Assembly (NCBI GenBank): GCA_022824835.1
Contig: JAJDZB010000074.1
Coordinates: forward strand, 13,260-77,259
Reading direction: 5' to 3'
Origin: Candidatus Poribacteria bacterium
GTDB taxonomy: Bacteria; Poribacteria; WGA-4E; WGA-3G
DNA: 64,000 bases
In this document: positions 1 to 64,000 of the stretch, piece after piece
Layout of the letters: every line of letters begins with the position of its first letter
How positions within the stretch are numbered: the stretch's first letter is position 1
Program-made: the position numbers and the translations under genes
The notes under the pieces: model-generated
Told to the model about the DNA's origin: nothing
What the model saw: only the letters and a program-made list of their open reading frames with translations
Databases searched by the model: none

Positions 1-152
1 TGCAGGAGCACTCAGTTGTGTTGGTTCGTGGCGGGCGAGTCAAGGACTTGTCTAACGTTCGTTACCATATTGTTCGTGGTAAATTAGATACGGCTGGCGT
101 TGAGAACCGTCGTCAAGGCCGATCTAAGTACGGTGCGCGGAAACCTAATTAG
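1..152 (+). CDS. rpsL: 30S ribosomal protein S12, C-terminal fragment (5' end lies outside the window)
   Basis: Frame 3 reads ...[49 protein letters not shown], the conserved S12 C-terminus. It is followed by rpsG and fusA as in the str operon. Confidence 0.9.
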
Positions 153-228
153 ATATTAAAGTATAGATTGGTCTTATAGAGGTAAGAATATATCTTGTAG
201 AACCTATAAGATACGATTTCTGGAGGAG

Positions 229-705
229 TTGGAGATGCCGAGGCGTGGAAACGTTGCAAAACGGGATGTAAGTCCCGATGCAATTCACAATAGCAAGTTA
301 GTTGCAAAATTCATTAATCATTTGATGTGGGATGGCAAGAAAGGAACTGCACAACGGATTGTGTATTCAAGTTTCAAGATTATTGAAGATCGGACTAACG
401 AGGAAGGTTTCACAGTGTTTAACCAAGCGATCAATAATGTCAAACCTGTATTGGAGATTCGTCCACGTCGTGTAGGTAGTCAAACGTATCAAGTGCCAGT
501 TGATGTAAAAGCGGAACGGCGAACGACATTAGCGATTAACTGGATTATTCAGTCTGCCCGGGGCAGAGGTGAAAAAGGTATGGCAGCGCGACTGGCAGGT
601 GAGTTGATGGATGCCTCTCAGAATGAAGGCAACGCAATCGGTAAGAAATCTGAACAACACCGGATGGCAGAAGCAAATAGAGCATTTGCTCATTATAGAT
701 GGTAA
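229..705 (+). CDS. rpsG: 30S ribosomal protein S7
   Basis: 158-aa ORF MPRRGNVAKRDV...RAFAHYRW, a typical S7 sequence and length, in the str operon position. Confidence 0.95.
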   Translation: MEMPRRGNVAKRDVSPDAIHNSKLVAKFINHLMWDGKKGTAQRIVYSSFKIIEDRTNEEGFTVFNQAINNVKPVLEIRPRRVGSQTYQVPVDVKAERRTTLAINWIIQSARGRGEKGMAARLAGELMDASQNEGNAIGKKSEQHRMAEANRAFAHYRW

Positions 706-782
706 CGATTATTCATCATTTTTGATTGTATAATTTTAATAAAGGTTTCATAGAGTCTGGTGGAATAAGGAGTCATAAGACA

Positions 783-2894
783 GTGTCGGAAAAGAAGCAA
801 AGGGTGCTACGAAGTTCAGCCCTATCACATACGCGAAATATCGGTATTATGGCGCATATTGATGCGGGTAAGACAACTGTAACCGAACGCATTCTATTCT
901 ATACGGGTAGGGTTTATCGTATCGGTGAAGTTGACGATGGCACAACTACCATGGATTTTATGGTGCAAGAGCAGGAGCGCGGTATTACGATCACTGCTGC
1001 TGCAACGACTTGCAACTGGAAGGATCACCATATCAATATTATTGATACTCCCGGTCATATTGACTTTACGGTGGAAGTAGAACGTTCATTACGGGTGTTG
1101 GATGGTGCTGTTGCTGTTTTCTGTGCTGTAGGTGGTGTTGAACCACAATCTGAAACTGTATGGCGTCAAGCGGATAAGTACAAGATCCCTCGCATCGCTT
1201 ATGTCAATAAGATGGACAGAACTGGGGCAGACTTTTTCCGAACCGTTGAAATGATGGAGGAGCGTTTAGGTACAACAGCTGTTCCTATTCAGTTACCGAT
1301 TGGGTCTGCGGAACAATTTAAAGGGATTGTTGATCTTATTTCAATGAAGGGCCAATTGTGGGATGAAGGGAGTCTCGGTGCGGTTATTCACGAAACGGAT
1401 ATCCCTGCAGAGATGGAAGAGATGGTGTATGAATATCGGGATAGGTTATTTGCAGCCATTGGTGAATGGGACGATGAGCTCTGTGAGAAGTATATCAATG
1501 GTGTGGAGTTTACACCAGAAGAAATTAAAACTGGATTGCGGCAAGCCGTCCTGAGTAGTAAGGTTGTTCCAGTGCTTTGTGGTTCCGCGTTAAAGAACAA
1601 GGGGGTTCAACCTCTTTTAGATGGCATTGTTACTTACCTTCCCGCTCCCACAGATGTAAAATCGATAGTTGGCTTCAACCCGAAGACAGAGGAAGAAGAA
1701 ACACGTGCTGCTGACAGGGATGACCCGTTCTGTGCTCTTGCCTTTAAGATCACTACCGATCCACATGTTGGCAAACTCACATATCTCCGTGTTTACTCTG
1801 GTGTATTGAACAAAGGTGATACTGTCTATAATAGTAAGACAGAAAAGTATGAGCGTATCGGTAGGCTGATGCAGATGCATGCAAATAAACGTGAAGAGCA
1901 CCAATCTGTCAGTGCTGGCGATATTGTAGCAGCGATCGGACTAAAGGAGTTAAGTACGGGAGACACGATCTGTGATCCCAAGTCACCGATTGCTTTGGAG
2001 ACGATGGTATTTCCGCTGCCTGTCATGTCTGTAGCAGTTGAACCGCGTTCACAGTCAGATATTGACAAGTTAAATCTGGCACTATCGAAGTTGGCTGAGG
2101 AAGATCCGACTTTCAAAGTTCATCAAGATCCGGATACAGGTCAAACGCTTCTCTCTGGTATGGGTGAACTGCATCTGGAAATCATAGTTGATCGTTTAGT
2201 GAGAGAGTTTAACGTATCTGCCAATGTCGGTTCTCCTGAGGTTGCTTATCGTGAAACGCTTCTGAAACCTGTCAAAGCTGAAGGCAGATTTGTCCGTCAG
2301 TCAGGTGGTAAGGGATTGTTTGGACATGTTGTGATAGAAGTATCACCACTTGAGAAAGGTACTGGTTTCGAATTTAGCGATGAGACGAGGGGTGGTGCGA
2401 TTCCTCAAGAATATATTCCTGCGGTTCGTAAAGGGATTGAAAATGCGATGAATGTTGGCACATTAGCGGGTTATCCTGTTGTTGATGTTGGGGTTCGTCT
2501 GGTAGATGGTTCATTTCATCAAGTGGATTCATCAGAGATGGCGTTTTCGATTGCTGGTTCTATGGCGTTTAAAGAAGCTGCGAAGAAGTCAGGTTCGGTA
2601 TTACTTGAACCGATTATGGCAGTTGAAGTCATAGTGCCGGATGAGTATCTTGGGAAAGTGATCGGGGATCTGAATTCACGTCGTGCTCATATTCGGGACA
2701 CTGAGGTGCATGATAAATCCCGCATTCAGGTTGTTCGGGTTGATGTACCGTTGTCTGAGATGTTTGGTTATGTAAAATCGCTTCGTTCGTTGACACAGGG
2801 GCGTGCTAACTATTCAATGGAATTCGCGCATTATCGAGAAGTTCCGACAAGTGTTGCCGAGGAATTGATTTCAAGTGAAGCATCTTCTTCATAG
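783..2894 (+). CDS. fusA: elongation factor G
   Basis: G-domain motifs [17 protein letters not shown] and NKMD plus the EF-G domains. The ORF track opens at 726, but an in-frame GTG at 783 sits behind AGGAG (767-771) and gives the usual EF-G N-terminus (..[10 protein letters not shown]..). Confidence 0.9.
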
Positions 2895-3140
2895 AACTGA
2901 CGTACTGTAGTATTTGTAAAGAACATAATTATTATCTATTGTTACTTAATCATATAAAAGATTGATGCCAACACGAAAAAGATCGTAAGGCAGAAGTTTA
3001 AACGTCCGAAAAGTTCGGACATGATTGAAACACTTTGTGTGCCTACGTTATGTAGGCTGATGAGAATTTGAATGAAACTCGGGTTTAGCGATATTTAAAA
3101 ACCCATGATACCTAACCTATAATTTGGAGTTTGGACACAA

Positions 3141-4340
3141 ATGGCAAAGCAAGCTTTTGAAAGGACAAAACCTCACGTTAATATTGGTACTATTGGCCAC
3201 GTTGATCATGGTAAGACAACGCTCACAGCGGCGATTACGATGGTCTTATCAAAACTCGCTGACAAAGACTATGTCATGACATACGAGGACATTGACAAAG
3301 CGCCCGAGGAAAAAGAGCGTGGCATTACGATTAACACTGCTCACGTTGAGTATGAGACAGAAAACCGTCATTATGCGCACGTTGACTGCCCTGGACACGC
3401 TGACTACATCAAGAATATGATTACCGGTGCTGCCCAGATGGATGGTGCTATTCTGGTTGTTTCGGCTGCAGATGGTCCTATGCCGCAGACGCGTGAACAC
3501 GTGCTACTTGCCAGACAGGTGAACGTACCTTCTTTGGTCGTTTTCCTTAATAAGGCAGACATGGTGGATGACGAAGAACTGCTGGAACTTGTTGAATTGG
3601 AAGTTCGCGAATTATTGAACGAATATGAATTTCCTGGAGACGATACGCCTCTTATTGCTGGTTCTGCGCTGGAAGCGATGGAATCTGCTGGGGATCCGAC
3701 AAGTGATTCTTGTAAACCGATTCGCGATCTTATGGAAGCAGTTGACGATTTCATTCCAGAACCGGTTCGCGACACTGAAAAACCTTTCTTGATGCCGATT
3801 GAAGACATTTTTACGATCAGTGGACGTGGTACAGTTGTTACGGGTCGTGTTGAACGCGGCATCGTTGAAGTTGGTAATACTGTAGAGATCGTCGGATTAC
3901 GTGACACGACGGATACAGTTGTTACCGGTGTTGAAATGTTCAATAAGTTTCTTGACGAAGGTAGAGCGGGTGACAATATCGGTGCTCTGCTGCGTGGTAT
4001 TGACAGAGATGATGTTGAACGCGGACAAGTATTAGCTATTCCCGGTACGGTTACACCCCACACGAAGTTTGAAGCGGAAGCCTATATCTTGACAAAAGAG
4101 GAAGGCGGACGTTGGAATCCGTTCTTTAGTGGTTATCGTCCACAGTTCTATTTCCGTACAACTGATGTAACGGGTGAAATGAATCTGGAGGAAGGCGTTG
4201 AGATGATTATGCCTGGGGACAACGCGCAGATTACTGTCCAACTCTCTAAACCGATAGCATTAGAAGAACAACTGCGTTTCGCTATCCGTGAAGGTGGTCA
4301 CACTATCGGCGCGGGTGTTGTCTCTAAGATTCTTGAGTAA
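3141..4340 (+). CDS. tuf: elongation factor Tu
   Basis: 399 aa, [28 protein letters not shown]..., with DCPGHADY and NKAD motifs. Confidence 0.97.
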
Positions 4341-4523
4341 CGAGTGAGGTATTTGTAGGGTTCGTTCCTCGTAAATCTGGCATATACCGTGTGTAGGTAT
4401 CTTGTCAGGATGGTCAAGGTAAAAAGCACAATAGTGGATATAACTTGATGGGTTCTGGCAAGATACATGCGATAAAGATAGGTTTACAAGGGAGCGCATC
4501 GTTACTTTTGAAGAGGTAAAGAA

Positions 4524-4838
4524 GTGATGAACAATCAGAAAATACGCATTCGGTTAAAAGCTTATGATCACCGACTGCTTGACCAGTCGGCTAGGCAAAT
4601 TGCCGAAACGGCTAAAAAGACTCAGGCGAGGGTATCAGGTCCAATTCCGTTGCCTACTAAGAAGCATATCTATACAGTTCAACGGTCAACCTTTAAGGAC
4701 AAGAAGTCAAGAGAACAATTTGAAATGCGTATACATAAACGGTTATTGGATATCCTTGAAACTGCACCTAAAACAGTGGATGCGCTGATGCGGCTTGACC
4801 TTCCCGCTGGTGTTGATGTCAAAATTACATTACTATAA
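4524..4838 (+). CDS. rpsJ: 30S ribosomal protein S10
   Basis: [22 protein letters not shown]..., the canonical S10 N-terminus, 104 aa. Confidence 0.95.
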
Positions 4839-4848
4839 GGACGAGGAA

Positions 4849-5505
4849 ATGGTTAACGGTATTATAGGTAGAAAAGTTGGAATGACACAAATCTTTGAAG
4901 ATACGGGGAAAGTTATTCCGGTTACTGTGATTGAAGCAGGTCCTTGTCCAATTGTTCAAGTAAAGACGCAGGAACGGGATGGATACCAAGCTGTTCAATT
5001 AGGTTTTGGTAAACGCAAGGAAAACAAGTTCAACAGTCCTAAACGCGGACACTTTGCCAAGGCTGATGTTGCACCGACCCGTGTACTTCGGGAATTCCGT
5101 GTGGAGAGTCTTGAAGATGTTAATGTAGGTGAAACTGTTGATGCAAGTCTATTCTCTGAAGGTGAATTTGTTGATATAACAGGGACATCAAAAGGGCACG
5201 GATTTACTGGGGTTGTTAAACGATACGGATTTAAGGGTGGTAGAAAAAGCCATGGCGGTGAACAAGACTTACGTCGTCCGGGGTCTATCGGTGCCAGTGC
5301 TACACCATCGCGTGTGTTTAAAGGAAAGAAAATGCCAGGACGATACGGTGCGAAACGACACACCGTGCAGAATTTACAGGTTATTCAAGCCGATGCTGAA
5401 AGGAATCTGTTAGTTGTTAAGGGGTCAATTCCGGGTCCACCTAACGGTATCCTCCTCATTAAAAAGGCTATAAAATCGTCTGAAACGGACAATAAAGGAA
5501 GTTAG
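4849..5505 (+). CDS. rplC: 50S ribosomal protein L3
   Basis: [29 protein letters not shown].. is the L3 N-terminus. ATG 4849 is preferred over the upstream ORF start at 4795, which overlaps the end of rpsJ. Confidence 0.9.
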
Positions 5506-5602
5506 CTTGATATAGATATAAAACCTGAAACCCCAGCACCCTCAATAAGAGAGCCGGGGTAATTCATGTCAAGTCTTGCATATCGGAGAAAGAGAAAAGA
5601 AA

Positions 5603-6253
5603 ATGGCAACGTTAAATGTTCATAATCGTTCAGGAGAGGTCCTTCACGAAAAGGAACTATCGGATTCATTCACACATGCTGAAGTCAACACTGATGTTAT
5701 ACATCAATGTGTTGTAGCGTATCTTGCTAACCAGCGAACTGGTACTGCTTCAACAAAAATCAGAAGTGAAGTTCGGGGAAGTGGTAAGAAGTTATACCGA
5801 CAGAAGGGGACTGGCAGAGCCCGTGTTGGTGATGCAAGGTCGCCGATACGCGTAAGGGGAGGTGTTGCGTTCGGTCCAAAACCGCGTAGTTACCGTCAGA
5901 ATACGCCTAAACAGGTCCGCAGGCTCGGATTAAAATGTGCTATTGCTGATCGTTTTCAAAATGAACAGTGTGTGCTTATTGAAGATTTCACGCTTGAACG
6001 ACCGAGAACAAAGGAGATAGTTTCTCTGTTGGATGCTCTTAACTTAGAGGGAAAAGTGTTGTTCGTTCTTGATGAGCATAACCCGAATATCTTTCTTTCT
6101 CTACGTAATATTCCTAAAGTAAATAGCTGCACCTGGGATACGCTCAATATATATCAAGTATTGTGGCATGATAAGTTGGTGATTACGGAGCGGGCGTCAG
6201 AGAAATTAGAAGCAAAGTTTGCAGATTTAGAAGGGGAACATGATGAAGGATAA
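5603..6253 (+). CDS. rplD: 50S ribosomal protein L4
   Basis: MATLNVHNRSGEV... is L4-like. ATG at 5603 is chosen over 5576 for its position after L3. Confidence 0.88.
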   Translation: MATLNVHNRSGEVLHEKELSDSFTHAEVNTDVIHQCVVAYLANQRTGTASTKIRSEVRGSGKKLYRQKGTGRARVGDARSPIRVRGGVAFGPKPRSYRQNTPKQVRRLGLKCAIADRFQNEQCVLIEDFTLERPRTKEIVSLLDALNLEGKVLFVLDEHNPNIFLSLRNIPKVNSCTWDTLNIYQVLWHDKLVITERASEKLEAKFADLEGEHDEG

Positions 6254-6542
6254 ATACCAAGTTATTTTACGACCTCATATCACAGAAAAAAGCACACTTC
6301 TCCGTGAGGATAATAAGTATTCCTTCGTTGTAAGTCGGGACGCGACGAAGAAAGATATCCGAAGAGCAGCTGAAGAAATGTTTGATATTAAGGGGAATAT
6401 TATAGACGTTCACACGATGCAAGTTCGTGGAAAAGTTAAAGGCAGAATGAATCGCTATCAGAAGGGGCGTAGACCCCATTGGAAAAAGGCTATTATTACT
6501 GTAACAGAAGGAACTCGAATATCGGTTTTCGAGAGTATATAA
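6240..6542 (+). CDS. rplW: 50S ribosomal protein L23
   Basis: 100 aa, MMKDKYQVILRPHITEKS.., overlapping the rplD stop. Confidence 0.9.
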   Translation: MMKDKYQVILRPHITEKSTLLREDNKYSFVVSRDATKKDIRRAAEEMFDIKGNIIDVHTMQVRGKVKGRMNRYQKGRRPHWKKAIITVTEGTRISVFESI

Positions 6543-6566
6543 TGTATTAATCAGAGGAATTAGAAA

Positions 6567-7382
6567 GTGGCTAAGACATATAAACCTGTCACACCGAGTC
6601 GTCGTTTCATGACTGGGTATACTTTTGAAGAGATTACACGGCAGAAACCTGAAAAATCGCTTGTTAAGGGGTTGAAGAAGAATGCTGGTCGTAATAGTAA
6701 AGGTCGTATAACAGTACGCAGACGAGGTGGTGGACACAAACGCAGATATCGTATTATTGATTTTAAACGGGATAAGTTTGATATTCCAGCCAAGGTAGCC
6801 TCTATTGAGTATGATCCGAATCGTTCCGCACATATTGCGTTACTGCATTATGCGGATGGGGAGAAACGTTACATCCTTGCCCCAGTCGGTTTACGTGTTG
6901 GTGATACAGTTACCTCTGGTCCAGAATCAGAAATAAGTGTTGGAAATGCATTACCGCTTGAAAAGATTCCTTTAGGTTCTTCTATCCATAATATAGAGAT
7001 GCAACCGGGTAAAGGTGGACAGTTGGTGCGTAGTGCGGGTGTATCTGCCCAGTTAGTAGATCGTGAGGGTAAATATGCGCGTATACGATTACCTTCCGGT
7101 GAAATACGTCTTGTGCTTGTAAAGTGCATGGCAACCATCGGACAAGTTGGAAATGTTACAACGATAGTTGTTGGTAAAGCGGGGCGTTCGCGGTGGTTAG
7201 GCAAACGGCCAAAAGTTAGAGGCGTCGCGATGAATCCTGTTGATCATCCTCATGGTGGTGGTGAAGGGAAAAGTTCTGGGGGTAGACACCCGGTGACACC
7301 TTGGGGAGTACCGACAAAAGGGTATCGGACAAGGAATCCTAAGAAGAGATCCAGTCGTCATATTATGAGTAGACGTAAGTAA
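6567..7382 (+). CDS. rplB: 50S ribosomal protein L2
   Basis: GTG start, (M)[15 protein letters not shown]..., with the C-terminal [14 protein letters not shown] motif. Confidence 0.95.
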
Positions 7383-7427
7383 GATGTCATTTTCGGTTAT
7401 GCATGACATGTTTAAAAGGAGACTTGA

Positions 7428-7706
7428 ATGCCGCGTTCAATTAAAAAAGGTCCCTATGTTGACGCAAAACTTGCCAAACATATAGCAGAGATGGAACAAT
7501 CAGGGAGTAAACGCGTTATCCGTACGTGGGCTCGCAGTTCAACTATTACACCGGAATTTGTTGGACATACTGTAGCGATTCATAATGGTAAGAAGTTCTT
7601 TCCGGTTTATATAACAGAAAACATGGTTGGTCATAAACTTGGTGAATTCGCTCCAACACGGACTTTCCGTTCACACGCTGGCGGAGGAGCAACGAGGAGA
7701 CAATAA
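7428..7706 (+). CDS. rpsS: 30S ribosomal protein S19
   Basis: [12 protein letters not shown]... with the conserved HNGKKF motif, 92 aa. Confidence 0.95.
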
Positions 7707-7849
7707 TGTTCAGGATGCATGTGTAAATGAAGTAATATTAGGTTATAGTGTTTCTCTATTTTGAGATATTAAGTCTATAATGGGTTATAATGGGAGTTTT
7801 GAAAGATACTCTCAGCAAGGTAGTGTGTATAAAGTCTTAGGAGATAGTA

Positions 7850-8203
7850 ATGGAAGGAAGAGCGAAGATTCGGAACGTTTCGGTAGCCCCGCGTAAAGCG
7901 CGGCTTGTTGCCGACTTGGTCAAGAATCAGTACGTTGATGATGCCCTAAATCAACTGTTCTTTACACATAAAGCGGCGGCCCCTGTGATTTACAAGCTGA
8001 TTCAATCTGCAGCAGCAAATGTTCAGTATCAAGACCCTACAATTGATGCCGCTAATTTGTACGTCAAAGAGATACGTGTTGATGAAGGGATTACACGAAA
8101 ATGGATACGGCACCGTGCGAGAGGTATGGCTAACCGTATATTTAAGCGTCAAAGTCATATCACTGTTGTTGTGGATGAGGAGATCGATGATGATGTTGAA
8201 TAG
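7850..8203 (+). CDS. rplV: 50S ribosomal protein L22
   Basis: 117 aa in the L22 position. ..VSVAPRKARLVADLVKN.. is the L22 signature region. Confidence 0.9.
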   Translation: MEGRAKIRNVSVAPRKARLVADLVKNQYVDDALNQLFFTHKAAAPVIYKLIQSAAANVQYQDPTIDAANLYVKEIRVDEGITRKWIRHRARGMANRIFKRQSHITVVVDEEIDDDVE

Positions 8204-8269
8204 AAGCTGCTACTGTAGCACCAACGTCTTCTCAAAAACAGATGTGCCAGTGTCCAACAGGAGGTTTGT

Positions 8270-9169
8270 GTGGGACAAAAAACTCACCCGCGCGGGTTAC
8301 GTTTAGGAATAATTGAGACTTGGGATTCCAAGTGGTACAGCGACCGAGATTATGCTAAATGGTTGCATGAGGATTTACAGATTCAGCAGCACATCAAGAC
8401 GAAATTGGTTCGCGCAGGCATCTCTAAAATAGAAGTTGAACGAGTTGCTGAAAAATGTAGTGTATTCATTCATACGGCTCGTCCGGGTATTGTGATCGGA
8501 CGTCGTGGTGCTGAAACAGAGAAATTACAAGAGGAGCTTCATAAACTCGTTGGCCGTCCGGTAAAAGTTGAGGTAGAGGAGATAAAAGTACCAGAGCTTG
8601 ATGCCCAACTTCTCGCTGAAGCTGTTGCGACACAGATTGAACGCCGTACTAGTTTTAAGCAGGCGATGCGGCGAAACATCGCTGTTTCAATGCAAGCTGG
8701 TGCACAAGGTGTTAAAGTCATGGTGAGTGGTAGATTAGACGGTAAAGAAATTGCACGATCAGAATCCAGCCTGGAAGGACGAGTGCCTTTACATACCCTT
8801 AGAGCTAATGTTGATTATGGGTTTACCGAAGCTAATACGACTTATGGGAAAATCGGTGTCAAAACATGGATTTTCAAAGGTGAAATACTGGGTGTTCCTG
8901 AAGAATTAAGTGGAGAATTCGACGCTAAACGAAAACAGCAGAGCGGTAGACGGAGTAATACAAGAGAATCACGGTCTGGAGGTAGTCAAGGTGGGAACAG
9001 ACAATCCAGGAATAGGCAATCTGGGAATAGACAATCTGGAAATAGACAATCTGGGAACAGACAGTCTGGGAATAGACAATCTGGGAACCGCAATAATCCA
9101 CGTGACCAAAGAAACCAACGCAATAACAGACAAAGACAGCAAAGAACTACTAACCAGCGAGATGGGTAA
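8270..9169 (+). CDS. rpsC: 30S ribosomal protein S3 with a ~70-aa Arg/Gln/Asn-rich C-terminal extension
   Basis: GTG start behind AGGAGG; (M)GQKTHPRGLRLGII.. with the KH and S3-C domains. The tail (NRQSG)x6...QRNNRQRQQR is encoded by 15-bp tandem repeats at 8993-9082. Confidence 0.92.
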   Translation: MGQKTHPRGLRLGIIETWDSKWYSDRDYAKWLHEDLQIQQHIKTKLVRAGISKIEVERVAEKCSVFIHTARPGIVIGRRGAETEKLQEELHKLVGRPVKVEVEEIKVPELDAQLLAEAVATQIERRTSFKQAMRRNIAVSMQAGAQGVKVMVSGRLDGKEIARSESSLEGRVPLHTLRANVDYGFTEANTTYGKIGVKTWIFKGEILGVPEELSGEFDAKRKQQSGRRSNTRESRSGGSQGGNRQSRNRQSGNRQSGNRQSGNRQSGNRQSGNRNNPRDQRNQRNNRQRQQRTTNQRDG

Positions 9170-9229
9170 TATCATAATGATGTTTCGTTTACCATCCGCT
9201 GACGAATTGTATAAAGGAGTCATATTCAG

Positions 9230-9643
9230 ATGTTGATGCCGAAACGCGTAATGCATCGAAAAGTACACCGCGGAAAACGCAGAGGAAAACCGCGACGTGG
9301 GTCACAAATTAGCTTCGGTGAATACGGTTTACAAGCGATGGAAGCCGGGTGGATAACAAGCAACCAGATAGAATCTGGAAGGGTTGCAATTACTCGTGCT
9401 GTTCGCCGTGGTGGTAAAATGTGGATAAAGATATTCCCACATAAACCTATTACCAAAAAACCCGCTGAAACACGCATGGGGGGTGGCAAAGGTGCTCCTG
9501 AATTCTGGGTTGCTGTTGTAAAACCCGGTAGGATAATCTATGAATTGAGTGGTGTTCCTCGTGAAGTCGCAAAAGACGCTATGGAACGGGCTGCATATAA
9601 GTTTCCAATTAAAACAAAATTTGTTGCTCGTAATGAGGTATAG
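9230..9643 (+). CDS. rplP: 50S ribosomal protein L16
   Basis: [15 protein letters not shown].., 137 aa. Confidence 0.95.
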
Positions 9644-9645
9644 TC

Positions 9646-9858
9646 ATGAAAGCACATGAATTAAGAGGCAGATCCACTGAAGAACTGGTAACAGAATTGG
9701 AAGATTTAAAAGAGAATCTATTCAATCAGAAAGCCAGGGGTATTTTAGGTCAGTTAGAAGATACGACGATTCTTGGCAAGCTGAGAAAAGACATTGCTCG
9801 TGTAAAAACTATACTCCGTGCTCGTGAATTAGAGGGCGAAAGTCAAACGCATACATAG
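9646..9858 (+). CDS. rpmC: 50S ribosomal protein L29
   Basis: 70 aa, MKAHELRGRSTEELVTELEDLKENLFN.. Confidence 0.9.
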   Translation: MKAHELRGRSTEELVTELEDLKENLFNQKARGILGQLEDTTILGKLRKDIARVKTILRARELEGESQTHT

Positions 9859-9880
9859 ATAGTAGACTATAAAGGACGAA

Positions 9881-10156
9881 TTGGAAGTGGAAAAACGTAG
9901 ACACCGTAAAATCCGTACAGGAACTGTTGTCAGTAATCGCATGGCGAAAACTGTTAGCGTTGCAATTGTTCGGAGTTATCAACATCCGCTATACAAAAAA
10001 GTTGTGCGATCTACCAAAAAGGTCTTGGCACATGACGAACAGAATCAATGCAATGTTGGTGATGTTGTTCAAGTGGTTGAGAGTCGACCGCTTAGTCGTC
10101 ATAAACGGTGGCGGGTGCAATCTATAATATCAGCGGCACAATCTGCTACTGATTAA
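9881..10156 (+). CDS. rpsQ: 30S ribosomal protein S17
   Basis: TTG or GTG start; ..[23 protein letters not shown]... is S17-like. Confidence 0.88.
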
Positions 10157-10176
10157 CTTGGAAGGAAGGTACCGCA

Positions 10177-10545
10177 ATGGTTCAATCTTATACACGATTA
10201 ACCTGCGCTGATAATTCTGGTGCCAGAAATCTCATGTGTATTAGTGTCCTTGGGGGTACCCGAAGGCGTTATGCACGCGTTGGTGATATAATAGTCGCAA
10301 GTATTAAAGAAGCAGCTCCGAATACACAGGTCAAAGCGGGTGAAGTGGTCCGCGCTGTAGTTGTTCGGACGGCAAAAGAATATAGGCGTCCAGATGGTTC
10401 CTATATCAAATTTGATCAGAATGCAGCAGTCCTCGTTAATGCGGAAAATGAACCGAGGGGTACACGCATTTTCGGGCCGGTTGCTCGTGAACTACGCGAA
10501 AAATCTTTCACCAGAATCGTTTCTCTTGCGCCAGAGGTGATTTAG
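10177..10545 (+). CDS. rplN: 50S ribosomal protein L14
   Basis: [27 protein letters not shown].., 122 aa. Confidence 0.95.
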
Positions 10546-10548
10546 GAG

Positions 10549-10794
10549 GTGCAGATTATGCCGAAAAAGAAAAAGCTGCATATAAAAAAAGATGATTTAG
10601 TGTTGGTCTTGAGTGGTAAGGATCGAGGCAAACAAGGCGTTGTGTTGGAAATATACCCGAGAAAAGAGAGAGCAGTTGTTGAAGGGGTCCATTTTATCAA
10701 ACGTCACTTGCGTCCTAATCAGATGGGACAAGGTGGGATTGTTGAACGGGAAGGAACCATTCACATCTCAAACTTAAAGAAGGTTGATGGATAA
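10549..10794 (+). CDS. rplX: 50S ribosomal protein L24 (short form, 81 aa)
   Basis: KOW motif LVLVLSGKDRGKQGVV; in the L24 position. Confidence 0.85.
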   Translation: MQIMPKKKKLHIKKDDLVLVLSGKDRGKQGVVLEIYPRKERAVVEGVHFIKRHLRPNQMGQGGIVEREGTIHISNLKKVDG

Positions 10795-10888
10795 ATTGTA
10801 TCGTTACTTTGTAGGTATTAGTTATTAGATTTGTTGTAATCTTGTAAACAAGATTAAGATAACCGTTAGATCATAGGATATAAGGTTA

Positions 10889-11452
10889 ATGAGTCAATTT
10901 AAAGAATTTTATCAAACAGAAGTCGTTCCTGCATTGCAAAAAGAGTTTAGTTATAAGAATGTGATGCAAATACCGAAATTAGAAAAAATTACATTGAATA
11001 TTGGTGTTGGTGAGGCATTAGAAAACCCGAAGGCACTTGAAGATGCTGTTGAAGAGTTGACACGTATTGCTGGACAACGAGCGGTCATAACACGTGCGAG
11101 AAGGTCTATCTCTGCTTTCAAAATTAGAGGTCCGTCAAAAAAGGCACGGACCCCGGGTTCTGCAATTGGATGTAAAGTTACGCTTCGTCAGACTCGGATG
11201 TATGAGTTTCTTAACCGCCTGATTAATGTTGTCCTGCCGCAGATTAGAGACTTTCGTGGTGTTTCACCGGATGCTTTTGATGGTCGCGGGAACTACTCAT
11301 TAGGATTAACCGAACAGCTTATTTTCCCGGAAATTGATTATGACGATGTGAACGATATCCGTGGTATGAACGTAACGATCGGGACAACTTCAAAAACTGA
11401 TGCAGAAGCGCGGGCATTGTTGCGCGAGTTCGGTATGCCGTTTAGACAGTGA
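10889..11452 (+). CDS. rplE: 50S ribosomal protein L5
   Basis: 187 aa, ..[19 protein letters not shown].. is L5-like. Confidence 0.93.
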
Positions 11453-11509
11453 CCCTCGTTCTGATTGAATAATTGCGAAGTGCATTTAACGATTAAAGGA
11501 GTATTAAAG

Positions 11510-11695
11510 TTGGCGAGTAAATCATGGATTGCCAGAAATAAAAGAACACCTCGATTTCGCACAAGAAAATATAGTCGCTGTAAGCATTGTGGCCGAGCGA
11601 GAGGGTATCTGCGTAAGTTTGAATTATGTCGAATTTGCTTTCGTCTTTTTGCGCGAGCAGGCAAAATACCTGGTGTCAGAAAGGCGAGTTGGTAA
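11510..11695 (+). CDS. rpsZ: 30S ribosomal protein S14 type Z (zinc-binding)
   Basis: A TTG start gives (M)[60 protein letters not shown], with CxxC...CxxC. The 76-aa track ORF from 11465 overlaps the rplE stop. Confidence 0.85.
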
Positions 11696-11709
11696 GAAGG
11701 AGATTATTC

Positions 11710-12111
11710 ATGTCAATGACTGACCCAATTGCGGATATGTTAACTCGGATACGGAATGCTAATATGGCAGGACATGAGCGTGTTGAGGTGTCTGCGTCAA
11801 AGGTTAAATTGGAGATAGCACGTATTTTGTCAGAAGAAGGTTTCGTCAGAAACTACCGTCTCATTGATGATGGGAAGCAAGGGATCATCCGTATGTATCT
11901 GAAATACGGGGCAAGTAACAAAGAAAAAGCTATTACCGATCTGAAACGTATCAGCAAGCCTGGGAGGCGCGTTTACGCAAAATCAGACAAATTGCCGAGA
12001 GTTTTTGGTGATCTCGGGATAGCTATCCTATCGACATCAGACGGGGTAAAGACCTCATTGGAATGTCGACGGGCCAAAGTCGGCGGCGAAGTCCTCTGCT
12101 ATGTCTGGTAA
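11710..12111 (+). CDS. rpsH: 30S ribosomal protein S8
   Basis: [20 protein letters not shown].. is the S8 N-terminus. It is the internal ATG of the 11626 track ORF. Confidence 0.9.
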
Positions 12112-12170
12112 TCATACGTATAAGAAAACAAGCATACCTGCAAGTTGAAATTGTAGATTGGAGATATAGA

Positions 12171-12737
12171 ATGTCACGCATTGGACAGATACCGATTCCA
12201 ATTCCGAGTTCGGTGAAAGTTGATTTGAGCGATAGTGGCGTTGAGGTAGAAGGCCCCAAAGGCAAATTGAATTGGGTGATCCCGAATGGAATTGGTGCGA
12301 ATATAGAAGACAATGTTATCACATTAACCCGCCAGAGTGATAGGAAACAACAGAAAGCCTTACACGGTTTGGCCCGTAGTCTTATCGCAAATATGGTTGA
12401 GGGTGTATCTGAAGGTTTTGAGAAGAAACTACGCGTTGTAGGAACAGGGTACCGAGCTGAAGTCAATCGTCAGAACGTACTTACGCTTGATGTAGGGTAT
12501 TCACACACTGTGACGTACACGCCTCCTGAAGGCATTACGTTGACTGTTGACCAATCGGAAAATATTGATGGTCAGACACATATTCCAATTGTAGTTAGCG
12601 GTATTGATAAACAGGTTGTCGGACAGGTTGCTGCTTCTATCCGTCAAATAAAGAAACCTGAAACCTATAAACCTTGCAAAGGGATACGGTACGAAGGTGA
12701 GCGTGTAAGAGATAAAGAGGGCAAAGTTGCTGGTTAA
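12171..12737 (+). CDS. rplF: 50S ribosomal protein L6
   Basis: MSRIGQIPIPIPSSVKVDLS.. is L6-like, the internal start of the 12063 track ORF. Confidence 0.9.
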   Translation: MSRIGQIPIPIPSSVKVDLSDSGVEVEGPKGKLNWVIPNGIGANIEDNVITLTRQSDRKQQKALHGLARSLIANMVEGVSEGFEKKLRVVGTGYRAEVNRQNVLTLDVGYSHTVTYTPPEGITLTVDQSENIDGQTHIPIVVSGIDKQVVGQVAASIRQIKKPETYKPCKGIRYEGERVRDKEGKVAG

Positions 12738-12813
12738 TTTATCTGAAAATAGGAAAATAGACAGGTCGTTTTGCTAAATATAACGTTGAATGTTAGTTAC
12801 GGGAGGTTTTCCG

Positions 12814-13197
12814 TTGGATAAGGCGAAGAGAAAACAGTTCAGTTATCTACGACGAAAGAAGAGAGTGCGTCGCAAGATTAATGGGACAATAGAACGTCCT
12901 AGGCTTGCTGTAAATAGAAGTTTAAAGCATATATATGCACAAATAATTGATGATGAGAACGGCGAAACATTGGTTCATGCCTCAAGTTTGTCTCCAGAAG
13001 TGAGGGGAAATACTGCTGATAGTGGGGATAGTCCCAGTGGGAAGATAGAAATTGCCCAGAACGTCGGTCAACTCATCGCTCAGAAGGCAAAAGAACAAAA
13101 CATTGAGGGAGTCATTTTCGACCGGGCTGGTTATCTATATCACGGACGAATTAAAGCTCTCGCAGAAGCTGCAAGAGAAGGCGGGCTTAAGTTTTAA
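12814..13197 (+). CDS. rplR: 50S ribosomal protein L18
   Basis: TTG behind GGGAGG; ..[31 protein letters not shown].. is L18-like. Confidence 0.85.
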
Positions 13198-13229
13198 AAC
13201 TGCCCTAAAGTTCTTGAGAGGAGATATTT

Positions 13230-13760
13230 TTGCAAAAAGAAAGAATTAATCCTGACGATTATGAATTTGAAGAAAGACCTATACATGTTAATCGGGTAAT
13301 GCGTGTTGGGAAGGGAAGAAGAACACCGAGTTTCAATACACTTTCTGTTGTAGGCAATCGTGATGGCATTGTTGGGATCGGATTTGGGAGTGCGAGTGAA
13401 ATTTCTGGTGCTTTGCGTAAGAGTTTTGCTGATGCCCGGAAAAACCTGATTCGGGTGCCCTTGACCGGTGGCACACTTCCCCATGAAATCATTTGTGAGT
13501 TTAAGTCAGCGAAGGTTTTGCTAAAACCAGCTCGTCCTGGTACAGGCATCATTGCTGGTCATGCCACGCGTGCGATATTAGAACATGCGGGTGTCCGTGA
13601 TGCGCTGACCAAATGCTTGTCTTCAAGAAATGTCAAGAATATAGCAGAGGCAACGATGATCGGTCTGAAGAGTCTCAAAGATGTTAATGAAGTCGCGCGA
13701 ATTCGCGGCAAAACGGTAGATGAACTATTTCATAAACACACCAACAATTCTGATAGTTGA
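13230..13760 (+). CDS. rpsE: 30S ribosomal protein S5
   Basis: TTG start behind GAGAGG; ..HVNRVMRVGKGRR..GIVGIGFGSASE.. is S5-like. Confidence 0.9.
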   Translation: MQKERINPDDYEFEERPIHVNRVMRVGKGRRTPSFNTLSVVGNRDGIVGIGFGSASEISGALRKSFADARKNLIRVPLTGGTLPHEIICEFKSAKVLLKPARPGTGIIAGHATRAILEHAGVRDALTKCLSSRNVKNIAEATMIGLKSLKDVNEVARIRGKTVDELFHKHTNNSDS

Positions 13761-13796
13761 GCTTACGCAATCATACCTTAAGGAACAATAGAATCG

Positions 13797-14243
13797 ATGA
13801 AACTTAACGAACTCAAACCTGCTCCGGGGTCAAAACGGAAACGAAAACGTGTTGGACGCGGCCGGGGGTCAGGATATGGCGGTACTTGTGGACGTGGTCA
13901 TAAAGGACAGAAATCTCGCTCTGGCGGGTCAATACCTGCTTGGTTTGAAGGTGGACAGATGCCTTTAGTCAGGAGGGTACCGAAGCGGGGACCTCGCAGA
14001 CTTGGACATAAACGTTTGGTCTACGATGTTGTTAATATAAAAACGTTAAACTTATTTGATGAGGCGGCAGAGGTGAATCCTGAGTTGCTTCGCAAAGTCG
14101 GTATTATAAAAAAGAAAAATGCCCGTATTAAAATACTCGGGGATGGTGAGTTAGATAAACAATTAAAAGTGCGTGCACACAAGTTCTCAAAATCTGCAAT
14201 TGAGAAAATTGAAGCAAAAGGTGGCACAGTTGAGGTGATATAA
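13797..14243 (+). CDS. rplO: 50S ribosomal protein L15
   Basis: MKLNELKPAPGSKRKRKRVGRGRGSGYGGT.. is L15-like. It directly follows S5, with no L30 gene between them. Confidence 0.93.
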   Translation: MKLNELKPAPGSKRKRKRVGRGRGSGYGGTCGRGHKGQKSRSGGSIPAWFEGGQMPLVRRVPKRGPRRLGHKRLVYDVVNIKTLNLFDEAAEVNPELLRKVGIIKKKNARIKILGDGELDKQLKVRAHKFSKSAIEKIEAKGGTVEVI

Positions 14244-15593
14244 GTGATTAAGCCTATACAAAACGCTTTTAAGATTCCTGAATTGCGTAAACGGATTATT
14301 TTTTCTATTCTACTCCTAATCGTTTATAGACTTGGTGCCCACATTACATTACCGGGGATTGATGATGCTGCCTTAGCAATATTTTTTGATGAACTCACGA
14401 AGCGAACCGGGGATGTGCTTGCTCTGATTAATATTTTTTCGGGTGGTGCATTTAGTCAGATGACGATCTTCGCTCTGGGTATTCAACCTTATATCAGTGC
14501 TGCTATTATTATGCAGCTGCTTCCCATGCTTATCCCCTCACTTGAAAGGCTCTCTAAGGAACCGGATGGCAGAAAAAAGATTACACAATATACGCGTTAC
14601 GGCACTGTGTTACTCAGTATTGTGCAAGGGATTACGATTACTGTTTTGTTGAGAAATCCGGGGAATTTAGGTGTTGGTGAGCATACAATCGTCCATAATC
14701 CGACTGTCTGGTGGCACATATTGACCGTCATAACCTTAACCGCAGGTACTGCCTTCGTGATGTGGCTTGGTGAACAGATTACCGAACGCGGTATTGGTCA
14801 AGGCATATCAATTATTATCACTGTTGGTATTATGGCAGGTTTCCCGAGTGGTGTATATACAGTCGGTAATAGTCTGATAAATGATACAAATGTTGGACTT
14901 TTGCATCTCGTGATATTAATCGCACTCATTGTCATTGCTGTGGGGGGTACTATTTTCATACACCTGTCAGTACGCAAAATTCCGGTTCAATACGGAAGGC
15001 AAATTCGAGGTGGAAAAGTATATGGGGGACGTGCAATGCATCTACCTTTACGGGTTAACACCGCAGGCATGATTCCTATTATCTTTGCTATCTACATAAT
15101 GATGTTTCCGGGATTTCTGATTGGAATCTTACCAGCGGATTGGGAATGGGTACAAACTTTGGCAGGTCTCATGGATCCGAGTAACCCATCCATAATGTAT
15201 CTTACCATTTATGCGTTGTTGATTATAGGATTCACTTATTTCTACACTGCTGTACAGATCAACCCGGTTGATATGGCTGAGAACTTACAGAAAAATGGTG
15301 GTTTCATACCTGGACTACGACCCGGTAAACAGACAGCCGACTATATTAATACAACATTGACTCGGATAACCCTTCCGGGTGCTCTGTTTCTTGCGGGGAT
15401 TTCTGTGATCCCAATTTTTATTACCAGTCGGCTAGGACAAGGTCAGTTCGGGGGCATGGTGGAAGGCGCGTCTATTTTGATTGTTGTAGGTGTTGTGTTG
15501 GATACAGTTTCACAAATTGAATCTTACTTGACAATGCGACACTATGATGGATTCTTGAAGGATAGACGACTCAAGGGACGTAGAGGAAGATAA
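14244..15593 (+). CDS. secY: protein translocase subunit SecY
   Basis: 449 aa with 10 predicted TM segments. GTG start; the secY position in the spc operon. Confidence 0.93.
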   Translation: MIKPIQNAFKIPELRKRIIFSILLLIVYRLGAHITLPGIDDAALAIFFDELTKRTGDVLALINIFSGGAFSQMTIFALGIQPYISAAIIMQLLPMLIPSLERLSKEPDGRKKITQYTRYGTVLLSIVQGITITVLLRNPGNLGVGEHTIVHNPTVWWHILTVITLTAGTAFVMWLGEQITERGIGQGISIIITVGIMAGFPSGVYTVGNSLINDTNVGLLHLVILIALIVIAVGGTIFIHLSVRKIPVQYGRQIRGGKVYGGRAMHLPLRVNTAGMIPIIFAIYIMMFPGFLIGILPADWEWVQTLAGLMDPSNPSIMYLTIYALLIIGFTYFYTAVQINPVDMAENLQKNGGFIPGLRPGKQTADYINTTLTRITLPGALFLAGISVIPIFITSRLGQGQFGGMVEGASILIVVGVVLDTVSQIESYLTMRHYDGFLKDRRLKGRRGR

Positions 15594-15672
15594 TCAGTTT
15601 ATAGATTTTAACAATGTCGTGTAAAATATTAAAAACAAGCGATACCGAAGTCAAGAATTTGGAAGGCTCATT

Positions 15673-15789
15673 ATGAAAGTTCGACCCTCTGTCAAGAAAA
15701 TGTGTAACCGATGTAAAATCATTAAGAGAAAAGGTGTTGTCCGCGTTATTTGTCCTTCAAATCCGAAGCACAAACAGCGACAAGGATAA
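15673..15789 (+). CDS. rpmJ: 50S ribosomal protein L36
   Basis: Found by reading the sequence; it is under 60 aa and so missing from the ORF track. [38 protein letters not shown], the L36 zinc-ribbon. Confidence 0.9.
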
Positions 15790-15816
15790 CCATATACCGC
15801 ATACAAGGAGATTCGT

Positions 15817-16212
15817 ATGGCACGTATAGCAGGGGTGGATCTACCCCGTACGAAACGGATTGATATTGCTTTGACTGCTATTTATGGCATTGGTCGTTAT
15901 ACTGCATCTAAGATCGTAAACGACCTGAACATCGATCCTGCTACAAAGGTTGATGCTTTAGCCGAAAACGAAGTCAGTCAGCTCAGAGATATGATCAATG
16001 AAGATTATAAAGTTGAAGGTGATCTTCGGCGTGAAGTTGATCAAAACATAAAACGTCTTATGGATATAAACAGTTATCGCGGATTACGGCACCGGCGGCA
16101 GTTACCCGTGCGAGGACAGCGGACAAATACGAATGCTCGTACAAGGAAAGGTAAAGCACGCACGATTTCTGTCGGTAGAAAAGCAAAAGAGGCAGCACGT
16201 AAAGGTGGTTGA
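15817..16212 (+). CDS. rpsM: 30S ribosomal protein S13
   Basis: [20 protein letters not shown].., 131 aa. Confidence 0.95.
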
Positions 16213-16259
16213 TACACAAATATCCACAGAGGTGCTTACGAACATAAAGGAGATAAAGA

Positions 16260-16631
16260 TTGCGTTCACGAAGACGGGAACGAAAGAATGTGCCTGAAGG
16301 TATTGCACATATCCAGGCAACTTTCAATAATACAATAGTGACGATTACCGATCTTAACGGCAATACGATAGCGTGGGCGAGTGCGGGGATGACGTTCCCT
16401 GGTTCTCGGAAGTCGACGCCTTTCGCTGCTCAGCAGACAGCTGAAGCATGTGCAAGAAAAGCGATGGAACACGGTATGAAAAGGGTTGAGGTGAGAGTTA
16501 AAGGGCCCGGTTCAGGCAGAGAGTCGTCAATTCGTGCACTCGCTGCTGCGGGATTAGAAATCACTTTAATGAAAGATATGACACCCATTCCACACAATGG
16601 ATGTCGTCCACCCAAAAGGCGACGGGTGTAA
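16260..16631 (+). CDS. rpsK: 30S ribosomal protein S11
   Basis: TTG behind AAGGAG; ..[22 protein letters not shown].. is S11-like. Confidence 0.93.
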
Positions 16632-16643
16632 ACAAGGAGGAAT

Positions 16644-17276
16644 ATGAGTAGGTATTTAGGGTCTGTCTGTAAGTTGTGCCGCAGAGAGGGTGAGAAACTT
16701 TTTCTCAAGGGACGTAGGTGTCTTGGACCGAAATGTTCCTTTGAACGGAGAAGTTATCCTCCTGGTGACCATGGACAGAAACCGCCAACACGCGTCCGGA
16801 GTGAATTCAGACGGCAATTACGTACTAAACAGAAAGCAAAAAGAACTTACGGTGTTTATGAGAAACAGTTCCGAAACTACTATTTTAAAGCAGCACGTCA
16901 AACTGGTATTACCGGCGAAAATCTAATTGCCTTGCTTGAACGCAGGTTAGATAATGTTGTGTATCGGCTTGGGTTTGCCACTTCACGTAAACAAGCCAGA
17001 CAATTGGTGAAACATAATCACTTTACTGTCAATGGGAAACGTGTCAATATCCCTTCGTATTTAGTTGACGTTGGCGATGTGATTACACCACGGGAAAAGA
17101 GTCGTGAAAATATAACGATTCAGGAAGCATTAGAGTTTTCCAAACAACGTGGTGCCCCGGAGTGGCTTGAAATTGATTCTGAGAAACCTGAAGGACGAGT
17201 GCAAGGAGCCCCTGTGGTTGAGCAGATCGCTGCAGAGTTAGACACACAACTCATTATTGAATTATACTCTAAGTAA
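16644..17276 (+). CDS. rpsD: 30S ribosomal protein S4
   Basis: MSRYLGSVCKLCRREGEKLFLKGRRC.. is S4 with its zinc-ribbon. Confidence 0.95.
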   Translation: MSRYLGSVCKLCRREGEKLFLKGRRCLGPKCSFERRSYPPGDHGQKPPTRVRSEFRRQLRTKQKAKRTYGVYEKQFRNYYFKAARQTGITGENLIALLERRLDNVVYRLGFATSRKQARQLVKHNHFTVNGKRVNIPSYLVDVGDVITPREKSRENITIQEALEFSKQRGAPEWLEIDSEKPEGRVQGAPVVEQIAAELDTQLIIELYSK

Positions 17277-17570
17277 TTCTGACCAGACTATTGGATAGTC
17301 CAGACTAAATATGTAGGTCGGGTTGAGGAACGAAACCCGACACGTAATGATTGTGTCTATCATGTTGGGTTTCGCTTCGCTCAATCCAACCTACAAGTTT
17401 AACTTGGACTGTCCACTATGCCTCTTGACTGAAATTTTGATCTTTTAAGATCGAAACTTTAAGAGGCATTTGAATTGTTCTCTTAGTTCCTTACTGTCCT
17501 TGAAACGTTACTGGACACAGATAGTTTGACTCTGTAATGAAAAACAACTTATGCCTATAGGAGGAAATTG

Positions 17571-18563
17571 ATGAATAGGTTGCATTTAACAATGCCCGAA
17601 CGTCTGGTAGCTGATACAGAAACATTACTGCCTAACTATGCAAAATACACTGCTGAACCGCTGGAACGCGGGTTCGGTACGACTCTTGGTAATTCGCTTC
17701 GTCGAGTACTTCTCTCCTCAATAAAGGGAGCTGCCATCACCGCGATTCAGATTGATCAGGTGAAACATGAATATTCCACTATACCAGGAATCGTTGAAGA
17801 TGTAGTGCAAATTATTCTAAACCTAAAGGCGATTCGTTTTCGAGTTCATGATGAAGATTCGTTGGTTCTGGAATTGACCGCGGATGGTTCTGGAGAATTG
17901 ACTGCAGCAGATATTCGACCTAATTCACTTGTAGAAATAATTAACCCTGATCAACACGTAGCAACTTTAGATAAGTGTCAAGGGATTGATATGAAAATAA
18001 GGGTGCAGGCAGGACGCGGGTTCTCATTGGCAGAAGAACATCGTGATCCTAAGCAACCTATCGGTTGGATTCCTGTTGATGCGAAGTTTTCACCTGTTGA
18101 AAAAGTTAACTTTGCGGTGCAAGAAACACGAGTTGGTGATATGACAAATTTTGATCAACTCAACCTTGAAATCTGGACGGATGGGAGTATTACACCAAAA
18201 CTTGCGCTGACACAAGCTGCCGAAATTATTAGAGATCAGCTTGACATTTTCACAGAATTTGATGAAAGTTATGTTGAACCAGAAATTGAATATGATGAAG
18301 CGAAAGAGTTGAGAAACAGATACTTGTCTAAACCCGTTGCTGACCTTGAACTCTCTGTCCGTGCGGGGAACTGTCTTGAAACTGCTAAGATAAAAACGAT
18401 CCGTGAACTTGTCGTCAAAACTGAAAAAGAGATGTTGGAGTATAAGAATTTTGGCAAGACATCTCTGAATGAAATCAAAGATCAACTTGCTAACATGGGT
18501 TTGACTCTCAATATGGATTTGGATGACGAAGAGAGTGACACGGATGAGGAGGAAACAGAATAA
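17571..18563 (+). CDS. rpoA: DNA-directed RNA polymerase subunit alpha
   Basis: ATG 17571 sits behind AGGAGG. The protein has the NTD plus an alpha-CTD (..[15 protein letters not shown]..), about 330 aa. Confidence 0.93.
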
Positions 18564-18964
18564 TGCGTCACAGAAAACGCGGCAGAAAACTGGGCCGTAC
18601 TACAAGCCATAGAAAGGCACTTTTCCGTAATCAAGCCACTGCGCTGTTTGAACATGAGCAGATCCGGACGACGCTTCACAAATGTAAAGAACTTCGCCGC
18701 GTAGCAGAAAAGCTTATTACGCTTGCCAAGGAAGATTCTGTACATAGTCGTCGTCGTGCAGCTCGAATGTTATATGGTGCAAAATTGCACTATAAACCGC
18801 CACGTGGTGAATCTGCTGCTATTCAAAAACACGCTGTGCTTCAGAAACTTTTTGAGGATATTGCCCCTCGCTATCTTGACCGTAATGGCGGTTATACGCG
18901 AATTATTCGGGGTGAACTCAGACGCGGGGACGGTGCCCAGATGGCTTATATTCAGCTTGTTTAA
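18563..18964 (+). CDS. rplQ: 50S ribosomal protein L17
   Basis: [20 protein letters not shown].. Its ATG overlaps the rpoA TAA stop by 1 nt. Confidence 0.95.
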
Positions 18965-19022
18965 TTCTATAAACATATCGTCCCTACGGGACTGAAGAGG
19001 GTGCGATAAGGATATCGCACCT
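18963..19022. terminator. Pair of hairpins (REP-like GTCCCTACGGGAC element, then GGTGCGATAAGGATATCGCACC) right after rplQ. Probably the operon terminator.
   Basis: Two perfect inverted repeats seen right after the rplQ stop. The first belongs to a repeat family also found at 26946-27068 and 34853-34974. Confidence 0.45.
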
Positions 19023-19054
19023 ACCGTGCTGAGAACCTTTCTAAGCTGTCCTGA

Positions 19055-20335
19055 CTAAAACCGATATGCAGCAGACACGAAAAAGCGGTGTGTATTGCGT
19101 GTAGTTGTCAATTCGTTCCGATACTGCTGCCAATTACCCCACATATATGCGACGTCAAATTTTACAGATTCTTCAAAAATTTTACCGACACCGAATGTGA
19201 AGAAATCCCGCTCATTCTCAATTTCTGAATCAGCAAATGGGATTTCGTCTCGAAAATAACCCAGACGCAGATATGTAGCGACCTCTGGAATCAGGAATTC
19301 AGCACCTAACCTTGTTTGTATAGTTGTCGTATAATATTCCTCAAAGTAATTGACGTCAATGTCACCTGCGGCTGCAGGATCGTATCGCGTCTGCCGCCAG
19401 TCTGTTAACTGCACATCACCCGCTAACACTAACCGCTTTTCAAACAGTTTCAGCGCGATACCTGTACCAATCTCAAAAGGTCTCTCAATATCATAAGAAT
19501 AAGCACCATTTTCTGGATCAGATGCCTCCTCACCATCATCATATAAGACTGTCGTATACTCACGCCAGAATTCATCAACGGTTATTTCTGTCGGTGCGAC
19601 TAAGGTTATACCGAGGTTGACGATTTCCTCAAAGGTTGCCAGTATTCCAATCCTACCCCCAACCCCTGAAAAGTTTCGTTCAATTTCATCGTCAAAACTG
19701 AACCGTGATAATTGGCTATCAGCATTCAGTGTATCTGTTGCTGTTGCAACCAAGTCATTTTGAATGTCGCCAGTCCAGTAGTCTATTGAACCACCGATTA
19801 AGAAGTTTCTACTGACATATACACTTCCGCCAAAACTCCAGATACCTATGCCGCCCGAATTGATATTGCTTTCATTGACATATAGACCGCTGAAATTATT
19901 GCCTCTACTTGGGTCAACGCCTTGAATCAGTGTCTGGAAGTCAAAATTTTGAGGACGATTATACCCGAAAGCAATCGCAAGTCCCCCCTGTTCCGTATAG
20001 AAAGGATATACAATCCCAACAGAATTGGGGCGTACCCGGGAACGACTTGTACCGATTACCGCTTCGTTTGTGAATGAACTGTCTGTAATTGCAGTGTTAT
20101 GTGAAAAACTCGTGAAAAGTTCAAACTTCTGTATCTGTGCTATTCCCGCTGGATTCCAGTATAATGCGGTGAAGTCATCTGCGATACCGAGGGAGGCGCC
20201 CCCCATTCCCATAGACCGTGCACCTATTCCAAAAGTATTACCAACCACCAATTCCTCTGCCTGTCCTAAACACACACCCGTGATTAGACCGGTGAGAAGG
20301 ATAGAGAGAAATAAGATATAAATAGATCGTCGCAT
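19055..20335 (-). CDS. FadL/TodX/OmpP1-family outer-membrane beta-barrel protein
   Basis: Signal peptide MRRSIYILFLSILLTG... The N-terminal G..ARSMGMGGASLGIADDFTALYWNPAGIA resembles the FadL-family hatch motif. The C-terminal residue is F (..AAYRF), typical of OMPs. Confidence 0.6.
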   Translation of the reverse strand: MRRSIYILFLSILLTGLITGVCLGQAEELVVGNTFGIGARSMGMGGASLGIADDFTALYWNPAGIAQIQKFELFTSFSHNTAITDSSFTNEAVIGTSRSRVRPNSVGIVYPFYTEQGGLAIAFGYNRPQNFDFQTLIQGVDPSRGNNFSGLYVNESNINSGGIGIWSFGGSVYVSRNFLIGGSIDYWTGDIQNDLVATATDTLNADSQLSRFSFDDEIERNFSGVGGRIGILATFEEIVNLGITLVAPTEITVDEFWREYTTVLYDDGEEASDPENGAYSYDIERPFEIGTGIALKLFEKRLVLAGDVQLTDWRQTRYDPAAAGDIDVNYFEEYYTTTIQTRLGAEFLIPEVATYLRLGYFRDEIPFADSEIENERDFFTFGVGKIFEESVKFDVAYMWGNWQQYRNELTTTRNTHRFFVSAAYRF

Positions 20336-20380
20336 TTTGTAGTTCTCCTTTGTTTTTCTAAGTTTTCACTTTATCTATTT

Positions 20381-20959
20381 TCAGTTTTGAGAACGTCGTC
20401 TGAGTCGTTCAGAACGGGGGTTAGATGATGTTACACTCCGTGAAGCACGTGAACGCCGGTACTCAGTTCGATTGCCTTTTGAGACTGTACCTCTATTGTA
20501 AGTACCCCCACGGTAAGCGGGATAATATGTTCTACCGTAATACCCACCAGCGTAACGATAAGGGGAATAATTTCTATAATAAGGGTAATATGGTGAATAA
20601 TACCCATATCCATATCCGTAGTACCAGGGATTCGGGTGATAGTATGCATAGGGATAATGATAATATGGATACGAGGCATAAGGGATCGTGTAGGACCTGT
20701 AGGTATCTCTTTTGGCATATCCGTAGTTTGATTTTCGCTGTCCATAATACCCATTAGATTCGCCAGCGTCCTTTTTCACCTCTGCCTTTTTCACATCTGA
20801 ATGGGAATCATGTTCTATACTCTCCTCAGTTTCCTTAACCTGTTGGATATGTTTCTTATTGCCAGGCATGGGTTCAAAATAACTGAGTTTTGTATAACAT
20901 CCAACAATCGTTAGTACTGCCAAGAGTAAAGGTAGAATCAATATAGGTTTTAACTTCAT
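20381..20959 (-). CDS. Lipoprotein with an extremely Tyr/Pro/Gly-rich low-complexity C-terminal half
   Basis: Signal peptide with lipobox (..LTIVGC). Residues ~75-150 are about 40% Tyr (YGYGYGYYSPYYPYYRNYSPYRYAGGYYGRTYYPAYRGG). Confidence 0.6.
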   Translation of the reverse strand: MKLKPILILPLLLAVLTIVGCYTKLSYFEPMPGNKKHIQQVKETEESIEHDSHSDVKKAEVKKDAGESNGYYGQRKSNYGYAKRDTYRSYTIPYASYPYYHYPYAYYHPNPWYYGYGYGYYSPYYPYYRNYSPYRYAGGYYGRTYYPAYRGGTYNRGTVSKGNRTEYRRSRASRSVTSSNPRSERLRRRSQN

Positions 20960-21215
20960 TTTTCAATCTCCTTAAAACGAAGGATACTGTTGAATATTTT
21001 AACACAATCCATTCTTGAATTTCCATATATTTTGATCAAGACTTACGCATTCCCCCTTGATAAGGGGGGTTAGGGGGGTTAAATGGTGCGCTATTTCAGT
21101 GTTTTTAGTCTTTTTAACCCCCTAAATCCCCCTTATCAAGGGGACTTTAAGAGAAAATGCGTAAGTCCTGTTGATTTTACTTGTCGGCAGTATATGGACA
21201 TGCTAAACTGACACT

Positions 21216-22124
21216 ATGAGAGTATTCATTCAAATTAGTTATGGTGTCATCGTTGCACTTATTGTTTCAGTTGGTTGTATCTGGCATATTGGGAGTTTCG
21301 GTGAAGCACGTCATACTATCAGCATCATCGGTGCAATTGCGATTTTTGTTGCAGGTCTATATCTTCTCAGAAGTCGTTGGATACGTTGGGGTAGTCGGCA
21401 GCTCTGGTTAAAATATCACCAGCGGTTAGCGTCGATGGGGTTATGTCTTGTACTGCTTCACTCTGCATTTCAACCGCTTACTTGGCATTCTTGGTTAACG
21501 TTTCTGCTTGCGTTGTCCAATTTAGGAACTGGCATAGCTGTTAGTCTTACTGCGAAGCAGACGCGTCAGATACTGCTCCGTTGTCATCTATTCCTTGCCC
21601 CTGTTTTGTTAATAAGTATCGTTTTTCACGGACAAGCCAAACTTGAGCATGATGCGTTCTTTCCTCTCACGGAGGTTCACGCTATTCCCTGTGCAAAATG
21701 TCATCCATCTGATCCGTTACTGTTTCGTCTTGATTCAACGTCTGTTCAGTCAGAATTGTTTACAGTGGGAACTATTCCCGAAGAGATTGGGTGGTGGTTT
21801 GAACAACACGATACCAAGTTATCTCAATCAGCAAGAGTTTTTACTAAAGGTCAAGATAGAAGGTGGAAAGTTAAGGACGTTGATAATCGTCGTGATTATC
21901 ATATAAAGCAAGAAGATGACAAGATGGCATTCTATGCTGATAACGTATATCGCAGTTACACATGTATTACCTGCCATGAACATAATACACCGGAGCTCCA
22001 ATTAGCGCACGAATTGCATGGTGTGCTTGATTTTCATAGATGTCTTGTGTGTCATCAAACAGAGATAGATGGTACTCGCTACGGCAGACAACGTGTCAAT
22101 TGGGATTATGATCCAAATTGGTAA
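21216..22124 (+). CDS. Membrane-anchored triheme c-type cytochrome
   Basis: About 4 N-terminal TM helices, then three CxxCH motifs (CAKCH, CITCH, CLVCH). Confidence 0.65.
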   Translation: MRVFIQISYGVIVALIVSVGCIWHIGSFGEARHTISIIGAIAIFVAGLYLLRSRWIRWGSRQLWLKYHQRLASMGLCLVLLHSAFQPLTWHSWLTFLLALSNLGTGIAVSLTAKQTRQILLRCHLFLAPVLLISIVFHGQAKLEHDAFFPLTEVHAIPCAKCHPSDPLLFRLDSTSVQSELFTVGTIPEEIGWWFEQHDTKLSQSARVFTKGQDRRWKVKDVDNRRDYHIKQEDDKMAFYADNVYRSYTCITCHEHNTPELQLAHELHGVLDFHRCLVCHQTEIDGTRYGRQRVNWDYDPNW

Positions 22125-22741
22125 GGTTGTGTTCCGAGTTGTAACAGTGGTTTGTTATAGGATGAATCAAAGGTGTAAACGGGTTTTCCCCATTTCAATA
22201 GTGTCTGTGCAAATTCTAATGTTTTACTACCTTCTGCGGCATGCGCGATTAATATCTTATTTGCCAATGCTGCGACGAAATGATTACGTTTTCCAGCCCT
22301 TGTTGCATTCTGCTGAGGTGCATTATGGAATATGGATAGGATTAAGAGTCTATCTTGAGATAAGGATTCTTTCCATTCTGGCTTAATTCGCATAGTTTCA
22401 ATACTCCGAGCGGGGCAATTAATAATCGGTTGTGAACCGCGTAGAAGGACACGCAAGCACTCCTTTTCAATAGGTGAATGAAATCCGCCAACTGTTGCAA
22501 CACCATTATTTCTAAAATGGTGTGCTAAGTCGTGCGCGTTTAGGATTATCTCACCGGGACATTTGCTGGAACAGAAGATTGCCCATAAATCTGCAGTTTC
22601 TGTCATGTTAGACGCATTTGGTAATAGTTCTATATTTCCACGCGTCCATATCGTTTCTGGTGTATCATCCTTCAGGTATGCCTGTATGTATGATGGAAAG
22701 TTTTTGTCTGTTTGCGAAATGCGTTGGATTGGTTGTGTCAC
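22106..22741 (-). CDS. DprA/Smf-family Rossmann-fold domain protein (short form, 211 aa)
   Basis: ..GVATVGGFHSPIEKECLRVLLRG..RNHFVAALANKILIAHAAEGSKTLEFAQTLLKWGKPVYTF matches the DprA recombination-mediator core (..SGLA.GID..AH..; ..vvVEA...SGsL.TA..A...gr.VfA). Its 3' end overlaps the convergent cytochrome gene by 19 bp. Confidence 0.5.
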   Translation of the reverse strand: MTQPIQRISQTDKNFPSYIQAYLKDDTPETIWTRGNIELLPNASNMTETADLWAIFCSSKCPGEIILNAHDLAHHFRNNGVATVGGFHSPIEKECLRVLLRGSQPIINCPARSIETMRIKPEWKESLSQDRLLILSIFHNAPQQNATRAGKRNHFVAALANKILIAHAAEGSKTLEFAQTLLKWGKPVYTFDSSYNKPLLQLGTQPYQFGS

Positions 22742-22785
22742 TTGTAGATGTTGATGATATGTTCAGTTTGTACTGAATTTATGTG

Positions 22786-22823
22786 TTAATCAGTTACCTA
22801 ATCAGTTACCTAATCAGCTACCT
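22786..22823. repeat. 12-bp tandem repeat (CAGTTACCTAAT)x3. A second triple copy lies at 23927-23962.
   Basis: Direct reading: cagttacctaatcagttacctaatcagctacctaatcg. The same triple is found 3' of the AlbA_2 gene. Confidence 0.8.
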
Positions 22824-23163
22824 AATCGTTTACTTTTTCACTAAATCGGTTTCTCTGGGTGTGTAAAGTTTTGTCATTCTGTTTGTCTGAACCAGGATTT
22901 TCAGGATAAGAGGATTTTAGTGATCTCAGATGGATAGGATGGAAATGCATTCTTTGTCCGAACCGGGATTTTCAGGATAAGATCCATATTCTCTTATTCT
23001 ATTCTTCTGAAAATGTGAAACCTTTTGTGGTTCATCCATTTATGTACATAGCACTCCGCTGGAGTGCAGTCTGTTGACAATCCTTTTTCTATAGACATAT
23101 TGCTCCGCTGGAGCAAGGGTTTAGCGATCCTTTTCTTAAGTGTCAATTTTGGGATTTCATAAA

Positions 23164-23235
23164 CTCTTAAGAGTAGTAGGCACGCTCCGAGTGCCGTCTC
23201 TTATGAAATAAAATGACAAAAAGTTTACATACCCG
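23164..23235. repeat. MITE-like element, family D (TIR GGGTGTGTAAAGTTTTTGTCAC; internal hairpin GGCACTCGGAGAGTGCC), reverse orientation
   Basis: Near-identical copies at 26585-26722, 34637-34708 and 53589-53712. Isolated TIR-like ends occur at 22857, 26489, 27107, 62738 and 63304. Confidence 0.7.
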
Positions 23236-23340
23236 TTTCTCTTCTTCGTATTGCAAGTAAAAAACGGCTATTTAGCACACATCTGAAGGAAAATCGCTTA
23301 CCTAATCGCTTAATTCTTGGATGTATTTAGTTCCTTTGCC

Positions 23341-23619
23341 TTATCCTACATCAGAATAAAGTTGGATCTGATTCTCAAGTTTTTTCATCAGAAAACCTAA
23401 ATCGTCAACTGTAAAACTATTTAATCTTCCGTTTCTCAGTTGCGTCATTTTGTAGCGGCTGATTTTCAAGCAATTCGCAGCGTCCTTTTGTGTTATTCCT
23501 TGTTCCGCAATTAAGGTATTGATCTCATAAGCCAATTTTGCTTTTGCTAATCTTTCATCCGGTAAAGGAAGTCCTAAATCTTTAAATATATTGCCTGAAC
23601 TTAGTGTATAGTTTGCCAT
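23341..23619 (-). CDS. XRE-family HTH DNA-binding protein (HigA-like antitoxin paralog)
   Basis: 92 aa; ..ITQKDAANCLKISRYKMTQLRNGR.. is an HTH. About 80% identical to the antitoxin at 25728-26027. Confidence 0.7.
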   Translation of the reverse strand: MANYTLSSGNIFKDLGLPLPDERLAKAKLAYEINTLIAEQGITQKDAANCLKISRYKMTQLRNGRLNSFTVDDLGFLMKKLENQIQLYSDVG

Positions 23620-23667
23620 ATCTCAATTCTCCAAACCCGGACTATATTTGATCATGAAGTAGAACGT

Positions 23668-23871
23668 CTATTCTTCCCAAAAGTTTTCTATGGGGAAAGG
23701 TTTGCTGCGTCCTTTGTATACTAACTTAACCCGTATTGTTCCAGATCGGCGCGGCGGTGGCGGCGTTATAGCAACGTCCCAGTTAAGAAGGTCATCTGCA
23801 TCATAGTCCAAAAATGCAAAATGTTGTTTCTGTTTTTCTTTAGATGTATTTGTCGGTTGTGTGTTTTTCAT
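23668..23871 (-). CDS. Small hypothetical protein (67 aa), paralog of 25346-25573
   Basis: Lys/Gln-rich N-terminus and conserved ..SGTIRVKLVYKG..P.PIENFWEE C-terminus. I do not recognise any domain. RBS-like GGAG lies upstream. Confidence 0.45.
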   Translation of the reverse strand: MKNTQPTNTSKEKQKQHFAFLDYDADDLLNWDVAITPPPPRRSGTIRVKLVYKGRSKPFPIENFWEE

Positions 23872-23944
23872 GATATGCTTAGCACTCCTTTGGCATGCAA
23901 TTTTAACAGGAGTCGAGATTAGAATCAGTTACCTAATCAGTTAC

Positions 23945-25324
23945 CTAATCAGTTACCCTTCGGGTGTATTTGGTACCTCTCCCTTTTCCTATCATAGACA
24001 ATAACCCTTTATTTATCATATCCTTTAGTTCTCCATAAGCAATCCGGTGTGAGACTTGATTAATCTTCATGTATTCTCTATTTGTGATTTCTCCGTGTTT
24101 TTGTGCATAGGAAAAAGCGTTCTTTTGACGTTCGTTCAACTGTTCGGAAATGTCATCAATTTCTACAATAGTGGTCTCCTTGATAGGTGAATCAAAGATG
24201 ACTTTGGTTTCAAGTGGGTGTAGTTCGTAGCGCGGCTCTGTGTTTTCCCACTCCTTACACAATCTTTGCATCATTTTGATTCCAGACCCGTACTTTTCAA
24301 TAAAACCGACATCATACATCAATTGAGTCAAAATAGGATTTACCGGCTTGTGCCTAGGTTTATCTGGACTAACCCCTTCCGGAAAGGTGCCGGGACTAAT
24401 AATTTCAACTCGGTCATCAAATATGAACACCCGAACATCAGCAGGTTCTTGATAATTTCGATGAATTAACCCGTTGATAATCCCTTCTCGCAAGGCATCA
24501 AGCGGGTACTCAAACTTATCGTCTCGTTGAAAACTTTTTGAAGTCCGAAAACTAAGTAAGCGAATATTTTTTCTTATGAACTCCTCAGTAGCATTTACAA
24601 TTTCCCAGAGTGTTCCTGAGCAATCAAGTCGATCAATGACTGGATGGGTGACAGATGTCCCCTTGAATCTGACAACTCGCAACTGTGCGTTGTGAAAGAA
24701 TCTTTGAGGGTGTTTTCCAAAAAAGAGAATCCCTGCATGGGTCAGTGTTTCTTCTTCGCTAATACAGTTAATGTTTCTCAACAAGTCTGGTACAGTCATG
24801 TTTTGTGGTTGTGCTACGTTGCGACTCGCTTCTCTACGTGTTAGGTACCATTGGATCTTTTGTTCATCTATATCATGATTTTTGGCACTAACGACTGAGA
24901 GTTGATCCCATGTTTGTCCAACAGACTTAAGGTGCATCTGTGCAATCTCCTGCGGAGACATGACTCGGTTACTATTTCCGACTCTCTTGTAACATGTCCC
25001 TTTAACAGAGACAGGTTTTATTTGAGACTCCGTAATTTGTACTAACAGAACTGATTTTCCTTCAATGTTAGCAGATTCAAGTTCCATAACTACCCGCGGA
25101 TCAATGGCTTGAGATATCCGGTTTGTTATATCAGTTAATGTCTCTTTGCATAAGGTAATTCCTTTGATTTCTTTCTTATCGGAAACACCGATGAGAATGG
25201 AACCACCATTAGTATTGGCAAATGCAGCAGCGGTCTCAATAGTTTCTTGATCGCATCTCTCTTTAAATTCGGTCGTGCTATTTTCACCTTGCACAATGCG
25301 TTGTTTGAGTTCTGTAGTTATCAT
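23945..25324 (-). CDS. AlbA_2 (divergent AAA / Schlafen-like) + HATPase_c_4 + wHTH protein, the so-called putative transcriptional regulator / RecG-C-like family
   Basis: The N-terminus ..TEFKERCDQETIETAAAFANTNGGSILIGVSDKKEI.. is AlbA_2-like. The C-terminal ..RNYQEPADVRVFIFDDRVEIISPG.. is HATPase-like. Confidence 0.6.
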   Translation of the reverse strand: MITTELKQRIVQGENSTTEFKERCDQETIETAAAFANTNGGSILIGVSDKKEIKGITLCKETLTDITNRISQAIDPRVVMELESANIEGKSVLLVQITESQIKPVSVKGTCYKRVGNSNRVMSPQEIAQMHLKSVGQTWDQLSVVSAKNHDIDEQKIQWYLTRREASRNVAQPQNMTVPDLLRNINCISEEETLTHAGILFFGKHPQRFFHNAQLRVVRFKGTSVTHPVIDRLDCSGTLWEIVNATEEFIRKNIRLLSFRTSKSFQRDDKFEYPLDALREGIINGLIHRNYQEPADVRVFIFDDRVEIISPGTFPEGVSPDKPRHKPVNPILTQLMYDVGFIEKYGSGIKMMQRLCKEWENTEPRYELHPLETKVIFDSPIKETTIVEIDDISEQLNERQKNAFSYAQKHGEITNREYMKINQVSHRIAYGELKDMINKGLLSMIGKGRGTKYTRRVTD

Positions 25325-25345
25325 AATTTTATAATCGCCAATTAC

Positions 25346-25573
25346 CTATTCTTCCCAAGGATCCTCAACGGGCATTGGTTCACTTGGTTCTTCGTATATT
25401 AACTTGACTCGTATGGTGCCCGATTCACGAGGTTCGAGAATAGGTATGACCGCATCCAAGTTAAGAATGTCGCCTTCGTCATAAAATGGAAAAACGGGGT
25501 GTTGCTTCGGTTTTTCTTTAGCTGTGTTTGCCTGTTGTGTTTTTTTCATGATATGTTTAGTACTCCTTTGCAT
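25346..25573 (-). CDS. Small hypothetical protein (75 aa), paralog of 23668-23871
   Basis: Shared motifs KEKxKQH..F.F.D, SGTIRVKL.Y and P.P.E..WEE. Confidence 0.45.
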   Translation of the reverse strand: MQRSTKHIMKKTQQANTAKEKPKQHPVFPFYDEGDILNLDAVIPILEPRESGTIRVKLIYEEPSEPMPVEDPWEE

Positions 25574-25727
25574 ACAATTTTAACAGCAGTTGATGATAGC
25601 AGTAGACGATTTATTCTGTTCGGGTTGGGAGGGTAAAGTTTTTGGCAGATGGTTACTCAAGCACTCAAAAATCTTTCAGTTTCAAAAATCAGCATCGTAG
25701 TTAAACAATTCACTTATGCATCGGACA

Positions 25728-26027
25728 TTAACAGGTTGTCGTGCATTCATCAGACCGAAACGAATAAAGTCGTATCCGTTTTTCAAGTTTTTCTAATAGA
25801 GAACGTAAGCAAACAACGGTAAAGCAATTTAGTCTGCCGTTTCTTATTTGTGTCATCTTGTATTGACTAATTCTTAAACAATCCGCAGCTTCCTTTTGAG
25901 TCATTCCTTGTTCGGCAATTAAAGAATTGATCTCATAAGCCAATTTTGCTTTTGCTAATCTCTCATCAGGTGAAGGAAGTTCTAAATCTTTAAATACATT
26001 GCCTGAACTTAGAGTATAGTTTGCCAT
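25728..26027 (-). CDS. XRE-family HTH antitoxin (HigA-like)
   Basis: It starts 5 bp after the upstream toxin gene and carries an HTH motif. The C-terminal 20 aa diverge from the paralog, which could reflect a frameshift or simple divergence. Confidence 0.7.
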   Translation of the reverse strand: MANYTLSSGNVFKDLELPSPDERLAKAKLAYEINSLIAEQGMTQKEAADCLRISQYKMTQIRNGRLNCFTVVCLRSLLEKLEKRIRLYSFRSDECTTTC

Positions 26028-26031
26028 AATT

Positions 26032-26397
26032 TTATTTCCTTTCTGCTAAGTCTTGAGCAATTTTCAAGCGACGTCTGATAATATCTATTTCTTGTCTCGG
26101 TGTTTGAATGCCCTTTTTGGATTTCTTCTGAAACGCATGTAACACGTATATTTTCTCGTTGATTTTAGTTGTGTATATCGATCTATAGGTATTAGTCCTG
26201 AAAGTACTTCGGATTTCCATGACACCGGTAAATCCCTTTAAGGGTTTGGCTTTAGGGTGTTTATCACCTTCTTGTGCAACATATAGCGCGTATCCCACTT
26301 CATCTTGGACTTCAGGCGGAAACTCTTTTAAATCATCATGAGATGAACCAACCCAAACTAATTCTTTTATCTCATGTTCCAGTTCGGTTTCTTTCAT
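26032..26397 (-). CDS. Gp49-like / HigB-type RelE/ParE-superfamily toxin
   Basis: 121 aa. ..IYVLHAFQKKSKKGIQTPRQEIDIIRRRLKIAQ.. matches the conserved C-terminus of the Gp49/HigB family. Toxin-first gene order. Confidence 0.7.
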   Translation of the reverse strand: MKETELEHEIKELVWVGSSHDDLKEFPPEVQDEVGYALYVAQEGDKHPKAKPLKGFTGVMEIRSTFRTNTYRSIYTTKINEKIYVLHAFQKKSKKGIQTPRQEIDIIRRRLKIAQDLAERK

Positions 26398-26584
26398 ACC
26401 GAATCCTTCAATTTAGTAGAGAGATGCTGTGTCTTTTCGGTATAATTATAACGGAAAATCGGTAATTGTGCAAACGATTTCAATTGTAAGGGTGTGTAAA
26501 GTTTTTGTCACTCTATTTGTCTGAACCAGGATTTTCAGGATTTTGAGATTTGACCAGGATAAGACTCCCTCGATTAGATGAAAC

Positions 26585-26722
26585 GGGTGTGTAAGTATTC
26601 TGTCACCTTTTTTCATAAGAGACGGCACCCGGAGAGTGCCTACTACTATTAAGAGCTTATGAAATTCTAAAATTGATACTTTAGTGACAAAAAGTTTACA
26701 CACCCAATTGTAAAGGTGTGTA
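26585..26722. repeat. MITE family D, full copy with both inverted termini
   Basis: GGGTGTGTAAGTATTCTGTCACC...GGCACCCGGAGAGTGCC...GTGACAAAAAGTTTACACACCC. Confidence 0.75.
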
Positions 26723-26750
26723 AAGTTTTTGTCACTAGTAGACAGTCCAG

Positions 26751-26850
26751 ACTAAAAAAGTAGGTCGGGTAGAGGAACGAAACCCGACATGAAACCACAT
26801 ACAATAAGCAAAGTCGGGTTTCGCTTCGCTCTACCCATAAATCAACGATG
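26751..26850. repeat. Palindromic repeat family B (..AGTCCAGACTAAA..GTAGGTCGGGTAGAGGAACGAAACCCGACA..), also at 17296-17396
   Basis: Direct comparison of the two loci. Contains the hairpin GTCGGGTTTCG/CGAAACCCGAC. Confidence 0.6.
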
Positions 26851-26945
26851 TGAATGCGCGTATGGCATTCATCGGGTATAAACTTAAGAAAACTCAGAAG
26901 ATCTGATGAATCTCTCTGAATCCTTATGGTTATACGGGTTGTCTT

Positions 26946-27068
26946 CTCTTCAGTCCCGTAGGGACGATATGTCATGCAACGGTATTTATAAACATATCGT
27001 CCCTACAGGACTAAAGATACCGTGTTCAACGTGATCTATAAACATATCGTCCCTACGGGACTAAAGAG
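26946..27068. repeat. Cluster of three REP-like hairpin units (TATAAACATATCGTCCCTACGGGACTAAAGAG) in mixed orientation
   Basis: Copies at 18963, 26946-27068 and 34853-34974. Units are separated by only 12-16 nt and some are inverted, so this is not a CRISPR array. Confidence 0.75.
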
Positions 27069-27149
27069 CATCCCTAACTCTCAGATTATCCCAAAATTAA
27101 CGCCTCTAGTGACAAAATCTTTACACACCCAAGCCTGCTCTTCCCTACC

Positions 27150-30100
27150 TCAATTTCCCAACCCCATACGATACTTGATGTCGTAGTTGATGATAAAGTC
27201 TAATTCCTCGTCTGTAAACCCGTAGTGTTGTGCAAGCACACGGTCAATTTTGTCTATGATATGCTTGGAGTGACGCGGAAAAAACTCATCATAAACTACT
27301 TTGCCAGTAGTTTTGTAATTGGTTTCCTTGCGATTTGCATGATTACGATAGTCTTTCATTAGTTTTTTGGTTATTTCGGACAATTCAATCATCTTTATCT
27401 GATTCAGACTTTCAGGGTTAAAGGAGAAATTGATGATTTCTCTTATATTGAGATGTCGACAATCGGAGGATATAATAAACCACCAATAAAACAAAGAACT
27501 GTTGAGAAAGCAGCAAACTGCAAGGGCATGTTCTTCTTTACTGAAGCGTAAATCCTTTATTTGTAGTGATTGTTTTTTTCCGTCTCGTTCGTTCCAAAAG
27601 TATGGTACAAAATCGGTAGCACGAATCCAATATTGGGGGGAATTGTGAAAATGGCAGGCGAATTTTCCAGTCTTAAAACTCAAAAACTGTTTTTTTGTAT
27701 TCTTGATTTTTCTTACAATGCTTTTCCCAGTATCATCTGCTATCTTGGGAAATATGCCTTTAATGCAAATATCTGTTATGTCTTCATAAGTTATACCTTG
27801 AAACAGAGTGGAACGAGTTTCTGAAAACCATCTGTTATATTGCGTGGCGTAAAGTGTTGCTATATCCAGACTCTTTTCTTCTTTAGTGATAAAAATAGTA
27901 GCACGTATATGTTGCAGATCGTCAAAGAGTTTTCCCGGTCTATCATCAAAATTAGCAAACCAACTTATCCTATTTGGTGATTTGAAAAGGGACTGTGCTG
28001 GTATCATGCGATCAGTACAGACCAGAGGCAGTTGAACGATCATTCCAACTTGTCCTTTGCTTAAATCAATAGATCTCTCAATAGTCATTGCATACAAATT
28101 TCCGCATTTTTCGGTCATGTATCCTTTTAATGTGTACTGTTGCTTAACCTTGCTATACTCAACATAAGGCGGATTACCTATAATCACATCAAACCCATCC
28201 TCTTGCAGAATTCCGTAAAACGCGATAAACCAGTGGAAAGGTTTGTGTGAATTTAGCCACTTTTCGTAATCAGGTTGTTTGTTCAGATCAACGTCGTGTA
28301 CGCCGGCCAAGTATTCGTTGAGTTCATCTTCTAATACCTGAAGCCTACTTTGCAAATTCAGTTTGTCGGCAGGTTTCACATCACCGCCTAACGTTGTTTG
28401 TTGTCTGCGAAACTCTACAAATAGTTGCTTAACGTCCTCTGCCTTTTCTTTGATGCGTTCCATTGTATTGTCAAAGTCAAGCCTGCCAGAAATCGATTCT
28501 TCTATCTCGTTGTATGTTGCAAAACCGACAAGCGTATTGCCTGCCTGAATGTTAAAGTCAATGTCGGGTAAAGGTTCAATCTGTTTTACATCTTCAATCT
28601 GTGCTACCATTTTAAGGAAGAGGCGCAGCTTGCAAATCTCAATTGCTTCCTCCATAATGTCTACACCGTAGAGGTTGTTAATGATAATAGACTTAAGCAC
28701 AAAATATTCTCGGTTGGGATGCTGGGCGATGCGGTCAAGGGTTTCGCGAAAGTCTTTGTATTTGCGGGAGGGTCGCGATTCGGAGATCGCTCCTACCTGA
28801 TTTGGTCGCGATTCGGAGATCGCTCCTACCTGCTCTGGTCGCGATTCGGAGATCGCTCCTACCTCGTCAAGGAAGACTTGCATACGGTCAAGGCATGCCT
28901 CGTAAAGCGGTTCAAGGATGTTTAGTGCGGCAAAGAGGAATGCGCCGGATCCGCATGTCGGGTCAAGCACTGTCACTTGCGTGATGGCTTTCCAGAAGGC
29001 ACGGAGTAGTTCTGGTCCCTCACAGCTTTCTATGACATCCTGCGCAAATTGACCGATATTGAGGTTATAGGTTATTAGATCGTTGATGTTGTCAATCTCT
29101 CCGTTTGCAAGTTTGCTGCGGACGGTATCGTGACGTTGCCGTCGTGCAGCTACCTCACGCCAAATTTCTGTGGGTAGGGCAATCTCATCAACTCCATCAG
29201 GTGCACGTTCATTCCACTTTGTGCGTTCAGATACATTATCAATTCCGATAGCAATTTCCGCTGGTAAAGGTAATTCAACACCTTTTTTAATTGCATCGTA
29301 GATATAGCGATCCGGGTCTTTTTGTAGGAGTTTCCAAACTGATGTATCACCTTCAAAAGCGATTTTGCATGATTTCTTTGCTGCATCAAAAAGAAATGGA
29401 ATGATGGTATTCTTGCTGATGTATTCCGTTATGTCCTCTTTGGTATAGTATGCACCCATCTGTTTCTGGTTGATGTATTTCTCAAAGATGTAGCCAAGCA
29501 CATCAGGGTTAATCTCTTTATCGTTTTTGAGTGGTCGGTCATCAAGATGCCAATCGTATTGTTCAAAGAAGGCAAAAAGTTTCTCAAATGCTGTGTCAGG
29601 GATTTCAATGTTCTGACCATGCAGTGTCTCAATTTCGTGTTTTTGAAAGATGCCGCCGTTGAGGTAAGGGATTTTACCGAGCAATCTTCTCATTTCAGGG
29701 GTACGTTCATCCTCTGGTTTGGCAAATCCTTCAAAGAAAAGCGGACAAAGGAATTCTTTGTAGTATAGATCCGTGCCGTTTCTTTTGGTCTCAGTAAGTT
29801 TGGTTTGCAAATATTTATCGTTTTTGTTCAGAAAGCTTTTCTTTTGGATGAAGTAGATGAACATGAGGCGGTTGAGCATCACCGATACATACCACTTTTG
29901 CATCTCTTCATCGGGAATGCCGCTGAGGAATTCGAGGAATGCGTCATGCTCTTTTTTGAAACGGTCATAAAACTTTTTGGTGACCTTTTCAGCAAAAAAC
30001 GCTTTCCCGACGCGTTCAATCACACCAAAAAGTCCGATTTCTTCTTCCTCATCTAAACTAAAAGCTATGTTTTGCAGTTTTTGGATCAGCGAATCACCGG

Positions 30101-30473
30101 ACTGCCAAGTTTCGTAGCGGCGTTCACGGCATGCGTCCGGTCTCCCCTGTTGACGTTTGACCCACTGCCATATTTGTATGGTTTTTTCAGCATTCGTATA
30201 GATGATAAAGTTTTCATGTGAGGCTTTTGCGACCTGTCTTTGAATTTTACGACGGGTTGCATAATCTGGAAAGGGTTGTTCTTCTGTCATCTGTGGACAT
30301 TCATAGACTACCATACCGCGTTTTTCAGCAAGTGCTGTGAGAACATATTTGGTTTCATCTACGATAACCGGGAGTGTTTGAGAATGATTATCCCAACCGA
30401 GAACTTGTGTAAAGAGATCCTCAAATTCAGATTCTCGGAGGTATTGGCGTGTTTCTTGAGGGGTAAATTGCAT
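27150..30473 (-). CDS. Large Eco57I/PglX/DrmMI-type N6-adenine DNA methyltransferase (1107 aa) with N-terminal and C-terminal extra domains
   Basis: SAM motif I VLDPTCGSGAFLFAAL and catalytic motif IV GNPPYV; about 480 aa precede them and ~350 aa follow. An in-frame 33-bp x3 repeat encodes (VGAISESRPxQ)x3 in the linker. Confidence 0.75.
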   Translation of the reverse strand: MQFTPQETRQYLRESEFEDLFTQVLGWDNHSQTLPVIVDETKYVLTALAEKRGMVVYECPQMTEEQPFPDYATRRKIQRQVAKASHENFIIYTNAEKTIQIWQWVKRQQGRPDACRERRYETWQSGDSLIQKLQNIAFSLDEEEEIGLFGVIERVGKAFFAEKVTKKFYDRFKKEHDAFLEFLSGIPDEEMQKWYVSVMLNRLMFIYFIQKKSFLNKNDKYLQTKLTETKRNGTDLYYKEFLCPLFFEGFAKPEDERTPEMRRLLGKIPYLNGGIFQKHEIETLHGQNIEIPDTAFEKLFAFFEQYDWHLDDRPLKNDKEINPDVLGYIFEKYINQKQMGAYYTKEDITEYISKNTIIPFLFDAAKKSCKIAFEGDTSVWKLLQKDPDRYIYDAIKKGVELPLPAEIAIGIDNVSERTKWNERAPDGVDEIALPTEIWREVAARRQRHDTVRSKLANGEIDNINDLITYNLNIGQFAQDVIESCEGPELLRAFWKAITQVTVLDPTCGSGAFLFAALNILEPLYEACLDRMQVFLDEVGAISESRPEQVGAISESRPNQVGAISESRPSRKYKDFRETLDRIAQHPNREYFVLKSIIINNLYGVDIMEEAIEICKLRLFLKMVAQIEDVKQIEPLPDIDFNIQAGNTLVGFATYNEIEESISGRLDFDNTMERIKEKAEDVKQLFVEFRRQQTTLGGDVKPADKLNLQSRLQVLEDELNEYLAGVHDVDLNKQPDYEKWLNSHKPFHWFIAFYGILQEDGFDVIIGNPPYVEYSKVKQQYTLKGYMTEKCGNLYAMTIERSIDLSKGQVGMIVQLPLVCTDRMIPAQSLFKSPNRISWFANFDDRPGKLFDDLQHIRATIFITKEEKSLDIATLYATQYNRWFSETRSTLFQGITYEDITDICIKGIFPKIADDTGKSIVRKIKNTKKQFLSFKTGKFACHFHNSPQYWIRATDFVPYFWNERDGKKQSLQIKDLRFSKEEHALAVCCFLNSSLFYWWFIISSDCRHLNIREIINFSFNPESLNQIKMIELSEITKKLMKDYRNHANRKETNYKTTGKVVYDEFFPRHSKHIIDKIDRVLAQHYGFTDEELDFIINYDIKYRMGLGN
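28771..28869. repeat. Perfect in-frame 33-bp tandem repeat x3 inside the methyltransferase gene
   Basis: ggtcgcgattcggagatcgctcctacctg occurs 3 times with 1-3 nt variation at unit ends. Confidence 0.85.
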
Positions 30474-30644
30474 AGGTGTTCCTATAGGTTGTCTGATTTG
30501 ATGAGTAATTCGTCATTCGTGAGATGACCGATGACAAGTTTAGGTTTTTTCATTTAATACCTCTGGCAAAAGGGATTATGTTAATGTCAATTATACATAA
30601 CTTAGATATGAAATTCAAGGTTTTACTACTCGTATATTTGATAT

Positions 30645-30812
30645 AACGTGAGTTTGATAATTAAATGCAATATTCATTGTAGGTTGGGTTGAGGCACGCC
30701 AATCAAATATTAACTGGCAACATGTATTGCTCTATAATGGGTCAAGATGTTGGGTTTCGTTCCTCAACCCAACCTACGTAAGTTATTTGTTCTGATTTAT
30801 CAAACTCACGTT
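30645..30812. mobile_element. MITE family A (TIR AACGTGAGTTTGATAA ... TTATCAAACTCACGTT), inserted between the helicase and methyltransferase genes
   Basis: Full copies with both termini at 30645-30812, 37447-37599, 38751-38883, 43683-43804 and 57703-57822. A partial copy lies at 47745-47822. Confidence 0.75.
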
Positions 30813-30901
30813 GATATAGTAACTTTTCTTTTATTTCTGTATATTGTGTGGTATACTTTTAAGTATGCTTTTATAATCATTTGTGAAAACATAACGAGGA
30901 A

Positions 30902-31108
30902 ATGACCATGCAAACTACCATTATTGAGAAACTTCAGTATCTTTCACCGAAGGACTACGAAGAAGTGCTAAATTTTATTGATTCCTTGTTAACAAAAAAG
31001 GTTTCAGAAGAAAAAAAGAAACCGAATTTGGAGTGGATTGGTGGCTTAATAGAATATCGAGGGCAGTACACAGCACTTGAACTTCAGAAGAAGGCATCAA
31101 ACAGATAG
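30902..31108 (+). CDS. Small hypothetical protein (68 aa), possibly antitoxin-like (resembles the DUF2281-type fold: ..IEKLQYLSPKDYEEVLNFIDSLL..)
   Basis: An ORF with ATG, on the strand opposite to the flanking large genes. The similarity is a weak recollection only. Confidence 0.3.
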   Translation: MTMQTTIIEKLQYLSPKDYEEVLNFIDSLLTKKVSEEKKKPNLEWIGGLIEYRGQYTALELQKKASNR

Positions 31109-31152
31109 GGGAAGACAAGAACCTGCCGATGTGTTGTAAGGAAATCCCCTCA

Positions 31153-34100
31153 TTAGGAAGAAAGACCTAATGAACACACGATTTTGGGTTCTTGCGTTTG
31201 GATTTCTTCTTCAACAATGCAGAGTCGTCCATCGTCCCATAAACCGATCACTAATTCAGCAAGTTTTTCGTTGGAAATACCAGAGCGAAGTTGTCGATTA
31301 AGAATATCTTTTGCCACTGGACGTAGCGGGTAACGATAGATATTTTCTATTACTTGTTTGAGTTCTGGTATTGCGAAGAGAGTCCCTTCTACTTCTGATG
31401 CATAATCTTTTAATCGTTCATAAGTGCGGAAACGTGCTCCAGTTGATCGTCCGAGTTGTCCACCAATTGATCTGCCCTCAGAGACAATGAGTTTTGCTGC
31501 TTCCTCTACAAGGTGATGGTGTTCCTCCAAAGGTTGTAGTGCTTCTGTATCAGGTTTGCATTCTGCTGCTTGTAGAATAGTGAACTGTGATTCTGTTACA
31601 CTCTCTCCATTTTTGTTTATCCATGCCAGCGCGTCGTTATCATCTCCGGTTCTGATATATACCAATGCACCTTCAGGTTGTGTATCTGTGGGTGAGTGCG
31701 GTTTAGTTGAATAAACAACAGATGGGAGTTTGGTGATGATTTTCTCTAAATCTGGGTTTTCGGTAATAGCGTTTTTCCATATCTGGTAGGCGTGAGATGC
31801 AAGGTCTACGTCATTATCCATATCGTCATCAAGTAGTCCAGCATTTTCATGATACAAGTTAACGATTGCTTGGTTTCCATTCTCCCCGTCATCTTCAAAA
31901 AAAGCTTCGTCTGTTCCGACAACCTCAGCGTTTTCTTGTAGACGTGCACGTACGCGTCCGCGTAGATGTATGATACGTTCAACACCTTGTGCGGGTAAAA
32001 AGGAGTAGCACAGTATTTCTTCTGCAGTTTGACCGATTCTGTCAACGCGTCCAGCGCGTTGGACTAAACGTATAATTGCCCACGGCAGATCGTAGTTTAC
32101 GACTATTGCACAGTCCTGTAGATTCTGACCTTCACTCAGAACATCCGTGCTGATGAGGAGGCGCAATTCATCTTCTTTTCTGAAAGCCCCTTTTTTGTTA
32201 TTGCTAATAGGACTGAATCGGGTTGCCAACCACGTAGGATTAGCAGAATCACCGGTAGCTGCTGCTAAGTGAGTCAAACCGCGTTTATCTAATGCTGCTT
32301 TTAGATAATGTACAGTATCAGCGAATTGGGTGAAAACTAAAACCTTTGTATCGGGATGTGTTTGCGTTAATAGTTCCTCAAGAGCGTTAAGTTTGGCATC
32401 TTTTGACTCATCCCAATCACCGTATAGTTGTAGAATCTGGATCAGTGCTTCTGCGTCTTGCGTAAGTTGTTTCTTTAGGATCGGTAAGAATAGATCAGAA
32501 CGGATCCACTTAAAACGGGTGCTGTACTTTGTCAAATAGATTTGATAAATAGCAGCAGCGCGTTCTTTGTATTTTTCAATTGTATACAAATTGGAATGGG
32601 AATCGGTTGTATCAATTAATTCGTCATCCTCATCATCTGAAGTAGCTGAAATGAGATTGACATCATCGTTGTCTGTATCGTTAAATCGTGTATCAAGCAT
32701 AGATGCATCAAGTCCACCGATTGGAAATGGTTCGCCGTTTTCAATTGCATATAAGAAGATATAGTTTCGTAGAATGTGTCGATCAACAGACTGTAAAAAT
32801 GCTTTTCCACTACTTTCAAGCCGTTTGAATAGATTAGTTCGGCAAAATCCCATCAACCGTTTTCCACCACGTGATAGGTCTTGTAGTCGTTCTTTTTCAG
32901 TTTCGGTAGGTGGTTCTGCTGGTGCATCATCAATGTAATTTGCCAGTTCATAACGTGCCAAGTTAAGTCTGTTTATGATATTCACTACATTTTCTGAATA
33001 TAATTGTGCATAAGTGTCGTCAGGATTTTTGTCGTCAATTGTGAACGCAACTGTTTTGGGTGCGCGTGTTGGGAAGTAGGATCGTGTTCCACCTGGAAAC
33101 AGTAGGTATTTTCTTTTTGAGTTGGTATCTTCTTCAGCATAGTTTTGCATGATGAAGCTGCGTGTTCTTCGGACAAGGTATCGCCGCATCAGTTCTCTCC
33201 AATCGTCAATTTCTTCGCTTTTTTCAAACGCTGCGAGGGTGTTTGTCCCGCATTGATGATCACTAAGGAATTTTAGTTCACCAACTTTATTGATGCAATG
33301 GTCTGGACGTATACCGAGGTCTTCAGTTTCATCAACAAAAAGGCGGAGTTGATTTGAGAGATCAAGGAATGATTTGTTGTATGGTGTGGCAGAGAGGAGA
33401 ATGACTTTACTTTCATTTTGCTGGATATAGTCTTGAATTGCTCGGTAACGTTTGCCTTCTCGGTTTCTAAGATTGTGGCTTTCATCAATCATGACTAATC
33501 TGTAACGTCTGAGATCGGGGAGTTCGTTTTGCACTTGACTTATTGAAAGCACTTTTCCACGTAAACGGTATTCTTCACGATAATATTCCCACATCTGGAC
33601 AAGGTTCTTTGGGCAGATGATAAGTGTTTCAAGATCATCCTTGTCTTCCATTATCCTTGCCAGTGCTGTTCCCATAAGTGTTTTACCCAGACCGACAACA
33701 TCACCGATAAGTACACCGTTACGTTTGTTTAGATGGTGTGCTGCGATTTTGACAGCAGCTGTTTGAAAGTCAAAAAGTTTGTCTTCAAAATCGCTTGGTA
33801 TACTGAATTCATTCAAGCCTGCGCGTGCTTCATGTGAAAGGTGATATGCCATTTTTATGTAGATATGATAGGGTGGAATCAACTCCTCACGTGCCCAACT
33901 CTGCTCAATGATTTCGGCTAATTCCTTAGATATATCTATGCACCATCTATCGTTCCATCTATCTTCGAACCAGTTTTGTAATTTCTGACAAGCGTCAGCA
34001 TCAAGCACATCAATGTTGAGTTCTCCCTGTTTTGAGAGTCCAGCGAGTGTTAGGTTACTACTGCCAAGGTAACCCACAATTGGTGCAGCAAGGTCTTGTC

Positions 34101-34539
34101 TGTGTAGTAGGTAAAGTTTGGCATGCAGTGGATGTTGTAGAAATAGTTTGACTTTTACTTTTTCGTTCCGAATTTGGTGTGCTAATTGGCGTAGACCGAT
34201 TTCGTCTTCACGTGTGGGGATTCCGATGGTTAATTGTTCCCGAAATTCCTCTGCTAACTTCTTTTTGATGCGGAGTGCAGTTTGATTATCTAATCTGTCT
34301 GTCTCTTTAATAACGTGCATGGCATGTCGTAGTTTTTCATTGGGGTTTTGATGCATTCCGACGAGTAAACGGCAGCATGCCTCATCTCCACCGTGCCAAT
34401 TTTCAATGTAATTTGCGAGTCTTTTCCAGCCTCTGAGGTTAAAATAACCCACGCAAAAATCTGCATGGGTAGAGGCTTCAAGGGTTTGTTGTAGTGCTTG
34501 AAGGAGCGGTTGGTCAATATTGTCAAAGATTCTGGGCAT
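31153..34539 (-). CDS. PLD-family (HKD) nuclease domain fused to an SNF2/SF2 helicase (1128 aa)
   Basis: The N-terminal ..ADFCVGYFNLRGW..HPLHAKLYLLHRQD..GYLGSSNLT is an HxK...GSxN PLD motif. Helicase motif I is GDVVGLGKT, motif II MIDESHNLRN, and motif VI QRAGRVDRIGQ. Confidence 0.75.
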   Translation of the reverse strand: MPRIFDNIDQPLLQALQQTLEASTHADFCVGYFNLRGWKRLANYIENWHGGDEACCRLLVGMHQNPNEKLRHAMHVIKETDRLDNQTALRIKKKLAEEFREQLTIGIPTREDEIGLRQLAHQIRNEKVKVKLFLQHPLHAKLYLLHRQDLAAPIVGYLGSSNLTLAGLSKQGELNIDVLDADACQKLQNWFEDRWNDRWCIDISKELAEIIEQSWAREELIPPYHIYIKMAYHLSHEARAGLNEFSIPSDFEDKLFDFQTAAVKIAAHHLNKRNGVLIGDVVGLGKTLMGTALARIMEDKDDLETLIICPKNLVQMWEYYREEYRLRGKVLSISQVQNELPDLRRYRLVMIDESHNLRNREGKRYRAIQDYIQQNESKVILLSATPYNKSFLDLSNQLRLFVDETEDLGIRPDHCINKVGELKFLSDHQCGTNTLAAFEKSEEIDDWRELMRRYLVRRTRSFIMQNYAEEDTNSKRKYLLFPGGTRSYFPTRAPKTVAFTIDDKNPDDTYAQLYSENVVNIINRLNLARYELANYIDDAPAEPPTETEKERLQDLSRGGKRLMGFCRTNLFKRLESSGKAFLQSVDRHILRNYIFLYAIENGEPFPIGGLDASMLDTRFNDTDNDDVNLISATSDDEDDELIDTTDSHSNLYTIEKYKERAAAIYQIYLTKYSTRFKWIRSDLFLPILKKQLTQDAEALIQILQLYGDWDESKDAKLNALEELLTQTHPDTKVLVFTQFADTVHYLKAALDKRGLTHLAAATGDSANPTWLATRFSPISNNKKGAFRKEDELRLLISTDVLSEGQNLQDCAIVVNYDLPWAIIRLVQRAGRVDRIGQTAEEILCYSFLPAQGVERIIHLRGRVRARLQENAEVVGTDEAFFEDDGENGNQAIVNLYHENAGLLDDDMDNDVDLASHAYQIWKNAITENPDLEKIITKLPSVVYSTKPHSPTDTQPEGALVYIRTGDDNDALAWINKNGESVTESQFTILQAAECKPDTEALQPLEEHHHLVEEAAKLIVSEGRSIGGQLGRSTGARFRTYERLKDYASEVEGTLFAIPELKQVIENIYRYPLRPVAKDILNRQLRSGISNEKLAELVIGLWDDGRLCIVEEEIQTQEPKIVCSLGLSS

Positions 34540-34636
34540 AGACTGGTGTTCCTTAATTTCTCATAGTAATTTTCGCTGTATTTTAACAGATACTACCAAT
34601 TTGTGCAAGTGCCTGGGGGCAACCGATGTCCGATTG

Positions 34637-34708
34637 GGGTGTGTAAATATTTTGTCATCTTTTTTCATAAGAGACGGCACTCGGAGAGTGCCTACTACTA
34701 TTAAGAGG
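34637..34708. repeat. MITE family D copy
   Basis: GGGTGTGTAAATATTTTGTCATC TTTTTTCATAAGAGACGGCACTCGGAGAGTGCCTACTACTATTAAGAG. Confidence 0.7.
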
Positions 34709-34852
34709 AATTATATCCATGCGTCTAACTCGGTAGGTGCGATTTCCTAATCAATGCAGAATACCAAACGCGTATTCTGCTTTATACGTCAATATTAGAA
34801 AATGTCTGGGTTATTGTGAACACTCTAAGGGCGCATGATTATTGAGATTGTC

Positions 34853-34974
34853 CCCTCTTTAGTCCCGTAGGGACGATATGTCATGCGACGGTATTTATAA
34901 ACATATCGTCCCTACGGGACTAAAGAGGAGGCGGGACATGTTTTCTATAAACATATCGTCCCTACGGGACTGAG
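34853..34974. repeat. REP-like hairpin cluster (three units, mixed orientation)
   Basis: Same units as at 26946-27068. Confidence 0.75.
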
Positions 34975-35231
34975 GTTACTATTAGATTGTGTTTGCCTTT
35001 TTAAATTGACGCATAAGGTGGTTGTAGAAAGAAGCACAATCAAGGATGAATGTGCTACAAAGAGAGGCACAATCTAACAGAATGTGCTACTTTGTTGCAG
35101 GCCTGTATCTTCTCAGAAGTCGTTGGATACGTTGGGGTAGACTGATAAAAGACATGATCAGTGTAAAAGATAAGGCTTGAAATCAGAGTTATACTGAATT
35201 CAAGCCTTATGAAGACAATCTATCTATGTAA

Positions 35232-36014
35232 TCAACGGGATTTAATGTTGCCCCATGTCGTGGTGAGTTTTGATTCGGGTTCTACAGACAGAAATTCACC
35301 ATCTTTTACCTGATTGATTTCGCTTTCAGATAATGCGCGTGCAAAAATGTAATAATCATCTAACAACCCTTGATACCATCTATCATTTTTGTGGTGTCCA
35401 ATTCCTGCGTTCACTCCCCATTCAGCAGATAGTTTTCCACTTCCCTTAACAGAGTGCGTTTCTTTACCATCAATATAGGTTTTCGCATCTCCACTGTCAC
35501 TATCATAGGTGCCTGCGAAATGAACCCATTCACCTGCATCAATTACGGGGCCCGGATTGATATTAAAGACAGTCGTATTTGTCTCGTTTCGGTGAAAAAA
35601 ACGGAATCCGCCAGGACGAATTTCCATGTGATAAAGTCCACTTTCAATTGTTGTACCAATGGCATCAAGCAATGTTTGCGGATTGGGGGAACCGTTATGG
35701 TTAACCCAGACTGCTAATGTAAATCCGTCTACTGGACCGTTCTCAAATTCCGGACCATTCATATTAACCCATATATTGGTATCTAAAGCGATGGCTTTTC
35801 CATAGACACCTTTTTCCCATGTAGCATTTCCCTGAACTTCGCCATCGTTCCCGTTTTTTGATCCATCTTTAACCGTTTTACTTTCTTCATCAAAGCTATA
35901 GTAAACGGACAGTGTCGGGTCATTTAAATCAGCCTGAACGGAAAATACACATGTCCCCAAAAATATCAATACGGTTAGAAAGATGGGTAGTTTCTTACTA
36001 ATGTTGATATACAT
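35232..36014 (-). CDS. Secreted LamG-like (concanavalin-A-like lectin/glucanase) domain protein
   Basis: Signal peptide; LSVYYSFDE...DGS.NGNDG..G.A.W..G..GKAIALD fits the pattern of a Laminin_G_3-type domain. C-terminus ..VEPESKLTTTWGNIKSR. Confidence 0.6.
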   Translation of the reverse strand: MYINISKKLPIFLTVLIFLGTCVFSVQADLNDPTLSVYYSFDEESKTVKDGSKNGNDGEVQGNATWEKGVYGKAIALDTNIWVNMNGPEFENGPVDGFTLAVWVNHNGSPNPQTLLDAIGTTIESGLYHMEIRPGGFRFFHRNETNTTVFNINPGPVIDAGEWVHFAGTYDSDSGDAKTYIDGKETHSVKGSGKLSAEWGVNAGIGHHKNDRWYQGLLDDYYIFARALSESEINQVKDGEFLSVEPESKLTTTWGNIKSR

Positions 36015-36036
36015 TTTCTACTCCTATATGTGTAAT

Positions 36037-36837
36037 TTAACGGGATTTAATATTTCCCCATGTGGTTGAGAGTTTATCTTGTGGTTCAACTGGTGTTACA
36101 AAGGCGCCTTCCATAATTTGCTGTATTTCATCTGCAGACACCGCGCGTGCAAAGATGTAATATTCATCTAGCATTCCGTTAAACCACCGAGCGTTCTTAT
36201 GGTGTCCGATTCCTGCCGAAACTCCCCAATTGGCTGCGAGTTCTCCCCCACCGACAGCACTGTGGGTTTCCTCACCATCAACATAAGTCTTTATCTCACC
36301 ACTTTCGGTATCATAAGTTCCTGCAAAATGAACCCACTTATTTGCCTCTAATACTGGACCAGGATTTATATTAAAGACAGTAGTATTCGTATGGTTTCTA
36401 TGGAAGAATCGGAATCCGCCAGGACGAATTTCCATGTGGAATAGTCCACTTCCATGGTCAGTACCGATTGCATCCAGGAGTGTCTGAGGATCAGATGAGC
36501 CTGTATGATTAACCCAAGTGGCTATTGTGAATCCGTCACTGGGAAGATTTTGAAATTCGGGACCGTTCATGTCAATCCACGAATCTGTTTCTAAGACAAT
36601 CGCTTTCCCCATTACACCGTCTGCTCTATTGACGTTGCCGACTATGGTTCCATCATTACCACTTAGGGAACCGTCAACGACAGTTTCACCTTCTCCATCA
36701 AAACTATAGTAGACAGAAAGTGTCTCATCACTCAGGTCAGCATTGACAGTGAATGTGAAAACAGATAGCAGGGCAGCTACTACAGTCAAGATTTGAAACG
36801 CTCTCATTAATTCAAAACGCATTTTATTATTCTCCAA
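36037..36837 (-). CDS. Secreted LamG-like domain protein, a paralog about 60% identical to 35232-36014
   Basis: Same architecture. C-terminus ..VEPQDKLSTTWGNIKSR. Confidence 0.6.
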   Translation of the reverse strand: MENNKMRFELMRAFQILTVVAALLSVFTFTVNADLSDETLSVYYSFDGEGETVVDGSLSGNDGTIVGNVNRADGVMGKAIVLETDSWIDMNGPEFQNLPSDGFTIATWVNHTGSSDPQTLLDAIGTDHGSGLFHMEIRPGGFRFFHRNHTNTTVFNINPGPVLEANKWVHFAGTYDTESGEIKTYVDGEETHSAVGGGELAANWGVSAGIGHHKNARWFNGMLDEYYIFARAVSADEIQQIMEGAFVTPVEPQDKLSTTWGNIKSR

Positions 36838-37141
36838 TTATTTGAGGTTTATAGTTATAGGTTGTGAAGGTCATTCTCCGTGTTGAGTGGATAATGCCTA
36901 TCATGACCTACATTGATTCTTACGACATATAAATTAGACATTCATTTTATCGATTTAATTTTGATGATCTTTTACCAACACCCTCCTGTTTATCACTTAT
37001 TATGCCACTTATTATGCAAAGGCGAATGTAACAACAAAAACCCGCAGCGATCCAAAATTGACGTGCGGGCAGCAGTAGAAGTACAAAACTATTAAAGTTG
37101 TTTTGTCGTAATGTGTTGTTATATTTAACAGTGACGTTTGC

Positions 37142-37153
37142 GGGGGGGGGGGG
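37142..37153. repeat. Homopolymeric G(12) tract in the 5' intergenic region of the LamG gene
   Basis: Direct reading: ttgcGGGGGGGGGGGGtct. Confidence 0.85.
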
Positions 37154-37446
37154 TCTAAAAACCGATGTTAAAACAGTAGTATCAAGCAGGGCACCAAAGC
37201 AATCTCTGCACAGACAATAGACATCTGGTGCGTTTATTTGGATAAAATGATGGTTCCTCTGTCGGTTATTCATTGTTCCTACTCAAAAAAAATTCCAAGA
37301 CTGTATACTAAAGAACATAGTAACGTCTTTTTCCTTCGGAATTTCAACTACAAATAGATTATACTTTATTTAACGTTTTCCATTTTACAAATCTTTCTGA
37401 TTTTTGTCAACAAAAAATGTTTCATACTTACAATCTACCTATTATT

Positions 37447-37599
37447 AATGTGAGTTTGATAATTAAATGCAATATTTGTTGTAGGTCGGGTAGAGGCACG
37501 AAACCCGACATGTATTGCTCTATAATGGGTCAAGATGTTGGGTTTCGTGCCTCAACCCAACCTACGTAGGTATTTGTTCTGATTTATCAAACTCACGTT
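37447..37599. mobile_element. MITE family A full copy
   Basis: aatgtgagtttgataattaaatgcaatatt...ttatcaaactcacgtt, about 90% identical to the 30645-30812 copy. Confidence 0.75.
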
Positions 37600-37824
37600 A
37601 TTATTAACAGGACTTACGCAAAATGACCAAATTTTACCTATTTTCACAGGATTCGGTACGGTTAGGAAACCGCACCTACCGGGGGGCTCACATAGCGGTT
37701 AGGAAACCGAACCTACCGGGGGTTCACATGTTTTTAGATTTTACTATAATAACACTTCTATTTCATGGACATGTGCCGATATCCTGTGTTATCATGTAAT
37801 AAAACGAAGAAGGAGATTGATATA

Positions 37825-38682
37825 ATGAAACATAGTGTTATAATTCGCTGCATGATTATATGTATCCTCTTTTCCGCAATGATGATCTTACCCGCTTATG
37901 CAACAGATGTGACTGTTGGATTTTTGGCAGGAAGCAATCAACTCGGTGAAGTAGAGGAAGCTGCTTATGAATGGGTAGCGGATACATTTCAGACGAAAAT
38001 GCTTATTGCTGATAAGAGTGGTAACTTTAAAACGAATAACGGGTCAGCGATGAAGTTAGACCAATTTGCTGTGTTATGGCTTTTCTATACAGAAACGAAC
38101 ACGTTGCCGGATCCCTTTCTTGAGAATGCAACGAAAAAGGAGCTCCTCGATTATTTGGAGGCGGGTGGTAGTATATTCCTCTCTGCACTCGGACTTAAAT
38201 ATGTTATAGATTTAGAGGTTGATGAAGGGAATGTACGTGTCTTTCAACCACTCGGTAAAGGTCCCCCCGAAATAGGTGTTATGGCAACTGATGATCATAA
38301 AGACCATCCTGTGTTTGAAGGTTTTGATACCGGTGATCCCATTTTTCTTACCAGTATGGATCAAGCAGGTTTTACCGCAGATTTCATCAATTTTAATGCA
38401 AGTCCTCCCGCGGGTAAGATACTTGGTATGAAAACGCGTGGTGGTGGTGCAGGTGCCGGAGAACGTCCACTTGTTGAATATGATGTGGATGATGGAAAAA
38501 TCATCACACTCGGACATCACAACGGGGTCTATACCGATACGAACTCTAAGGAGGGTGAGAACCTGAGAAAACTATCTGAGAACGTGCTTAATTACCTCGG
38601 TGAAACTTCTGTGTTTTTTGATGTTGAACCCGATGGGAAATTGGCAACTACATGGGGTCATCTGAAGTCTGCATTGAGATAG
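37825..38682 (+). CDS. Secreted protein with a glutamine-amidotransferase-class-I-like / DUF4159-like core and the same C-terminal tail as the LamG proteins
   Basis: The signal peptide MKHSVIIRCMIICILFSAMMILPAYA makes ATG 37825 preferable to 37765. C-terminus ..VEPDGKLATTWGHLKSALR. The fold assignment is tentative. Confidence 0.5.
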   Translation: MKHSVIIRCMIICILFSAMMILPAYATDVTVGFLAGSNQLGEVEEAAYEWVADTFQTKMLIADKSGNFKTNNGSAMKLDQFAVLWLFYTETNTLPDPFLENATKKELLDYLEAGGSIFLSALGLKYVIDLEVDEGNVRVFQPLGKGPPEIGVMATDDHKDHPVFEGFDTGDPIFLTSMDQAGFTADFINFNASPPAGKILGMKTRGGGAGAGERPLVEYDVDDGKIITLGHHNGVYTDTNSKEGENLRKLSENVLNYLGETSVFFDVEPDGKLATTWGHLKSALR

Positions 38683-38750
38683 TATTGTAAGTGTTCGCAT
38701 TAAAATCGTATTTTTGTAGAAGTGATCTCCAAATCGGAGATCCTCCTACA

Positions 38751-38883
38751 TAGTACGTATAGCGTGGGTTTGATAAATCAGATTTTCCCAGACATGTATT
38801 GCTCTATAATGGGTCAAGATGTTGGGTTTCGTGCCTCTACCCAACCTACGTAAGTTATTTGTTTGATTTATCAAACTCACGTA
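38751..38883. mobile_element. MITE family A copy
   Basis: agcgtgggtttgataa...ttatcaaactcacgta. Confidence 0.7.
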
Positions 38884-38908
38884 CTTACAGGTTAATTACA
38901 GATCACAA

Positions 38909-39256
38909 CTATAGCAGATCATCGTGCGGTTCTACTTGTCTAACGCCAATAGCTGGATTTAGACGAGAATGATGCATTAGCCAATAAGCAACAGTAACTA
39001 TTATTCCGCCAAAAAGTGTGGCAATTAACCATATCTCAGCCTGAACGAAAATAGCACTTCCCCTCTGCTTTGCATCCCGATATATGCCGATAGCAAAAGA
39101 GATATGTACAATTGCTACGAATATAATAAAGAAAAAACTCCAAAATCCTAATATAATTAACTCAAAGAATGCTAATCCCATGCCCATGATAATTCCTCCG
39201 TTTTGTTCTGGTATATGTTTAGATATTTCGTTTACATGTGTGTTGGTGAACTCCAC
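38909..39256 (-). CDS. Small integral membrane protein (3 TM helices)
   Basis: 115 aa and hydrophobic (..LAFFELIILGFWSFFFIIFVAIVHISFAIGIY.. ..IWLIATLFGGIIVTVAYWLM..). It lies directly downstream of the helicase gene, and the two genes may overlap. Confidence 0.5.
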   Translation of the reverse strand: MEFTNTHVNEISKHIPEQNGGIIMGMGLAFFELIILGFWSFFFIIFVAIVHISFAIGIYRDAKQRGSAIFVQAEIWLIATLFGGIIVTVAYWLMHHSRLNPAIGVRQVEPHDDLL

Positions 39257-42200
39257 TTCTCCATATAGTTAGACGGCATTTCGTGGATAAACATAGATGT
39301 TACCTGTCCTCGGTCATTGAAACGGTATACAGCAGAAGATAGATAGAGTTGTTTCTGTGCACGCGTCATGCCTACATAGAACAGACGACGTTCCTCTTCA
39401 AGTTCCTCCAATGTCAGGCTACTTCTACCTATTGGAAAATTCCCATTCTCCATCCCTATTATAAAGACAACCGGAAATTCTGTGCCTTTTGCAGCATGTA
39501 ATGTCATGAGTGTGAGTTGCTCTGTTTTATTATCAAGTTCATCAAAACTGGTCAGTAGTTTCTGGTAATCTAAGAAATCGATCAGCCGATGTCCGTATCC
39601 CGCTTTTTCAAAGTTTAGGACAACATTCAGGAATCGCGACTTGTGTTCAATCCAATCACTGTCCTCCTTGTCAACAAGGACATCAGACTTCCTAAGCAAA
39701 TTTAAGAATTCAGTTACCTGTTCTTTCTCTGTCTGTTCAAGAGGCACATCATCAGGAAAGACATTATGATTGACTTTCACATACCTTTTCGCAGCATTTA
39801 GATATGCTTCAATTTCAGGTGATATTTCCGCTTCATCAATATCAGAGGTTTTAGCAAGGATGCCGAGCCCAACCCAGGGTAAGAATTCAGTGAGTGATTT
39901 TAGCTGCTGTTTCTGTGTGTCAATTCTGATGAGTTCCTGGAAGATTTTGCGGTTGACTTCTACATCCTCCGGTGCACTATGTAGCTGTTCGTATCCGATT
40001 CCGAATTTTTCAGCGAGTGCCTGAATTCCGCGTCGCTGTCTTGGGAAAAGCCTTCGCGCTGTAACCAACGTGTCATAATGCGGATTCGGTAATCCTCGTT
40101 TCAGGTGTTCTTGAAGAACACGTTCAAGTATAGGATTGTCATAATTCGCGACATTGTGTCCGATGAGGATACGATCTTGAATGAAACGACAAAATTCGGG
40201 AAGCACCATTTCAATACTCGGGCAATTTTTAACGGTCTCTTCATCTATACGGTGTATTCGGGTAGTTTCTCTCGGTATGTGTCCACCCGGGGGTTTTACT
40301 AATCTATAGTATCGTTCTATTCCATCCCCAACAGTATTGAGACGTTGTGCGGCTATCTCAACGATGTTCGCATATCTCGTATCAACGCCAGTTGTTTCTA
40401 AATCGTATATGACCATATCTGCCATGTTTGGTGATTCGAAACGACTCAATAGACGTTGACAGAGCCTAAAGGCATCAATGCTGCGAATACCGTCAGATTG
40501 AAGTTGAAGTGTACTGATACCCTCTGCAGCGGTTGTTCCGATTATTATAATGCGCGAATCTGCTGATGTTTCGTCCAACTCACCGAAATCTCCAATCAAG
40601 AGATTGATTCCATTTTCGCTCAGATGTGGCTTACTTCTGTCCGTATCCTTCGGTAATAGTTGTATCTCTACATTCTTATTCAGATAGGTTTTGAAGGTCT
40701 GATGTATGATACTTGCTGCACAGTATTCATCTACACCGTAGCTTGCAGTAATTGTAATGGGTTCATCTCGATTAAGCGCGCTATACAGTACATCTTGTAT
40801 AAGGGAGACATTCTGCATTTCGGGTTGTCTTTCAATTGTTACCAGTTCTTTTTGACGGTATGGCGAACGAAAGATATTCAATGTAACAAAGAGTTTTTGA
40901 GCGATTTTGTCTATTTTCTCTTTCTCTATTCCGTCTGATAGATTTTTCAGTTCCTGCCAAAATCGATGGATATTACGTCTCGTTAATGGACCAACATCCT
41001 CTGGGTATTCCTCAATGTTCTCCAACAGTTCTACTAAAGTTATGTTATTTCGTAATGCCAACCACTTGAGGCGTACCCACGTAAGATCATCAATTCGTTT
41101 TTCAGGAAAGTTGATCGCATTCTCAAGGTCTTGGGGGAGTTGCCACTCAATGAAACGGAGATAGGAGTATATACCTTTACTGATTTCTTCATCAAGAGAG
41201 TTTGTAGGTCGGATACGTTGAAATTTTATCTGCTGCTTGAGCAATTCCTCTGCTAAAACATCCGCAAGTTTATGTGTTCGGTAGAAGATGGCGATATCGC
41301 GATAGGAGACACCCCGATGCATAATCAGATTTCGGATGATTTTTATGATATTTTGTGCTTCCTCAGTTGCTGTACTGAACGTATAGTGAAATATATTCCG
41401 TCCGACGTCTTTGTGTGTTTTAAGCGTGTGCTGTTTTTGTCTTTCCGTATTCCTACCGATGACCTCTTCTGCAGCCCGTAGTATTTTCTCACTACACCGA
41501 TAGTGTTCATCCAATTCAACGATTTCGGGTGAGAAATCATCTATAAAATGTTCAATATACTGCGGATTAGATCCGCGCCAACTGTAAATTGATTGATCAG
41601 CATCCGCAACTACCATCAGATTATTGTTCGGGGATGCACTGATGCGTTTAAGTAACGCGTACTGGACACTATTCACATCGTGGTATTCATCCACAAGGAT
41701 ATAAGAGATGTTTTTGTGGTAATCGTTTTGTATTTCTGATTCCTGTTTGAAAAGTTCAACCGTCTTAACGAGAAGATCGTCAAAGTCAAGTGCATTGTAT
41801 TCTGTGAGTTTGTGCTGATATGCACTGATTGCCCGCTTTATGTTTTCTGCTGCATCTGGATCATCTATTTCTGCGATTATGTCAGGATCAATTTCCAAGT
41901 CATCAGTTATATTTTTAAGTTTACATTTTGCGTCACTGATGATATTTCGCAATCGCCATGAAGGATAGATGCGTGAGTTAAGGTGCAATTCGCGTGCCGC
42001 CTCTTCCAAGATTTCGTCTTGAATTTCTTGATCAAAGATGGCGAAGTTTTCACTGAGCCCTATCCGTTGTGCGTGTTTTCGTAGTACCTTTACACAGAAT
42101 GCATGAAAGGTGCTGACCTTTATGTCAGATCCGTGTGGTTCACCGATTTCATTGTTAACCCGTTCCCGCATCTCTTCTGCTGCTTTATTCGTGAAGGTGA

Positions 42201-42369
42201 TTGCAAGGATGTTATAGGGTTTGATTCGATGTTCGCGAATTAGGTAGGCGATGCGGTGTGTAATGACTTTCGTTTTACCGGTACCTGGACCCGCAATAAC
42301 GAGTATCGGTCCATCTTTATGTTTGACTGCTTCAGTCTGTTTTTCATTTAAATCGTGTAAAATGTTCAT
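39232..42369 (-). CDS. UvrD/PcrA-family SF1 helicase with a DnaQ-like DEDDh 3'-5' exonuclease domain inserted between helicase motifs IV and V
   Basis: Motif I AGPGTGKT, motif II DEYHDVN, motif III VVADADQSIYSWRG, motif IV YRCSE. Exonuclease Exo I is VIYDLETTGV, Exo II IGHNVANYDNPIL, Exo III HSAPEDVEV. Helicase motifs V and VI follow (LHAAKGTEFPVVFIIG, RRLFYVGMTRA). Confidence 0.75.
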   Translation of the reverse strand: MNILHDLNEKQTEAVKHKDGPILVIAGPGTGKTKVITHRIAYLIREHRIKPYNILAITFTNKAAEEMRERVNNEIGEPHGSDIKVSTFHAFCVKVLRKHAQRIGLSENFAIFDQEIQDEILEEAARELHLNSRIYPSWRLRNIISDAKCKLKNITDDLEIDPDIIAEIDDPDAAENIKRAISAYQHKLTEYNALDFDDLLVKTVELFKQESEIQNDYHKNISYILVDEYHDVNSVQYALLKRISASPNNNLMVVADADQSIYSWRGSNPQYIEHFIDDFSPEIVELDEHYRCSEKILRAAEEVIGRNTERQKQHTLKTHKDVGRNIFHYTFSTATEEAQNIIKIIRNLIMHRGVSYRDIAIFYRTHKLADVLAEELLKQQIKFQRIRPTNSLDEEISKGIYSYLRFIEWQLPQDLENAINFPEKRIDDLTWVRLKWLALRNNITLVELLENIEEYPEDVGPLTRRNIHRFWQELKNLSDGIEKEKIDKIAQKLFVTLNIFRSPYRQKELVTIERQPEMQNVSLIQDVLYSALNRDEPITITASYGVDEYCAASIIHQTFKTYLNKNVEIQLLPKDTDRSKPHLSENGINLLIGDFGELDETSADSRIIIIGTTAAEGISTLQLQSDGIRSIDAFRLCQRLLSRFESPNMADMVIYDLETTGVDTRYANIVEIAAQRLNTVGDGIERYYRLVKPPGGHIPRETTRIHRIDEETVKNCPSIEMVLPEFCRFIQDRILIGHNVANYDNPILERVLQEHLKRGLPNPHYDTLVTARRLFPRQRRGIQALAEKFGIGYEQLHSAPEDVEVNRKIFQELIRIDTQKQQLKSLTEFLPWVGLGILAKTSDIDEAEISPEIEAYLNAAKRYVKVNHNVFPDDVPLEQTEKEQVTEFLNLLRKSDVLVDKEDSDWIEHKSRFLNVVLNFEKAGYGHRLIDFLDYQKLLTSFDELDNKTEQLTLMTLHAAKGTEFPVVFIIGMENGNFPIGRSSLTLEELEEERRLFYVGMTRAQKQLYLSSAVYRFNDRGQVTSMFIHEMPSNYMEKWSSPTHM

Positions 42370-42538
42370 TTTTTTGTCATTACCATCTGTTAGAAAATAA
42401 ATACAGAGAACGGCACAATCTGGAAGAATGTGCTACAATAACTACAATAAAGGGGCATTATCAATTAGAAATGGTATAAGTATATAACAGATATCCCAAA
42501 AATACAAGGAATTTGCGTATTTACCAGAGTGATTCCTG

Positions 42539-43615
42539 TCAACAATATCTGATTTCTTCCAATACCACGGTTGCGTAGCTGCCAGCAGGTAATGTAAAAG
42601 AGAGATGCACCCCGTTGTCAACTGCCGTTACTTGATGTAAATCCATCTGAATCCGCAGCGGTCTACGTGTACCTGATAATCGCACACCCGCAACCTTGCG
42701 AAAAGACTCTGGTTTAACTCTCTCCGCCGATAGTAGTTCTTGCTCCATTTCCAAAACTTTACCTGTAGGTTGCCGCATTTTGTACCCGAAGATAGGACCG
42801 GAAGGACTAATTTCAAACGCATCTGCCCGGGGTTGTTCAATCTCCGCGTTTTCAACGAGGAAAGGTGCACTATTACGATGCTTGATGGCTATATCACCAT
42901 TTAACAACTTCCCTAAATCTGGTAATCTTCTCTCCACAATACGATTAAACAGATGTGCCTGATATGCGGATAGGTAGAGTTTCCGCATACGGTGTGGCAT
43001 ATAAGCGACTACTTTTTCAAGTGAATCATGCTTTTTCATATCTTTGATCCGCTTTGCCAAGTTAGTGAACTGTGCCGTTTCAGTATCCAGAACATATTCT
43101 AATACCCTCTCCCAGTCTTTATTCAGTAATGCTTTCCCTATCAGGTGTGAATCCTGTTTATTGCCGAATCGCTGTTCACCATACCGATTCGGTACACCTT
43201 CAGCAGATAATTGTGTTATTTTTTTCTCAACATTGGGTAAGGTATGCGGCGCAGTCCAACGCACTGTTATTTCAAAACGATTGGCTTTAAGATGTCCTAC
43301 ACGTAATTTATGTGAATGTCGTTCTGCCCATAAAACTTCAATTCGATGGATATTTAGTTTCAAAATTTGTTCAGGTGGAATTCCTTCAACAGATAATACT
43401 TGCGTTGTGATTGCATGTTTGTCCTTCAGACCGGCATATCCAATACTTCTATGATTCACGTGGAGTTCACGCGCAATTCGGTTTATAGCCTCATAAGTAC
43501 TGAGACTGCGTTTCCGAATAGCGAAGAAGGTATGTGTGCCTGATCGTGAAGGTGTATATAAAGGTATTTCTTCAACGATGAAGTCTTCAGGTTCAAATCT
43601 CATATAGTTCTCCAA
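42539..43615 (-). CDS. truD: tRNA pseudouridine(13) synthase TruD
   Basis: N-terminal ..EPEDFIVEEIP....GTHTFFAIRK.. and the catalytic-loop motif GYAGLKDKHAITTQ. Confidence 0.8.
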   Translation of the reverse strand: MENYMRFEPEDFIVEEIPLYTPSRSGTHTFFAIRKRSLSTYEAINRIARELHVNHRSIGYAGLKDKHAITTQVLSVEGIPPEQILKLNIHRIEVLWAERHSHKLRVGHLKANRFEITVRWTAPHTLPNVEKKITQLSAEGVPNRYGEQRFGNKQDSHLIGKALLNKDWERVLEYVLDTETAQFTNLAKRIKDMKKHDSLEKVVAYMPHRMRKLYLSAYQAHLFNRIVERRLPDLGKLLNGDIAIKHRNSAPFLVENAEIEQPRADAFEISPSGPIFGYKMRQPTGKVLEMEQELLSAERVKPESFRKVAGVRLSGTRRPLRIQMDLHQVTAVDNGVHLSFTLPAGSYATVVLEEIRYC

Positions 43616-43682
43616 GAATTTATTGCACTTGACATCTGTCCCTTTTTATGCTAAATTAAACGAAGAAATAATTACTATAATG

Positions 43683-43804
43683 AACGTGAGTTTGATAAAT
43701 CAGATTTCCGTATCCGGTGCGGTTAGGAAACCGCACCTACCGGGTCTGTGTGAGTAATATTTTGGGTTAAATGAAGTCTATATACCTGTTATCAAACTCA
43801 CGTT
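43683..43804. mobile_element. MITE family A copy carrying the GGTTAGGAAACCGCACCTACCGG module
   Basis: TIRs aacgtgagtttgataa / ttatcaaactcacgtt. Confidence 0.7.
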
Positions 43805-43847
43805 ATAATGACAATTCACGATCCAAAAATAAGGTTCACAAAAGCAC

Positions 43848-45746
43848 ATGCCAAAAATCAGAATCCTCTCAGCAGATGTAGCGAATAAAATTGCTGCCGG
43901 TGAAGTTGTTGAACGTCCTGCATCTGTCGTAAAAGAGCTCATAGAAAACGCAATGGATGCCGAAAGTACAAGCATCCGAGTTGAAATTCGGGCAGGGGGT
44001 AAGAGTCTTATTCGTGTGTCGGACAACGGAACCGGTATGGAACGTGAAGACGCACTCCTCGCTTTAGAGCGCCACGCTACCAGCAAAGTCAATAACATAG
44101 AAGACCTCGAAAATATTAACACCTTCGGTTTCCGTGGTGAAGCGTTAGCAAGTATTGCCTCTGTATCACAGTTTGAACTCCTAACCCGCACCGCAGATGC
44201 GGTTCAAGGTACAAAAATTAGTGTTGATGGAGGTGTGTTCCGTTCTGTTGAGGAGAGTGGGTGTTCCCCCGGCACACACATCTCTATTAATAACCTTTTC
44301 CACAATGTACCAGCGCGCCTCAAATTCATGAAGACTGAGACAACTGAATCAAACCATATCACTAAGCAGGTGACCTGGGCTGCGTTAGCACACCCGAAGA
44401 TACATTTTATCCTCTCTCATAACGGTAGATCCATCTTGGATGTGCGTGCATGCGATTCAAATCTGGAACGTGCCAGATTGGTATATGGCAAAGAATTTGC
44501 AGATAACCTTATAGAATTCAATGAAGAACTGCCAGATTTCAAGCTATCAGGTATGCTCGGAAAACCTGATTTTACCAAACCCAACAGAGAATATCAACTC
44601 TTTTTCATGAATCAACGTCCGATTCGTAGCAGTATGATCGCTGCAGCACTCAAAGAGGCACTCGGTGCAACAATTCAGAAGGATCGTCATGCTGTAGCGG
44701 TGCTCTTTATGACGGTTGAACCCAATACGGTTGATGTGAACGTCCATCCGGCTAAGATAGAGGTGCGATTCCGAAATGAACGCACGATTTTCAGCGGAAT
44801 TGTGAAGATGCTTCGTAACGTCATAAATAGAGAGAAATTTATACCGAAAATTGAAACAACTGTAGATAGAACAGCTGAAAGAACTCATACTGAAGATGTC
44901 CCGGTTGGAAATGCATATATTGACACGGGAAGAAAAACCTTCACACCGCAATCCACAACACAACCGACTAATTCTACAGATAGAAATGTAGAACGGGTTG
45001 AGACACCCGCAAGAGAAGCGAGACCCACTACAAAAATTGAATCTGCACCTATTGACACTGAACCTAAAGTTGACGAAGGTAGTAAAACAGATACGCAAGT
45101 ACCCAGAACCGTAATGCAACCGCCACAGCAGACCATCCCAGAAGGTGTGAAACTCAAACTCTTTGATTTTGAGAATGTGGAGTTGAAAGCAAATCTATTC
45201 AAAACATATATTGTTGCTGAAGGTAAAGATAAAGTCTTTTTTATTGACCAACATGTTGCTGCGGAACGGGTGCTCTATGAACGATTCGTGAACCAACTCA
45301 AGTCAGAGGGAATTCCTGTGCAGGGATTATTACTTCCCGTTACTGTTGAGGCAACGCCACAACAGATTGCCGTTTTTAAAGTGCATGGTGAGATTTTTGA
45401 GAAACTCGGTTTTGAACTGGAAGAATTCGGTGGCAATACGATACTCATCCGTGCCATGCCCGCCCCGCTACCCACGCGAGTTGCTGCACAGACAATAACG
45501 GATATACTTGACAAACTCCCCGAACAACCGCACGGTGAAGTCGCGTTACCCAAAGCGATAGATGATGCGTTGATAACGCTTGCCTGCCGTGCTGCTGTAA
45601 AAGCTGGCGATACTTTAGATACTAAAGAGATGATCAACCTCGTACGCGAGTTATCAGAAGCAAAGCATCCTTTCAATTGTCCACATTCACGACCGATTAT
45701 CATTGAAATGGGACGTGATGAATTGGAGCGCCGGTTTCACAGATAA
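43848..45746 (+). CDS. mutL: DNA mismatch repair protein MutL
   Basis: MPKIRILSADVANKIAAGEVVERPASVVKELIENAMDA.. is the GHKL ATPase N-terminus. The C-terminal dimerisation domain is present. Confidence 0.9.
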   Translation: MPKIRILSADVANKIAAGEVVERPASVVKELIENAMDAESTSIRVEIRAGGKSLIRVSDNGTGMEREDALLALERHATSKVNNIEDLENINTFGFRGEALASIASVSQFELLTRTADAVQGTKISVDGGVFRSVEESGCSPGTHISINNLFHNVPARLKFMKTETTESNHITKQVTWAALAHPKIHFILSHNGRSILDVRACDSNLERARLVYGKEFADNLIEFNEELPDFKLSGMLGKPDFTKPNREYQLFFMNQRPIRSSMIAAALKEALGATIQKDRHAVAVLFMTVEPNTVDVNVHPAKIEVRFRNERTIFSGIVKMLRNVINREKFIPKIETTVDRTAERTHTEDVPVGNAYIDTGRKTFTPQSTTQPTNSTDRNVERVETPAREARPTTKIESAPIDTEPKVDEGSKTDTQVPRTVMQPPQQTIPEGVKLKLFDFENVELKANLFKTYIVAEGKDKVFFIDQHVAAERVLYERFVNQLKSEGIPVQGLLLPVTVEATPQQIAVFKVHGEIFEKLGFELEEFGGNTILIRAMPAPLPTRVAAQTITDILDKLPEQPHGEVALPKAIDDALITLACRAAVKAGDTLDTKEMINLVRELSEAKHPFNCPHSRPIIIEMGRDELERRFHR

Positions 45747-45768
45747 TAGATAGCAGAATATATCCTTC

Positions 45769-47733
45769 GTGGAGGGGACTTCCATGAAAATAGTACGGCT
45801 ATCCCTCATAACCCTTCTCTTCAATTTTCTACTAATCCTACCAAACACCTTTGCTCAAGATTATACAACTTGGAGTCTACCCGATGGTGCGATGGCACGA
45901 CTCGGTAAAGGTAAAATAACTGGTAATATAGCTTTCTCACCTGATGGTAATCGGCTTGCGGTTGCCAGTTCTATCGGTATATGGATTTATGATGTGCGTC
46001 CTGGAAAAGAAAAGGAACTCGATTTACTCACTGGACATACAGGAAGTGTCACCGTCATTGCATTCTCTCCTGATGGCAAAATACTCGCAAGTGGTGGTAG
46101 AGACGAAACGATACGATTATGGGACGGTGTAACGGGAGAACAGAAAAAACAACTCACAGGACACAAATGGGCAATATCTGCATTAGCGTTTTCACCTGAT
46201 GGAAAGACACTTGCATCTGCGATTGGACTTGAGGCTGAAAAGATACCCGCAGAGATAGGTATAGAGATAGATGTTAAATTATGGAACATAGATACAGGTG
46301 AAGCCACAGCGACATTCAGAGGTCACGGTAAAGATATTACTTCATTAGCGTTTTCACCTGATGGAAAGACACTTGCAAGTAGTGGTAAGGATAGCAAGGT
46401 ATTATTGTGGAATGTTGCAACTGGCAGAAATGCCATGCTATTTACTGAACATGATGAAAATATTTTCTACATAGGTTTTTCACCTGATGGAAAAACTATC
46501 GCTACAGGCAGCTGGGACGACACCGTGAAACTTTGGGATGCAACGACAAGTAGTCTCAAGAATACAATTATTGAGAAAGGGTTTGTAGGTGTTTCTTCAG
46601 TAGCATTTTCACCTAAAGACTCAACTATTGCTGTCGGAGGCCACGATATAATTCGGCTTTGGGATCTGCAGACAAAAACCCATATAAGGTCATTCAAGGG
46701 ACATGGTGGAAACATTTCTTCAATTGCATTTTCTCCAGATGGCAACACGTTTGCCACTGTTGGTGATAGGTTTGATAATACAATTATGTTATGGGATTTA
46801 CAGGTAGCGAGACATAGAACAACAATTAAGGACCATACTTCAGCCGTTACGTGTTTAACATATTCCCCGGATAGCAAAACAATTGCCTCAGGCATGATGA
46901 ATGGTGATGGCTATTTATGGGATGCGCAGACAGGAGAACGCAAGGCAACACTAAAGGAACATTACGATGAGATACAATTTATAACCTATACATCTGATGG
47001 CAGTACCATCATTACCGGGGGACGGAATAGGTCAGTCCATCAATGGGAGGGACGCAAACGTCTACTACAGACACGGACAAGAAAACCGAAATCTTCACTT
47101 CGTCTTGCAACAACCTCCGGTGTTTCTCGTATTCGATCAATGACATACTCTCCCGATGCTAATTTCGTTGCAGCTACAGGTAGGGACAAATGGATTCTGA
47201 TGATATGGAATGCCAGAACTGGACGTAAGGTAAATGTTCATAGCGATCTATCACATAGATCATGGCGTGTTCTCTTTTCTCCAGATGGTAGTATTCTTGC
47301 AGAGGCAGATAATACTTTGAAAATCCGATTGTGGAATCCTAAAACAGGACAGATCACAAAAACGTTAAACCTACATGGCCGTTTTGAACAAAGAAATACG
47401 CACATGGCATTTTCTGCTGATGGTAAACTCTTAGCTAATACAAGAGAAGAGGATACTGTGCAAATTTGGGATGTGGCATCGGGAAAAGAGGTAGCTTTGA
47501 TGAAAATGCCAGAATCGGGTGTTACAAAAGTCCAGTTTTCACCCAACGGTGCTTTAATTGCTACAGGTTTTAAGGATGGCACGATGCACATATTTAGTAG
47601 GCACACAGAGGAACACTTAGCAGGTTATAAAGGACATACGGAAGGTATTTCTGCCCTCACATTTTCTCCTGATAGTCGTGCGATTGCCAGTGGTAGTGAT
47701 GATGGGACTATCCTCATCTGGGAATTGCAGTAG
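45769..47733 (+). CDS. Secreted WD40 beta-propeller repeat protein (654 aa)
   Basis: Signal peptide; at least 12 WD40-like repeats with recurring (A)FSPDGK(T)LAS..D..(V)KLWD motifs. Confidence 0.8.
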   Translation: MEGTSMKIVRLSLITLLFNFLLILPNTFAQDYTTWSLPDGAMARLGKGKITGNIAFSPDGNRLAVASSIGIWIYDVRPGKEKELDLLTGHTGSVTVIAFSPDGKILASGGRDETIRLWDGVTGEQKKQLTGHKWAISALAFSPDGKTLASAIGLEAEKIPAEIGIEIDVKLWNIDTGEATATFRGHGKDITSLAFSPDGKTLASSGKDSKVLLWNVATGRNAMLFTEHDENIFYIGFSPDGKTIATGSWDDTVKLWDATTSSLKNTIIEKGFVGVSSVAFSPKDSTIAVGGHDIIRLWDLQTKTHIRSFKGHGGNISSIAFSPDGNTFATVGDRFDNTIMLWDLQVARHRTTIKDHTSAVTCLTYSPDSKTIASGMMNGDGYLWDAQTGERKATLKEHYDEIQFITYTSDGSTIITGGRNRSVHQWEGRKRLLQTRTRKPKSSLRLATTSGVSRIRSMTYSPDANFVAATGRDKWILMIWNARTGRKVNVHSDLSHRSWRVLFSPDGSILAEADNTLKIRLWNPKTGQITKTLNLHGRFEQRNTHMAFSADGKLLANTREEDTVQIWDVASGKEVALMKMPESGVTKVQFSPNGALIATGFKDGTMHIFSRHTEEHLAGYKGHTEGISALTFSPDSRAIASGSDDGTILIWELQ

Positions 47734-47825
47734 TTTTTCTCAGGGTTTTCGGGTAGGTTTCGGTTCGGTTAGGAAACCGAACCTACCGGCACGGGGAAAA
47801 TCTGATTTATCAAACTCACGTTATA

Positions 47826-48374
47826 TTAGAAATTTTCAGGGAATACGATAGTAACCAGGTCATTTCTGACAGATTCTCTGAAATGTGCCAGCAGTTCTTC
47901 TTCAGTCTGGATAGGATATACATAAGACAATCGCAGATATTCAACGATTAACGGGTCGAATGTCCTGATATATTCAAAGTAGAACTGCCCAAGTGTATTT
48001 TCAGATAACCTTTCTGCGAAAGCATCTTGTAGTTTACTGTATCCATCCGTAACTGTGGCATCATCAGTCTTTTCGGATCGAAATATGTCAACCAATTCTA
48101 TCCAGAATCCCTTGCTAAAATTGAGTTCTTCTATTAGGATGTTCTCGGAGTCGGTGAATATTGCCGTATAATTTCCGGTTGTATCTGCTTTTTGTTGGGA
48201 CTCTGTTCTCCGCTGATTGACTTTCTCCATGTCAGCGGTTGCCTTTTCTAAATTTGTCGGTGTTTTTGGTGGTGGAATAATATCCTTAATAGGTTGTGAC
48301 ATGCCTTCATCACAACCGGTAAATAGTATGATTGTAAAAAGACTTACGACATACAACTTCGCAATTAACCGCAT
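47826..48374 (-). CDS. Hypothetical lipoprotein
   Basis: The signal peptide MRLIAKLYVVSLFTIILFTGC has a lipobox. Confidence 0.5.
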   Translation of the reverse strand: MRLIAKLYVVSLFTIILFTGCDEGMSQPIKDIIPPPKTPTNLEKATADMEKVNQRRTESQQKADTTGNYTAIFTDSENILIEELNFSKGFWIELVDIFRSEKTDDATVTDGYSKLQDAFAERLSENTLGQFYFEYIRTFDPLIVEYLRLSYVYPIQTEEELLAHFRESVRNDLVTIVFPENF

Positions 48375-48416
48375 TCTGTCTCCTCGTTGAAAATTGAAAT
48401 ACAACTAAATGGACAG

Positions 48417-50303
48417 TTAGAACACCCAAACTGCCATCTGTCCTGCTTCCCGATTGCACCATGCATAATAAGGAATTGCAGTAACATCTGTCTGTTTCAC
48501 ATTCGGTTCTGAAAGATATAGGTTATTATCCCAATCGGTGGGATCATATACTGTACCTGTGCCGCGAATTACCGTGATGCCACCAAGAAGTGTACTGTCA
48601 AATACCGCTTCCATATAACCGCTCTTAGCAAGCGATAACGTCTCGAAAGCACTATCCGGATTGTCAATATCCTCAAAGCAGTAAACAAGTGGGCCGCGCC
48701 GTAATGCTAACCTCCCAAGATTCTCTCTGACATAAGGGTGTGCGTAAACCCGTTCTACTGGCATGTCTAAGTTCAATGCCACACTATCGTCTGCCTTCCA
48801 CGTTCTATCAATTGAAAGATAACCGTTAGCACCGACAGTTGCACGTTGTGTTTCACCATTGATGCTCAGATCAAATTTGCCACACCAATCAGGAATCCGT
48901 AAATTCAGATTAAACTTTACCGGTTTCTCAGGTTGAATAGTTATCTTTACGTCTCCAGACCACGGATAATCTGTTGCTTGTGTCAATTTCACGGGAACAT
49001 CTGCTACTGTTGCCTCAGCAGTACCTCCGACATATAAGTTTACCCACAGGTCTGCTTCAGATTGTGCATAGATGTATTGTCCGAGGGAACCGATCAGTCG
49101 TGCGATGTTCGGAGGACAGCATGCACATCCAAACCACGCATGACGATGTCTGCCACCGCGACTCGCTAACGGATTCTGATAGAAGAAATCTGTGCCTTCA
49201 AGCGAAATACCTGATAATGCCCCGTTGTATAGAGCCGTTTCCAACACATCAACATATCGTGACTCACCCTTCAGCAGGAACATCCGATGTGCCCAAAATA
49301 TTAATCCGACTGATGCACACGTTTCGGCGTAAGCGGAGAAATTAGGTAATTCATAGTCTTGTGTGAAACCTTCATTGTGCCCTGATGGTCCTACGCCACC
49401 AGTGACATAAAGCCGCTTTTCCACATTTTGCCATAAGGCATCCAGTGTAGTTGCAATACCGTGGTTCCCAGTTTCAGCTGCGATGTCTGCAGCACCGGCA
49501 TAGAGATACATGGCACGCACTGCATGTCCCACACATTCAGTCTGTTCATGCATCGGTAGATGATCTTGAGAATAAGTCCCTTCATATTTATCATCTCGGG
49601 TGTAGTGATGTTTATATGCACCGAGCCCACCCGGGAGGTCAGGGTTTTCCATTTCCTTTTCAAAAACAGAAGGTCTTTGTCCGCGTGTTGTAACAAAATA
49701 ATCTGCAAGCGACATATAACGTGTTTCACCTGTTGCACGTGCCAATTTGACTAAAGCGAGTTCAATGCCTTGATGCCCAGGAAGCCCCGCACGCTTACCG
49801 TGTCCAAACGTATTGTCAATGAGATCAGCAAAACGACATGCCACATCAAGTAATTTCTGTTGTCCAGTTGCTTGATAGTGAGCGACACCTGCTTCAAAGA
49901 GATGTCCTGCACAATACAACTCGTGCATCATACCCAAATTCTGCCATCTCTTTTCGGGTTCAACTAACGTGAAATAGGAGTTGAGATAACCATCGGGTTG
50001 TTGACTTTTAGCAATTGTATCTATCACTTCATCTAATTCGGATTCCCATTTTGGATTTGGATGTGTCTGCAATGTATAGGACGCAGCTTCCACCAATTTA
50101 TGTACATCCGAATCGTTGAAGAAGATACCCTCAAAATTGCCGGATTCTAACTTGGCGGCTTTTGCAAAGTTACTGATTCTACCGGTTGTTCGACACTGAT
50201 GAAGTTCGTGTGGGATCGTTTTCTCTGAATTTGTTGCCTGTCGGGGTGACCAGAAACGATCTGTTATTGTTACATCATTAAATGGTATTGCTTTCAAACT
50301 CAT
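48417..50303 (-). CDS. Glycoside hydrolase family 127-like (DUF1680, beta-L-arabinofuranosidase-type)
   Basis: About 630 aa, with the Cys-rich motif WFGCACCPPNIARL characteristic of GH127. The start at MSLKAIPF is coupled, by an ATGA overlap, to the stop of the upstream oxidoreductase gene. Confidence 0.6.
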   Translation of the reverse strand: MSLKAIPFNDVTITDRFWSPRQATNSEKTIPHELHQCRTTGRISNFAKAAKLESGNFEGIFFNDSDVHKLVEAASYTLQTHPNPKWESELDEVIDTIAKSQQPDGYLNSYFTLVEPEKRWQNLGMMHELYCAGHLFEAGVAHYQATGQQKLLDVACRFADLIDNTFGHGKRAGLPGHQGIELALVKLARATGETRYMSLADYFVTTRGQRPSVFEKEMENPDLPGGLGAYKHHYTRDDKYEGTYSQDHLPMHEQTECVGHAVRAMYLYAGAADIAAETGNHGIATTLDALWQNVEKRLYVTGGVGPSGHNEGFTQDYELPNFSAYAETCASVGLIFWAHRMFLLKGESRYVDVLETALYNGALSGISLEGTDFFYQNPLASRGGRHRHAWFGCACCPPNIARLIGSLGQYIYAQSEADLWVNLYVGGTAEATVADVPVKLTQATDYPWSGDVKITIQPEKPVKFNLNLRIPDWCGKFDLSINGETQRATVGANGYLSIDRTWKADDSVALNLDMPVERVYAHPYVRENLGRLALRRGPLVYCFEDIDNPDSAFETLSLAKSGYMEAVFDSTLLGGITVIRGTGTVYDPTDWDNNLYLSEPNVKQTDVTAIPYYAWCNREAGQMAVWVF

Positions 50304-51319
50304 ATTCTTACAGCGACCTCCCTTTTTTCTTTCCATGAGGTAACGATAGCTTCTGTAATCCGTAGTGCTTGTAAGCCGTCTCTACCTGTAGGTACTGGTG
50401 TGCGGTCATTGAGTAAATCATCAACCAATGCAGCCATGCGTAGTGCAAAAGTGCCATCAAAAGCGAGTTGTTCCATACGGAAAATAGATGGTCGGTATTC
50501 TTCAACGACTTGATTGTCGCGCTTCATCAACGTTGCTTTACTGAGGACATTATCAACGACGATTTCGCCTGCGGATCCACATATTTCTAATCGTTCGATT
50601 GGGTGTATAAAATCGCTATCCCAACTTGCTAATAGTGTTGCTACGATCTCGGTTTCATATCGGAGTGAAATTGCCATACTTGTGTAGCATGCGTCTTCAC
50701 CTTCCCGTGCTTCGTGTTTTCTTGGTTTTGCCATTTCTGCACATACAGCGACGACTTCACCTCCGAACCACCGTAAGAGGTCGAGTGCGTGCGTCTGTAG
50801 TTCGTAGAGTAGATAGTACTCGCCTTTCCAAGTAGACGCAGGACCGCCTTGCGACAATTTCATATCCAGGTAATATATCTGTCCTATACTTTCGGCATCA
50901 AACCATTTTCTTGCTTGTACGTACCCTGGTGCGAATCGTCTATTATAATCTATGGCAAGATGAACCCCTTTTTCGTTAGCTTTTGCTACCATTTGTTCAG
51001 CTTCATCTATATCTAACGACAAAGGTTTTTCAGATATTACATGTTTACCGGCATCAAGACATTCCATTACAGGTTCAAAGTGCAAGTGATCAGCGGTTAC
51101 GACATCAACGAGGTCACATTCTTCATTCGCCAGCATTTCATTTATTGAGGGGTACCATCTTTCTAAACCGAGTTCTCTTGCGCGTGCTTCGGCTTTGGCG
51201 GTATCAATATCACATACTGCCACGAGTTCTGCACCTTGATGTTGTAGGTATCCCCTCTGATGTAATAACCCGATGCCACCACAACCTACTGCTGCGACTT
51301 TTAGCTTTCCTGCCATGTT
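50300..51319 (-). CDS. Gfo/Idh/MocA-family NAD(P)-dependent oxidoreductase
   Basis: MAGKLKVAAVGCGGIGLLH.. is a Rossmann N-terminus, and the C-terminal domain is typical of the family. Confidence 0.75.
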   Translation of the reverse strand, partial: NMAGKLKVAAVGCGGIGLLHQRGYLQHQGAELVAVCDIDTAKAEARARELGLERWYPSINEMLANEECDLVDVVTADHLHFEPVMECLDAGKHVISEKPLSLDIDEAEQMVAKANEKGVHLAIDYNRRFAPGYVQARKWFDAESIGQIYYLDMKLSQGGPASTWKGEYYLLYELQTHALDLLRWFGGEVVAVCAEMAKPRKHEAREGEDACYTSMAISLRYETEIVATLLASWDSDFIHPIERLEICGSAGEIVVDNVLSKATLMKRDNQVVEEYRPSIFRMEQLAFDGTFALRMAALVDDLLNDRTPVPTGRDGLQALRITEAIVTSWKEKREVAVRI

Positions 51320-51560
51320 CGTGTCCTCCTTGTGAGATATAAGAAGATTGGACAATTGCGTTAATTGAGTGACAGAAAACAGAAAAAAGGTTAATTCTTT
51401 AGCATAACAGATCTTATGAGTTGTCACCTCTCTACTAAATTTTTATATTATCAGATATATTGAGACATTGCAAGCATTTTATTTTTTATGGGTTTGTACT
51501 TTGAAGACCTTGACTAAGAAGATTCCTTTATAATTACCACCTTGCATTCCCTTTTTTTCT

Positions 51561-51589
51561 TTGACAAAAGTGAGTTCGGTTGGTATAAT
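51561..51589 (+). promoter_or_regulatory. Consensus sigma-70-type promoter TTGACA-N17-(TGg)TATAAT
   Basis: ttgaca at 51561-51566, a 17-nt spacer, and tataat at 51584-51589 preceded by tgg (extended -10). Confidence 0.4.
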
Positions 51590-51704
51590 TTACATAAGCC
51601 TTAAGTGCAACAGAAATATATCATTAAATTCACGATTTTTTTTGTTTAGCAATAAGGTTTTGGAGAGGAGCCCTGCCTCTCCTTTTCATTTGCAACTATT
51701 AGTA

Positions 51705-51934
51705 CTTACGCATTGCCCCCTTGAATGAAGTTAAAATAATACTTTTAGGTAATTTGGCGAGGTTAGGAAGAAATCAACGGTATGAATGACATTTAGTCAT
51801 TCCCCGGGTATGAATGCCATTTAGGCATTCCCCGCCTCGCCAGCAGTGGAGTGAACCTGCCTCCTGTGAACAAACAATTACCGAATTAATCACTTGATCC
51901 TCATTCAAGGGGGCTTTAAGAAAAAATGCGTAAG
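51705..51934. mobile_element. MITE family E (TIR CTTACGCATT ... AATGCGTAAG with internal CCCCCTTGA/TCAAGGGGG palindromes)
   Basis: A second copy lies at 21042-21165, and fragments at 55680-55720. Confidence 0.65.
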
Positions 51935-52112
51935 TCCTGTTTATTTTAAAGTTGCTTGACATTCAACCCGAATTTGTGCTAAAATTCGGCAAATGGAGGG
52001 AAAAAAAATAGAACATACAACCCGAATTGAATCGAAAATCTAAAAGATCTACATTTTGCAGAAGCAGGAGTTAATAGCTGCGATAAAAGACAATGCTAAG
52101 GGAGATCGTAAA

Positions 52113-52973
52113 ATGGCTCACGTTTGGAGAAAAAAACACAAAAACGGCAGTAGAATCCTGGATAAGTTTTACACGAAACAGGAAGTCGTCACAAAGTGTT
52201 TAGATGAAGTAAATAAATTACCTTACAGCTACGATTGTGTGATAGAACCCTCTGCGGGGAATGGTGCTTTTTACAAAAATATCAAACATGACACCAAAAT
52301 AGGAATCGATATTGATCCGCAACATGATGAGATTATCAAAGGAGATTGGTTCAATTACAGTATTAGTGAAGTGTACGAGCGCGTATTGATCATAGGGAAT
52401 CCGCCGTTTGGTCAATATCAAAAGTTATCTTCAAATTTTATATCTCATGCCCTCTCATTTAGTAATGTCCAAACAATTGCTTTTATTTTACCAGATGTGT
52501 ATAGAAAACATACGCGGCAAAAAATACTGCCTTATAATTGGCGAATAGTCTCCATCACTGAATTAGGAAGGGACTGTTTTACATTAGAAGGGAAGACATA
52601 TCATGTTCCCGCAAGTTTCTTCGTTTTTGATAAATCAGAGGGAAAAGACCTAAGAGTTAATCCGAATGCATACACAGAAACGAATGATTTTGAATTCTCA
52701 AATAAAGATAATTTTGACATATTTGTATTTGGGTCTTCTCCAAGAAGAATTACAAAAACGCCAACACCAAACAATCGAGGCTACTTCCTTAAATCAAAAA
52801 TTCCGGTAGAAGATTTAATATCTAAAATCAGAGCAGTTGATTGGAATGGAAATTCTTGTGCAAATGGCGGTGTATATTGGCTAACAAAATTTGAATTTTT
52901 GGACCAATATATAAAATGCCACGAGCCGAATAGAACGGAAGAAAGTCAGGGGAACTTGTTTGAACTCCTTTAG
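52113..52973 (+). CDS. Type II N6-adenine DNA methyltransferase (gamma-class order: motif I before motif IV)
   Basis: KFYTKQEVV.. is the family N-terminus. Motif I is IEPSAGNGAFY and motif IV IIGNPPFG. ATG 52113 with the AAGGGAG RBS is preferred over TTG 52056. Confidence 0.7.
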   Translation: MAHVWRKKHKNGSRILDKFYTKQEVVTKCLDEVNKLPYSYDCVIEPSAGNGAFYKNIKHDTKIGIDIDPQHDEIIKGDWFNYSISEVYERVLIIGNPPFGQYQKLSSNFISHALSFSNVQTIAFILPDVYRKHTRQKILPYNWRIVSITELGRDCFTLEGKTYHVPASFFVFDKSEGKDLRVNPNAYTETNDFEFSNKDNFDIFVFGSSPRRITKTPTPNNRGYFLKSKIPVEDLISKIRAVDWNGNSCANGGVYWLTKFEFLDQYIKCHEPNRTEESQGNLFELL

Positions 52974-52993
52974 GTTAATCATGTGCAAATGCT

Positions 52994-53578
52994 ATGAACC
53001 AGAAAGAATTAAATAAAACGATAAGTTTCGTCTTGGAGAATATAGATAACAGCAGGATTGTGCTGAATAGCGTAGCAAGGATTAGGGATCAATTAATTGA
53101 TCTAACCCTTGAGAAAAAAGAAATCTCTGAACTGGACTTCTACAAAATAAGTAGCGTTCTGTCCACACAAGCAAGGAGTCCATTGTGGGAAAACTATTTC
53201 ATCAAAAAGCACGATTGTCAAAGAGTGAATAAAAGTGAGGATAGAGGGGATTTTAAGAAGAACGGCAGATTCTATGAGTATAAAAGTTCTGGTTACAATC
53301 TCAGTAATTCTGTCCATCTTCTTCAAATTAGACCGTGGCAGGATTGTGATTACATTATTGAGTCAATCTCCGATGATGGGGCGACCACATTTGTATTAAC
53401 GCATGCAGAAATGATGTTAGAAATGAAAAGATTGAAAGCTTCTCCTGCCCATGGAACTAAAGAAGTTGTAGCGGATAATACAAAAATAGAATACATGATG
53501 ACTGTAGAAAGAGGTTCTATCGATTGGGATAGGTGGATTAACAACTATCGCAAAGATGTTGATATTTTTCAACCGTAA
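52994..53578 (+). CDS. Hypothetical protein; candidate cognate restriction endonuclease. A PD-(D/E)xK-like ..GDFKKNGRFYEYK.. is possible.
   Basis: It is co-oriented with the methyltransferase, 20 bp downstream. I see no recognisable domain. REase genes are typically orphan sequences. Confidence 0.35.
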   Translation: MNQKELNKTISFVLENIDNSRIVLNSVARIRDQLIDLTLEKKEISELDFYKISSVLSTQARSPLWENYFIKKHDCQRVNKSEDRGDFKKNGRFYEYKSSGYNLSNSVHLLQIRPWQDCDYIIESISDDGATTFVLTHAEMMLEMKRLKASPAHGTKEVVADNTKIEYMMTVERGSIDWDRWINNYRKDVDIFQP

Positions 53579-53588
53579 TAAGACTTCC

Positions 53589-53712
53589 GGGTGTGTAAGT
53601 ATTTTGGCACTTTTTTTCATAAGAGACGGCACTCGGAGAGTGCCTACTACTATTAAGAGCTTATGAAATCACAAAACTCATACTTATATTGACAATAACT
53701 TTACACACCCAT
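53589..53712. repeat. MITE family D full copy
   Basis: GGGTGTGTAAGTATTTTGGCAC...GGCACTCGGAGAGTGCC...ctttacacaccc. Confidence 0.7.
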
Positions 53713-53759
53713 TTGCGGATGGGTGTTTGAAAAAGTTAAGCCGGTAAGGTAATAAATTA

Positions 53760-55565
53760 TTACCGGATCTTCGCTTGTCCCTTATACTGAAGTTGATATA
53801 GCCGATAATAGATGCCTCCTTTTTGGAGCAATTCATTATGATTGCCGGTCTCGCGTATCTCACCGCGGTGCATCACAATAATCCTGTCTGCATTTTGGAT
53901 TGTAGAGAGTCTGTGTGCAATAACGACGGATGTGCGATCTTGCATCAGACGACTTAACGCATCTTCAATCAATAGTTCCGTTTCAGTGTCGACGCTTGAT
54001 GTGGCTTCATCAAGAACTAAGATGCTAGGATCGGAAGCTAATGCACGTGCAAATGCGACTAACTGTTTCTGTCCTACGGATAATCCTGCTCCATCTTCTT
54101 TGATCTCAGTTCTATAGATATCAGGCATTTTCTGGACGAAACGGTCTAAATGTACATCTTTGGATGCATTTACTATCTGTTCATCTGTTATTGAGGGGTC
54201 TCCTAAACTGATATTACGTTCAATTGTATCAGAGAATAGAAATATGTTCTGTTGTACGATACTGATTGCACTACGTAGTTCTTCCAAATTCATCTTTTGG
54301 ATGTCTACACCGTCAATCAGGATTTGTCCTTTGTTAATTTCATAGAATCGGCATAGCAGATTGATGATAGTGGTTTTACCTGCTCCTGTATGTCCAACAA
54401 GTGCGACCTTTTCACCCGGTTTAACCCTGAACGATACATCTTTTAAGATATAATCTTCGTCATTGTATGCAAACCAGACGTTTTGAAATTCTATTTCACC
54501 TTTGAGTGTATCAATTCCACGTTTGTCGGTTGTTGAGACAATACTCGGTTCTGTGTCCAGCAACTGAAAGATCCGCTCTGATGATGCCATTGCATTTTGG
54601 AAGATTGTGTATTTCTCGCTGAGTTCTCTGATGGGCCAAAAGAACCTTTCTGCTAATTGGATGAACGCCACTAATGTGCCAAATGATAACGCGCCCTGAA
54701 CAATCTGTCCGCCTCCATACCAGATGATAACAGCTGTCGCAAGTGATGCTGTGACTTCAATCAGTGGATGGAAGATAGAAAAGTAAAAGATACTGCGAAG
54801 GTTTGCTGCCAAGTATCTCCTGTTCCGTTCGTTAAAACGGAGATGACTACGCCGTTCTTGAGCGAACAGTTTCATCGTTGTCATACCGACAATGTTCTCT
54901 TGCAAGAATGCGTTGATGCGTGCATACTGTTTGCGTTGTTCACGAAAAGCGCGTCGTGAGTAGATCTGATAGATGAGTGTTGCACCGAAAATTATCGGTA
55001 TAACAGTAAACGCAACACACGCAAGTTTCCAGTTGTAGATCAACATTGCTACTACAATCCCCAGAATACTCAACAGATTCCCGAAGGATGTAATGACCCC
55101 CGATGTAAAGAGTTCATTGAGAACCTGTACATCACCCATCACCCGCGTCATTAGGCGTCCGACTGGGTTTTTGTCGAAATACTGCACATCCAAACGTTGT
55201 AGATGTGAGAATAGAGTCTGTCGGAGGTCACGCATCACATGTTGTCCGACCATTAACTGGCGGTATTCCTCAAAATAGGCGAAGACAAACTCACCCACCA
55301 AACTCAGGACAAACAAGCCTGCAAAGAAACTTAGACCGTCTAATTCACCCGGAATAATATGCCGATCAATAGCCATCTGAATTATAATGGGACCGGCTAA
55401 ACGGGATAGTGTTGTGCCTATCATAAAGATAGCGATGACGAGTAATTGAAATTTGTACGGTTTGAGGTATTGAAGCAGTCGCTTCATCAAGACTCGGTCA
55501 TACACCTTTCCGAGTTCCTGTTCCTCATCGCTATATTCATGGAGTTCTCTACCCATTCCAAACAT
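53760..55565 (-). CDS. ABC exporter, fused permease/ATPase subunit (type I exporter half-transporter)
   Basis: 6 TM helices. Walker A GHTGAGKTT, signature LSVGQKQ, Walker B ILVLDEATS. ATG 55565 has an RBS. Confidence 0.85.
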   Translation of the reverse strand: MFGMGRELHEYSDEEQELGKVYDRVLMKRLLQYLKPYKFQLLVIAIFMIGTTLSRLAGPIIIQMAIDRHIIPGELDGLSFFAGLFVLSLVGEFVFAYFEEYRQLMVGQHVMRDLRQTLFSHLQRLDVQYFDKNPVGRLMTRVMGDVQVLNELFTSGVITSFGNLLSILGIVVAMLIYNWKLACVAFTVIPIIFGATLIYQIYSRRAFREQRKQYARINAFLQENIVGMTTMKLFAQERRSHLRFNERNRRYLAANLRSIFYFSIFHPLIEVTASLATAVIIWYGGGQIVQGALSFGTLVAFIQLAERFFWPIRELSEKYTIFQNAMASSERIFQLLDTEPSIVSTTDKRGIDTLKGEIEFQNVWFAYNDEDYILKDVSFRVKPGEKVALVGHTGAGKTTIINLLCRFYEINKGQILIDGVDIQKMNLEELRSAISIVQQNIFLFSDTIERNISLGDPSITDEQIVNASKDVHLDRFVQKMPDIYRTEIKEDGAGLSVGQKQLVAFARALASDPSILVLDEATSSVDTETELLIEDALSRLMQDRTSVVIAHRLSTIQNADRIIVMHRGEIRETGNHNELLQKGGIYYRLYQLQYKGQAKIR

Positions 55566-55718
55566 TTTGATATTTCCTTCTATATAGTGAAATCTATAGT
55601 TACTTTTACATCCCCGGTAGGTGCGGTTTCCTAACCGCACGGGTATTCTCGGATCCAGGGCGGTTAGAAACCGCACCTACCGGAGGAGTGCGTAAGTCCT
55701 TTATAATGCGTAAGTCCT

Positions 55719-57482
55719 TTATAATTCATCAAGTTCATCCTGTAACAGTTGTGTTTCATAGATTCCAGCGTATATTCCGTTTTTCTTTAGCAACTGGTCG
55801 TGCGTGCCTGATTCGACGATGCTCCCATCATTTAGGACGACGATGTTATCTGCTGCCTTTACTGTTGATATCCTGTGTGAGATGAGGATAGTTGTCCGAT
55901 CTTTCATAATCTCGTCAAGTCGGTTGAGTATTGTGTCTTCTGTCTGTGTATCAACATTCGCAAAGGCATCATCAAGTATAAGGATTTTGGGTTTAATTAG
56001 GATGGCTCTTGCGAGTGCGCTGCGTTGACGTTGTCCGCCTGAGATCGTAATGCCGCGTTCACCGAGAAAAGTTTGTAAACCGTCAGGGAATTCTTCAATC
56101 TGTGATAGCAGATCGGATGTGTGTGCAGCATCTCTGATCTCTTCGTCATCTGGTGTCTCAACACCGTAAGCGATGTTATTCCGTAGATAGTCCGAGAACA
56201 GAAATGGTTCCTGTTCTACAAAACCGATATTAGACCGAAGCACGTTTAAGGGTATATCCTGTATATCTACGCCATCAATAAAGATAGTGCCTCGTTCTGA
56301 TTGTCGGATACGCGGGATGAGATTAACAAGGGTGGATTTTCCTGAACCTGTTCCGCCAACGATCGCGAGTGTTGTTCCCTGTTCAACCTTCAAATTGACG
56401 TTCTTTAACACGGGAGAACCGCCGTTGTAAGCAAAGTTAAGGTTGCGGAATTCTATCTCTCCTTTGATGTTTTTTATATTCCATTTGACACTTTCACCAT
56501 CAATTATCTCAGGTTCTTCAGTGAGGATCGTATTCATACGATCCATTGATGCAGCACCCCGTTCGAATGTGTTGACAATAAACCCCAGCATTATCATCGG
56601 ACGGACCAACATTAATAGATATGCGTTGAAAGCGATAAATTCACCGAATGTTATTTCCTGTTGAATGACGAGTAGTCCTCCCATCCAGAGAAGGACTACT
56701 CTACCAATTCCAGGGAGAAATCGGAACAGTGGAAAGAAAAAAGTCATCAAGCGGATCTGTTTATGATTACTGTTGACAAATTCTTGATTGAGTTCCCTAA
56801 AATGTTCAACTTCATTTGTTTCAAGAGTGTAGGCTTTAACGACCCGCACACCGGATAAGTTCTCTTGAACCTTTGTATTCATTGTTGAGAAGGCTTCCTG
56901 AATTCCTTCATAGTGCGTATGCAGCCGTTTTCCGAGTAATCGGATGATTATTGCGAGTATCGGATATGGCAGCAGAGCGACCAGAGTCAGTGTAACATCA
57001 ATCTGTAGCATAATGAGAAGTGCCAAACCGAAAAACACGATTGCATCGGCAGTATACATGATTGCACTGCTGAGGACCATCCGAATAGCATTGAGGTCAC
57101 TGGTTGCTCTTGTCATCAAGTCGCCAGTACGGACATTGTCATAATAAGATGCTGATAGTTTTTGAAGATGGAGGAAAAAGTCGGCGCGAAGATGAAACTC
57201 AATCTTTCGTGCAACACCTTGAATGGTACGTCTCTGGAAAAAACGGATAATACCACCTACAAGAGCAACACTGAGAATAAGCGTGGCAAAAAACAGAATC
57301 CTACCACTTGATAATGTGATATTTGTGTCTCTAAAACTGCGTTCTAACGCATCAAATACTGCCTGCAAGATTTTAGGACTAATCAGCAGAAGTCCATTCG
57401 TTATCAGGACAAGAATGAAGCTCAATGTGATGGTGTATTTGTAACGTTTGACGTATTTTTTGAGACCGAATAGACTGCGAAT
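55719..57482 (-). CDS. ABC exporter, second fused permease/ATPase subunit (heterodimer partner)
   Basis: Walker A GGTGSGKST and signature ISGGQRQ. The first canonical start is TTG 57425, but the conserved N-terminal helix (IRSLFGLKKYVKRYKYTITL..) is encoded upstream of it, in frame. That points to initiation at ATT 57482-57480, which lies 8 nt after GGAGGA. Confidence 0.7.
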   Translation of the reverse strand: MRSLFGLKKYVKRYKYTITLSFILVLITNGLLLISPKILQAVFDALERSFRDTNITLSSGRILFFATLILSVALVGGIIRFFQRRTIQGVARKIEFHLRADFFLHLQKLSASYYDNVRTGDLMTRATSDLNAIRMVLSSAIMYTADAIVFFGLALLIMLQIDVTLTLVALLPYPILAIIIRLLGKRLHTHYEGIQEAFSTMNTKVQENLSGVRVVKAYTLETNEVEHFRELNQEFVNSNHKQIRLMTFFFPLFRFLPGIGRVVLLWMGGLLVIQQEITFGEFIAFNAYLLMLVRPMIMLGFIVNTFERGAASMDRMNTILTEEPEIIDGESVKWNIKNIKGEIEFRNLNFAYNGGSPVLKNVNLKVEQGTTLAIVGGTGSGKSTLVNLIPRIRQSERGTIFIDGVDIQDIPLNVLRSNIGFVEQEPFLFSDYLRNNIAYGVETPDDEEIRDAAHTSDLLSQIEEFPDGLQTFLGERGITISGGQRQRSALARAILIKPKILILDDAFANVDTQTEDTILNRLDEIMKDRTTILISHRISTVKAADNIVVLNDGSIVESGTHDQLLKKNGIYAGIYETQLLQDELDEL

Positions 57483-57702
57483 GGTAGGTTTCCTCCAGAA
57501 AATAGTCTGACCTATTCTGTGTCAAGCAGCTGTGCGTAGAATAGGTATTATGTTTTGACGTGAAAGTGTGCATGTTGTTTATATTCATTATTCATTTAAA
57601 AGATGCATCCGTAAATGTGTATAAGTGATTCTATAGAGTCTGTATGCAGTGAGTTTATATTTCAAGAGTTTCTTGTTAGTTTTACGCACATCAAAGTTTT
57701 TC

Positions 57703-57822
57703 AACGTGAGTTTGATAATAGGTATATGAACTTCTTTTCCGAAAATACTACTTTCATAGACCCGGTAGGTGCGGTTTCCTAACCGCACCGAATACAATAA
57801 TTTGATTTATCAAACCCACGTT
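57703..57822. mobile_element. MITE family A copy
   Basis: aacgtgagtttgataa...ggtaggtgcggtttcctaaccgcacc...ttatcaaacccacgtt. Confidence 0.7.
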
Positions 57823-57842
57823 TTTTAATAAGAGGAGAATAT

Positions 57843-59840
57843 ATGGCAAAAAACGAAAAATGGGTTCCTGCTTTATCAAAGCATGAAAACAACGATTTTA
57901 CGACTTGGGAATTACCGGATGGTGCGATTGCCCGGTTAGGAAAAGGTATAGTAAGTTTTGATCCCGCATATTCTCCTTGTGGGAAGTATGTTGTATTCGC
58001 AAGTGACATCGGGGTTTGGTGGTATGATATGAACACAATGCGTCCAGTTGATTTGTGGGATACAGATCGCGGATATATTTCTGCTGTTTCCTTTTCGCCA
58101 AATGGCAAATGGCTTGCGACCGGCGATGGAGATGGTCTTGTCAAAGTATGGGATGTGCAGAAAAGAGTTTGCATTTCGCAGATGGAAAGAGATGAAGAAG
58201 AGAGACCTTACAATTCTGCTTCCAAGTTGGTCTTTTCAAACGACAGCAAACAGCTTGCGGTTTCCAGTCGGCGCGACTACATCCTATATGTCTGGAACAC
58301 TGAAACTGGCGAACAAATTGGCAAGTTTCACGAAAACACCAATTATAGATGGTGGCCTTTTATTCTACGTCCTATTGCTTTCTCTCCTGATAGCAGTTTG
58401 ATCGCGTGTACAATGCCGGATGATAGTTTATTCGCACATGTAGATCGCAGCAACACAATCCGCCCGCCCCACCACGCTTCCAACGATATTGCTGTATGGA
58501 ATATCAAAACAGGAGAGCAATTAGTTTGTCTTACAGAACATCCTGATTTTGTGTATAGTCTAAGTTTTTCACCGTGTGGTGAATTCCTTGCCTCTGGTGG
58601 TAGGGATGGTACTGTTAGGATATGGTCAGTTGAAGACTGGAAGTTACAGCAGGCATATCAGAATTACGGGACAGCACGTAAACAGGTTTTCTATACACCA
58701 GAGGGTGTCCTGTATGCGTTAGAAGTATTTGATGATGCCTTCATCGTGTGGGATGTCGCGCGCGGTGAAAAGTGCAACCGCTACCTTGAAGAACATAGTT
58801 ATATCCATGATGCCCACGTTCCGAGAGGCACTCCATTCGTTTTAGCTACCTACGATCCCGATGAATTTAGAAAATGGACGGTGGGTAATTCAGAACCGTG
58901 TTCGTTTCCTCATTTACACACCGGCTTTCCAAATTCCCTTGTTTTTGCGCCAGATGGGAAAATACTTGCAGCCGGAGGTTTCAGCCAAAAGGTGAGGTTA
59001 TGGGATATTACCCAACCATCCTCATCGCCATCCTGTCTCAATCTATCTGAAAAAGGGAATAATGTCTCTGTGTCGCCACAGGGAAATATCTATGCAATAG
59101 GGCACGATGGTAAAACAGCAGCGGTATGGGACATTGGAAACACGGATACACCGGTTGCCACTTTCACAGTCCCAGAGGAAAATAAACCTCTACCCGAACA
59201 AAAATGGCAGGTGTCAACAGCAGCGTTCGCACACCATAATAACTTGCTGGCATGCGGAGATAGTGAAGGCATATTGTATGTGTGGGAGGTTGCGGATCAA
59301 AGGTTACGACATAAGTACAAAGCACATGATGGATGGATTCACAATCTGATGTTTAGTCCTGATGAAAAGTTCCTTTTTAGTGCAAGGAGTACTGGACCGG
59401 TCGCATGTCTGTGGGATGTTGAGAGTGGCGAACAGATTGAATCATTTCCAGAAAAGGGTCAGTTTATTGTTTTTTCTCCATGTAGCACTCTAATTGCTAT
59501 AGGTAGGGGAACAAATATTCATATATGGGGTATTGAGCAAAGTGAAACTATCTTGGACATACCTCTACCCAGAGAAAGCTGGATGCCTTTTGCGTTAGCA
59601 TTTTCATCTTGTGGTAGATATTTAGCTTCAGGGGCATGGTGGAAACGCGGTTTTGGTATGAAGAAGTGTCCGGTAATGTTGTGGGATGTTGCGAGTGGAG
59701 AAAACATTGCAGCTTTCCGTGATGGTCATCCTTCAGATGTGCAGTGTGTTGCTTTTTCACCCGATGGGTCTGTGTTGGCAAGTGGCGGTTATGATGGTAC
59801 CATCCTTCTGTGGGATATAACACCTTATACCAAAAGATAA
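57843..59840 (+). CDS. WD40 beta-propeller repeat protein (665 aa)
   Basis: The N-terminal TTWELPDGAIARLGKG motif is shared with the other two WD40 paralogs. Multiple WD repeats ending in ..WD(V/I). Confidence 0.8.
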   Translation: MAKNEKWVPALSKHENNDFTTWELPDGAIARLGKGIVSFDPAYSPCGKYVVFASDIGVWWYDMNTMRPVDLWDTDRGYISAVSFSPNGKWLATGDGDGLVKVWDVQKRVCISQMERDEEERPYNSASKLVFSNDSKQLAVSSRRDYILYVWNTETGEQIGKFHENTNYRWWPFILRPIAFSPDSSLIACTMPDDSLFAHVDRSNTIRPPHHASNDIAVWNIKTGEQLVCLTEHPDFVYSLSFSPCGEFLASGGRDGTVRIWSVEDWKLQQAYQNYGTARKQVFYTPEGVLYALEVFDDAFIVWDVARGEKCNRYLEEHSYIHDAHVPRGTPFVLATYDPDEFRKWTVGNSEPCSFPHLHTGFPNSLVFAPDGKILAAGGFSQKVRLWDITQPSSSPSCLNLSEKGNNVSVSPQGNIYAIGHDGKTAAVWDIGNTDTPVATFTVPEENKPLPEQKWQVSTAAFAHHNNLLACGDSEGILYVWEVADQRLRHKYKAHDGWIHNLMFSPDEKFLFSARSTGPVACLWDVESGEQIESFPEKGQFIVFSPCSTLIAIGRGTNIHIWGIEQSETILDIPLPRESWMPFALAFSSCGRYLASGAWWKRGFGMKKCPVMLWDVASGENIAAFRDGHPSDVQCVAFSPDGSVLASGGYDGTILLWDITPYTKR

Positions 59841-59891
59841 CACATCAAGTATCAATTGATTTAGGAATACATAACAGATAAAGGAGTCTAT

Positions 59892-61934
59892 ATGAAACAA
59901 AACAAGCAACCTATACCAAAAAATGTTGTCCCAGGAGACACGGAAGGAATTACATGGGCACTGCCCGAAAGCGCAATTGCACGCTTAGGGAAAGGAAGAG
60001 GTCCTAAAATAGTACTCTCCCCAAACAGCAAGTATTTCGCAGTGGGAACCATGATCGGTCTTTGGTGGTATGATATATCCTCAAAGTCTCCTATTGCGTT
60101 GTGGGAAAGTGAAAGAGGATTGATTTCTATTGCCAAATTTGCTCCAAATGGTGAATGGATCGCAATAGGAAATTGGGATGGTGTCATAAAACTATTAGAT
60201 CTTCAGACTGGTGAGTGCATTGCACAGATGAAACGGATGGAAGATCATAATATCTATTATTATCTCGATTTTTCACACGATAGTCAGTGGATTGCTACGG
60301 CGAACATGCATGGAATCGTAGAGGTGTTGGATGTGCAGCAAAGTGTATGTGTTGCACAGATGGACCGAGGTGAACGTGACGTCATTTCTGCTGATATTAA
60401 CCAATTGGAATTCTCGCCTGATGGACGTTACGTTGCTGCAAGTGCAGATGAACTTGGGACAAAAGGAACACAGACTTTCATTTGGTGTTCAGAAACAGGT
60501 AAGATCGTCTGTAAATTTACGGGTATGGACTTCGTCTTCTCTCAAGATAGTCGACTTGTTGCTGTTGCTACACCTGACGAATCCACCAATGATGATGACG
60601 ATTGGATAGCAGAATGTATCTCAGTGTGGGATATAGCGACAGGTGACCGCATCGCACATTTTGAAGGACATAGTGCCTGGATAGATCATATCACTTTTTC
60701 ACTTGATGGAAAGCTACTTGCATCAAGTAGTAGAGATCAAAGTTTGCGCGTCTGGGACATCGCAAAGGGTGAGCAAAAGGATGTTTATACTGATTTTAAT
60801 TCTACCCGAATTAAACCGTTCTATACGGAAGCTGGTGAACTACTCGCGATTGTAGATGCTGAAGATCTGCTTGATGTCTGGAATGTGGAAAAAGGTGAAA
60901 AACTATCCATACCTGAAGTTCATACCAACAGTATTGATGCTGCGTTGTTTAAAGAGTACCCGCAACCTGTTTTGACTGATTTAGAGCAAAACAGAGAAAC
61001 CAGAATCGGTAATAACATAAACTTACTGTCAGATCTTTGGAGATTTAATCATGTGCCACAACCTGTTGTATTCTTACCGGATGGAAAGACATTGGCAAGC
61101 ACAAGTGATTTTAGAGGTGTATTTTTTTGGGATGTTGAAACTAAACAGGTACAAAAAACAGTGCTTGAGGACGAACGTATCACGTCTTTTACTTTATTGT
61201 CTTGTGGAAACATCATCGCTGCCTATATCCGCCCAAACGAAGACTTTGGCTATGTGTGGGATGCTAAGAAATCTGAGGAGACTATTCTTGAAATAAAAGA
61301 GGAAGCACAACTGACGTGGAAAATCGATTTCACACCAACAGGAGATCAGATCGCTATCAGTAGCAGAGAAGGTACGATTTATAAATGGGACATCGAGAAT
61401 AAGAAAAGGTTAGAGCCATTCGTTGGTCATAAAGAGTTCATCTGGTCTGTAAAATATTCACCAGATGGCAAACGACTCGTTAGCGGCTCAAGTGATAAAA
61501 CCGCTCGTGTGTGGGATGTGGAGACAAGTAAAGAGATTGCGACTTTACCACTGAGAGAGAGAAGCGTACTGATGAATATTGCCTTTTCTCCTTGTGGGAG
61601 ATTCATTGCTGGTGGTATGCATAGGGAAATACGTTTGTGGTGTGCAGATAGTTATGAAACGCTTTTGGTTATTCCCCAGACAGAGACTATAAGTCCCTAC
61701 GCCTTATCATTTTCGCACTGTGGACGATATCTTGCAAGCGGAACTTGGTGGCAGAAGGATATGGAGAAAATGGCAATTAGGTTATGGAATGTTAGCAGTG
61801 GTGAGAATTTCGTAACGTTCTGGGGACATCCGACAGATATTCAGTCGCTTGCATTTTCACCAGATGGCACACTTTTGGCGAGTGGTAGTTTTGATGGCAC
61901 TATCATACTTTGGGATACGAAACCTTATCTGTAG
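59892..61934 (+). CDS. WD40 beta-propeller repeat protein (680 aa), tandem paralog
   Basis: ITWALPESAIARLGKG.. Repeats end ..LWD. Confidence 0.8.
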   Translation: MKQNKQPIPKNVVPGDTEGITWALPESAIARLGKGRGPKIVLSPNSKYFAVGTMIGLWWYDISSKSPIALWESERGLISIAKFAPNGEWIAIGNWDGVIKLLDLQTGECIAQMKRMEDHNIYYYLDFSHDSQWIATANMHGIVEVLDVQQSVCVAQMDRGERDVISADINQLEFSPDGRYVAASADELGTKGTQTFIWCSETGKIVCKFTGMDFVFSQDSRLVAVATPDESTNDDDDWIAECISVWDIATGDRIAHFEGHSAWIDHITFSLDGKLLASSSRDQSLRVWDIAKGEQKDVYTDFNSTRIKPFYTEAGELLAIVDAEDLLDVWNVEKGEKLSIPEVHTNSIDAALFKEYPQPVLTDLEQNRETRIGNNINLLSDLWRFNHVPQPVVFLPDGKTLASTSDFRGVFFWDVETKQVQKTVLEDERITSFTLLSCGNIIAAYIRPNEDFGYVWDAKKSEETILEIKEEAQLTWKIDFTPTGDQIAISSREGTIYKWDIENKKRLEPFVGHKEFIWSVKYSPDGKRLVSGSSDKTARVWDVETSKEIATLPLRERSVLMNIAFSPCGRFIAGGMHREIRLWCADSYETLLVIPQTETISPYALSFSHCGRYLASGTWWQKDMEKMAIRLWNVSSGENFVTFWGHPTDIQSLAFSPDGTLLASGSFDGTIILWDTKPYL

Positions 61935-61948
61935 AAAGGAGGTGAAAT

Positions 61949-62401
61949 ATGATGGATAGATTTGAACCGAAAAACATTGAAGAAGTTAATGCGGCTTTAA
62001 AATACTTCAATGATTTTCACGATGGATACGTTGAAGGTTTTGAAGTAAAGTTTGAAAACTACAAGAGCATTGATGAAAAAGGTATCGCAAATGGCATCGG
62101 ACAGGCTGATATGACAATTATTCTCACTGTAAACGCTTATCCTTATGGTAAAGAACATAACCAATTAGTGAGGGTTGAATTCATTGATGTCAAGTCTTAT
62201 GAGATCATATCTGAAAGACATGATCCGTTTCCGATGTGGGGTATTTCTGAAGCAACTACAAGATCTGCCCCTGAACCTTATGAAGATGATATATATTGGG
62301 ATTTTGCTTTTTTGGGAGACAAAACAACTTTCAATGTAACGTGCGCCAGCATAGTTTTTACAAATATCGGTTATGTTATGAATAAAGAAAAACAGTCGTA
62401 G
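61949..62401 (+). CDS. Hypothetical protein (150 aa)
   Basis: An ORF 15 bp after the WD40 gene on the same strand. No recognisable motif. Confidence 0.4.
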   Translation: MMDRFEPKNIEEVNAALKYFNDFHDGYVEGFEVKFENYKSIDEKGIANGIGQADMTIILTVNAYPYGKEHNQLVRVEFIDVKSYEIISERHDPFPMWGISEATTRSAPEPYEDDIYWDFAFLGDKTTFNVTCASIVFTNIGYVMNKEKQS

Positions 62402-62763
62402 ATTTTGCAGAAAAGTGTTAAAATACGCATTAGAAAACTCCTTTATTTTGGTATAAAGATTTCATCATATAACAAAAGAGTTCTCTTTAGACAAAAATCA
62501 TTCAAATTATTTATCATACTCACGTTTGTGTAGTCTCTACTTATACCATTTCGAATTGATAATGTCTCTTTTTTGTAGCACATTCTGTTAGATTGTGCCT
62601 ATCTTTGTAGCACATTCATCCTTGATTGTGCTTCTTTGTAGCCGAACAAAGACATTTAAGGATCCAGAAACCCCTTCCGTGCCCATCTATGTCAGCTAAG
62701 TTAACTGGGGCGCGATAATCCGCGATTCTGATAAAAAGGTGACAGAATACTTACACACCCAGT

Positions 62764-63119
62764 CTTTCCGAACAAACGAAGCACATTTCCCCTTCTGTCC
62801 CTTTGCCATGCCGTAGTTTCAATTCCCTTCAAATGGGAAGGGCTTTCCGAACTCCCTGTGCATGACTGCTTTTCTGCTGCACTTGTCATATAGTTTCAAT
62901 TCCCTTCAAACGGGAAGGTCTTTCTGAATGCTTGTCTGAACCAGGATTTTCAGGATTATAGGATTTTTTCAGGATAAGAGGTATCTTCTCGTATTGATGG
63001 ATTTTGTTTCAACTTTCTTCAAACGGGAAGGGCTTTCCGAACTTGACAGAGCAAATGAGTACACAGATCAACGTCTTGCTCAGTTTCAATTCCCTTCAAA
63101 CGGGAAGGGCTTTCCGAAC
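62764..63119 (+). CDS. placeholder
   Basis: placeholder. Confidence 0.
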
Positions 63120-63678
63120 AAACCCTTATGAACACTACACCAAACACGATTTGATAGCAAAAATGACGCTAAAACCAGTCCCCATCTGTGTTCAGGGGCA
63201 ATTTTGACTGCATTGGCAATCAATCAACAAATCGCGTAAGTTTACAATTCATGCGACTGATATAAGTATACGCTAAATCTACAGAAATGTCAAACTTTTT
63301 TAAGGGTGTGTAAAGTTTTTGCACTCTATTTGTCAGAATCGCAGATTACGCGGAAGGGGAAAGGGGATGGAAGAATGGAAGGGTGGAAGAGGGGAAGAGG
63401 GGAAGATTGGAAGGGTGGAAGAGGGGAAGAGGGAATGGGTGGGAGGATGGAAGAATGGAAGAGGCACAATCTAACAGAATGTGCTACAAATCGGATGTCC
63501 TTTATTCGCTGCAAGGATTTCCGGGGTTGTTTTCCCTCCATTAGAGAGAATTGAACGTAACCCGAGCAAAAAGTTTTAAGGTATCTCGTTATTGAATGAT
63601 GGCGTTAGTCGTTTGGACTTGGAAAAGCGGTTCGTTCTAAGTGTCAGGCAACGCATCTGATGCTGTCATGACTTTCGT

Positions 63679-64000
63679 CTAATCGTCATCATCGTCGTCA
63701 TCATCGTCGTCATCATCGTCATCATCATCATCATCGTCGTCGTCGTCATCGTCGTCGTCCTCATCGTCCTCATGGTCATCATCATGGTCGTCGTCGTCAT
63801 CATCGTCATCGTCATCAAAACGAAGATTTGGAAAATCCGCTCGGTCTTGCTGGTTTATCCAATCTCTGAAGAGTTGAATTTGCGCAGCAGTCATCGGTGG
63901 ACCATGTCCTGCAGGAGGCATCCTGCCTGATACCATTTCTTCTACAATATCACTACTGTTGGCATTCCCAGGAATAAAAACTGACTCTCCTTCGTCGTCT
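63679..64000 (-). CDS. Hypothetical protein with a ~55-residue poly-Asp tail. Partial: the ORF stays open upstream past the window end.
   Basis: The ORF is open from 64000 (..DDEGESVFIPGNANSSDIVEEMVSGRMPPAGHGPPMTAAQIQLFRDWI..) to a (D)n tail broken by single H/E residues and encoded by a GAC/GAT trinucleotide run. Confidence 0.5.
   Translation of the reverse strand, partial: DDEGESVFIPGNANSSDIVEEMVSGRMPPAGHGPPMTAAQIQLFRDWINQQDRADFPNLRFDDDDDDDDDDHDDDHEDDEDDDDDDDDDDDDDDDDDDDDDDDDDD

Follow-up and report, generated by a model that had tools for sequence, protein, structure and literature searches.

We describe a helicase–nuclease gene (HEL) and an N6-adenine methyltransferase gene (MT), often joined by a DprA-like gene, that together are best read as a widespread, so far unnamed, ATP-driven restriction–modification-like defence unit. 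The pair lies in a 64,000-nucleotide stretch of DNA (the window) from a Candidatus Poribacteria chromosome, at a locus that adjoins the ribosomal-protein supercluster. ORF calling placed HEL at 31153–34539 (1,128 amino acids) and MT at 27150–30473 (1,107 amino acids), both on the minus strand and separated by 679 bp; ORF families were annotated with Pfam, NCBIfam and PADLOC profiles. The two large ORFs, their motifs, and the MITE and small opposite-strand ORF between them had been noted in a preliminary description of this DNA, and all were reproduced here.

Evidence for a functional link comes from gene order. Of 47 genome loci, about 40 have a homologue of MT directly 3' of HEL and on the same strand; these loci represent more than 10 phyla, including Poribacteria, Desulfobacterota, Myxococcota, Chloroflexota, Gemmatimonadota, Acidobacteriota, Alphaproteobacteria, Bacteroidota, Clostridia, Verrucomicrobiota and others. 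Reciprocally, HEL lies directly upstream of MT in 49 of the 61 informative metagenome loci anchored on MT. HEL is missing from nine of those 61 loci and one Poribacteria genome carries a solo MT paralog, so MT can exist alone. The two genes are separate ORFs in the window and in all related loci, and outside Poribacteria and on plasmids the distance between them is −4 to +15 bp, such that the ORFs abut or overlap. In Poribacteria chromosomes, the locus is stable and multi-copy. Clustering of 779 neighbour ORFs from the 47 genome loci revealed no other conserved partner except the DprA-like gene. The recurrence of PLD–SNF2 fusions beside Eco57I-like methyltransferases across more than 10 phyla, with strong synteny in both directions, upholds the earlier view of the pair as a single functional module and, as judged from gene order, indicates a conserved operon rather than a chance neighbourhood.

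HEL unites a nuclease and a motor in one polypeptide. Pfam matches (PLDc_2/RE_NgoFVII, SNF2-rel_dom, ResIII and Helicase_C) and motifs bear out the earlier assignment of a PLD nuclease fused to a complete SNF2 motor. Full-length homologues with 48–98% identity occur in more than 10 phyla; HEL is 58–70% conserved along its whole length, and its HKD and SNF2 motifs are at least 90% conserved among 42 homologues. Residues 1–215 (33895–34539, minus strand) form a single HKD/PLD nuclease domain, with the motif LHAKLYL...GSSNLT (H138-x-K140...G159-S-S-N162). Because only one HKD copy is present, and by analogy with MtsD, SauUSI and BfiI, this implies a nuclease site that would assemble in a dimer. 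Residues 256–880 (31900–33774, minus strand) form an SNF2-type SF2 motor that carries motifs I (GLGKT), II (DESH), III, V and VI (QRAGRVDRIGQ); an acidic insert at residues ~621–660 is variable. The C-terminal domain (residues 881–1128; 31156–31899, minus strand) is restricted to this architecture, comprises 819 clusters at 50% identity and had no structural match, including none to known reader-domain folds; we infer that it is a candidate interface to MT. Sequence searches against PDB chains returned generic SF2 C-lobe matches only for HEL and no match for MT. HEL is predicted to be the restriction and translocase subunit.

The layout of HEL (PLD, SF2 and an extra C-terminal domain) is also that of SauUSI, defence genes cluster, and the neighbourhood is rich in toxin–antitoxin (TA) and defence-like genes. 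These observations would suit two independent defence genes, a Type IIG enzyme and a SauUSI-like Type IV enzyme directed at modified DNA, each working on its own. We nevertheless consider this very unlikely, given that synteny holds in both directions across more than 10 phyla, that the ORFs abut or overlap and that the C-terminal domain matches no known reader fold. Moreover, a modification-dependent nuclease kept beside an adenine methylase would be toxic to its own host if it did not ignore m6A.

MT is a gamma-class N6-adenine methyltransferase of the Eco57I/MmeI/PglX-like group with a target-recognition domain, as indicated by profiles (Pfam Eco57I, MmeI_Mtase and DUF7814), the motifs LDPTCGSGAFL and GNPPY, and its identity to the cyanobacterial protein Slr6050. 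It matches the REBASE-derived Type IIG model of PADLOC, PDLC03628, from end to end (1,108 bits; residues 5–1104 on profile positions 5–1095 of 1,100), and shows three features of Type IIG enzymes: full-length similarity, gamma-class N6A motifs and a C-terminal recognition domain. Residues 166–800 (28074–29978, minus strand) comprise a helical spacer (DUF7814) and the methyltransferase core, with motif I DPTCGSGAF and motif IV NPPY. They are followed by a hypervariable target-recognition region (residues 801–1060; 27294–28073, minus strand), in which mean pairwise identity falls to 26%, compared with 55–70% in the spacer and core. At a syntenic Poribacteria locus, HEL is 94% identical, whereas MT matches only over residues 1–792. 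MT is predicted to be the specificity and modification subunit.

The N-terminal domain of MT (residues 1–165; 29979–30473, minus strand) has a predicted restriction-endonuclease-like fold that most resembles the DrdV and BpuSI nuclease domains. The preliminary description had suggested looking here for a PD-(D/E)xK nuclease: the fold is present, but a conserved D...(D/E)xK motif was not found across the family. The window MT retains D39, E50 and K51, and E87 is nearly invariant in the family; a non-canonical nuclease site is conceivable. Every MT that is paired with HEL has this N-terminal domain. That holds even for an MmeI-type protein in Rhodococcus, where it stands in place of the native nuclease end and the partner HEL is 40% identical. 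The domain is probably an inactive docking domain. These data also bear on whether MT might be a self-contained Type IIG enzyme whose N-terminal nuclease does the cutting, with HEL as an auxiliary or backup effector similar to the add-on nucleases of BREX. The end-to-end Type IIG match, the DrdV- and BpuSI-like fold, the existence of solo MT copies and the frequency of auxiliary effectors in BREX-like loci all speak for such an enzyme. We regard it as unlikely, however, because the family does not conserve the canonical catalytic residues, the same domain has replaced the native nuclease end on the Rhodococcus protein, and the linkage to HEL is far tighter than expected of an optional add-on.

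An orthologous pair, Slr6050 (MT) and slr6047 (HEL), is carried by the pSYSX plasmid of Synechocystis, and MT is 48% identical to Slr6050 over its full length. Slr6050 has been tentatively assigned to asymmetric GA(m6A)GGC methylation, and an slr6050 knockout cannot be segregated (PMC6105098). That study of the ortholog was missed in the preliminary description. The unsegregable knockout would fit a protective methylase that faces a cognate nuclease, although another cause is possible; the system thus offers a simple explanation for why slr6050 of this model cyanobacterium resists deletion. A search of the literature for 'slr6047' returned no paper.

A DprA-like gene (22106–22741, minus strand; 211 amino acids) lies 4.4 kb downstream of MT in the window, outside the interval covered by the preliminary description, which missed it. 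Its product consists of the DNA_processg_A Rossmann core only (Pfam, 5.9e-14) and is PsyrA/ShosA-like by PADLOC, with a partial match to the PsyrA model (64 bits; profile positions 96–273 of 398). Of the informative MT-anchored loci, 28 of 38 carry the gene, as do 21 of 47 HEL-anchored loci, in every case on the same strand; between roughly a quarter and half of the loci lack it, and a search of the plasmid loci pSYSX and pR1CP2 did not find it. By this co-occurrence, it appears to be a frequent and recurrent accessory, usually present as the third gene. The interval from MT to this gene holds, by profile matches, a block of guest genes (23341–26397, all on the minus strand): a Gp49/HigB-like toxin (26032–26397) paired with an HTH_37 protein (25728–26027), a Schlafen AlbA_2 protein with HATPase_c_4 (23945–25324) and a second HTH_37 protein (23341–23619). 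Elsewhere, this slot is occupied by other defence or TA genes, and in Nostoc punctiforme AlbA_2 is fused to MT. Two ORFs in the repeat-rich spacer (26446–26703 and 26667–26975) have no family matches and are probably spurious.

The gap between HEL and MT in the window holds a MITE-like insertion with perfect 16-nt terminal inverted repeats (30645–30812) and an orphan DUF2281 antitoxin-like ORF on the plus strand (30902–31108; 5e-11). At three other Poribacteria loci (L004, L010 and L005), the same gap contains a PIN+DUF2281 TA module (the PIN gene being cluster c19), and the DUF2281 ORF is a remnant of such an inserted module, an identity that the preliminary description had missed. With the MITE and the antitoxin ORF standing between them, co-transcription of HEL and MT in the window is not assured; scanning the locus for promoters and terminators gave no useful signal (35 promoter-like sites, compared with 21.6 expected). 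The preliminary description had further taken the pair for a horizontally acquired island bounded by MITEs. That proposal is not supported: the locus is in the core chromosome, and its synteny is kept in several Poribacteria. REP-like hairpin arrays are present in both flanking spacers, and MITE ends are abundant (12, compared with 0.08 expected by chance), with copies spread over the whole window. Because of this spread, and because GC content does not deviate, the repeats are not island markers; we rejected both MITEs as island borders and compositional evidence for recent transfer. A phage collection contained no full-length HEL homologue, and there is thus no sign of a phage-borne system.

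The account that we favour, and consider probable, is a restriction system that is based on methylation, depends on ATP and is organized like a split Type ISP or Type III enzyme. The first suggestion for this pair, a minimal translocating restriction system driven by ATP, remains the best reading. MT would act as a 'Mod-like' subunit, its hypervariable C-terminal domain reading a short asymmetric site and its N6-adenine methyltransferase marking the host genome; the N-terminal fold, its catalytic motif lost, would probably serve as a docking module. HEL would act as the 'Res-like' subunit, with two copies each contributing a single HKD half to a shared PLD nuclease site. Recruited by site-bound MT, HEL would translocate on double-stranded DNA through its SNF2 motor and cut unmethylated DNA. 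PLD–SF2 proteins with the same architecture serve as effectors in MANTIS and SauUSI, and by analogy we propose HEL as the predicted restriction partner of MT. The DprA-like protein is probably a regulator or antitoxin-like brake, or else an activator of methylation. The analysis shows the linkage of the genes, their domains and conserved motifs, the variable recognition region, the N-domain fold and the lack of further partners; which protein cuts, how the proteins touch and the role of the DprA-like protein are inferred.

A mainly epigenetic role, in which the SNF2 ATPase would load or activate the methyltransferase (compare MtsA–MtsC or the SNF2 domain of Dnmt5) to set a regulatory methylation pattern, seems highly improbable. 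ATP-dependent activation of methylation does have precedent, and the chromosomal, stable and multi-copy state of the locus in Poribacteria could suit such a role; yet the intact, conserved HKD motif argues for DNA cutting, and the hypervariable recognition domain, plasmid-borne distribution and TA and defence guests are hallmarks of defence. Within the restriction reading, we tentatively raise a broader model, for which the odds are somewhat below even. HEL might be a 'plug-in' restriction motor for any IIG/IIL-type methylase–recognition module that has a dedicated but catalytically dead REase-fold docking domain; partners seen so far are of the Eco57I type here and, in Rhodococcus, of the MmeI type. 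Integral regulators that gate the nuclease or stimulate methylation might then be found in the DprA-like protein and, for some lineages, in the AlbA_2/Schlafen domain, in the manner of MtsB in MANTIS or of the DprA-like antitoxins of helicase toxins. The whole might form a distinct, unnamed and widespread defence family with a built-in slot for guest defence and TA genes. With present annotation tools, the locus described here would be reported as a solitary 'Type IIG' gene beside a helicase with no annotation, hiding a widespread multi-gene system.

Our literature search found no named system that combines an HKD–SNF2 protein, a IIG-like methylase and a DprA-like protein; the gene pairing gets passing mention only, and a 'C3a139 HKD+Snf2' cluster has been described beside type III CRISPR loci. 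The preliminary description had also offered a reduced DISARM-like system, and class 1 DISARM does combine an SNF2 helicase with a PLD nuclease and a large N6A methylase. By contrast, the locus described here lacks the core made up of DrmA (a YprA-like helicase) and DrmB (DUF1998), its PLD domain is fused to SNF2, and its scores fall far short of all curated DISARM and BREX cut-offs: HEL scores 126 bits against NCBIfam DrmD (cut-off, 610), MT at best 72 bits against NCBIfam PglX (cut-off, 500), and matches of MT to PADLOC DrmMI are partial (61 bits, compared with 1,108 for Type IIG). The DISARM-like label is therefore not supported. The locus likewise differs from BREX (types 1–6), having no BrxC/PglY ATPase or PglZ phosphatase among the scanned window ORFs or the conserved neighbours, and a methylase that is not a PglX equivalog. 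A degenerate or split DISARM, BREX or DUF499-centred (MANTIS) locus, with its other genes elsewhere, is the alternative to which we give least credence. Weak partial matches to DrmD, DrmMI, PglX, BrxHI/II, HmaA and 'phospholipD_antiphage' point that way, as does the use of an HKD–SF2 effector with an N6A methylase by MANTIS. Against it stand the low NCBIfam scores and an MT of the Eco57I/MmeI type, not the DUF1156 type carried by methylases of BR systems. In addition, no DrmA, DrmB, DrmC, BrxC, PglZ, DUF499 or DUF3780 gene was found in the window among the scanned ORFs (all those of at least 90 amino acids between 19 and 62 kb, except 61949–62401, plus five ribosomal-cluster ORFs), bearing out the partner absence first noted, or as a conserved neighbour in the 47 clustered genome loci.

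The claim that known systems separate the PLD and helicase parts is not supported either, because PLD–SF2 fusions are known effectors in MANTIS/Gao_RL (MtsD) and SauUSI. With MANTIS (also Gao_RL, the Type-2 DUF499-centred BREX-related system, MtsA–D), the unit shares methylation-based defence with specificity set by an N6-adenine methyltransferase, and an effector, predicted to be dimeric in the case of HEL, with an N-terminal HKD/PLD nuclease and an SF2 helicase-like ATPase; the nuclease activity of MtsD has not yet been reconstituted. It differs in lacking the DUF499 AAA+ ATPase (MtsA) and DUF3780 (MtsB). HEL has a C-terminal domain of its own and is no equivalog of NF042964 'phospholipD_antiphage', a model that might represent MtsD (148 bits; cut-off, 1,100). 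MT is of the Eco57I/MmeI type with an N-terminal REase-like domain, whereas MtsC is of the DUF1156 type, and a DprA-like gene takes the small accessory's place. SauUSI (Type IV), in which a recognition domain follows the PLD and SF2 helicase parts, resembles HEL in domain order, in a single HKD that implies a dimeric active site and, as predicted for HEL, in ATP-dependent cleavage. It acts alone on modified cytosines, whereas HEL is linked to an adenine methylase and has a C-terminal domain without a match to any reader fold. The PsyrTA antitoxin, a DprA-like protein, neutralizes a helicase toxin. The DprA-like gene here matches the PsyrA and ShosA models through its Rossmann core, but consists of the core domain only (150–250 amino acids) and is partnered by HEL and MT, with no RecQ-like (PsyrT) or phosphoribosyltransferase (ShosT) toxin next to it; it ties restriction–modification to a family otherwise known from DNA uptake and antitoxins.

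Type IIG/IIL enzymes (Eco57I, BpuSI, MmeI, DrdV and Cj0031) resemble MT in the full-length PDLC03628 match and in the order of REase-fold domain, helical spacer, methylase and recognition domain; MT differs in that D...(D/E)xK is not conserved and a separate helicase–nuclease is almost always alongside. In Type ISP (LlaGI/LlaBIII) and Type III enzymes, a nuclease and an SF2 motor work with a methylase, gamma-class or Mod, whose recognition domain reads a short and asymmetric site that becomes hemimethylated, and ATP drives communication over long distances. The pair follows the same logic, and the asymmetric GAAGGC motif tentatively assigned to the ortholog fits. It is nevertheless built from two polypeptides, rather than the one of Type ISP, with an N-terminal HKD instead of an Mrr/PD-(D/E)xK nuclease, an SNF2-type motor, a helicase-then-methylase gene order and an MT that is not of the beta-class Mod type; the Res subunit of Type III is an SF2 helicase with a C-terminal PD-(D/E)xK nuclease, a layout not shared by HEL with its N-terminal HKD and SNF2 motor. 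On our reading, the unit would represent a third way to build a methylation-guided PLD–helicase restriction machine, one that dispenses with the AAA+ loader needed by MANTIS.

Both large ORFs of the locus lie where the preliminary description had placed them, and the motifs that it quoted were found in the translations. HEL, an HKD (PLD)–SNF2 helicase–nuclease of 1128 aa (31153–34539, minus strand; Pfam PLDc_2/RE_NgoFVII, SNF2-rel_dom, ResIII and Helicase_C), is followed in the same orientation, across a gap of 679 bp, by MT, an Eco57I/MmeI/PglX-like N6-adenine methyltransferase of 1107 aa (27150–30473, minus strand; Pfam Eco57I, MmeI_Mtase and DUF7814). Across 42 aligned homologues, conservation of the HKD motif of HEL (LHAKLYL...GSSNLT) and of SNF2 motifs I–VI is 90% or higher. 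The best PADLOC match of HEL is 'C3a139 HKD+Snf2' (195 bits), a cluster found next to type III CRISPR loci. MT matches a REBASE-derived PADLOC Type IIG model from end to end (1108 bits). The MT gene also contains an in-frame 33-bp tandem repeat (28771–28864; 2.8 copies, 96% matches) that encodes VGAISESRPxQ three times directly past methylase motif I; only about 5 of 33 aligned homologues have any residues at this stretch, and the repeat may represent a contingency loop or one of variable length.

The reading of the two genes as a module was borne out by reciprocal synteny. Among 47 genome loci anchored on full-length HEL homologues (48–98% identity, more than 10 phyla), an MT homologue lies directly downstream on the same strand in about 40, and those without an adjoining MT are mostly contig ends. 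Conversely, 61 of 79 metagenome loci anchored on MT had sufficient upstream sequence, and HEL lies immediately upstream on the same strand in 49 of them, elsewhere in the locus in 3 and nowhere in 9. Outside Poribacteria the spacing is −4 to +15 bp, and on Pelobacter and Rhodococcus plasmids the ORFs abut or overlap. Judged by gene order, the linkage is operon-grade. In one 5.94-Mb Poribacteria genome we observed at least four MT paralogs, one with its own HEL (11-nt overlap) and one standing alone beside the nuo operon; there, one HEL might serve several MTs.

Clustering of the neighbouring genes (779 ORFs from the 47 HEL-anchored loci) revealed only one further family common to several phyla: a DprA-like protein of 150–250 aa that consists of the DprA Rossmann core (DNA_processg_A, PF02481) and also matches models of the DprA-like antitoxins PsyrA and ShosA. 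Its gene occurs in 21 of the 47 loci, 9 of them non-Poribacteria, and in 28 of the 38 MT-anchored loci that were informative, always on the HEL/MT strand and either −6 to about 6200 bp past MT or immediately ahead of HEL. In the window it lies 4.4 kb downstream of MT (22106–22741, minus strand), outside the span originally assigned to the module. Across loci, variable guests occupy the interval from MT to this gene (DUF3800, PDC-M04B, DUF4238, AbiEii-like AAA_21 with DUF4276, or HipA_2). In the window the guests, all on the minus strand, are two HigBA-like modules (Gp49 toxin with HTH_37, 25728–26397; HTH_37 with a 67-aa ORF, 23341–23871) and a Schlafen AlbA_2 plus HATPase_c_4 protein (23945–25324) that matches pAgo-associated PADLOC models. 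The last follows MT in the window and in nine Poribacteria loci, and a different AlbA_2–TPR protein does so in five more. Because AlbA_2 is fused to the C terminus of the HEL-adjoining, downstream MT in Nostoc punctiforme (locus L133, 13078–17103), the AlbA_2 protein may be more than a guest and a possible fourth component.

MT begins with a domain of REase-like fold (residues 1–165). Stand-alone MmeI-family enzymes are described as having their nuclease at that N-terminal position. In Rhodococcus, a HEL of 40% identity is paired with a genuine MmeI-type protein (MmeI_hel, MmeI_Mtase, MmeI_TRD and MmeI_C), yet the N terminus of this protein is the same domain as that of MT (F..LFI.ELGW ... HE.LIIF ... 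W.W), so the domain follows the presence of HEL and not the methylase subfamily. We infer from this distribution that the domain probably serves for docking and is inactive, and that the nuclease would come from HEL. HEL as the nuclease fits the even conservation of HEL (58–70% per domain), the hypervariability of the target-recognition region of MT (residues 801–1060, 26%) and the swapping of that region among syntenic loci, with HEL still 94% identical in one of them (L002). These mechanistic roles, like any for the DprA-like protein, are ones that we infer.

The pair is also present, with both matches full length, on plasmid pSYSX of Synechocystis PCC 6803, where the helicase-related WP_011153866 shares 51% identity with HEL and Slr6050 (WP_011153869, 1100 aa) shares 48% with MT. 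Hagemann et al. 2018 (PMC6105098) tentatively gave the asymmetric motif GA(m6A)GGC to Slr6050 and judged the gene essential because its knockout failed to segregate; the gene upstream goes unmentioned. Such non-segregation is what would be expected of a methylase that protects against a cognate nuclease. The Slr6050 locus is immediately followed by a ubiquitin-like conjugation cassette (ThiF E1, E2/UBC, multiubiquitin and DUF6527; 16924–19545 of pSYSX locus L131), which places this pair in a defence island. The pairing has been met in passing: Milman et al. 2023 (PMC9881135) list a 'Type II RM CDS (Cj0031 homolog)' with a PLD/SNF helicase CDS immediately upstream among inversion-targeted loci, at the level of domain architecture only, neither named nor analysed.

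The locus had been proposed to be a horizontally acquired island bounded by MITE- and REP-laden spacers, a proposal that fails on its setting. The ribosomal supercluster (EF-G/EF-Tu/L2/SecY/RpoA) fills the left third of the window, and MutL, TruD, WD40 proteins, a GH127 glycosidase and ABC exporters lie to the right, so the locus is chromosomal. Its GC content is unremarkable. The nearest relatives come from MAGs of Candidatus Poribacteria, with identities reaching 98%. In several Poribacteria (L002, L003 and L007) the locus is syntenic, with two LamG genes and a UvrD–exonuclease upstream and a Schlafen-like gene downstream; this conserved order argues against a recent island. In the window, a tandem Laminin_G_3 (concanavalin-like) pair, whose position is kept in related Poribacteria, lies immediately upstream of HEL (35232–36837, minus strand). 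A UvrD/PcrA-type helicase is encoded at 39232–42369 (minus strand), and residues 653–810 of it are an inserted DEDDh (RNase_T) exonuclease domain. This helicase strongly matches Gabija GajB models, with no adjoining GajA.

The 168-bp MITE in the HEL–MT gap (30645–30812) ends in 16-nt terminal inverted repeats (AACGTGAGTTTGATAA) that are perfect. Its family accounts for 12 ends in the window, where chance alone would give 0.08: at least five paired intergenic copies of 105–170 bp (the others at 37447–37599, 38761–38883, 43683–43804 and 57703–57822) and solo ends at 47807 and 62511. Because these copies spread over 30–62 kb, the MITE does not delimit the locus. Both flanks of the pair carry near-identical REP-like hairpin arrays (26946–27068 and 34854–34975) that agree in order and orientation. 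Each combines two forward copies of ACATATCGTCCCTACGGGACT with a reverse one and has GTCCCGTAGGGAC stems; through these arrays the pair could be deleted or duplicated. A third, partial array lies at 18973. In Poribacteria the HEL–MT gap is enlarged by inserts, namely PIN plus DUF2281 or ParE-type toxin–antitoxin pairs and small ORFs. Beside the MITE, the window retains an orphan DUF2281 antitoxin (30902–31108, plus strand); its PIN partner, missing here, is present in the same gap in three related loci (L004, L005 and L010), and a VapBC pair occupies this position on pSYSX. The gap is a recurrent landing site of toxin–antitoxin modules.

In the window ORFs that were scanned, mainly those of 90 aa or more between 19 and 62 kb, no DrmA, DrmB, DrmC, BrxC, PglZ, DUF499 or DUF3780 was detected. 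This upholds the absence of DrmA/DrmB and BrxC/PglZ homologues noted in the preliminary description; its suggestion of a reduced DISARM-like system was not supported. Membership of DISARM and of BREX was rejected, because the defining genes are absent and the curated scores were missed. Literature searches found no description of the three-gene make-up and docking-domain logic. The best explanation overall is an ATP-dependent, methylation-based restriction system, a reading that we consider probable; the locus is an ordinary member of a widespread, unnamed variant of such systems. Among characterised systems, MANTIS/Gao_RL (the Type-2 DUF499-centred BREX-related system) comes closest; its effector MtsD is a SauUSI-like HKD–SF2 dimer. 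Unlike MANTIS, the HEL–MT locus has neither MtsA, the AAA+ loader, nor MtsB, the DUF3780 protein, and it has an extra DprA-like gene; MT is of a different family from the MANTIS methylase, and HEL reaches an NCBIfam score of 148 against a cut-off of 1100. In its logic, the HEL–MT system stands nearest to the Type III and Type ISP enzymes, although it is built from different parts.

Follow-up and report, generated by a model that had tools for sequence, protein, structure and literature searches.

The initial annotation of a gene in Candidatus Poribacteria, a sponge symbiont (assembly GCA_022824835.1), described a UvrD/PcrA-like helicase with an embedded exonuclease, followed by a small membrane protein and lying next to truD and mutL. 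This combination raises the question of whether the protein is a repair enzyme or, with a membrane partner, a nucleic acid immunity protein in the style of Nhi and Hna. We analyzed the locus within a window of 64,000 nucleotides (contig JAJDZB010000074.1, positions 13,260 to 77,259); all coordinates are those of the window.

Architecture of the helicase and of its 2B insert

The layout of the locus is given in Table 1. All of the helicase motifs named in the initial annotation were found (GPGTGKT, DEYHD, LHAAKGTEF, and RRLFYVGMTRA), and the domain search proposed there returned both UvrD_C and RNase_T. In Pfam, UvrD-helicase matched residues 7-279 (E 1e-83), a split UvrD_C matched residues 285-1013 (E 1e-42), and RNase_T matched residues 653-810 with 97.3 bits (cut-off 24). 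Residues 1-388 align to PcrA 8 to ~385; the limits of 1A, 1B, and 2A in this part are putative, drawn from the PcrA/UvrD alignment and from the structures of those enzymes. The whole-protein AF2 model (pLDDT 88.2, pTM 0.82) displayed the four-subdomain fold 1A/1B/2A/2B when compared with 3PJR and 2IS1. The closest Foldseek match was the PcrA-DNA complex 3PJR in its closed form (TMt 0.83; 0.80 for 2IS1). The PcrA equivalog model TIGR01073 matched in two stretches with a score of 517.8 bits, below its cut-off of 911.2.

Table 1. Features of the helicase locus, in window coordinates
Feature	Coordinates	Strand	Basis
Small hydrophobic ORF, 92 aa, ATG 39187	38909..39187	-	Shine-Dalgarno GGAGGA at 39199-39194
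SF1A UvrD/PcrA-type helicase gene, 1045 aa, predicted DEDDh exonuclease embedded in 2B	39232..42369	-	ORF, Pfam, NCBIfam, AF2, Foldseek
Residues 1-388: 1A/1B and N-terminal 2A (Walker A GPGTGKT, motif II DEYHD, motifs III-IV)	41206..42369	-	PcrA alignment
Residues 389-520: N-terminal part of 2B; R-I-D (425-427) for GIG	40810..41205	-	PcrA alignment
Residues 521-648: alpha/beta subdomain of insert, weakly conserved	40426..40809	-	AF2 secondary structure
Residues 649-825: predicted DEDDh (DnaQ/RNase T-type) 3'-5' exonuclease domain	39895..40425	-	Pfam, PADLOC, PDB, fold matches
Residues 826-947: helical return into C-terminal part of 2B	39529..39894	-	AF2 model, PcrA alignment
Residues 948-1045 and stop: C-terminal 2A, motifs V (TLMTLHAAKGTEF) and VI (EEERRLFYVGMTRA)	39232..39528	-	Pfam, PcrA alignment
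truD (tRNA pseudouridine synthase D), upstream, co-directional	42539..43615	-	Pfam TruD E 8e-95
mutL (endonuclease type; DQHVAAERVLYE motif), divergent from truD	43848..45746	+	Pfam MutL_C, DNA_mis_repair, HATPase_c_3

A phmmer search of the PDB paired query residues 3-454 with PcrA 8-450 and residues 904-1038 with PcrA 506-648, so that ~450 query residues stand where PcrA has ~55 and the protein is longer by ~380-390. The TIGR01073 alignment ran to residue 522, which puts the insert proper at ~523-903. The insert therefore lies in 2B, between motifs IV and V, where the initial annotation had put it, and is larger than the ~330 residues given there. The N-terminal part of 2B is altered as well: in the PDB alignment, PEKRID of the query stands opposite PKRGIG of PcrA. 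The GIG motif of 2B reportedly contacts duplex DNA, an observation ascribed to Lee and Yang in 2006. The return segment is modeled as helices at residues 827-841, 851-867, 879-894, 901-923, and 929-937, and its residues 904-947 align to PcrA 506 to ~550. Pfam gave no match to a C-terminal Tudor domain (PF21196) in the helicase, which stops 32 residues past UvrD_C; PF21196 is absent from the fused family, whereas canonical PcrA matches do carry it.

The embedded exonuclease domain proved to be complete. YDLETTG, HNVANYD, and HSAPED are all present, and the catalytic residues are D656 and E658 of Exo I (DxE), D744 of Exo II (D), and H797 and D802 of Exo III (Hx4D). The PADLOC DEDDh model matched at E 3.5e-32, and the exonuclease of T. 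maritima PolC was a PDB sequence match of the domain (E 5e-23). The model of the insert contains an RNase H-like exonuclease fold, as seen by comparison with 2GUI (Pol III epsilon; TMt 0.84, rmsd 1.7), 4FZY (ExoX; 0.82), and 8H2F (0.87); further fold matches included the PolC exonuclease, DinG, RNase T, ExoX 4FZX, and ExoI 1FXX. The domain is predicted to be active and should be a 3'-5' exonuclease. Preceding it, the alpha/beta subdomain (residues 521-648) has the modeled secondary structure order H-E-H-E-E-E-E-H and no match in Pfam. A profile search returned a weak match to the N terminus of RecJ DHH (E 0.0018), without the catalytic DHH residues.

Conservation, inheritance, and gene neighborhood

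We aligned 198 gathered members of the family, comprising a near group and a far group. Within residues 1-388, K32, D227, E228, Q259, R265, and R291 are invariant among the 198, and the set K32, D227, E228, Q259, R291, K961, and R995 is kept in at least 194 of them. D656, E658, D744, H797, and D802, along with H738 and N739, are kept in 197-198 of the 198 members, across two phyla. Since both the ATPase motifs and the five DEDDh residues are nearly invariant, selection appears to act on both activities. Identity in the nuclease matches that in the motor, at 73% versus 74% in the near group and 37% versus 38% in the far group. The corresponding values for the alpha/beta subdomain are 59% and 24%, with D547 and A633 as its sole conserved residues. 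The residue that replaces the second G of GIG, D427, is found in 193 of the 198 members.

Full-length orthologues were found in 40 Poribacteria species, at a single locus in each. Sequence identity of the helicase follows that of its neighbors, with correlations of r=0.97 for truD (n=25) and r=0.96 for mutL (n=18), and the gene is vertically inherited and chromosomal. In one species (locus L039) it is split by two transposase-bearing insertions and is thus dispensable there. More distant members are 24-39% identical to the protein of the window, and those with a taxonomic name belong to Anaerolineae/Chloroflexi; the fusion family is common to Poribacteria and Chloroflexota, at least two phyla. 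The five distant contexts that we examined consist of housekeeping genes and have no common neighbor. The exonuclease insert was present in none of the 80 best UvrD matches from viral contigs, coverage of the insert module did not exceed 50% in any plasmid or phage record, and no viral structure had the helicase-exonuclease architecture (best TMq 0.41).

The helicase is surrounded by the small membrane ORF, a gene for a DUF4960 protein, truD, and mutL. Pfam confirmed the two neighbors named in the initial annotation, truD and mutL; the endonuclease-type motif of MutL (DQHVAAERVLYE) was read from the translation. The truD-helicase synteny that the initial annotation had set down as favoring a housekeeping role is kept, with truD inside the helicase flank in 25 of the 40 Poribacteria loci, and mutL lies inside it in 18. 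EF-G, EF-Tu, and SecY are also encoded in the window, which marks it as core chromosome. Elsewhere in the window, the stretch 27150-34539 encodes an Eco57I-type methylase together with a PLD-SNF2 protein, and a gene at 23945-25324 encodes a Schlafen/AlbA_2 ATPase; a probable restriction/defense gene pair lies ~4.4 kb from the helicase in the same genome.

The small ORF did not hold up as a partner. Its conserved start is the ATG at 39187, which lies 44 nt past the helicase stop (39232-39234); the overlap with that stop, previously proposed, belongs to a 115-aa longest-ORF call from a GTG, which we rejected as not being the conserved start. In other annotations, its product is 88-91 aa long. 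By a simple hydropathy count, the three transmembrane segments first assigned to it are present in the long form, and the ATG form has two. The ORF was found only in the seven closest loci (L001-L004, L018, L030, and L033) and is missing from 33 of the 40. Pfam assigned it to no family, and it formed 12 clusters in a collection of 5.8 billion proteins, the named one being from Poribacteria. The small membrane ORF is thus an orphan of one Poribacteria sub-clade and an unrelated neighbor of the helicase.

Copies of one MITE had been thought to flank the helicase and the small ORF. The two repeats are different elements with a common stretch of only ~23 nt: that at 38788-38882 groups with 30720-30811 and 37504-37598, and that at 43683-43804 groups with 57703-57822. 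Because the latter lies between truD and mutL, the helicase and the small ORF are not bracketed. Many intergenic gaps of the window are filled by such dispersed repeats. We therefore rejected a MITE-bounded mobile cassette: the flanking repeats are of different families, and the helicase keeps its truD-linked site throughout the phylum.

Proposed role and competing explanations

The protein combines this architecture with two conserved active sites, vertical inheritance, and no conserved partner. It is probably a chromosomal genome-maintenance enzyme that works in DNA repair or replication as a single polypeptide without a dedicated partner. Our inference on the two activities, including their polarity, their coupling, and the pathway in which they act, is as follows. 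A PcrA/UvrD-type SF1A motor would bind single-stranded DNA, move 3'-5' on ATP, and open the duplex, since its motifs are complete and its fold is that of PcrA. A DnaQ/ExoX-type DEDDh exonuclease, rigidly mounted on 2B, would degrade the 3'-ended strand exposed by the motor, as its intact catalytic residues and the known properties of its family suggest. One protein would join what Escherichia coli does with UvrD plus ExoI/ExoX, and the outcome would be strand excision or 3'-end trimming, in repair or at stalled replication intermediates, on the principle of WRN and Firmicute DinG. The 2B domain would be repurposed, its GIG duplex-contact motif being replaced; together with the absence of the Tudor domain that binds RNA polymerase, this suggests that duplex handling and recruitment differ from those of the canonical enzymes. 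In PcrA/UvrD-DNA complexes, 2B lies above the duplex, in front of the motor, and the 3' tail of the tracked strand exits on the 1A side. Geometry is therefore a concern, and the nuclease may reach the 3' end of the tracked strand or act on another. We also count against the genome-maintenance reading the split gene at L039, the probable restriction/defense pair near the helicase, and a motif II that is DE(Y/F)HD, not DE(Y/F)QD, in the Poribacteria clade.

A stronger form of this proposal, which we consider quite improbable, is a self-sufficient strand-excision machine in which 2B serves as the nuclease platform. Working after the MutL endonuclease in Poribacteria and Anaerolineae, it would take the place of a separate helicase and ExoI/ExoX-type exonucleases and so perform excision in MutH-independent mismatch repair, rotation of 2B mechanically coupling unwinding to 3'-5' degradation. 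Synteny with mutL is seen only in Poribacteria and is absent from the five distant contexts, and it is thus weak evidence for a mismatch repair role.

The near-equal conservation of nuclease and motor bears on a simpler alternative, a plain canonical PcrA/UvrD (nucleotide-excision repair, mismatch repair, or replication-accessory) in which the insert is a passive or regulatory 2B decoration, e.g., a dimerization or partner platform, and the nuclease is unused. In its favor, PcrA is the nearest match of the core (518 bits; TMt 0.83), conservation of the alpha/beta subdomain is low, and 2B is a regulatory and dimerization element of UvrD-family helicases according to PMC13238157 and PMC11912403. 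However, such conservation is unexpected for a purely structural remnant, and the five DEDDh residues with H738 and N739 persist in two phyla, so we regard this explanation as very unlikely. Somewhat less remote, though still unlikely, is an enzyme of replication-transcription conflicts or R-loops, whose motor would strip or unwind RNA-DNA hybrids while the DEDDh domain acted mainly as a 3'-5' exoribonuclease on RNA, a role proposed for Bacillus subtilis DinG. DEDDh/RNase T-type domains cut RNA as well as DNA, and the fold matches include RNase T and DinG. In PMC12525004, B. subtilis DinG is a 3'-5' exo(ribo)nuclease by which replication stress is eased, and 10.1101/2020.07.06.189035 has the Tudor domain bring PcrA/UvrD to transcription complexes. 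Yet the C-terminal Tudor domain by which PcrA/UvrD are anchored to RNA polymerase is missing from the family, the nuclease is nearest in sequence to the DNA-proofreading domains of PolC and epsilon, and the gene contexts contain no transcription link.

Helicase-nuclease fusions are frequent in defense systems, and an anti-phage or anti-plasmid enzyme (Nhi, Hna, or Gabija GajB style), possibly with the membrane protein in a MITE-moved two-gene cassette, would fit the PADLOC matches to GajB models (up to 347 bits) and to the DEDDh model, as well as the methylase, PLD-SNF2, and Schlafen/AlbA_2 genes in the window. We nevertheless find it highly improbable. The GajB matches stem from generic similarity to UvrD, with the PcrA model scoring higher at 518 bits, and no GajA-like gene is adjacent to the helicase. 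The single locus in each of the 40 Poribacteria species, with a divergence that follows truD and mutL, the housekeeping contexts of the distant members, and the failure to find the architecture in the phage, plasmid, and viral-contig collections searched all speak against it, as do the dispersed, dissimilar "MITEs" and the confinement of the membrane ORF to one sub-clade. Between the two roles originally envisaged, repair is thus favored, and immunity with a membrane partner is not.

The interest of the protein lies in 2B, which has been the center of a long debate on how UvrD-family motors are activated, by rotation, dimerization, or partner binding. This family swaps the duplex-contacting motif of 2B and carries a grafted proofreading-type exonuclease, in at least two bacterial phyla. 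Were the activities coupled, it would offer a compact equivalent of WRN and DinG among SF1A enzymes and a natural system for studying how 2B geometry governs the fate of the unwound strand. For annotation, the gene, at present labeled "UvrD-helicase domain-containing protein" or "DNA polymerase III epsilon family exonuclease," represents a distinct, recognizable family, and a core housekeeping gene can give strong matches to GajB and DEDDh models, which calls for caution in mining for defense systems.

Comparison with known helicase-nuclease systems

The protein resembles PcrA, UvrD, and Rep (3PJR, 2IS1, and 1UAA) in its complete motifs I, Ia, and II-VI and its 1A/1B/2A/2B fold, with 32% identity to G. 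stearothermophilus PcrA over 524-540 aligned columns (chain 2PJR; N-terminal part of the helicase). It differs in ~390 extra 2B residues with a predicted DEDDh nuclease, R-I-D in place of GIG, no Tudor domain, a score of 518 bits against the equivalog cut-off of 911, and DEYHD as motif II in the Poribacteria clade. Judged from its sequence, it is distinct from canonical PcrA/UvrD and represents an uncharacterized helicase-exonuclease family, most likely self-contained.

Human WRN is a 3'-5' RecQ helicase with an N-terminal 3'-5' exonuclease of the DEDD family. WRN and bacterial RecQ-exonuclease fusions have an SF2 motor of the RecQ type and carry the nuclease at one end instead of embedded, and their homology to our protein is limited to the nuclease fold; a "RecQ family" gene of a Thermus plasmid (H1) matches the nuclease of the insert. 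Firmicute DinG (8ZEF and 9II8) likewise joins a helicase to a DnaQ-type 3'-5' exonuclease in a single chain, with matching nuclease folds. According to PMC12525004 and PMC3270479, this DEDD exonuclease-helicase degrades single-stranded DNA 3'-5' and has a proposed role in replication stress. Its nuclease is, however, N-terminal on an XPD-like SF2 (5'-3') helicase, in contrast to a position inside 2B of an SF1A (3'-5') helicase.

RecB, AddA, and AdnB (Foldseek E 1e-15 to 1e-23) also pair an SF1A motor with a nuclease, which digests the DNA that unwinding lays bare. Theirs is a C-terminal PD-(D/E)xK (RecB-type) nuclease in heteromeric complexes, in contrast to the DEDDh domain within 2B of our protein. 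Only the helicase parts of the latter were matched by the addA and recB models, far below their cut-offs, and nothing is left after 2A. Gabija GajB has a UvrD-type core, and the theme of helicase plus nuclease recurs in Nhi and Hna, from which the domain order differs; here there is no GajA partner, the genomic context appears to be a conserved housekeeping one rather than a variable island or mobile element, and inheritance is vertical across the phylum. Neither Nhi nor Hna is among the best 25 of the 52 PADLOC matches to the helicase. In methyl-directed mismatch repair, E. coli employs an SF1A 3'-5' helicase and DEDDh 3'-5' exonucleases as separate proteins, UvrD plus ExoI/ExoX, whereas here both reside in one protein, MutL is of the endonuclease type, and synteny with mutL characterizes one phylum.

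Architecture of the helicase

The best protein matches and the 40 genome loci were all labelled Poribacteria, which identifies the window as a piece of a Poribacteria chromosome; EF-G, EF-Tu and SecY are also encoded in it. In the helicase ORF (see table), Pfam detected a UvrD-helicase domain (E = 1e-83), a stretched UvrD_C match and an RNase_T domain (97 bits against a cutoff of 24). The top NCBIfam model was PcrA, which matched in two stretches with 518 bits, well under its equivalog cutoff of 911, and residues 650 to 830 were matched by DEDD and PolC-type exonuclease models. Sequence alignment to PDB entries paired helicase residues 3 to 454 with PcrA residues 8 to 450, and residues 904 to 1038 with 506 to 648. 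From these two blocks, approximately 450 helicase residues take the place of approximately 55 in PcrA, within the 2B domain; since the PcrA model alignment reached residue 522, the insert proper spans approximately residues 523 to 903. The initial annotation, a UvrD/PcrA helicase whose 2B domain contains a DEDDh exonuclease, was thus right about the domains and the place of the insertion and somewhat underestimated its size. The observation of a helicase with an inserted exonuclease was confirmed.

An AlphaFold2 model of the helicase, built from a 50-sequence alignment, was confident (pLDDT 88.2, pTM 0.82). The nearest solved structure was the closed, DNA-bound PcrA complex 3PJR (TMt 0.83), as opposed to 0.70 for the open apo form, 1PJR. 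The model divides the insert into an alpha/beta subdomain, the DEDDh domain and a helical segment returning to the end of 2B. When residues 515 to 944 were modelled separately (pLDDT 88.7), the nuclease part matched PolC exonuclease, Pol III epsilon (2GUI, rmsd 1.7) and ExoX, as well as S. aureus DinG, RNase T and Cas2-DEDDh. The alpha/beta subdomain had no match in Pfam, and its conserved residues are one Asp and one Ala only. Its profile gave a borderline match to the N terminus of the RecJ DHH domain (E = 0.0018) with the DHH catalytic residues absent, a likeness that may be at most a hint of ancestry.

Features of the window and of the helicase (residue numbers refer to the helicase)
Feature	Position	Strand	Detail
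Helicase ORF	39232-42369	-	1045 residues
UvrD-helicase domain	residues 7-279		Pfam
UvrD_C match, stretched	residues 285-1013		Pfam
RNase_T domain	residues 653-810		Pfam
Insert part 1, alpha/beta subdomain	residues 521-648		AlphaFold2 model
Insert part 2, DEDDh domain	residues 649-825		AlphaFold2 model
Insert part 3, helical segment	residues 826-947		AlphaFold2 model
Motif II	41680-41694		residues 226-230
mutL	43848-45746	+
Schlafen/AlbA_2 ATPase	23945-25324	-	island gene
Eco57I/MmeI-type methylase	27150-30473	-	island gene, 1107 aa
PLD-nuclease + SNF2 helicase protein	31153-34539	-	island gene, 1128 aa
Laminin_G_3 proteins	35232-36014, 36037-36837	-
DUF4960 protein	37765-38682	+
WD40 proteins	45769-47733, 57843-59840, 59892-61934	+	654-680 aa
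Repeat family 1 sites	30644-30812, 37446-37599, 38788-38882, 17312-17394, 26760-26791
Repeat family 2 sites	43683-43804, 57703-57822, 37651-37683, 47755-47789, 55600-55683

A family of fused proteins

When 1.84 billion representative proteins were searched exhaustively with HMMER, the family members recovered matched over their full length in a single stretch, were approximately 1,000 to 1,100 residues long and had identities down to 29%. RNase_T occupied the identical place in UvrD_C in all nine full-length matches checked, and a profile search with distant members found proteins named Anaerolineae or Chloroflexi and more Poribacteria. We aligned 198 fused sequences, 130 of them at least 45% identical to the query (near group) and 68 more distant (far group). 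K32 (Walker A), D227 and E228 (motif II), Q259, R265, R291, K961 and R995 were kept in at least 194 of the 198, and all five DEDDh residues in 197 to 198, which argues that both active sites are under purifying selection. Identity in the nuclease and the motor was, respectively, 73% and 74% in the near group and 37% and 38% in the far group; conservation of the alpha/beta and helical parts of the insert was much below both. The source records call these proteins either "UvrD-helicase domain-containing protein" or "DNA polymerase III epsilon subunit family exonuclease" and nothing more specific, and no paper on the embedding of a DEDDh domain in a UvrD helicase came up in a full-text literature search. 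The gene founds a recognizable, uncharacterized family, SF1A helicases whose 2B domain houses a DEDDh exonuclease, present in Poribacteria and Chloroflexota, two groups that have sponge habitats in common.

The family departs from canonical PcrA/UvrD outside the insert as well. The 2B GIG motif of PcrA (PKRGIG) aligns with PEKRID in the helicase; D427 is found in 193 of the 198 fused sequences, and, judged from the alignment, the replacement is a family trait. Canonical matches carry a C-terminal Tudor domain (PF21196), whereas the fused family lacked it in the same search. Both changes suggest that the family handles duplex, and is recruited, differently from canonical UvrD/PcrA. Motif II also differs, reading DEYHD rather than DEYQD. 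Every one of the 130 Poribacteria-clade members has DE(Y/F)HD in place of the usual DE(Y/F)QD, as do 29 of the 68 distant members, and H occupied this position in only 1 of the 123 canonical-length UvrD/PcrA sequences gathered. It was rejected as a signature of the fused family: the Poribacteria clade has it without exception, but Q is kept by 39 of the 68 distant members.

Genomic setting and the choice between housekeeping and defence

Besides a repair enzyme, the initial annotation had considered an Nhi/Hna-style immunity protein, encoded with a membrane partner in a pair flanked by copies of one repeat, MITE-A. In the GTDB genome set, 40 Poribacteria species each had one full-length helicase locus (59 to 95% identity), and no second UvrD/PcrA was found in the 64-kb window or in approximately 650 kb of Poribacteria loci. 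Synteny with truD was seen across relatives: in 25 of the 40 loci the fetched flank contained truD upstream of the helicase, and in 18 it contained mutL. The closer a helicase was to the window's protein, the closer, too, were the accompanying truD (correlation of identities, r = 0.97) and mutL (r = 0.96), the pattern of vertical descent. The contexts of five distant members contained metabolic and housekeeping genes (RelA/SpoT, PMT_2, phosphoglucomutase, TrmO and CTP transferase), with no neighbour shared between them. The insert was absent from the 80 best UvrD-like IMG/VR loci, all of ordinary length; INPHARED and PLSDB records covered half of the insert module at most, and no viral predicted structure had the helicase architecture. 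A phage or plasmid origin was rejected on these negatives. The PADLOC GajB models did match the helicase strongly, but this reflects generic UvrD similarity: GajB scores were lower than those of PcrA and no GajA gene was nearby, so Gabija, or another PADLOC system among the 25 best of 52 matches, was rejected.

The proposed cassette fared no better. The 115-aa ORF overlapping the helicase stop is merely the longest reading frame, opened at a GTG, and is an artefact; the start common to orthologues is the ATG at 39187, six bases past GGAGGA, which gives 92 residues (88 to 91 in other annotations) and a 44-nt gap from the helicase stop. By tblastn and ORF inspection, this small membrane ORF occurs in only 7 of the 40 loci, the seven with a helicase identity of 80% or more, and the downstream gene in the others encodes an "MRIDCQSHIFP..." protein or another. 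It had 12 relatives in 5.8 billion protein clusters, the named one from Poribacteria, and received no family assignment from Pfam, NCBIfam or PADLOC. As a functional partner it was rejected; the gene is a neighbour specific to one lineage. The supposed MITE-A flanks proved to be two different families with only approximately 23 nt in common: the repeat at 38788-38882 belongs with 30720-30811 and 37504-37598, and that at 43683-43804, with a copy at 57703-57822, sits beyond truD from the helicase. As both are scattered intergenically, a MITE-bounded cassette was rejected. Taken together, the evidence does not support a defence cassette and points to a housekeeping role. In one species (locus L039; CBDAUH010000002.1, 6001-11627), the orthologue is in three pieces, split by insertions of approximately 1.1 and 1.3 kb that encode transposase-like ORFs of 334 and 425 aa. 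This apparent pseudogene counts against a strictly essential role. A promoter and terminator scan of 38600-43900 found nothing beyond shuffled expectation.

Several other features of the window were recorded. At least two families of dispersed, MITE-like intergenic repeats of approximately 90 to 170 nt, some with internal inverted symmetry, occupy many of its gaps. The Schlafen/AlbA_2, methylase and PLD-SNF2 genes form a probable restriction/defence island, which separates the ribosomal-protein/SecY region from that of the helicase. Both Laminin_G_3 proteins and the DUF4960 protein have N-terminal signal-like segments and end in KL(S/T/A)TTWG(N/H)(I/L)KS, a possible signal for sorting or anchoring; an ORF at another Poribacteria helicase locus (L038) ends similarly, in KLTTIWADLKA. 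A 16-kb stretch encodes three large WD40 beta-propeller proteins with N-terminal signal-like sequences; sponge symbionts typically possess such eukaryote-like repeat proteins.

Predicted activity and known helicase-nuclease fusions

By homology, the motor would translocate 3'-5' on single-stranded DNA and unwind duplex, and the DEDDh domain would remove nucleotides from a 3' end. Joined, they predict an enzyme that could expose and degrade a strand alone. One precedent is E. coli mismatch repair, in which UvrD works with ExoI or ExoX. MutL of the window carries DQHVAAERVLYE, read from the translation, which matches the endonuclease motif DQHA(X)2E(X)4E; the organism probably uses MutH-independent mismatch repair. 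The adjacency of mutL, confined to Poribacteria, is suggestive of a role in mismatch excision, and an RNA-directed role, such as R-loop removal, is also possible. In PcrA/UvrD complexes with DNA, 2B lies over the duplex ahead of the motor and the 3' tail of the tracked strand exits on the 1A side. The nuclease may attack the 3' end of the tracked strand or another 3' end.

WRN, a second precedent, is a RecQ helicase that also carries a DEDD exonuclease. Firmicute DinG, a third, is likewise a helicase joined to a DEDD exonuclease (PMC12525004, PMC3270479). Thermus megaplasmid genes (H1, NC_017588.1 21072-21674, and H6) annotated "RecQ family ATP-dependent DNA helicase" contain DEDDh domains 31 to 33% identical to that of the helicase insert and are putatively bacterial WRN-like fusions. 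A 1206-aa "DNA 3'-5' helicase" of an uncultured Caudovirales phage (BFVD A0A6J5QNL6) matched in two segments, each of approximately 180 to 200 query columns and one at 34%, and may represent a further helicase bearing an extra exonuclease-like domain, differently arranged. Helicase-nuclease fusions are an already known kind of protein, of which the embedding of a DEDDh domain in the 2B domain of an SF1A helicase is a variant.

Follow-up and report, generated by a model that had tools for sequence, protein, structure and literature searches.

Among the closest described counterparts of the locus studied here are the orphan arrays of Anabaena sp. PCC 7120, a multicellular cyanobacterium. In Reimann et al. 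2020 (10.1101/2020.04.14.041012), citing Hou et al. 2019, CR_1, CR_5–8 and CR_10–11 are presented as orphan, fragmented arrays. Cas6 enzymes from remote loci process them in trans, and the array CR_6/CR_7 is split by a MITE of 134 nt (10.1101/2020.04.14.041012). Enrichment of CRISPR in sponge symbionts is also known (PMC5099237).

Here we analyse a DNA stretch of 64,000 nucleotides (the window) from a Poribacteria-like sponge symbiont. The window contains a ribosomal-protein operon, a defence island, WD40 proteins and glycosidases, and close to its right end lies a short array of 37-nt repeats. The initial annotation described the array as a degenerate orphan carrying a MITE fragment inside one spacer. 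This description was right in kind and wrong as to the polarity of the array and the nature of the 76-nt interval. Our results make it likely that this array is what remains, at the leader-proximal end, of a larger chromosomal Poribacteria array of the type III class (Cas6-processed), lying on the minus strand and eroded by recombination and deletion.

Results

Repeats and intervals of the array

The 37-nt repeat GTTTCAATTCCCTTCAAACGGGAAGGGCTTTCCGAAC is found at 62816–62852, 62893–62929, 63006–63042 and 63083–63119 with 1, 3, 3 and 0 mismatches, respectively, which agrees with the positions and the degeneracy annotated initially. No copies of the 37-mer are expected by chance (100 shuffles). 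Three genomes that have the orthologous site are needed to describe the intervals: L007 (a sister strain), L013 (a third strain) and L012 (a genome of 5.9 Mb). The elements of the array are as follows.

63083–63119, minus strand: repeat R4, leader-proximal, perfect consensus, GTTCGGAAAGCCCTTCCCGTTTGAAGGGAATTGAAAC on the minus strand; hairpin of −9.8 kcal/mol
63043–63082, minus strand: spacer S3, 40 nt, the newest; identical in L007, missing from all other loci
63006–63042, minus strand: repeat R3, three substitutions, hairpin lost, handle position −8 altered; fold of −3.8 kcal/mol
62930–63005, minus strand: S2, recurrent module of 76 nt; first ~50 nt (plus strand) homologous to a MITE interior, last 26 nt array-only
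62893–62929, minus strand: repeat R2, three substitutions outside the 3' half with the hairpin and handle (minus strand); hairpin retained, −7.2 kcal/mol
62853–62892, minus strand: spacer S1, 40 nt; common to L007 (97.5%), L013 (95%) and array B of L012 (95%)
62816–62852, minus strand: repeat R1, one substitution in the loop; hairpin of −9.8 kcal/mol
62774–62815, minus strand: spacer S0, 42 nt, window-only, between the stub and R1; not listed in the initial annotation
62761–62773, minus strand: stub R0', the first 10 nt of the minus-strand repeat (GTTCGGAAAG) plus 3 nt, cut by a MITE terminus

Folding of the transcribed strand bears out the internal hairpin CCCTTC/GAAGGG proposed earlier, with a 6-bp stem and −9.8 kcal/mol for both R4 and R1, while the R3 fold is no better than that of shuffled sequences. 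The truncated repeat end reported at a MITE terminus is present as well: on the plus strand the stub reads CTTTCCGAAC at 62764–62773 and is separated by 3 nt from the terminus, which ends at 62760. CRISPR arrays consist of direct repeats of 23–47 nt that are regularly spaced by unique spacers of similar length. The locus has four 37-nt repeats and a 10-nt stub, and S0, S1 and S3 (42, 40 and 40 nt) are each single-copy in the window. The exception to spacer uniqueness is the 76-nt S2, a repeated module. Of the three spacers first listed as unique (40, 76 and 40 nt), the lengths hold for all and the uniqueness for S1 and S3.

Arrays with the same repeat next to cas genes

The window locus is a true CRISPR array, as its repeat recurs in identical form in cas-adjacent arrays of Candidatus Poribacteria. 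In a scan of one genome per species the repeat was found only in two Candidatus Poribacteria MAGs, and two additional loci with the same repeat, L015 among them, were taken from metagenomes. Same-repeat arrays in Candidatus Poribacteria genomes have from 23 to more than 43 units. In L001 a gene for Cas6 (PF10040) and a cas2-like ORF directly precede at least 23 repeats with unique spacers of 35–43 nt; homologs of this Cas6 are numerous in Poribacteria. One of them in L005 closes a classical type III-B operon (cmr1–6; Cmr2, Cmr3, Cmr5, RAMPs, Cas_APE2256), downstream of which lie cas2 and then an array with the same repeat. In L004 a Cas10/Csx19/RAMP operon with cas6 is followed by cas2, a reverse transcriptase, cas1, a leader of ~400 nt and 30 repeats, which run on the cas strand and read GTTCGG...ATTGAAAC. 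L015 has a stand-alone cas6 with an array of 5–6 repeats amid non-cas genes. In all four of these loci the repeat is physically linked to cas genes.

The repeat has the stem-loop and the 8-nt 3' tag ATTGAAAC of the type III/Cas6 class, and Cas6 and Cas10 co-occur in L004 and L005. Looking at L004 more closely, the region 11518–15537 encodes Cas10 palm2, Csx19 and large RAMP fusions, one with an RRM_1 domain, and upstream of the array there are cas2, a SWIM-domain protein, a separate reverse transcriptase and cas1. From the Pfam hits (Cas10 palm2, Csx19, RAMPs) and the general classification of type III systems, we take this locus to be III-D-like. The presence of the reverse transcriptase and cas1 in L004 suggests RNA-derived spacer acquisition for the repeat family to which the window array belongs.

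Repeat-family classification with Rfam gave weak matches only. The best were the 37-nt direct-repeat models CRISPR-DR54 (RF01367) and CRISPR-DR8 (RF01321), with R2, R4 and R1 scoring 23–28 bits against a gathering score of 39. No Rfam family was matched at the gathering score, which places the window repeat outside the curated Rfam DR families. These sub-threshold values (28 bits at the top, for DR54) would fit a generic tandem or dispersed repeat of the same kind as the satellites and MITEs of this intergenic region, as would the mere four copies, two of them degenerate, the repetitive interval S2 and the repeat-rich surroundings. That the locus is not CRISPR at all is nevertheless hardly credible and is refuted by the cas-linked arrays of L001, L004 and L005 and by the L012 array, in which the identical repeat separates tens of unique spacers; a homologous leader and the single-copy S0, S1 and S3 argue in the same direction. 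Non-unique intervening sequences had been named beforehand as the sign of a generic tandem repeat, and it is S2 alone that is repeated.

Another candidate was a mini-array like that of a cyanobacterial type V-K CAST with Tn7-like ends, prompted by the repeat shape and the WD40 genes. It was rejected: in the scan of one genome per species the repeat is seen only in Poribacteria genomes, the 'end-like' repeats turned out to be MITE termini and a satellite, and the window is without a tRNA, tnsB/C, tniQ and cas12k.

There are no cas genes in the 62.7 kb preceding the array (window positions 1–62700), so the cas-free ~5 kb noted earlier upstream of the array extends over all of this length, and the array is indeed an orphan within the window. 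In the syntenic L013 no cas genes were found within ~4 kb to the right of the array. The right-edge ORF of the window (63679–64000, minus strand, running off the window) is PSCyt-like with a near-pure aspartate tail of ~45 residues. Its L013 ortholog (322 aa) has a Planctomycete cytochrome C (PSCyt1) domain, and the length of the aspartate tail varies among strains.

Polarity, leader and promoter

Four independent observations indicate that the array is read on the minus strand. First, the minus-strand repeat ends in ATTGAAAC after the 6-bp stem; a stem followed by an 8-nt 3' tag of this type is the canonical layout of Cas6-processed repeats. Second, the L004 array comes after cas1 and the leader in the same orientation as the minus-strand reading of the window array. 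Third, in L001 and L005 a degenerate terminal repeat sits at the array end opposite the leader side. Fourth, a leader with a promoter lies to the right of R4.

63120–63303, minus strand: CRISPR leader, short form, 184 nt; homologous to six other leaders including cas1-adjacent ones, without the ~105 nt normally found beside the first repeat
63265–63293, minus strand: sigma-70-type promoter; −35 TTGACA (63293–63288), 17-nt spacer, −10 TATACT (63270–63265)

Given this reading and a leader at the right, R4 is the repeat nearest to the leader and the most recent one; the old end of the array is the MITE-truncated stub. The initial annotation had offered a leader-distal remnant as one interpretation; the opposite is the case.

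Identity of the window leader is 98.9% to that of L007, 88% to the leader of array C in L012 (19599–19780) and 74% to the L004 leader downstream of cas1. The promoter call rests on consensus and conservation. In the promoter scan TTGACA-17-TATACT scores 11/12, all seven leaders compared, from different genomes, share the −35 TTGAC without variation, and a −10-like hexamer is located at equal distance. The transcribed side of the array therefore has an AT-rich leader and a promoter, with the repeat-proximal ~105 nt absent. The window, L007 and L013 lack this repeat-proximal part (~60–105 nt), which is conserved in L012, L002, L004 and L015. The missing segment includes a block of ~60 nt, GTTTGGTTTTGGC...CTGTGACTGG...GGGG, that is conserved in 4/4 arrays with a full leader. 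Note that a consensus scan also finds a terminator-like hairpin with a T-run, CCCTGAACACAGATGGGG ACTGGTTTTA, inside the leader (63180–63197, minus strand), which is just partly conserved among other leaders.

The 76-nt interval is a recurrent module

S2 has ten copies in four genomes, five in L012, two each in L007 and L013 and the one in the window, with all 76 nt shared. Similarity to the MITE interior, seen in the window at 22881 and 26515, is confined to the first ~50 nt. The last 26 nt have no other occurrence in the window and are seen only in arrays, and S2 copies always adjoin repeats. In one L012 copy S2 is fused to a repeat via C(C/T)GAAC, a microhomology between the repeat end and the module. 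The element GTCTGAACCAGGATTTTCAGGAT contained in S2 is located at 22885, 26519 and 62934, with a two-mismatch copy at 22956; the positions given for it before (22888, 26518 and 62933) were right within 1–3 nt.

S2 is a partly MITE-derived module and no fresh insertion. What had been taken for a MITE fragment inside one spacer of the window array is a recurrent module of single origin. The simplest reading is that S2 arose once, in an ancient event, and was then duplicated by recombination within arrays.

Repeat elements flanking the array

On both sides the array is bordered by composite repeat elements.

62572–62760, minus strand: left flanking repeat element; MITE-type terminus ...CTTACACACCC ending at 62760, B repeats TTTGTAGCACATTC..GATTGTGC at 62572–62637
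63304–63490, plus strand: right flanking repeat element; MITE terminus GGGTGTGTAAAG..., 8-nt (GGAAGNNN)n tract, B repeat at 63462–63490

They belong to an abundant family of small, non-coding, multi-copy elements with terminal inverted repeats, as is typical of MITEs. Complete copies of ~121 nt are found at 26585–26705 and 53589–53710 with the TIR GGGTGTGTAAG...CTTTACACACCC. The copies inspected show no clear target-site duplication, and there is no cognate MITE transposase in the window. L013 has the left element at the identical site, and L007 lacks it. The right element adjoins the promoter at a distance of 10 nt upstream from the −35 box; this junction is the same in L007, L013 and L012 and is thus ancestral.

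The two elements are inverted copies of a composite element of ~188 nt (MITE terminus and B repeat), and as a result nested inverted repeats surround the array: 29 nt with 100% identity (62572–62600 and 63462–63490) and 45 nt with 76% identity (62716–62760 and 63304–63348). Such bracketing, seen also in the L012 CRISPR region with inverted copies of the same MITE terminus, could mean that the mini-array is mobile, i.e. cargo carried between inverted MITE copies as in a composite transposon (62572–63490) with the perfect 29-nt repeats as its outer ends. We give this explanation a very small probability and reject it. The geometry is wrong, as the MITE termini (GGGTGTGTAAAG) face the array and leave it outside both elements. 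There is no target-site duplication around the outer repeats, L007 has the array and the right element without the left one, and the repeat was not found in IMG/VR viral contigs. Moreover, the array occupies the same chromosomal site in four genomes with S1 shared and the leader orthologous, which amounts to vertical descent.

There are several places where repeats are cut or adjoined by MITE ends or by modules derived from MITEs: at 62760 in the window, at 12208 and in the five S2 copies in L012, and at 6463–7100 in L002. The repeat end CTTTC(C/T)GAAC shares a motif with the MITE sub-terminal sequence TTTGTC(T/C)GAAC. It is conceivable, if quite doubtful, that this MITE family specifically exploits CRISPR repeats as recombination or homing sites and so fragments arrays and disperses them with their promoters into orphan modules that sponge-symbiont type III systems might use in trans.

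Several other repeats of these intergenic regions deserve description. The terminal inverted repeat of the MITE reads GGGTGTGTAAAG(T)TTTTGTCAC; further termini are at 22858, 26489, 26720, 27100 and 34637, and the copies are often nested. MITE nests lie between the genes of a defence-island-like cluster at 23945–34539 (minus strand), which includes a Schlafen/AlbA_2 and HATPase_c_4 protein (23945–25324, minus strand), an Eco57I/MmeI-like methylase-type protein of 1107 aa (27150–30473, minus strand) and an SNF2 helicase that carries a PLD nuclease domain at its N terminus (31153–34539, minus strand). The purine-rich tandem tract (GGAAGNNN)n of 8-nt units occurs at 63350–63470 in the window, at 5975–6190 and 4940–5095 in L007 and at 6106–6217 in L002; within the right element it is ~120 nt long in the window and ~215 nt in L007. 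The B repeat TTTGTAGCACATTCTGTTAGATTGTGCC, with an internal GCACA/TGTGC palindrome, is dispersed in the window, at 62572–62637, 63462–63490 and 35028–35093. In L012 (13829–15151) it forms a satellite of 31-nt and 89-nt period that is more than 1 kb long and lies between two CRISPR segments. In view of its regular spacing there, we considered whether TTTGTAGCACATTC...GATTGTGC makes up a second CRISPR-like array in L012 and rejected this, the units of the 89-nt-period satellite being identical. Finally, a palindromic family TAGTCCCGTAGGGACGATATGT...ACATATCGTCCCTACGGGACTAAAG (34858–34975 and 26955–27065 in the window, 722–1037 in L002, 12640–12830 in L012) occurs as tandem pairs inside MITE nests and once within the L012 CRISPR region.

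Orthologous sites

The 150-aa gene at 61949–62401, upstream of the array, served as the synteny anchor. At the orthologous site L012 has three array segments with a common orientation, of 3, 8 and at least 43 repeats. Its large array has a leader orthologous to that of the window, S1 is shared, and the same MITE terminus abuts the promoter. The arrays, the leader and S1 at the same site identify it as an ancestral CRISPR site. L007 has S1-R2-S2-R3-S3-R4-leader at ~98% identity and no new spacer adjoining the leader. Its trailer is rearranged, with two copies of the [S2-R3] unit and without S0, R1 and the left MITE. L013 keeps the promoter; most of its R3 is gone, as are S3 and R4 entirely and one half of the leader. 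The more distant syntenic genomes L010 and L011 have no array. Across the orthologous loci the repeat count thus goes from more than 50 to 4 and to 2.4.

Comparison of these loci indicates that the decay is mainly by deletion and by recombination between repeats, S2 modules and MITE copies. The initial annotation had suggested a decaying array being colonised by MITEs. The array is degenerate and entangled with MITEs, as proposed; its decay is not, in the main, a matter of MITEs continuing to colonise spacers.

A second, independent case of old repeats interleaved with MITE-like sequence was observed at the trailer end of a 9-repeat array in L002 (6086–7100). There a unit of ~250–350 nt is triplicated. 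It is made up of CAGGA-type repeats, GTCAGAATCGCGGATTT, the GGAAG tract in reverse complement and a single CRISPR repeat.

Discussion

Is the array stump still of use to the cell? The promoter and leader sequences make it probable that the stump is still transcribed. Three of the four repeats (R4, R2 and R1) keep hairpin and tag, and they are upstream of S3, S1 and S0. Since these upstream repeats retain the hairpin and the ATTGAAAC handle, crRNAs for S3, S1 and S0 could be made if other parts of the genome encode Cas6 and a type III effector. Cleavage of R3 is improbable. Spacer acquisition has probably been lost. The latter we infer by assuming that the missing leader segment has a role in integration, an assumption based on the leader recognition by Cas1–Cas2 and on the conservation of the segment.

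No target was found for any spacer in the viral and plasmid databases. More specifically, there were no protospacers among INPHARED phages and PLSDB plasmids and none in IMG/VR by exact 22-mers; S3 had no match in JGI metagenomes either. The exact-word searches are of limited sensitivity. The spacers have no self-targets in the window.

It could be argued that the locus is maintained as a functional orphan mini-array whose crRNAs, for example that of S3, are used in trans by a remote type III complex for defence or regulation. The promoter is near consensus and conserved, the leader-proximal repeat is perfect, and a second strain, from another sample, has S3, R4 and the leader in identical or nearly identical form. 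In Anabaena PCC 7120 orphan arrays are processed in trans by remote Cas6 (10.1101/2020.04.14.041012), and fragmented modules such as the stand-alone cas6 with a short array in L015 exist in the lineage studied here. We nonetheless regard a maintained function as unlikely. At the same site L013 has deleted S3, R4 and half of the leader, which shows that the module is dispensable; no spacer targets were found, and R3 is disabled. As to the conservation, identity between the window and L007 is ~98% in the array region and 97.9% in the neighbouring non-coding flank, and since the two are alike neither selection nor neutrality can be concluded from it.

We therefore prefer to see the locus as an eroded leader-proximal stump. 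At this chromosomal position an ancestor would have had a far larger array, or a set of arrays. Most spacers would have been lost by recombination and deletion among the repeats, the duplicated 76-nt MITE-derived module and the flanking MITE copies, and the same events would have removed the conserved leader–repeat junction. In the present state the sigma-70 promoter at 63293–63265 is predicted to drive the shortened leader and then R4-S3-R3-S2-R2-S1-R1-S0 and the 10-nt stub, running into the MITE. The stump would now be evolving as a dispensable relic.

The value of these results is mainly in annotation: the minus-strand array, its leader and its promoter can be labelled as an orphan CRISPR remnant of the type III class. 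The orthologous loci provide a clean natural decay series that includes the loss of the leader–repeat junction, and this series could help to define the leader motif for spacer integration in the RT-Cas1-linked type III systems of sponge symbionts.

Compared with the type III-B (Cmr) and Cas10/Csx19 loci of Poribacteria, the window locus has a 37-nt repeat that is identical except for the polymorphic position 27 and a homologous leader in the same orientation. Unlike them, it is without cas genes, has four repeats and a stub, and its leader is truncated. With the orphan arrays of Anabaena PCC 7120 it has in common the lack of cas genes, a repeat that matches cas-linked arrays elsewhere and the expected dependence on a remote Cas6. 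The phylum is different, processing in trans has been demonstrated for the Anabaena arrays and is inferred for the window array, and only the latter has lost its leader–repeat junction and has one repeat without a hairpin. The locus reveals no new kind of system. It is a fresh example of a known phenomenon, as orphan, fragmented arrays eroded by MITEs and recombination represent an ordinary fate of CRISPR loci.
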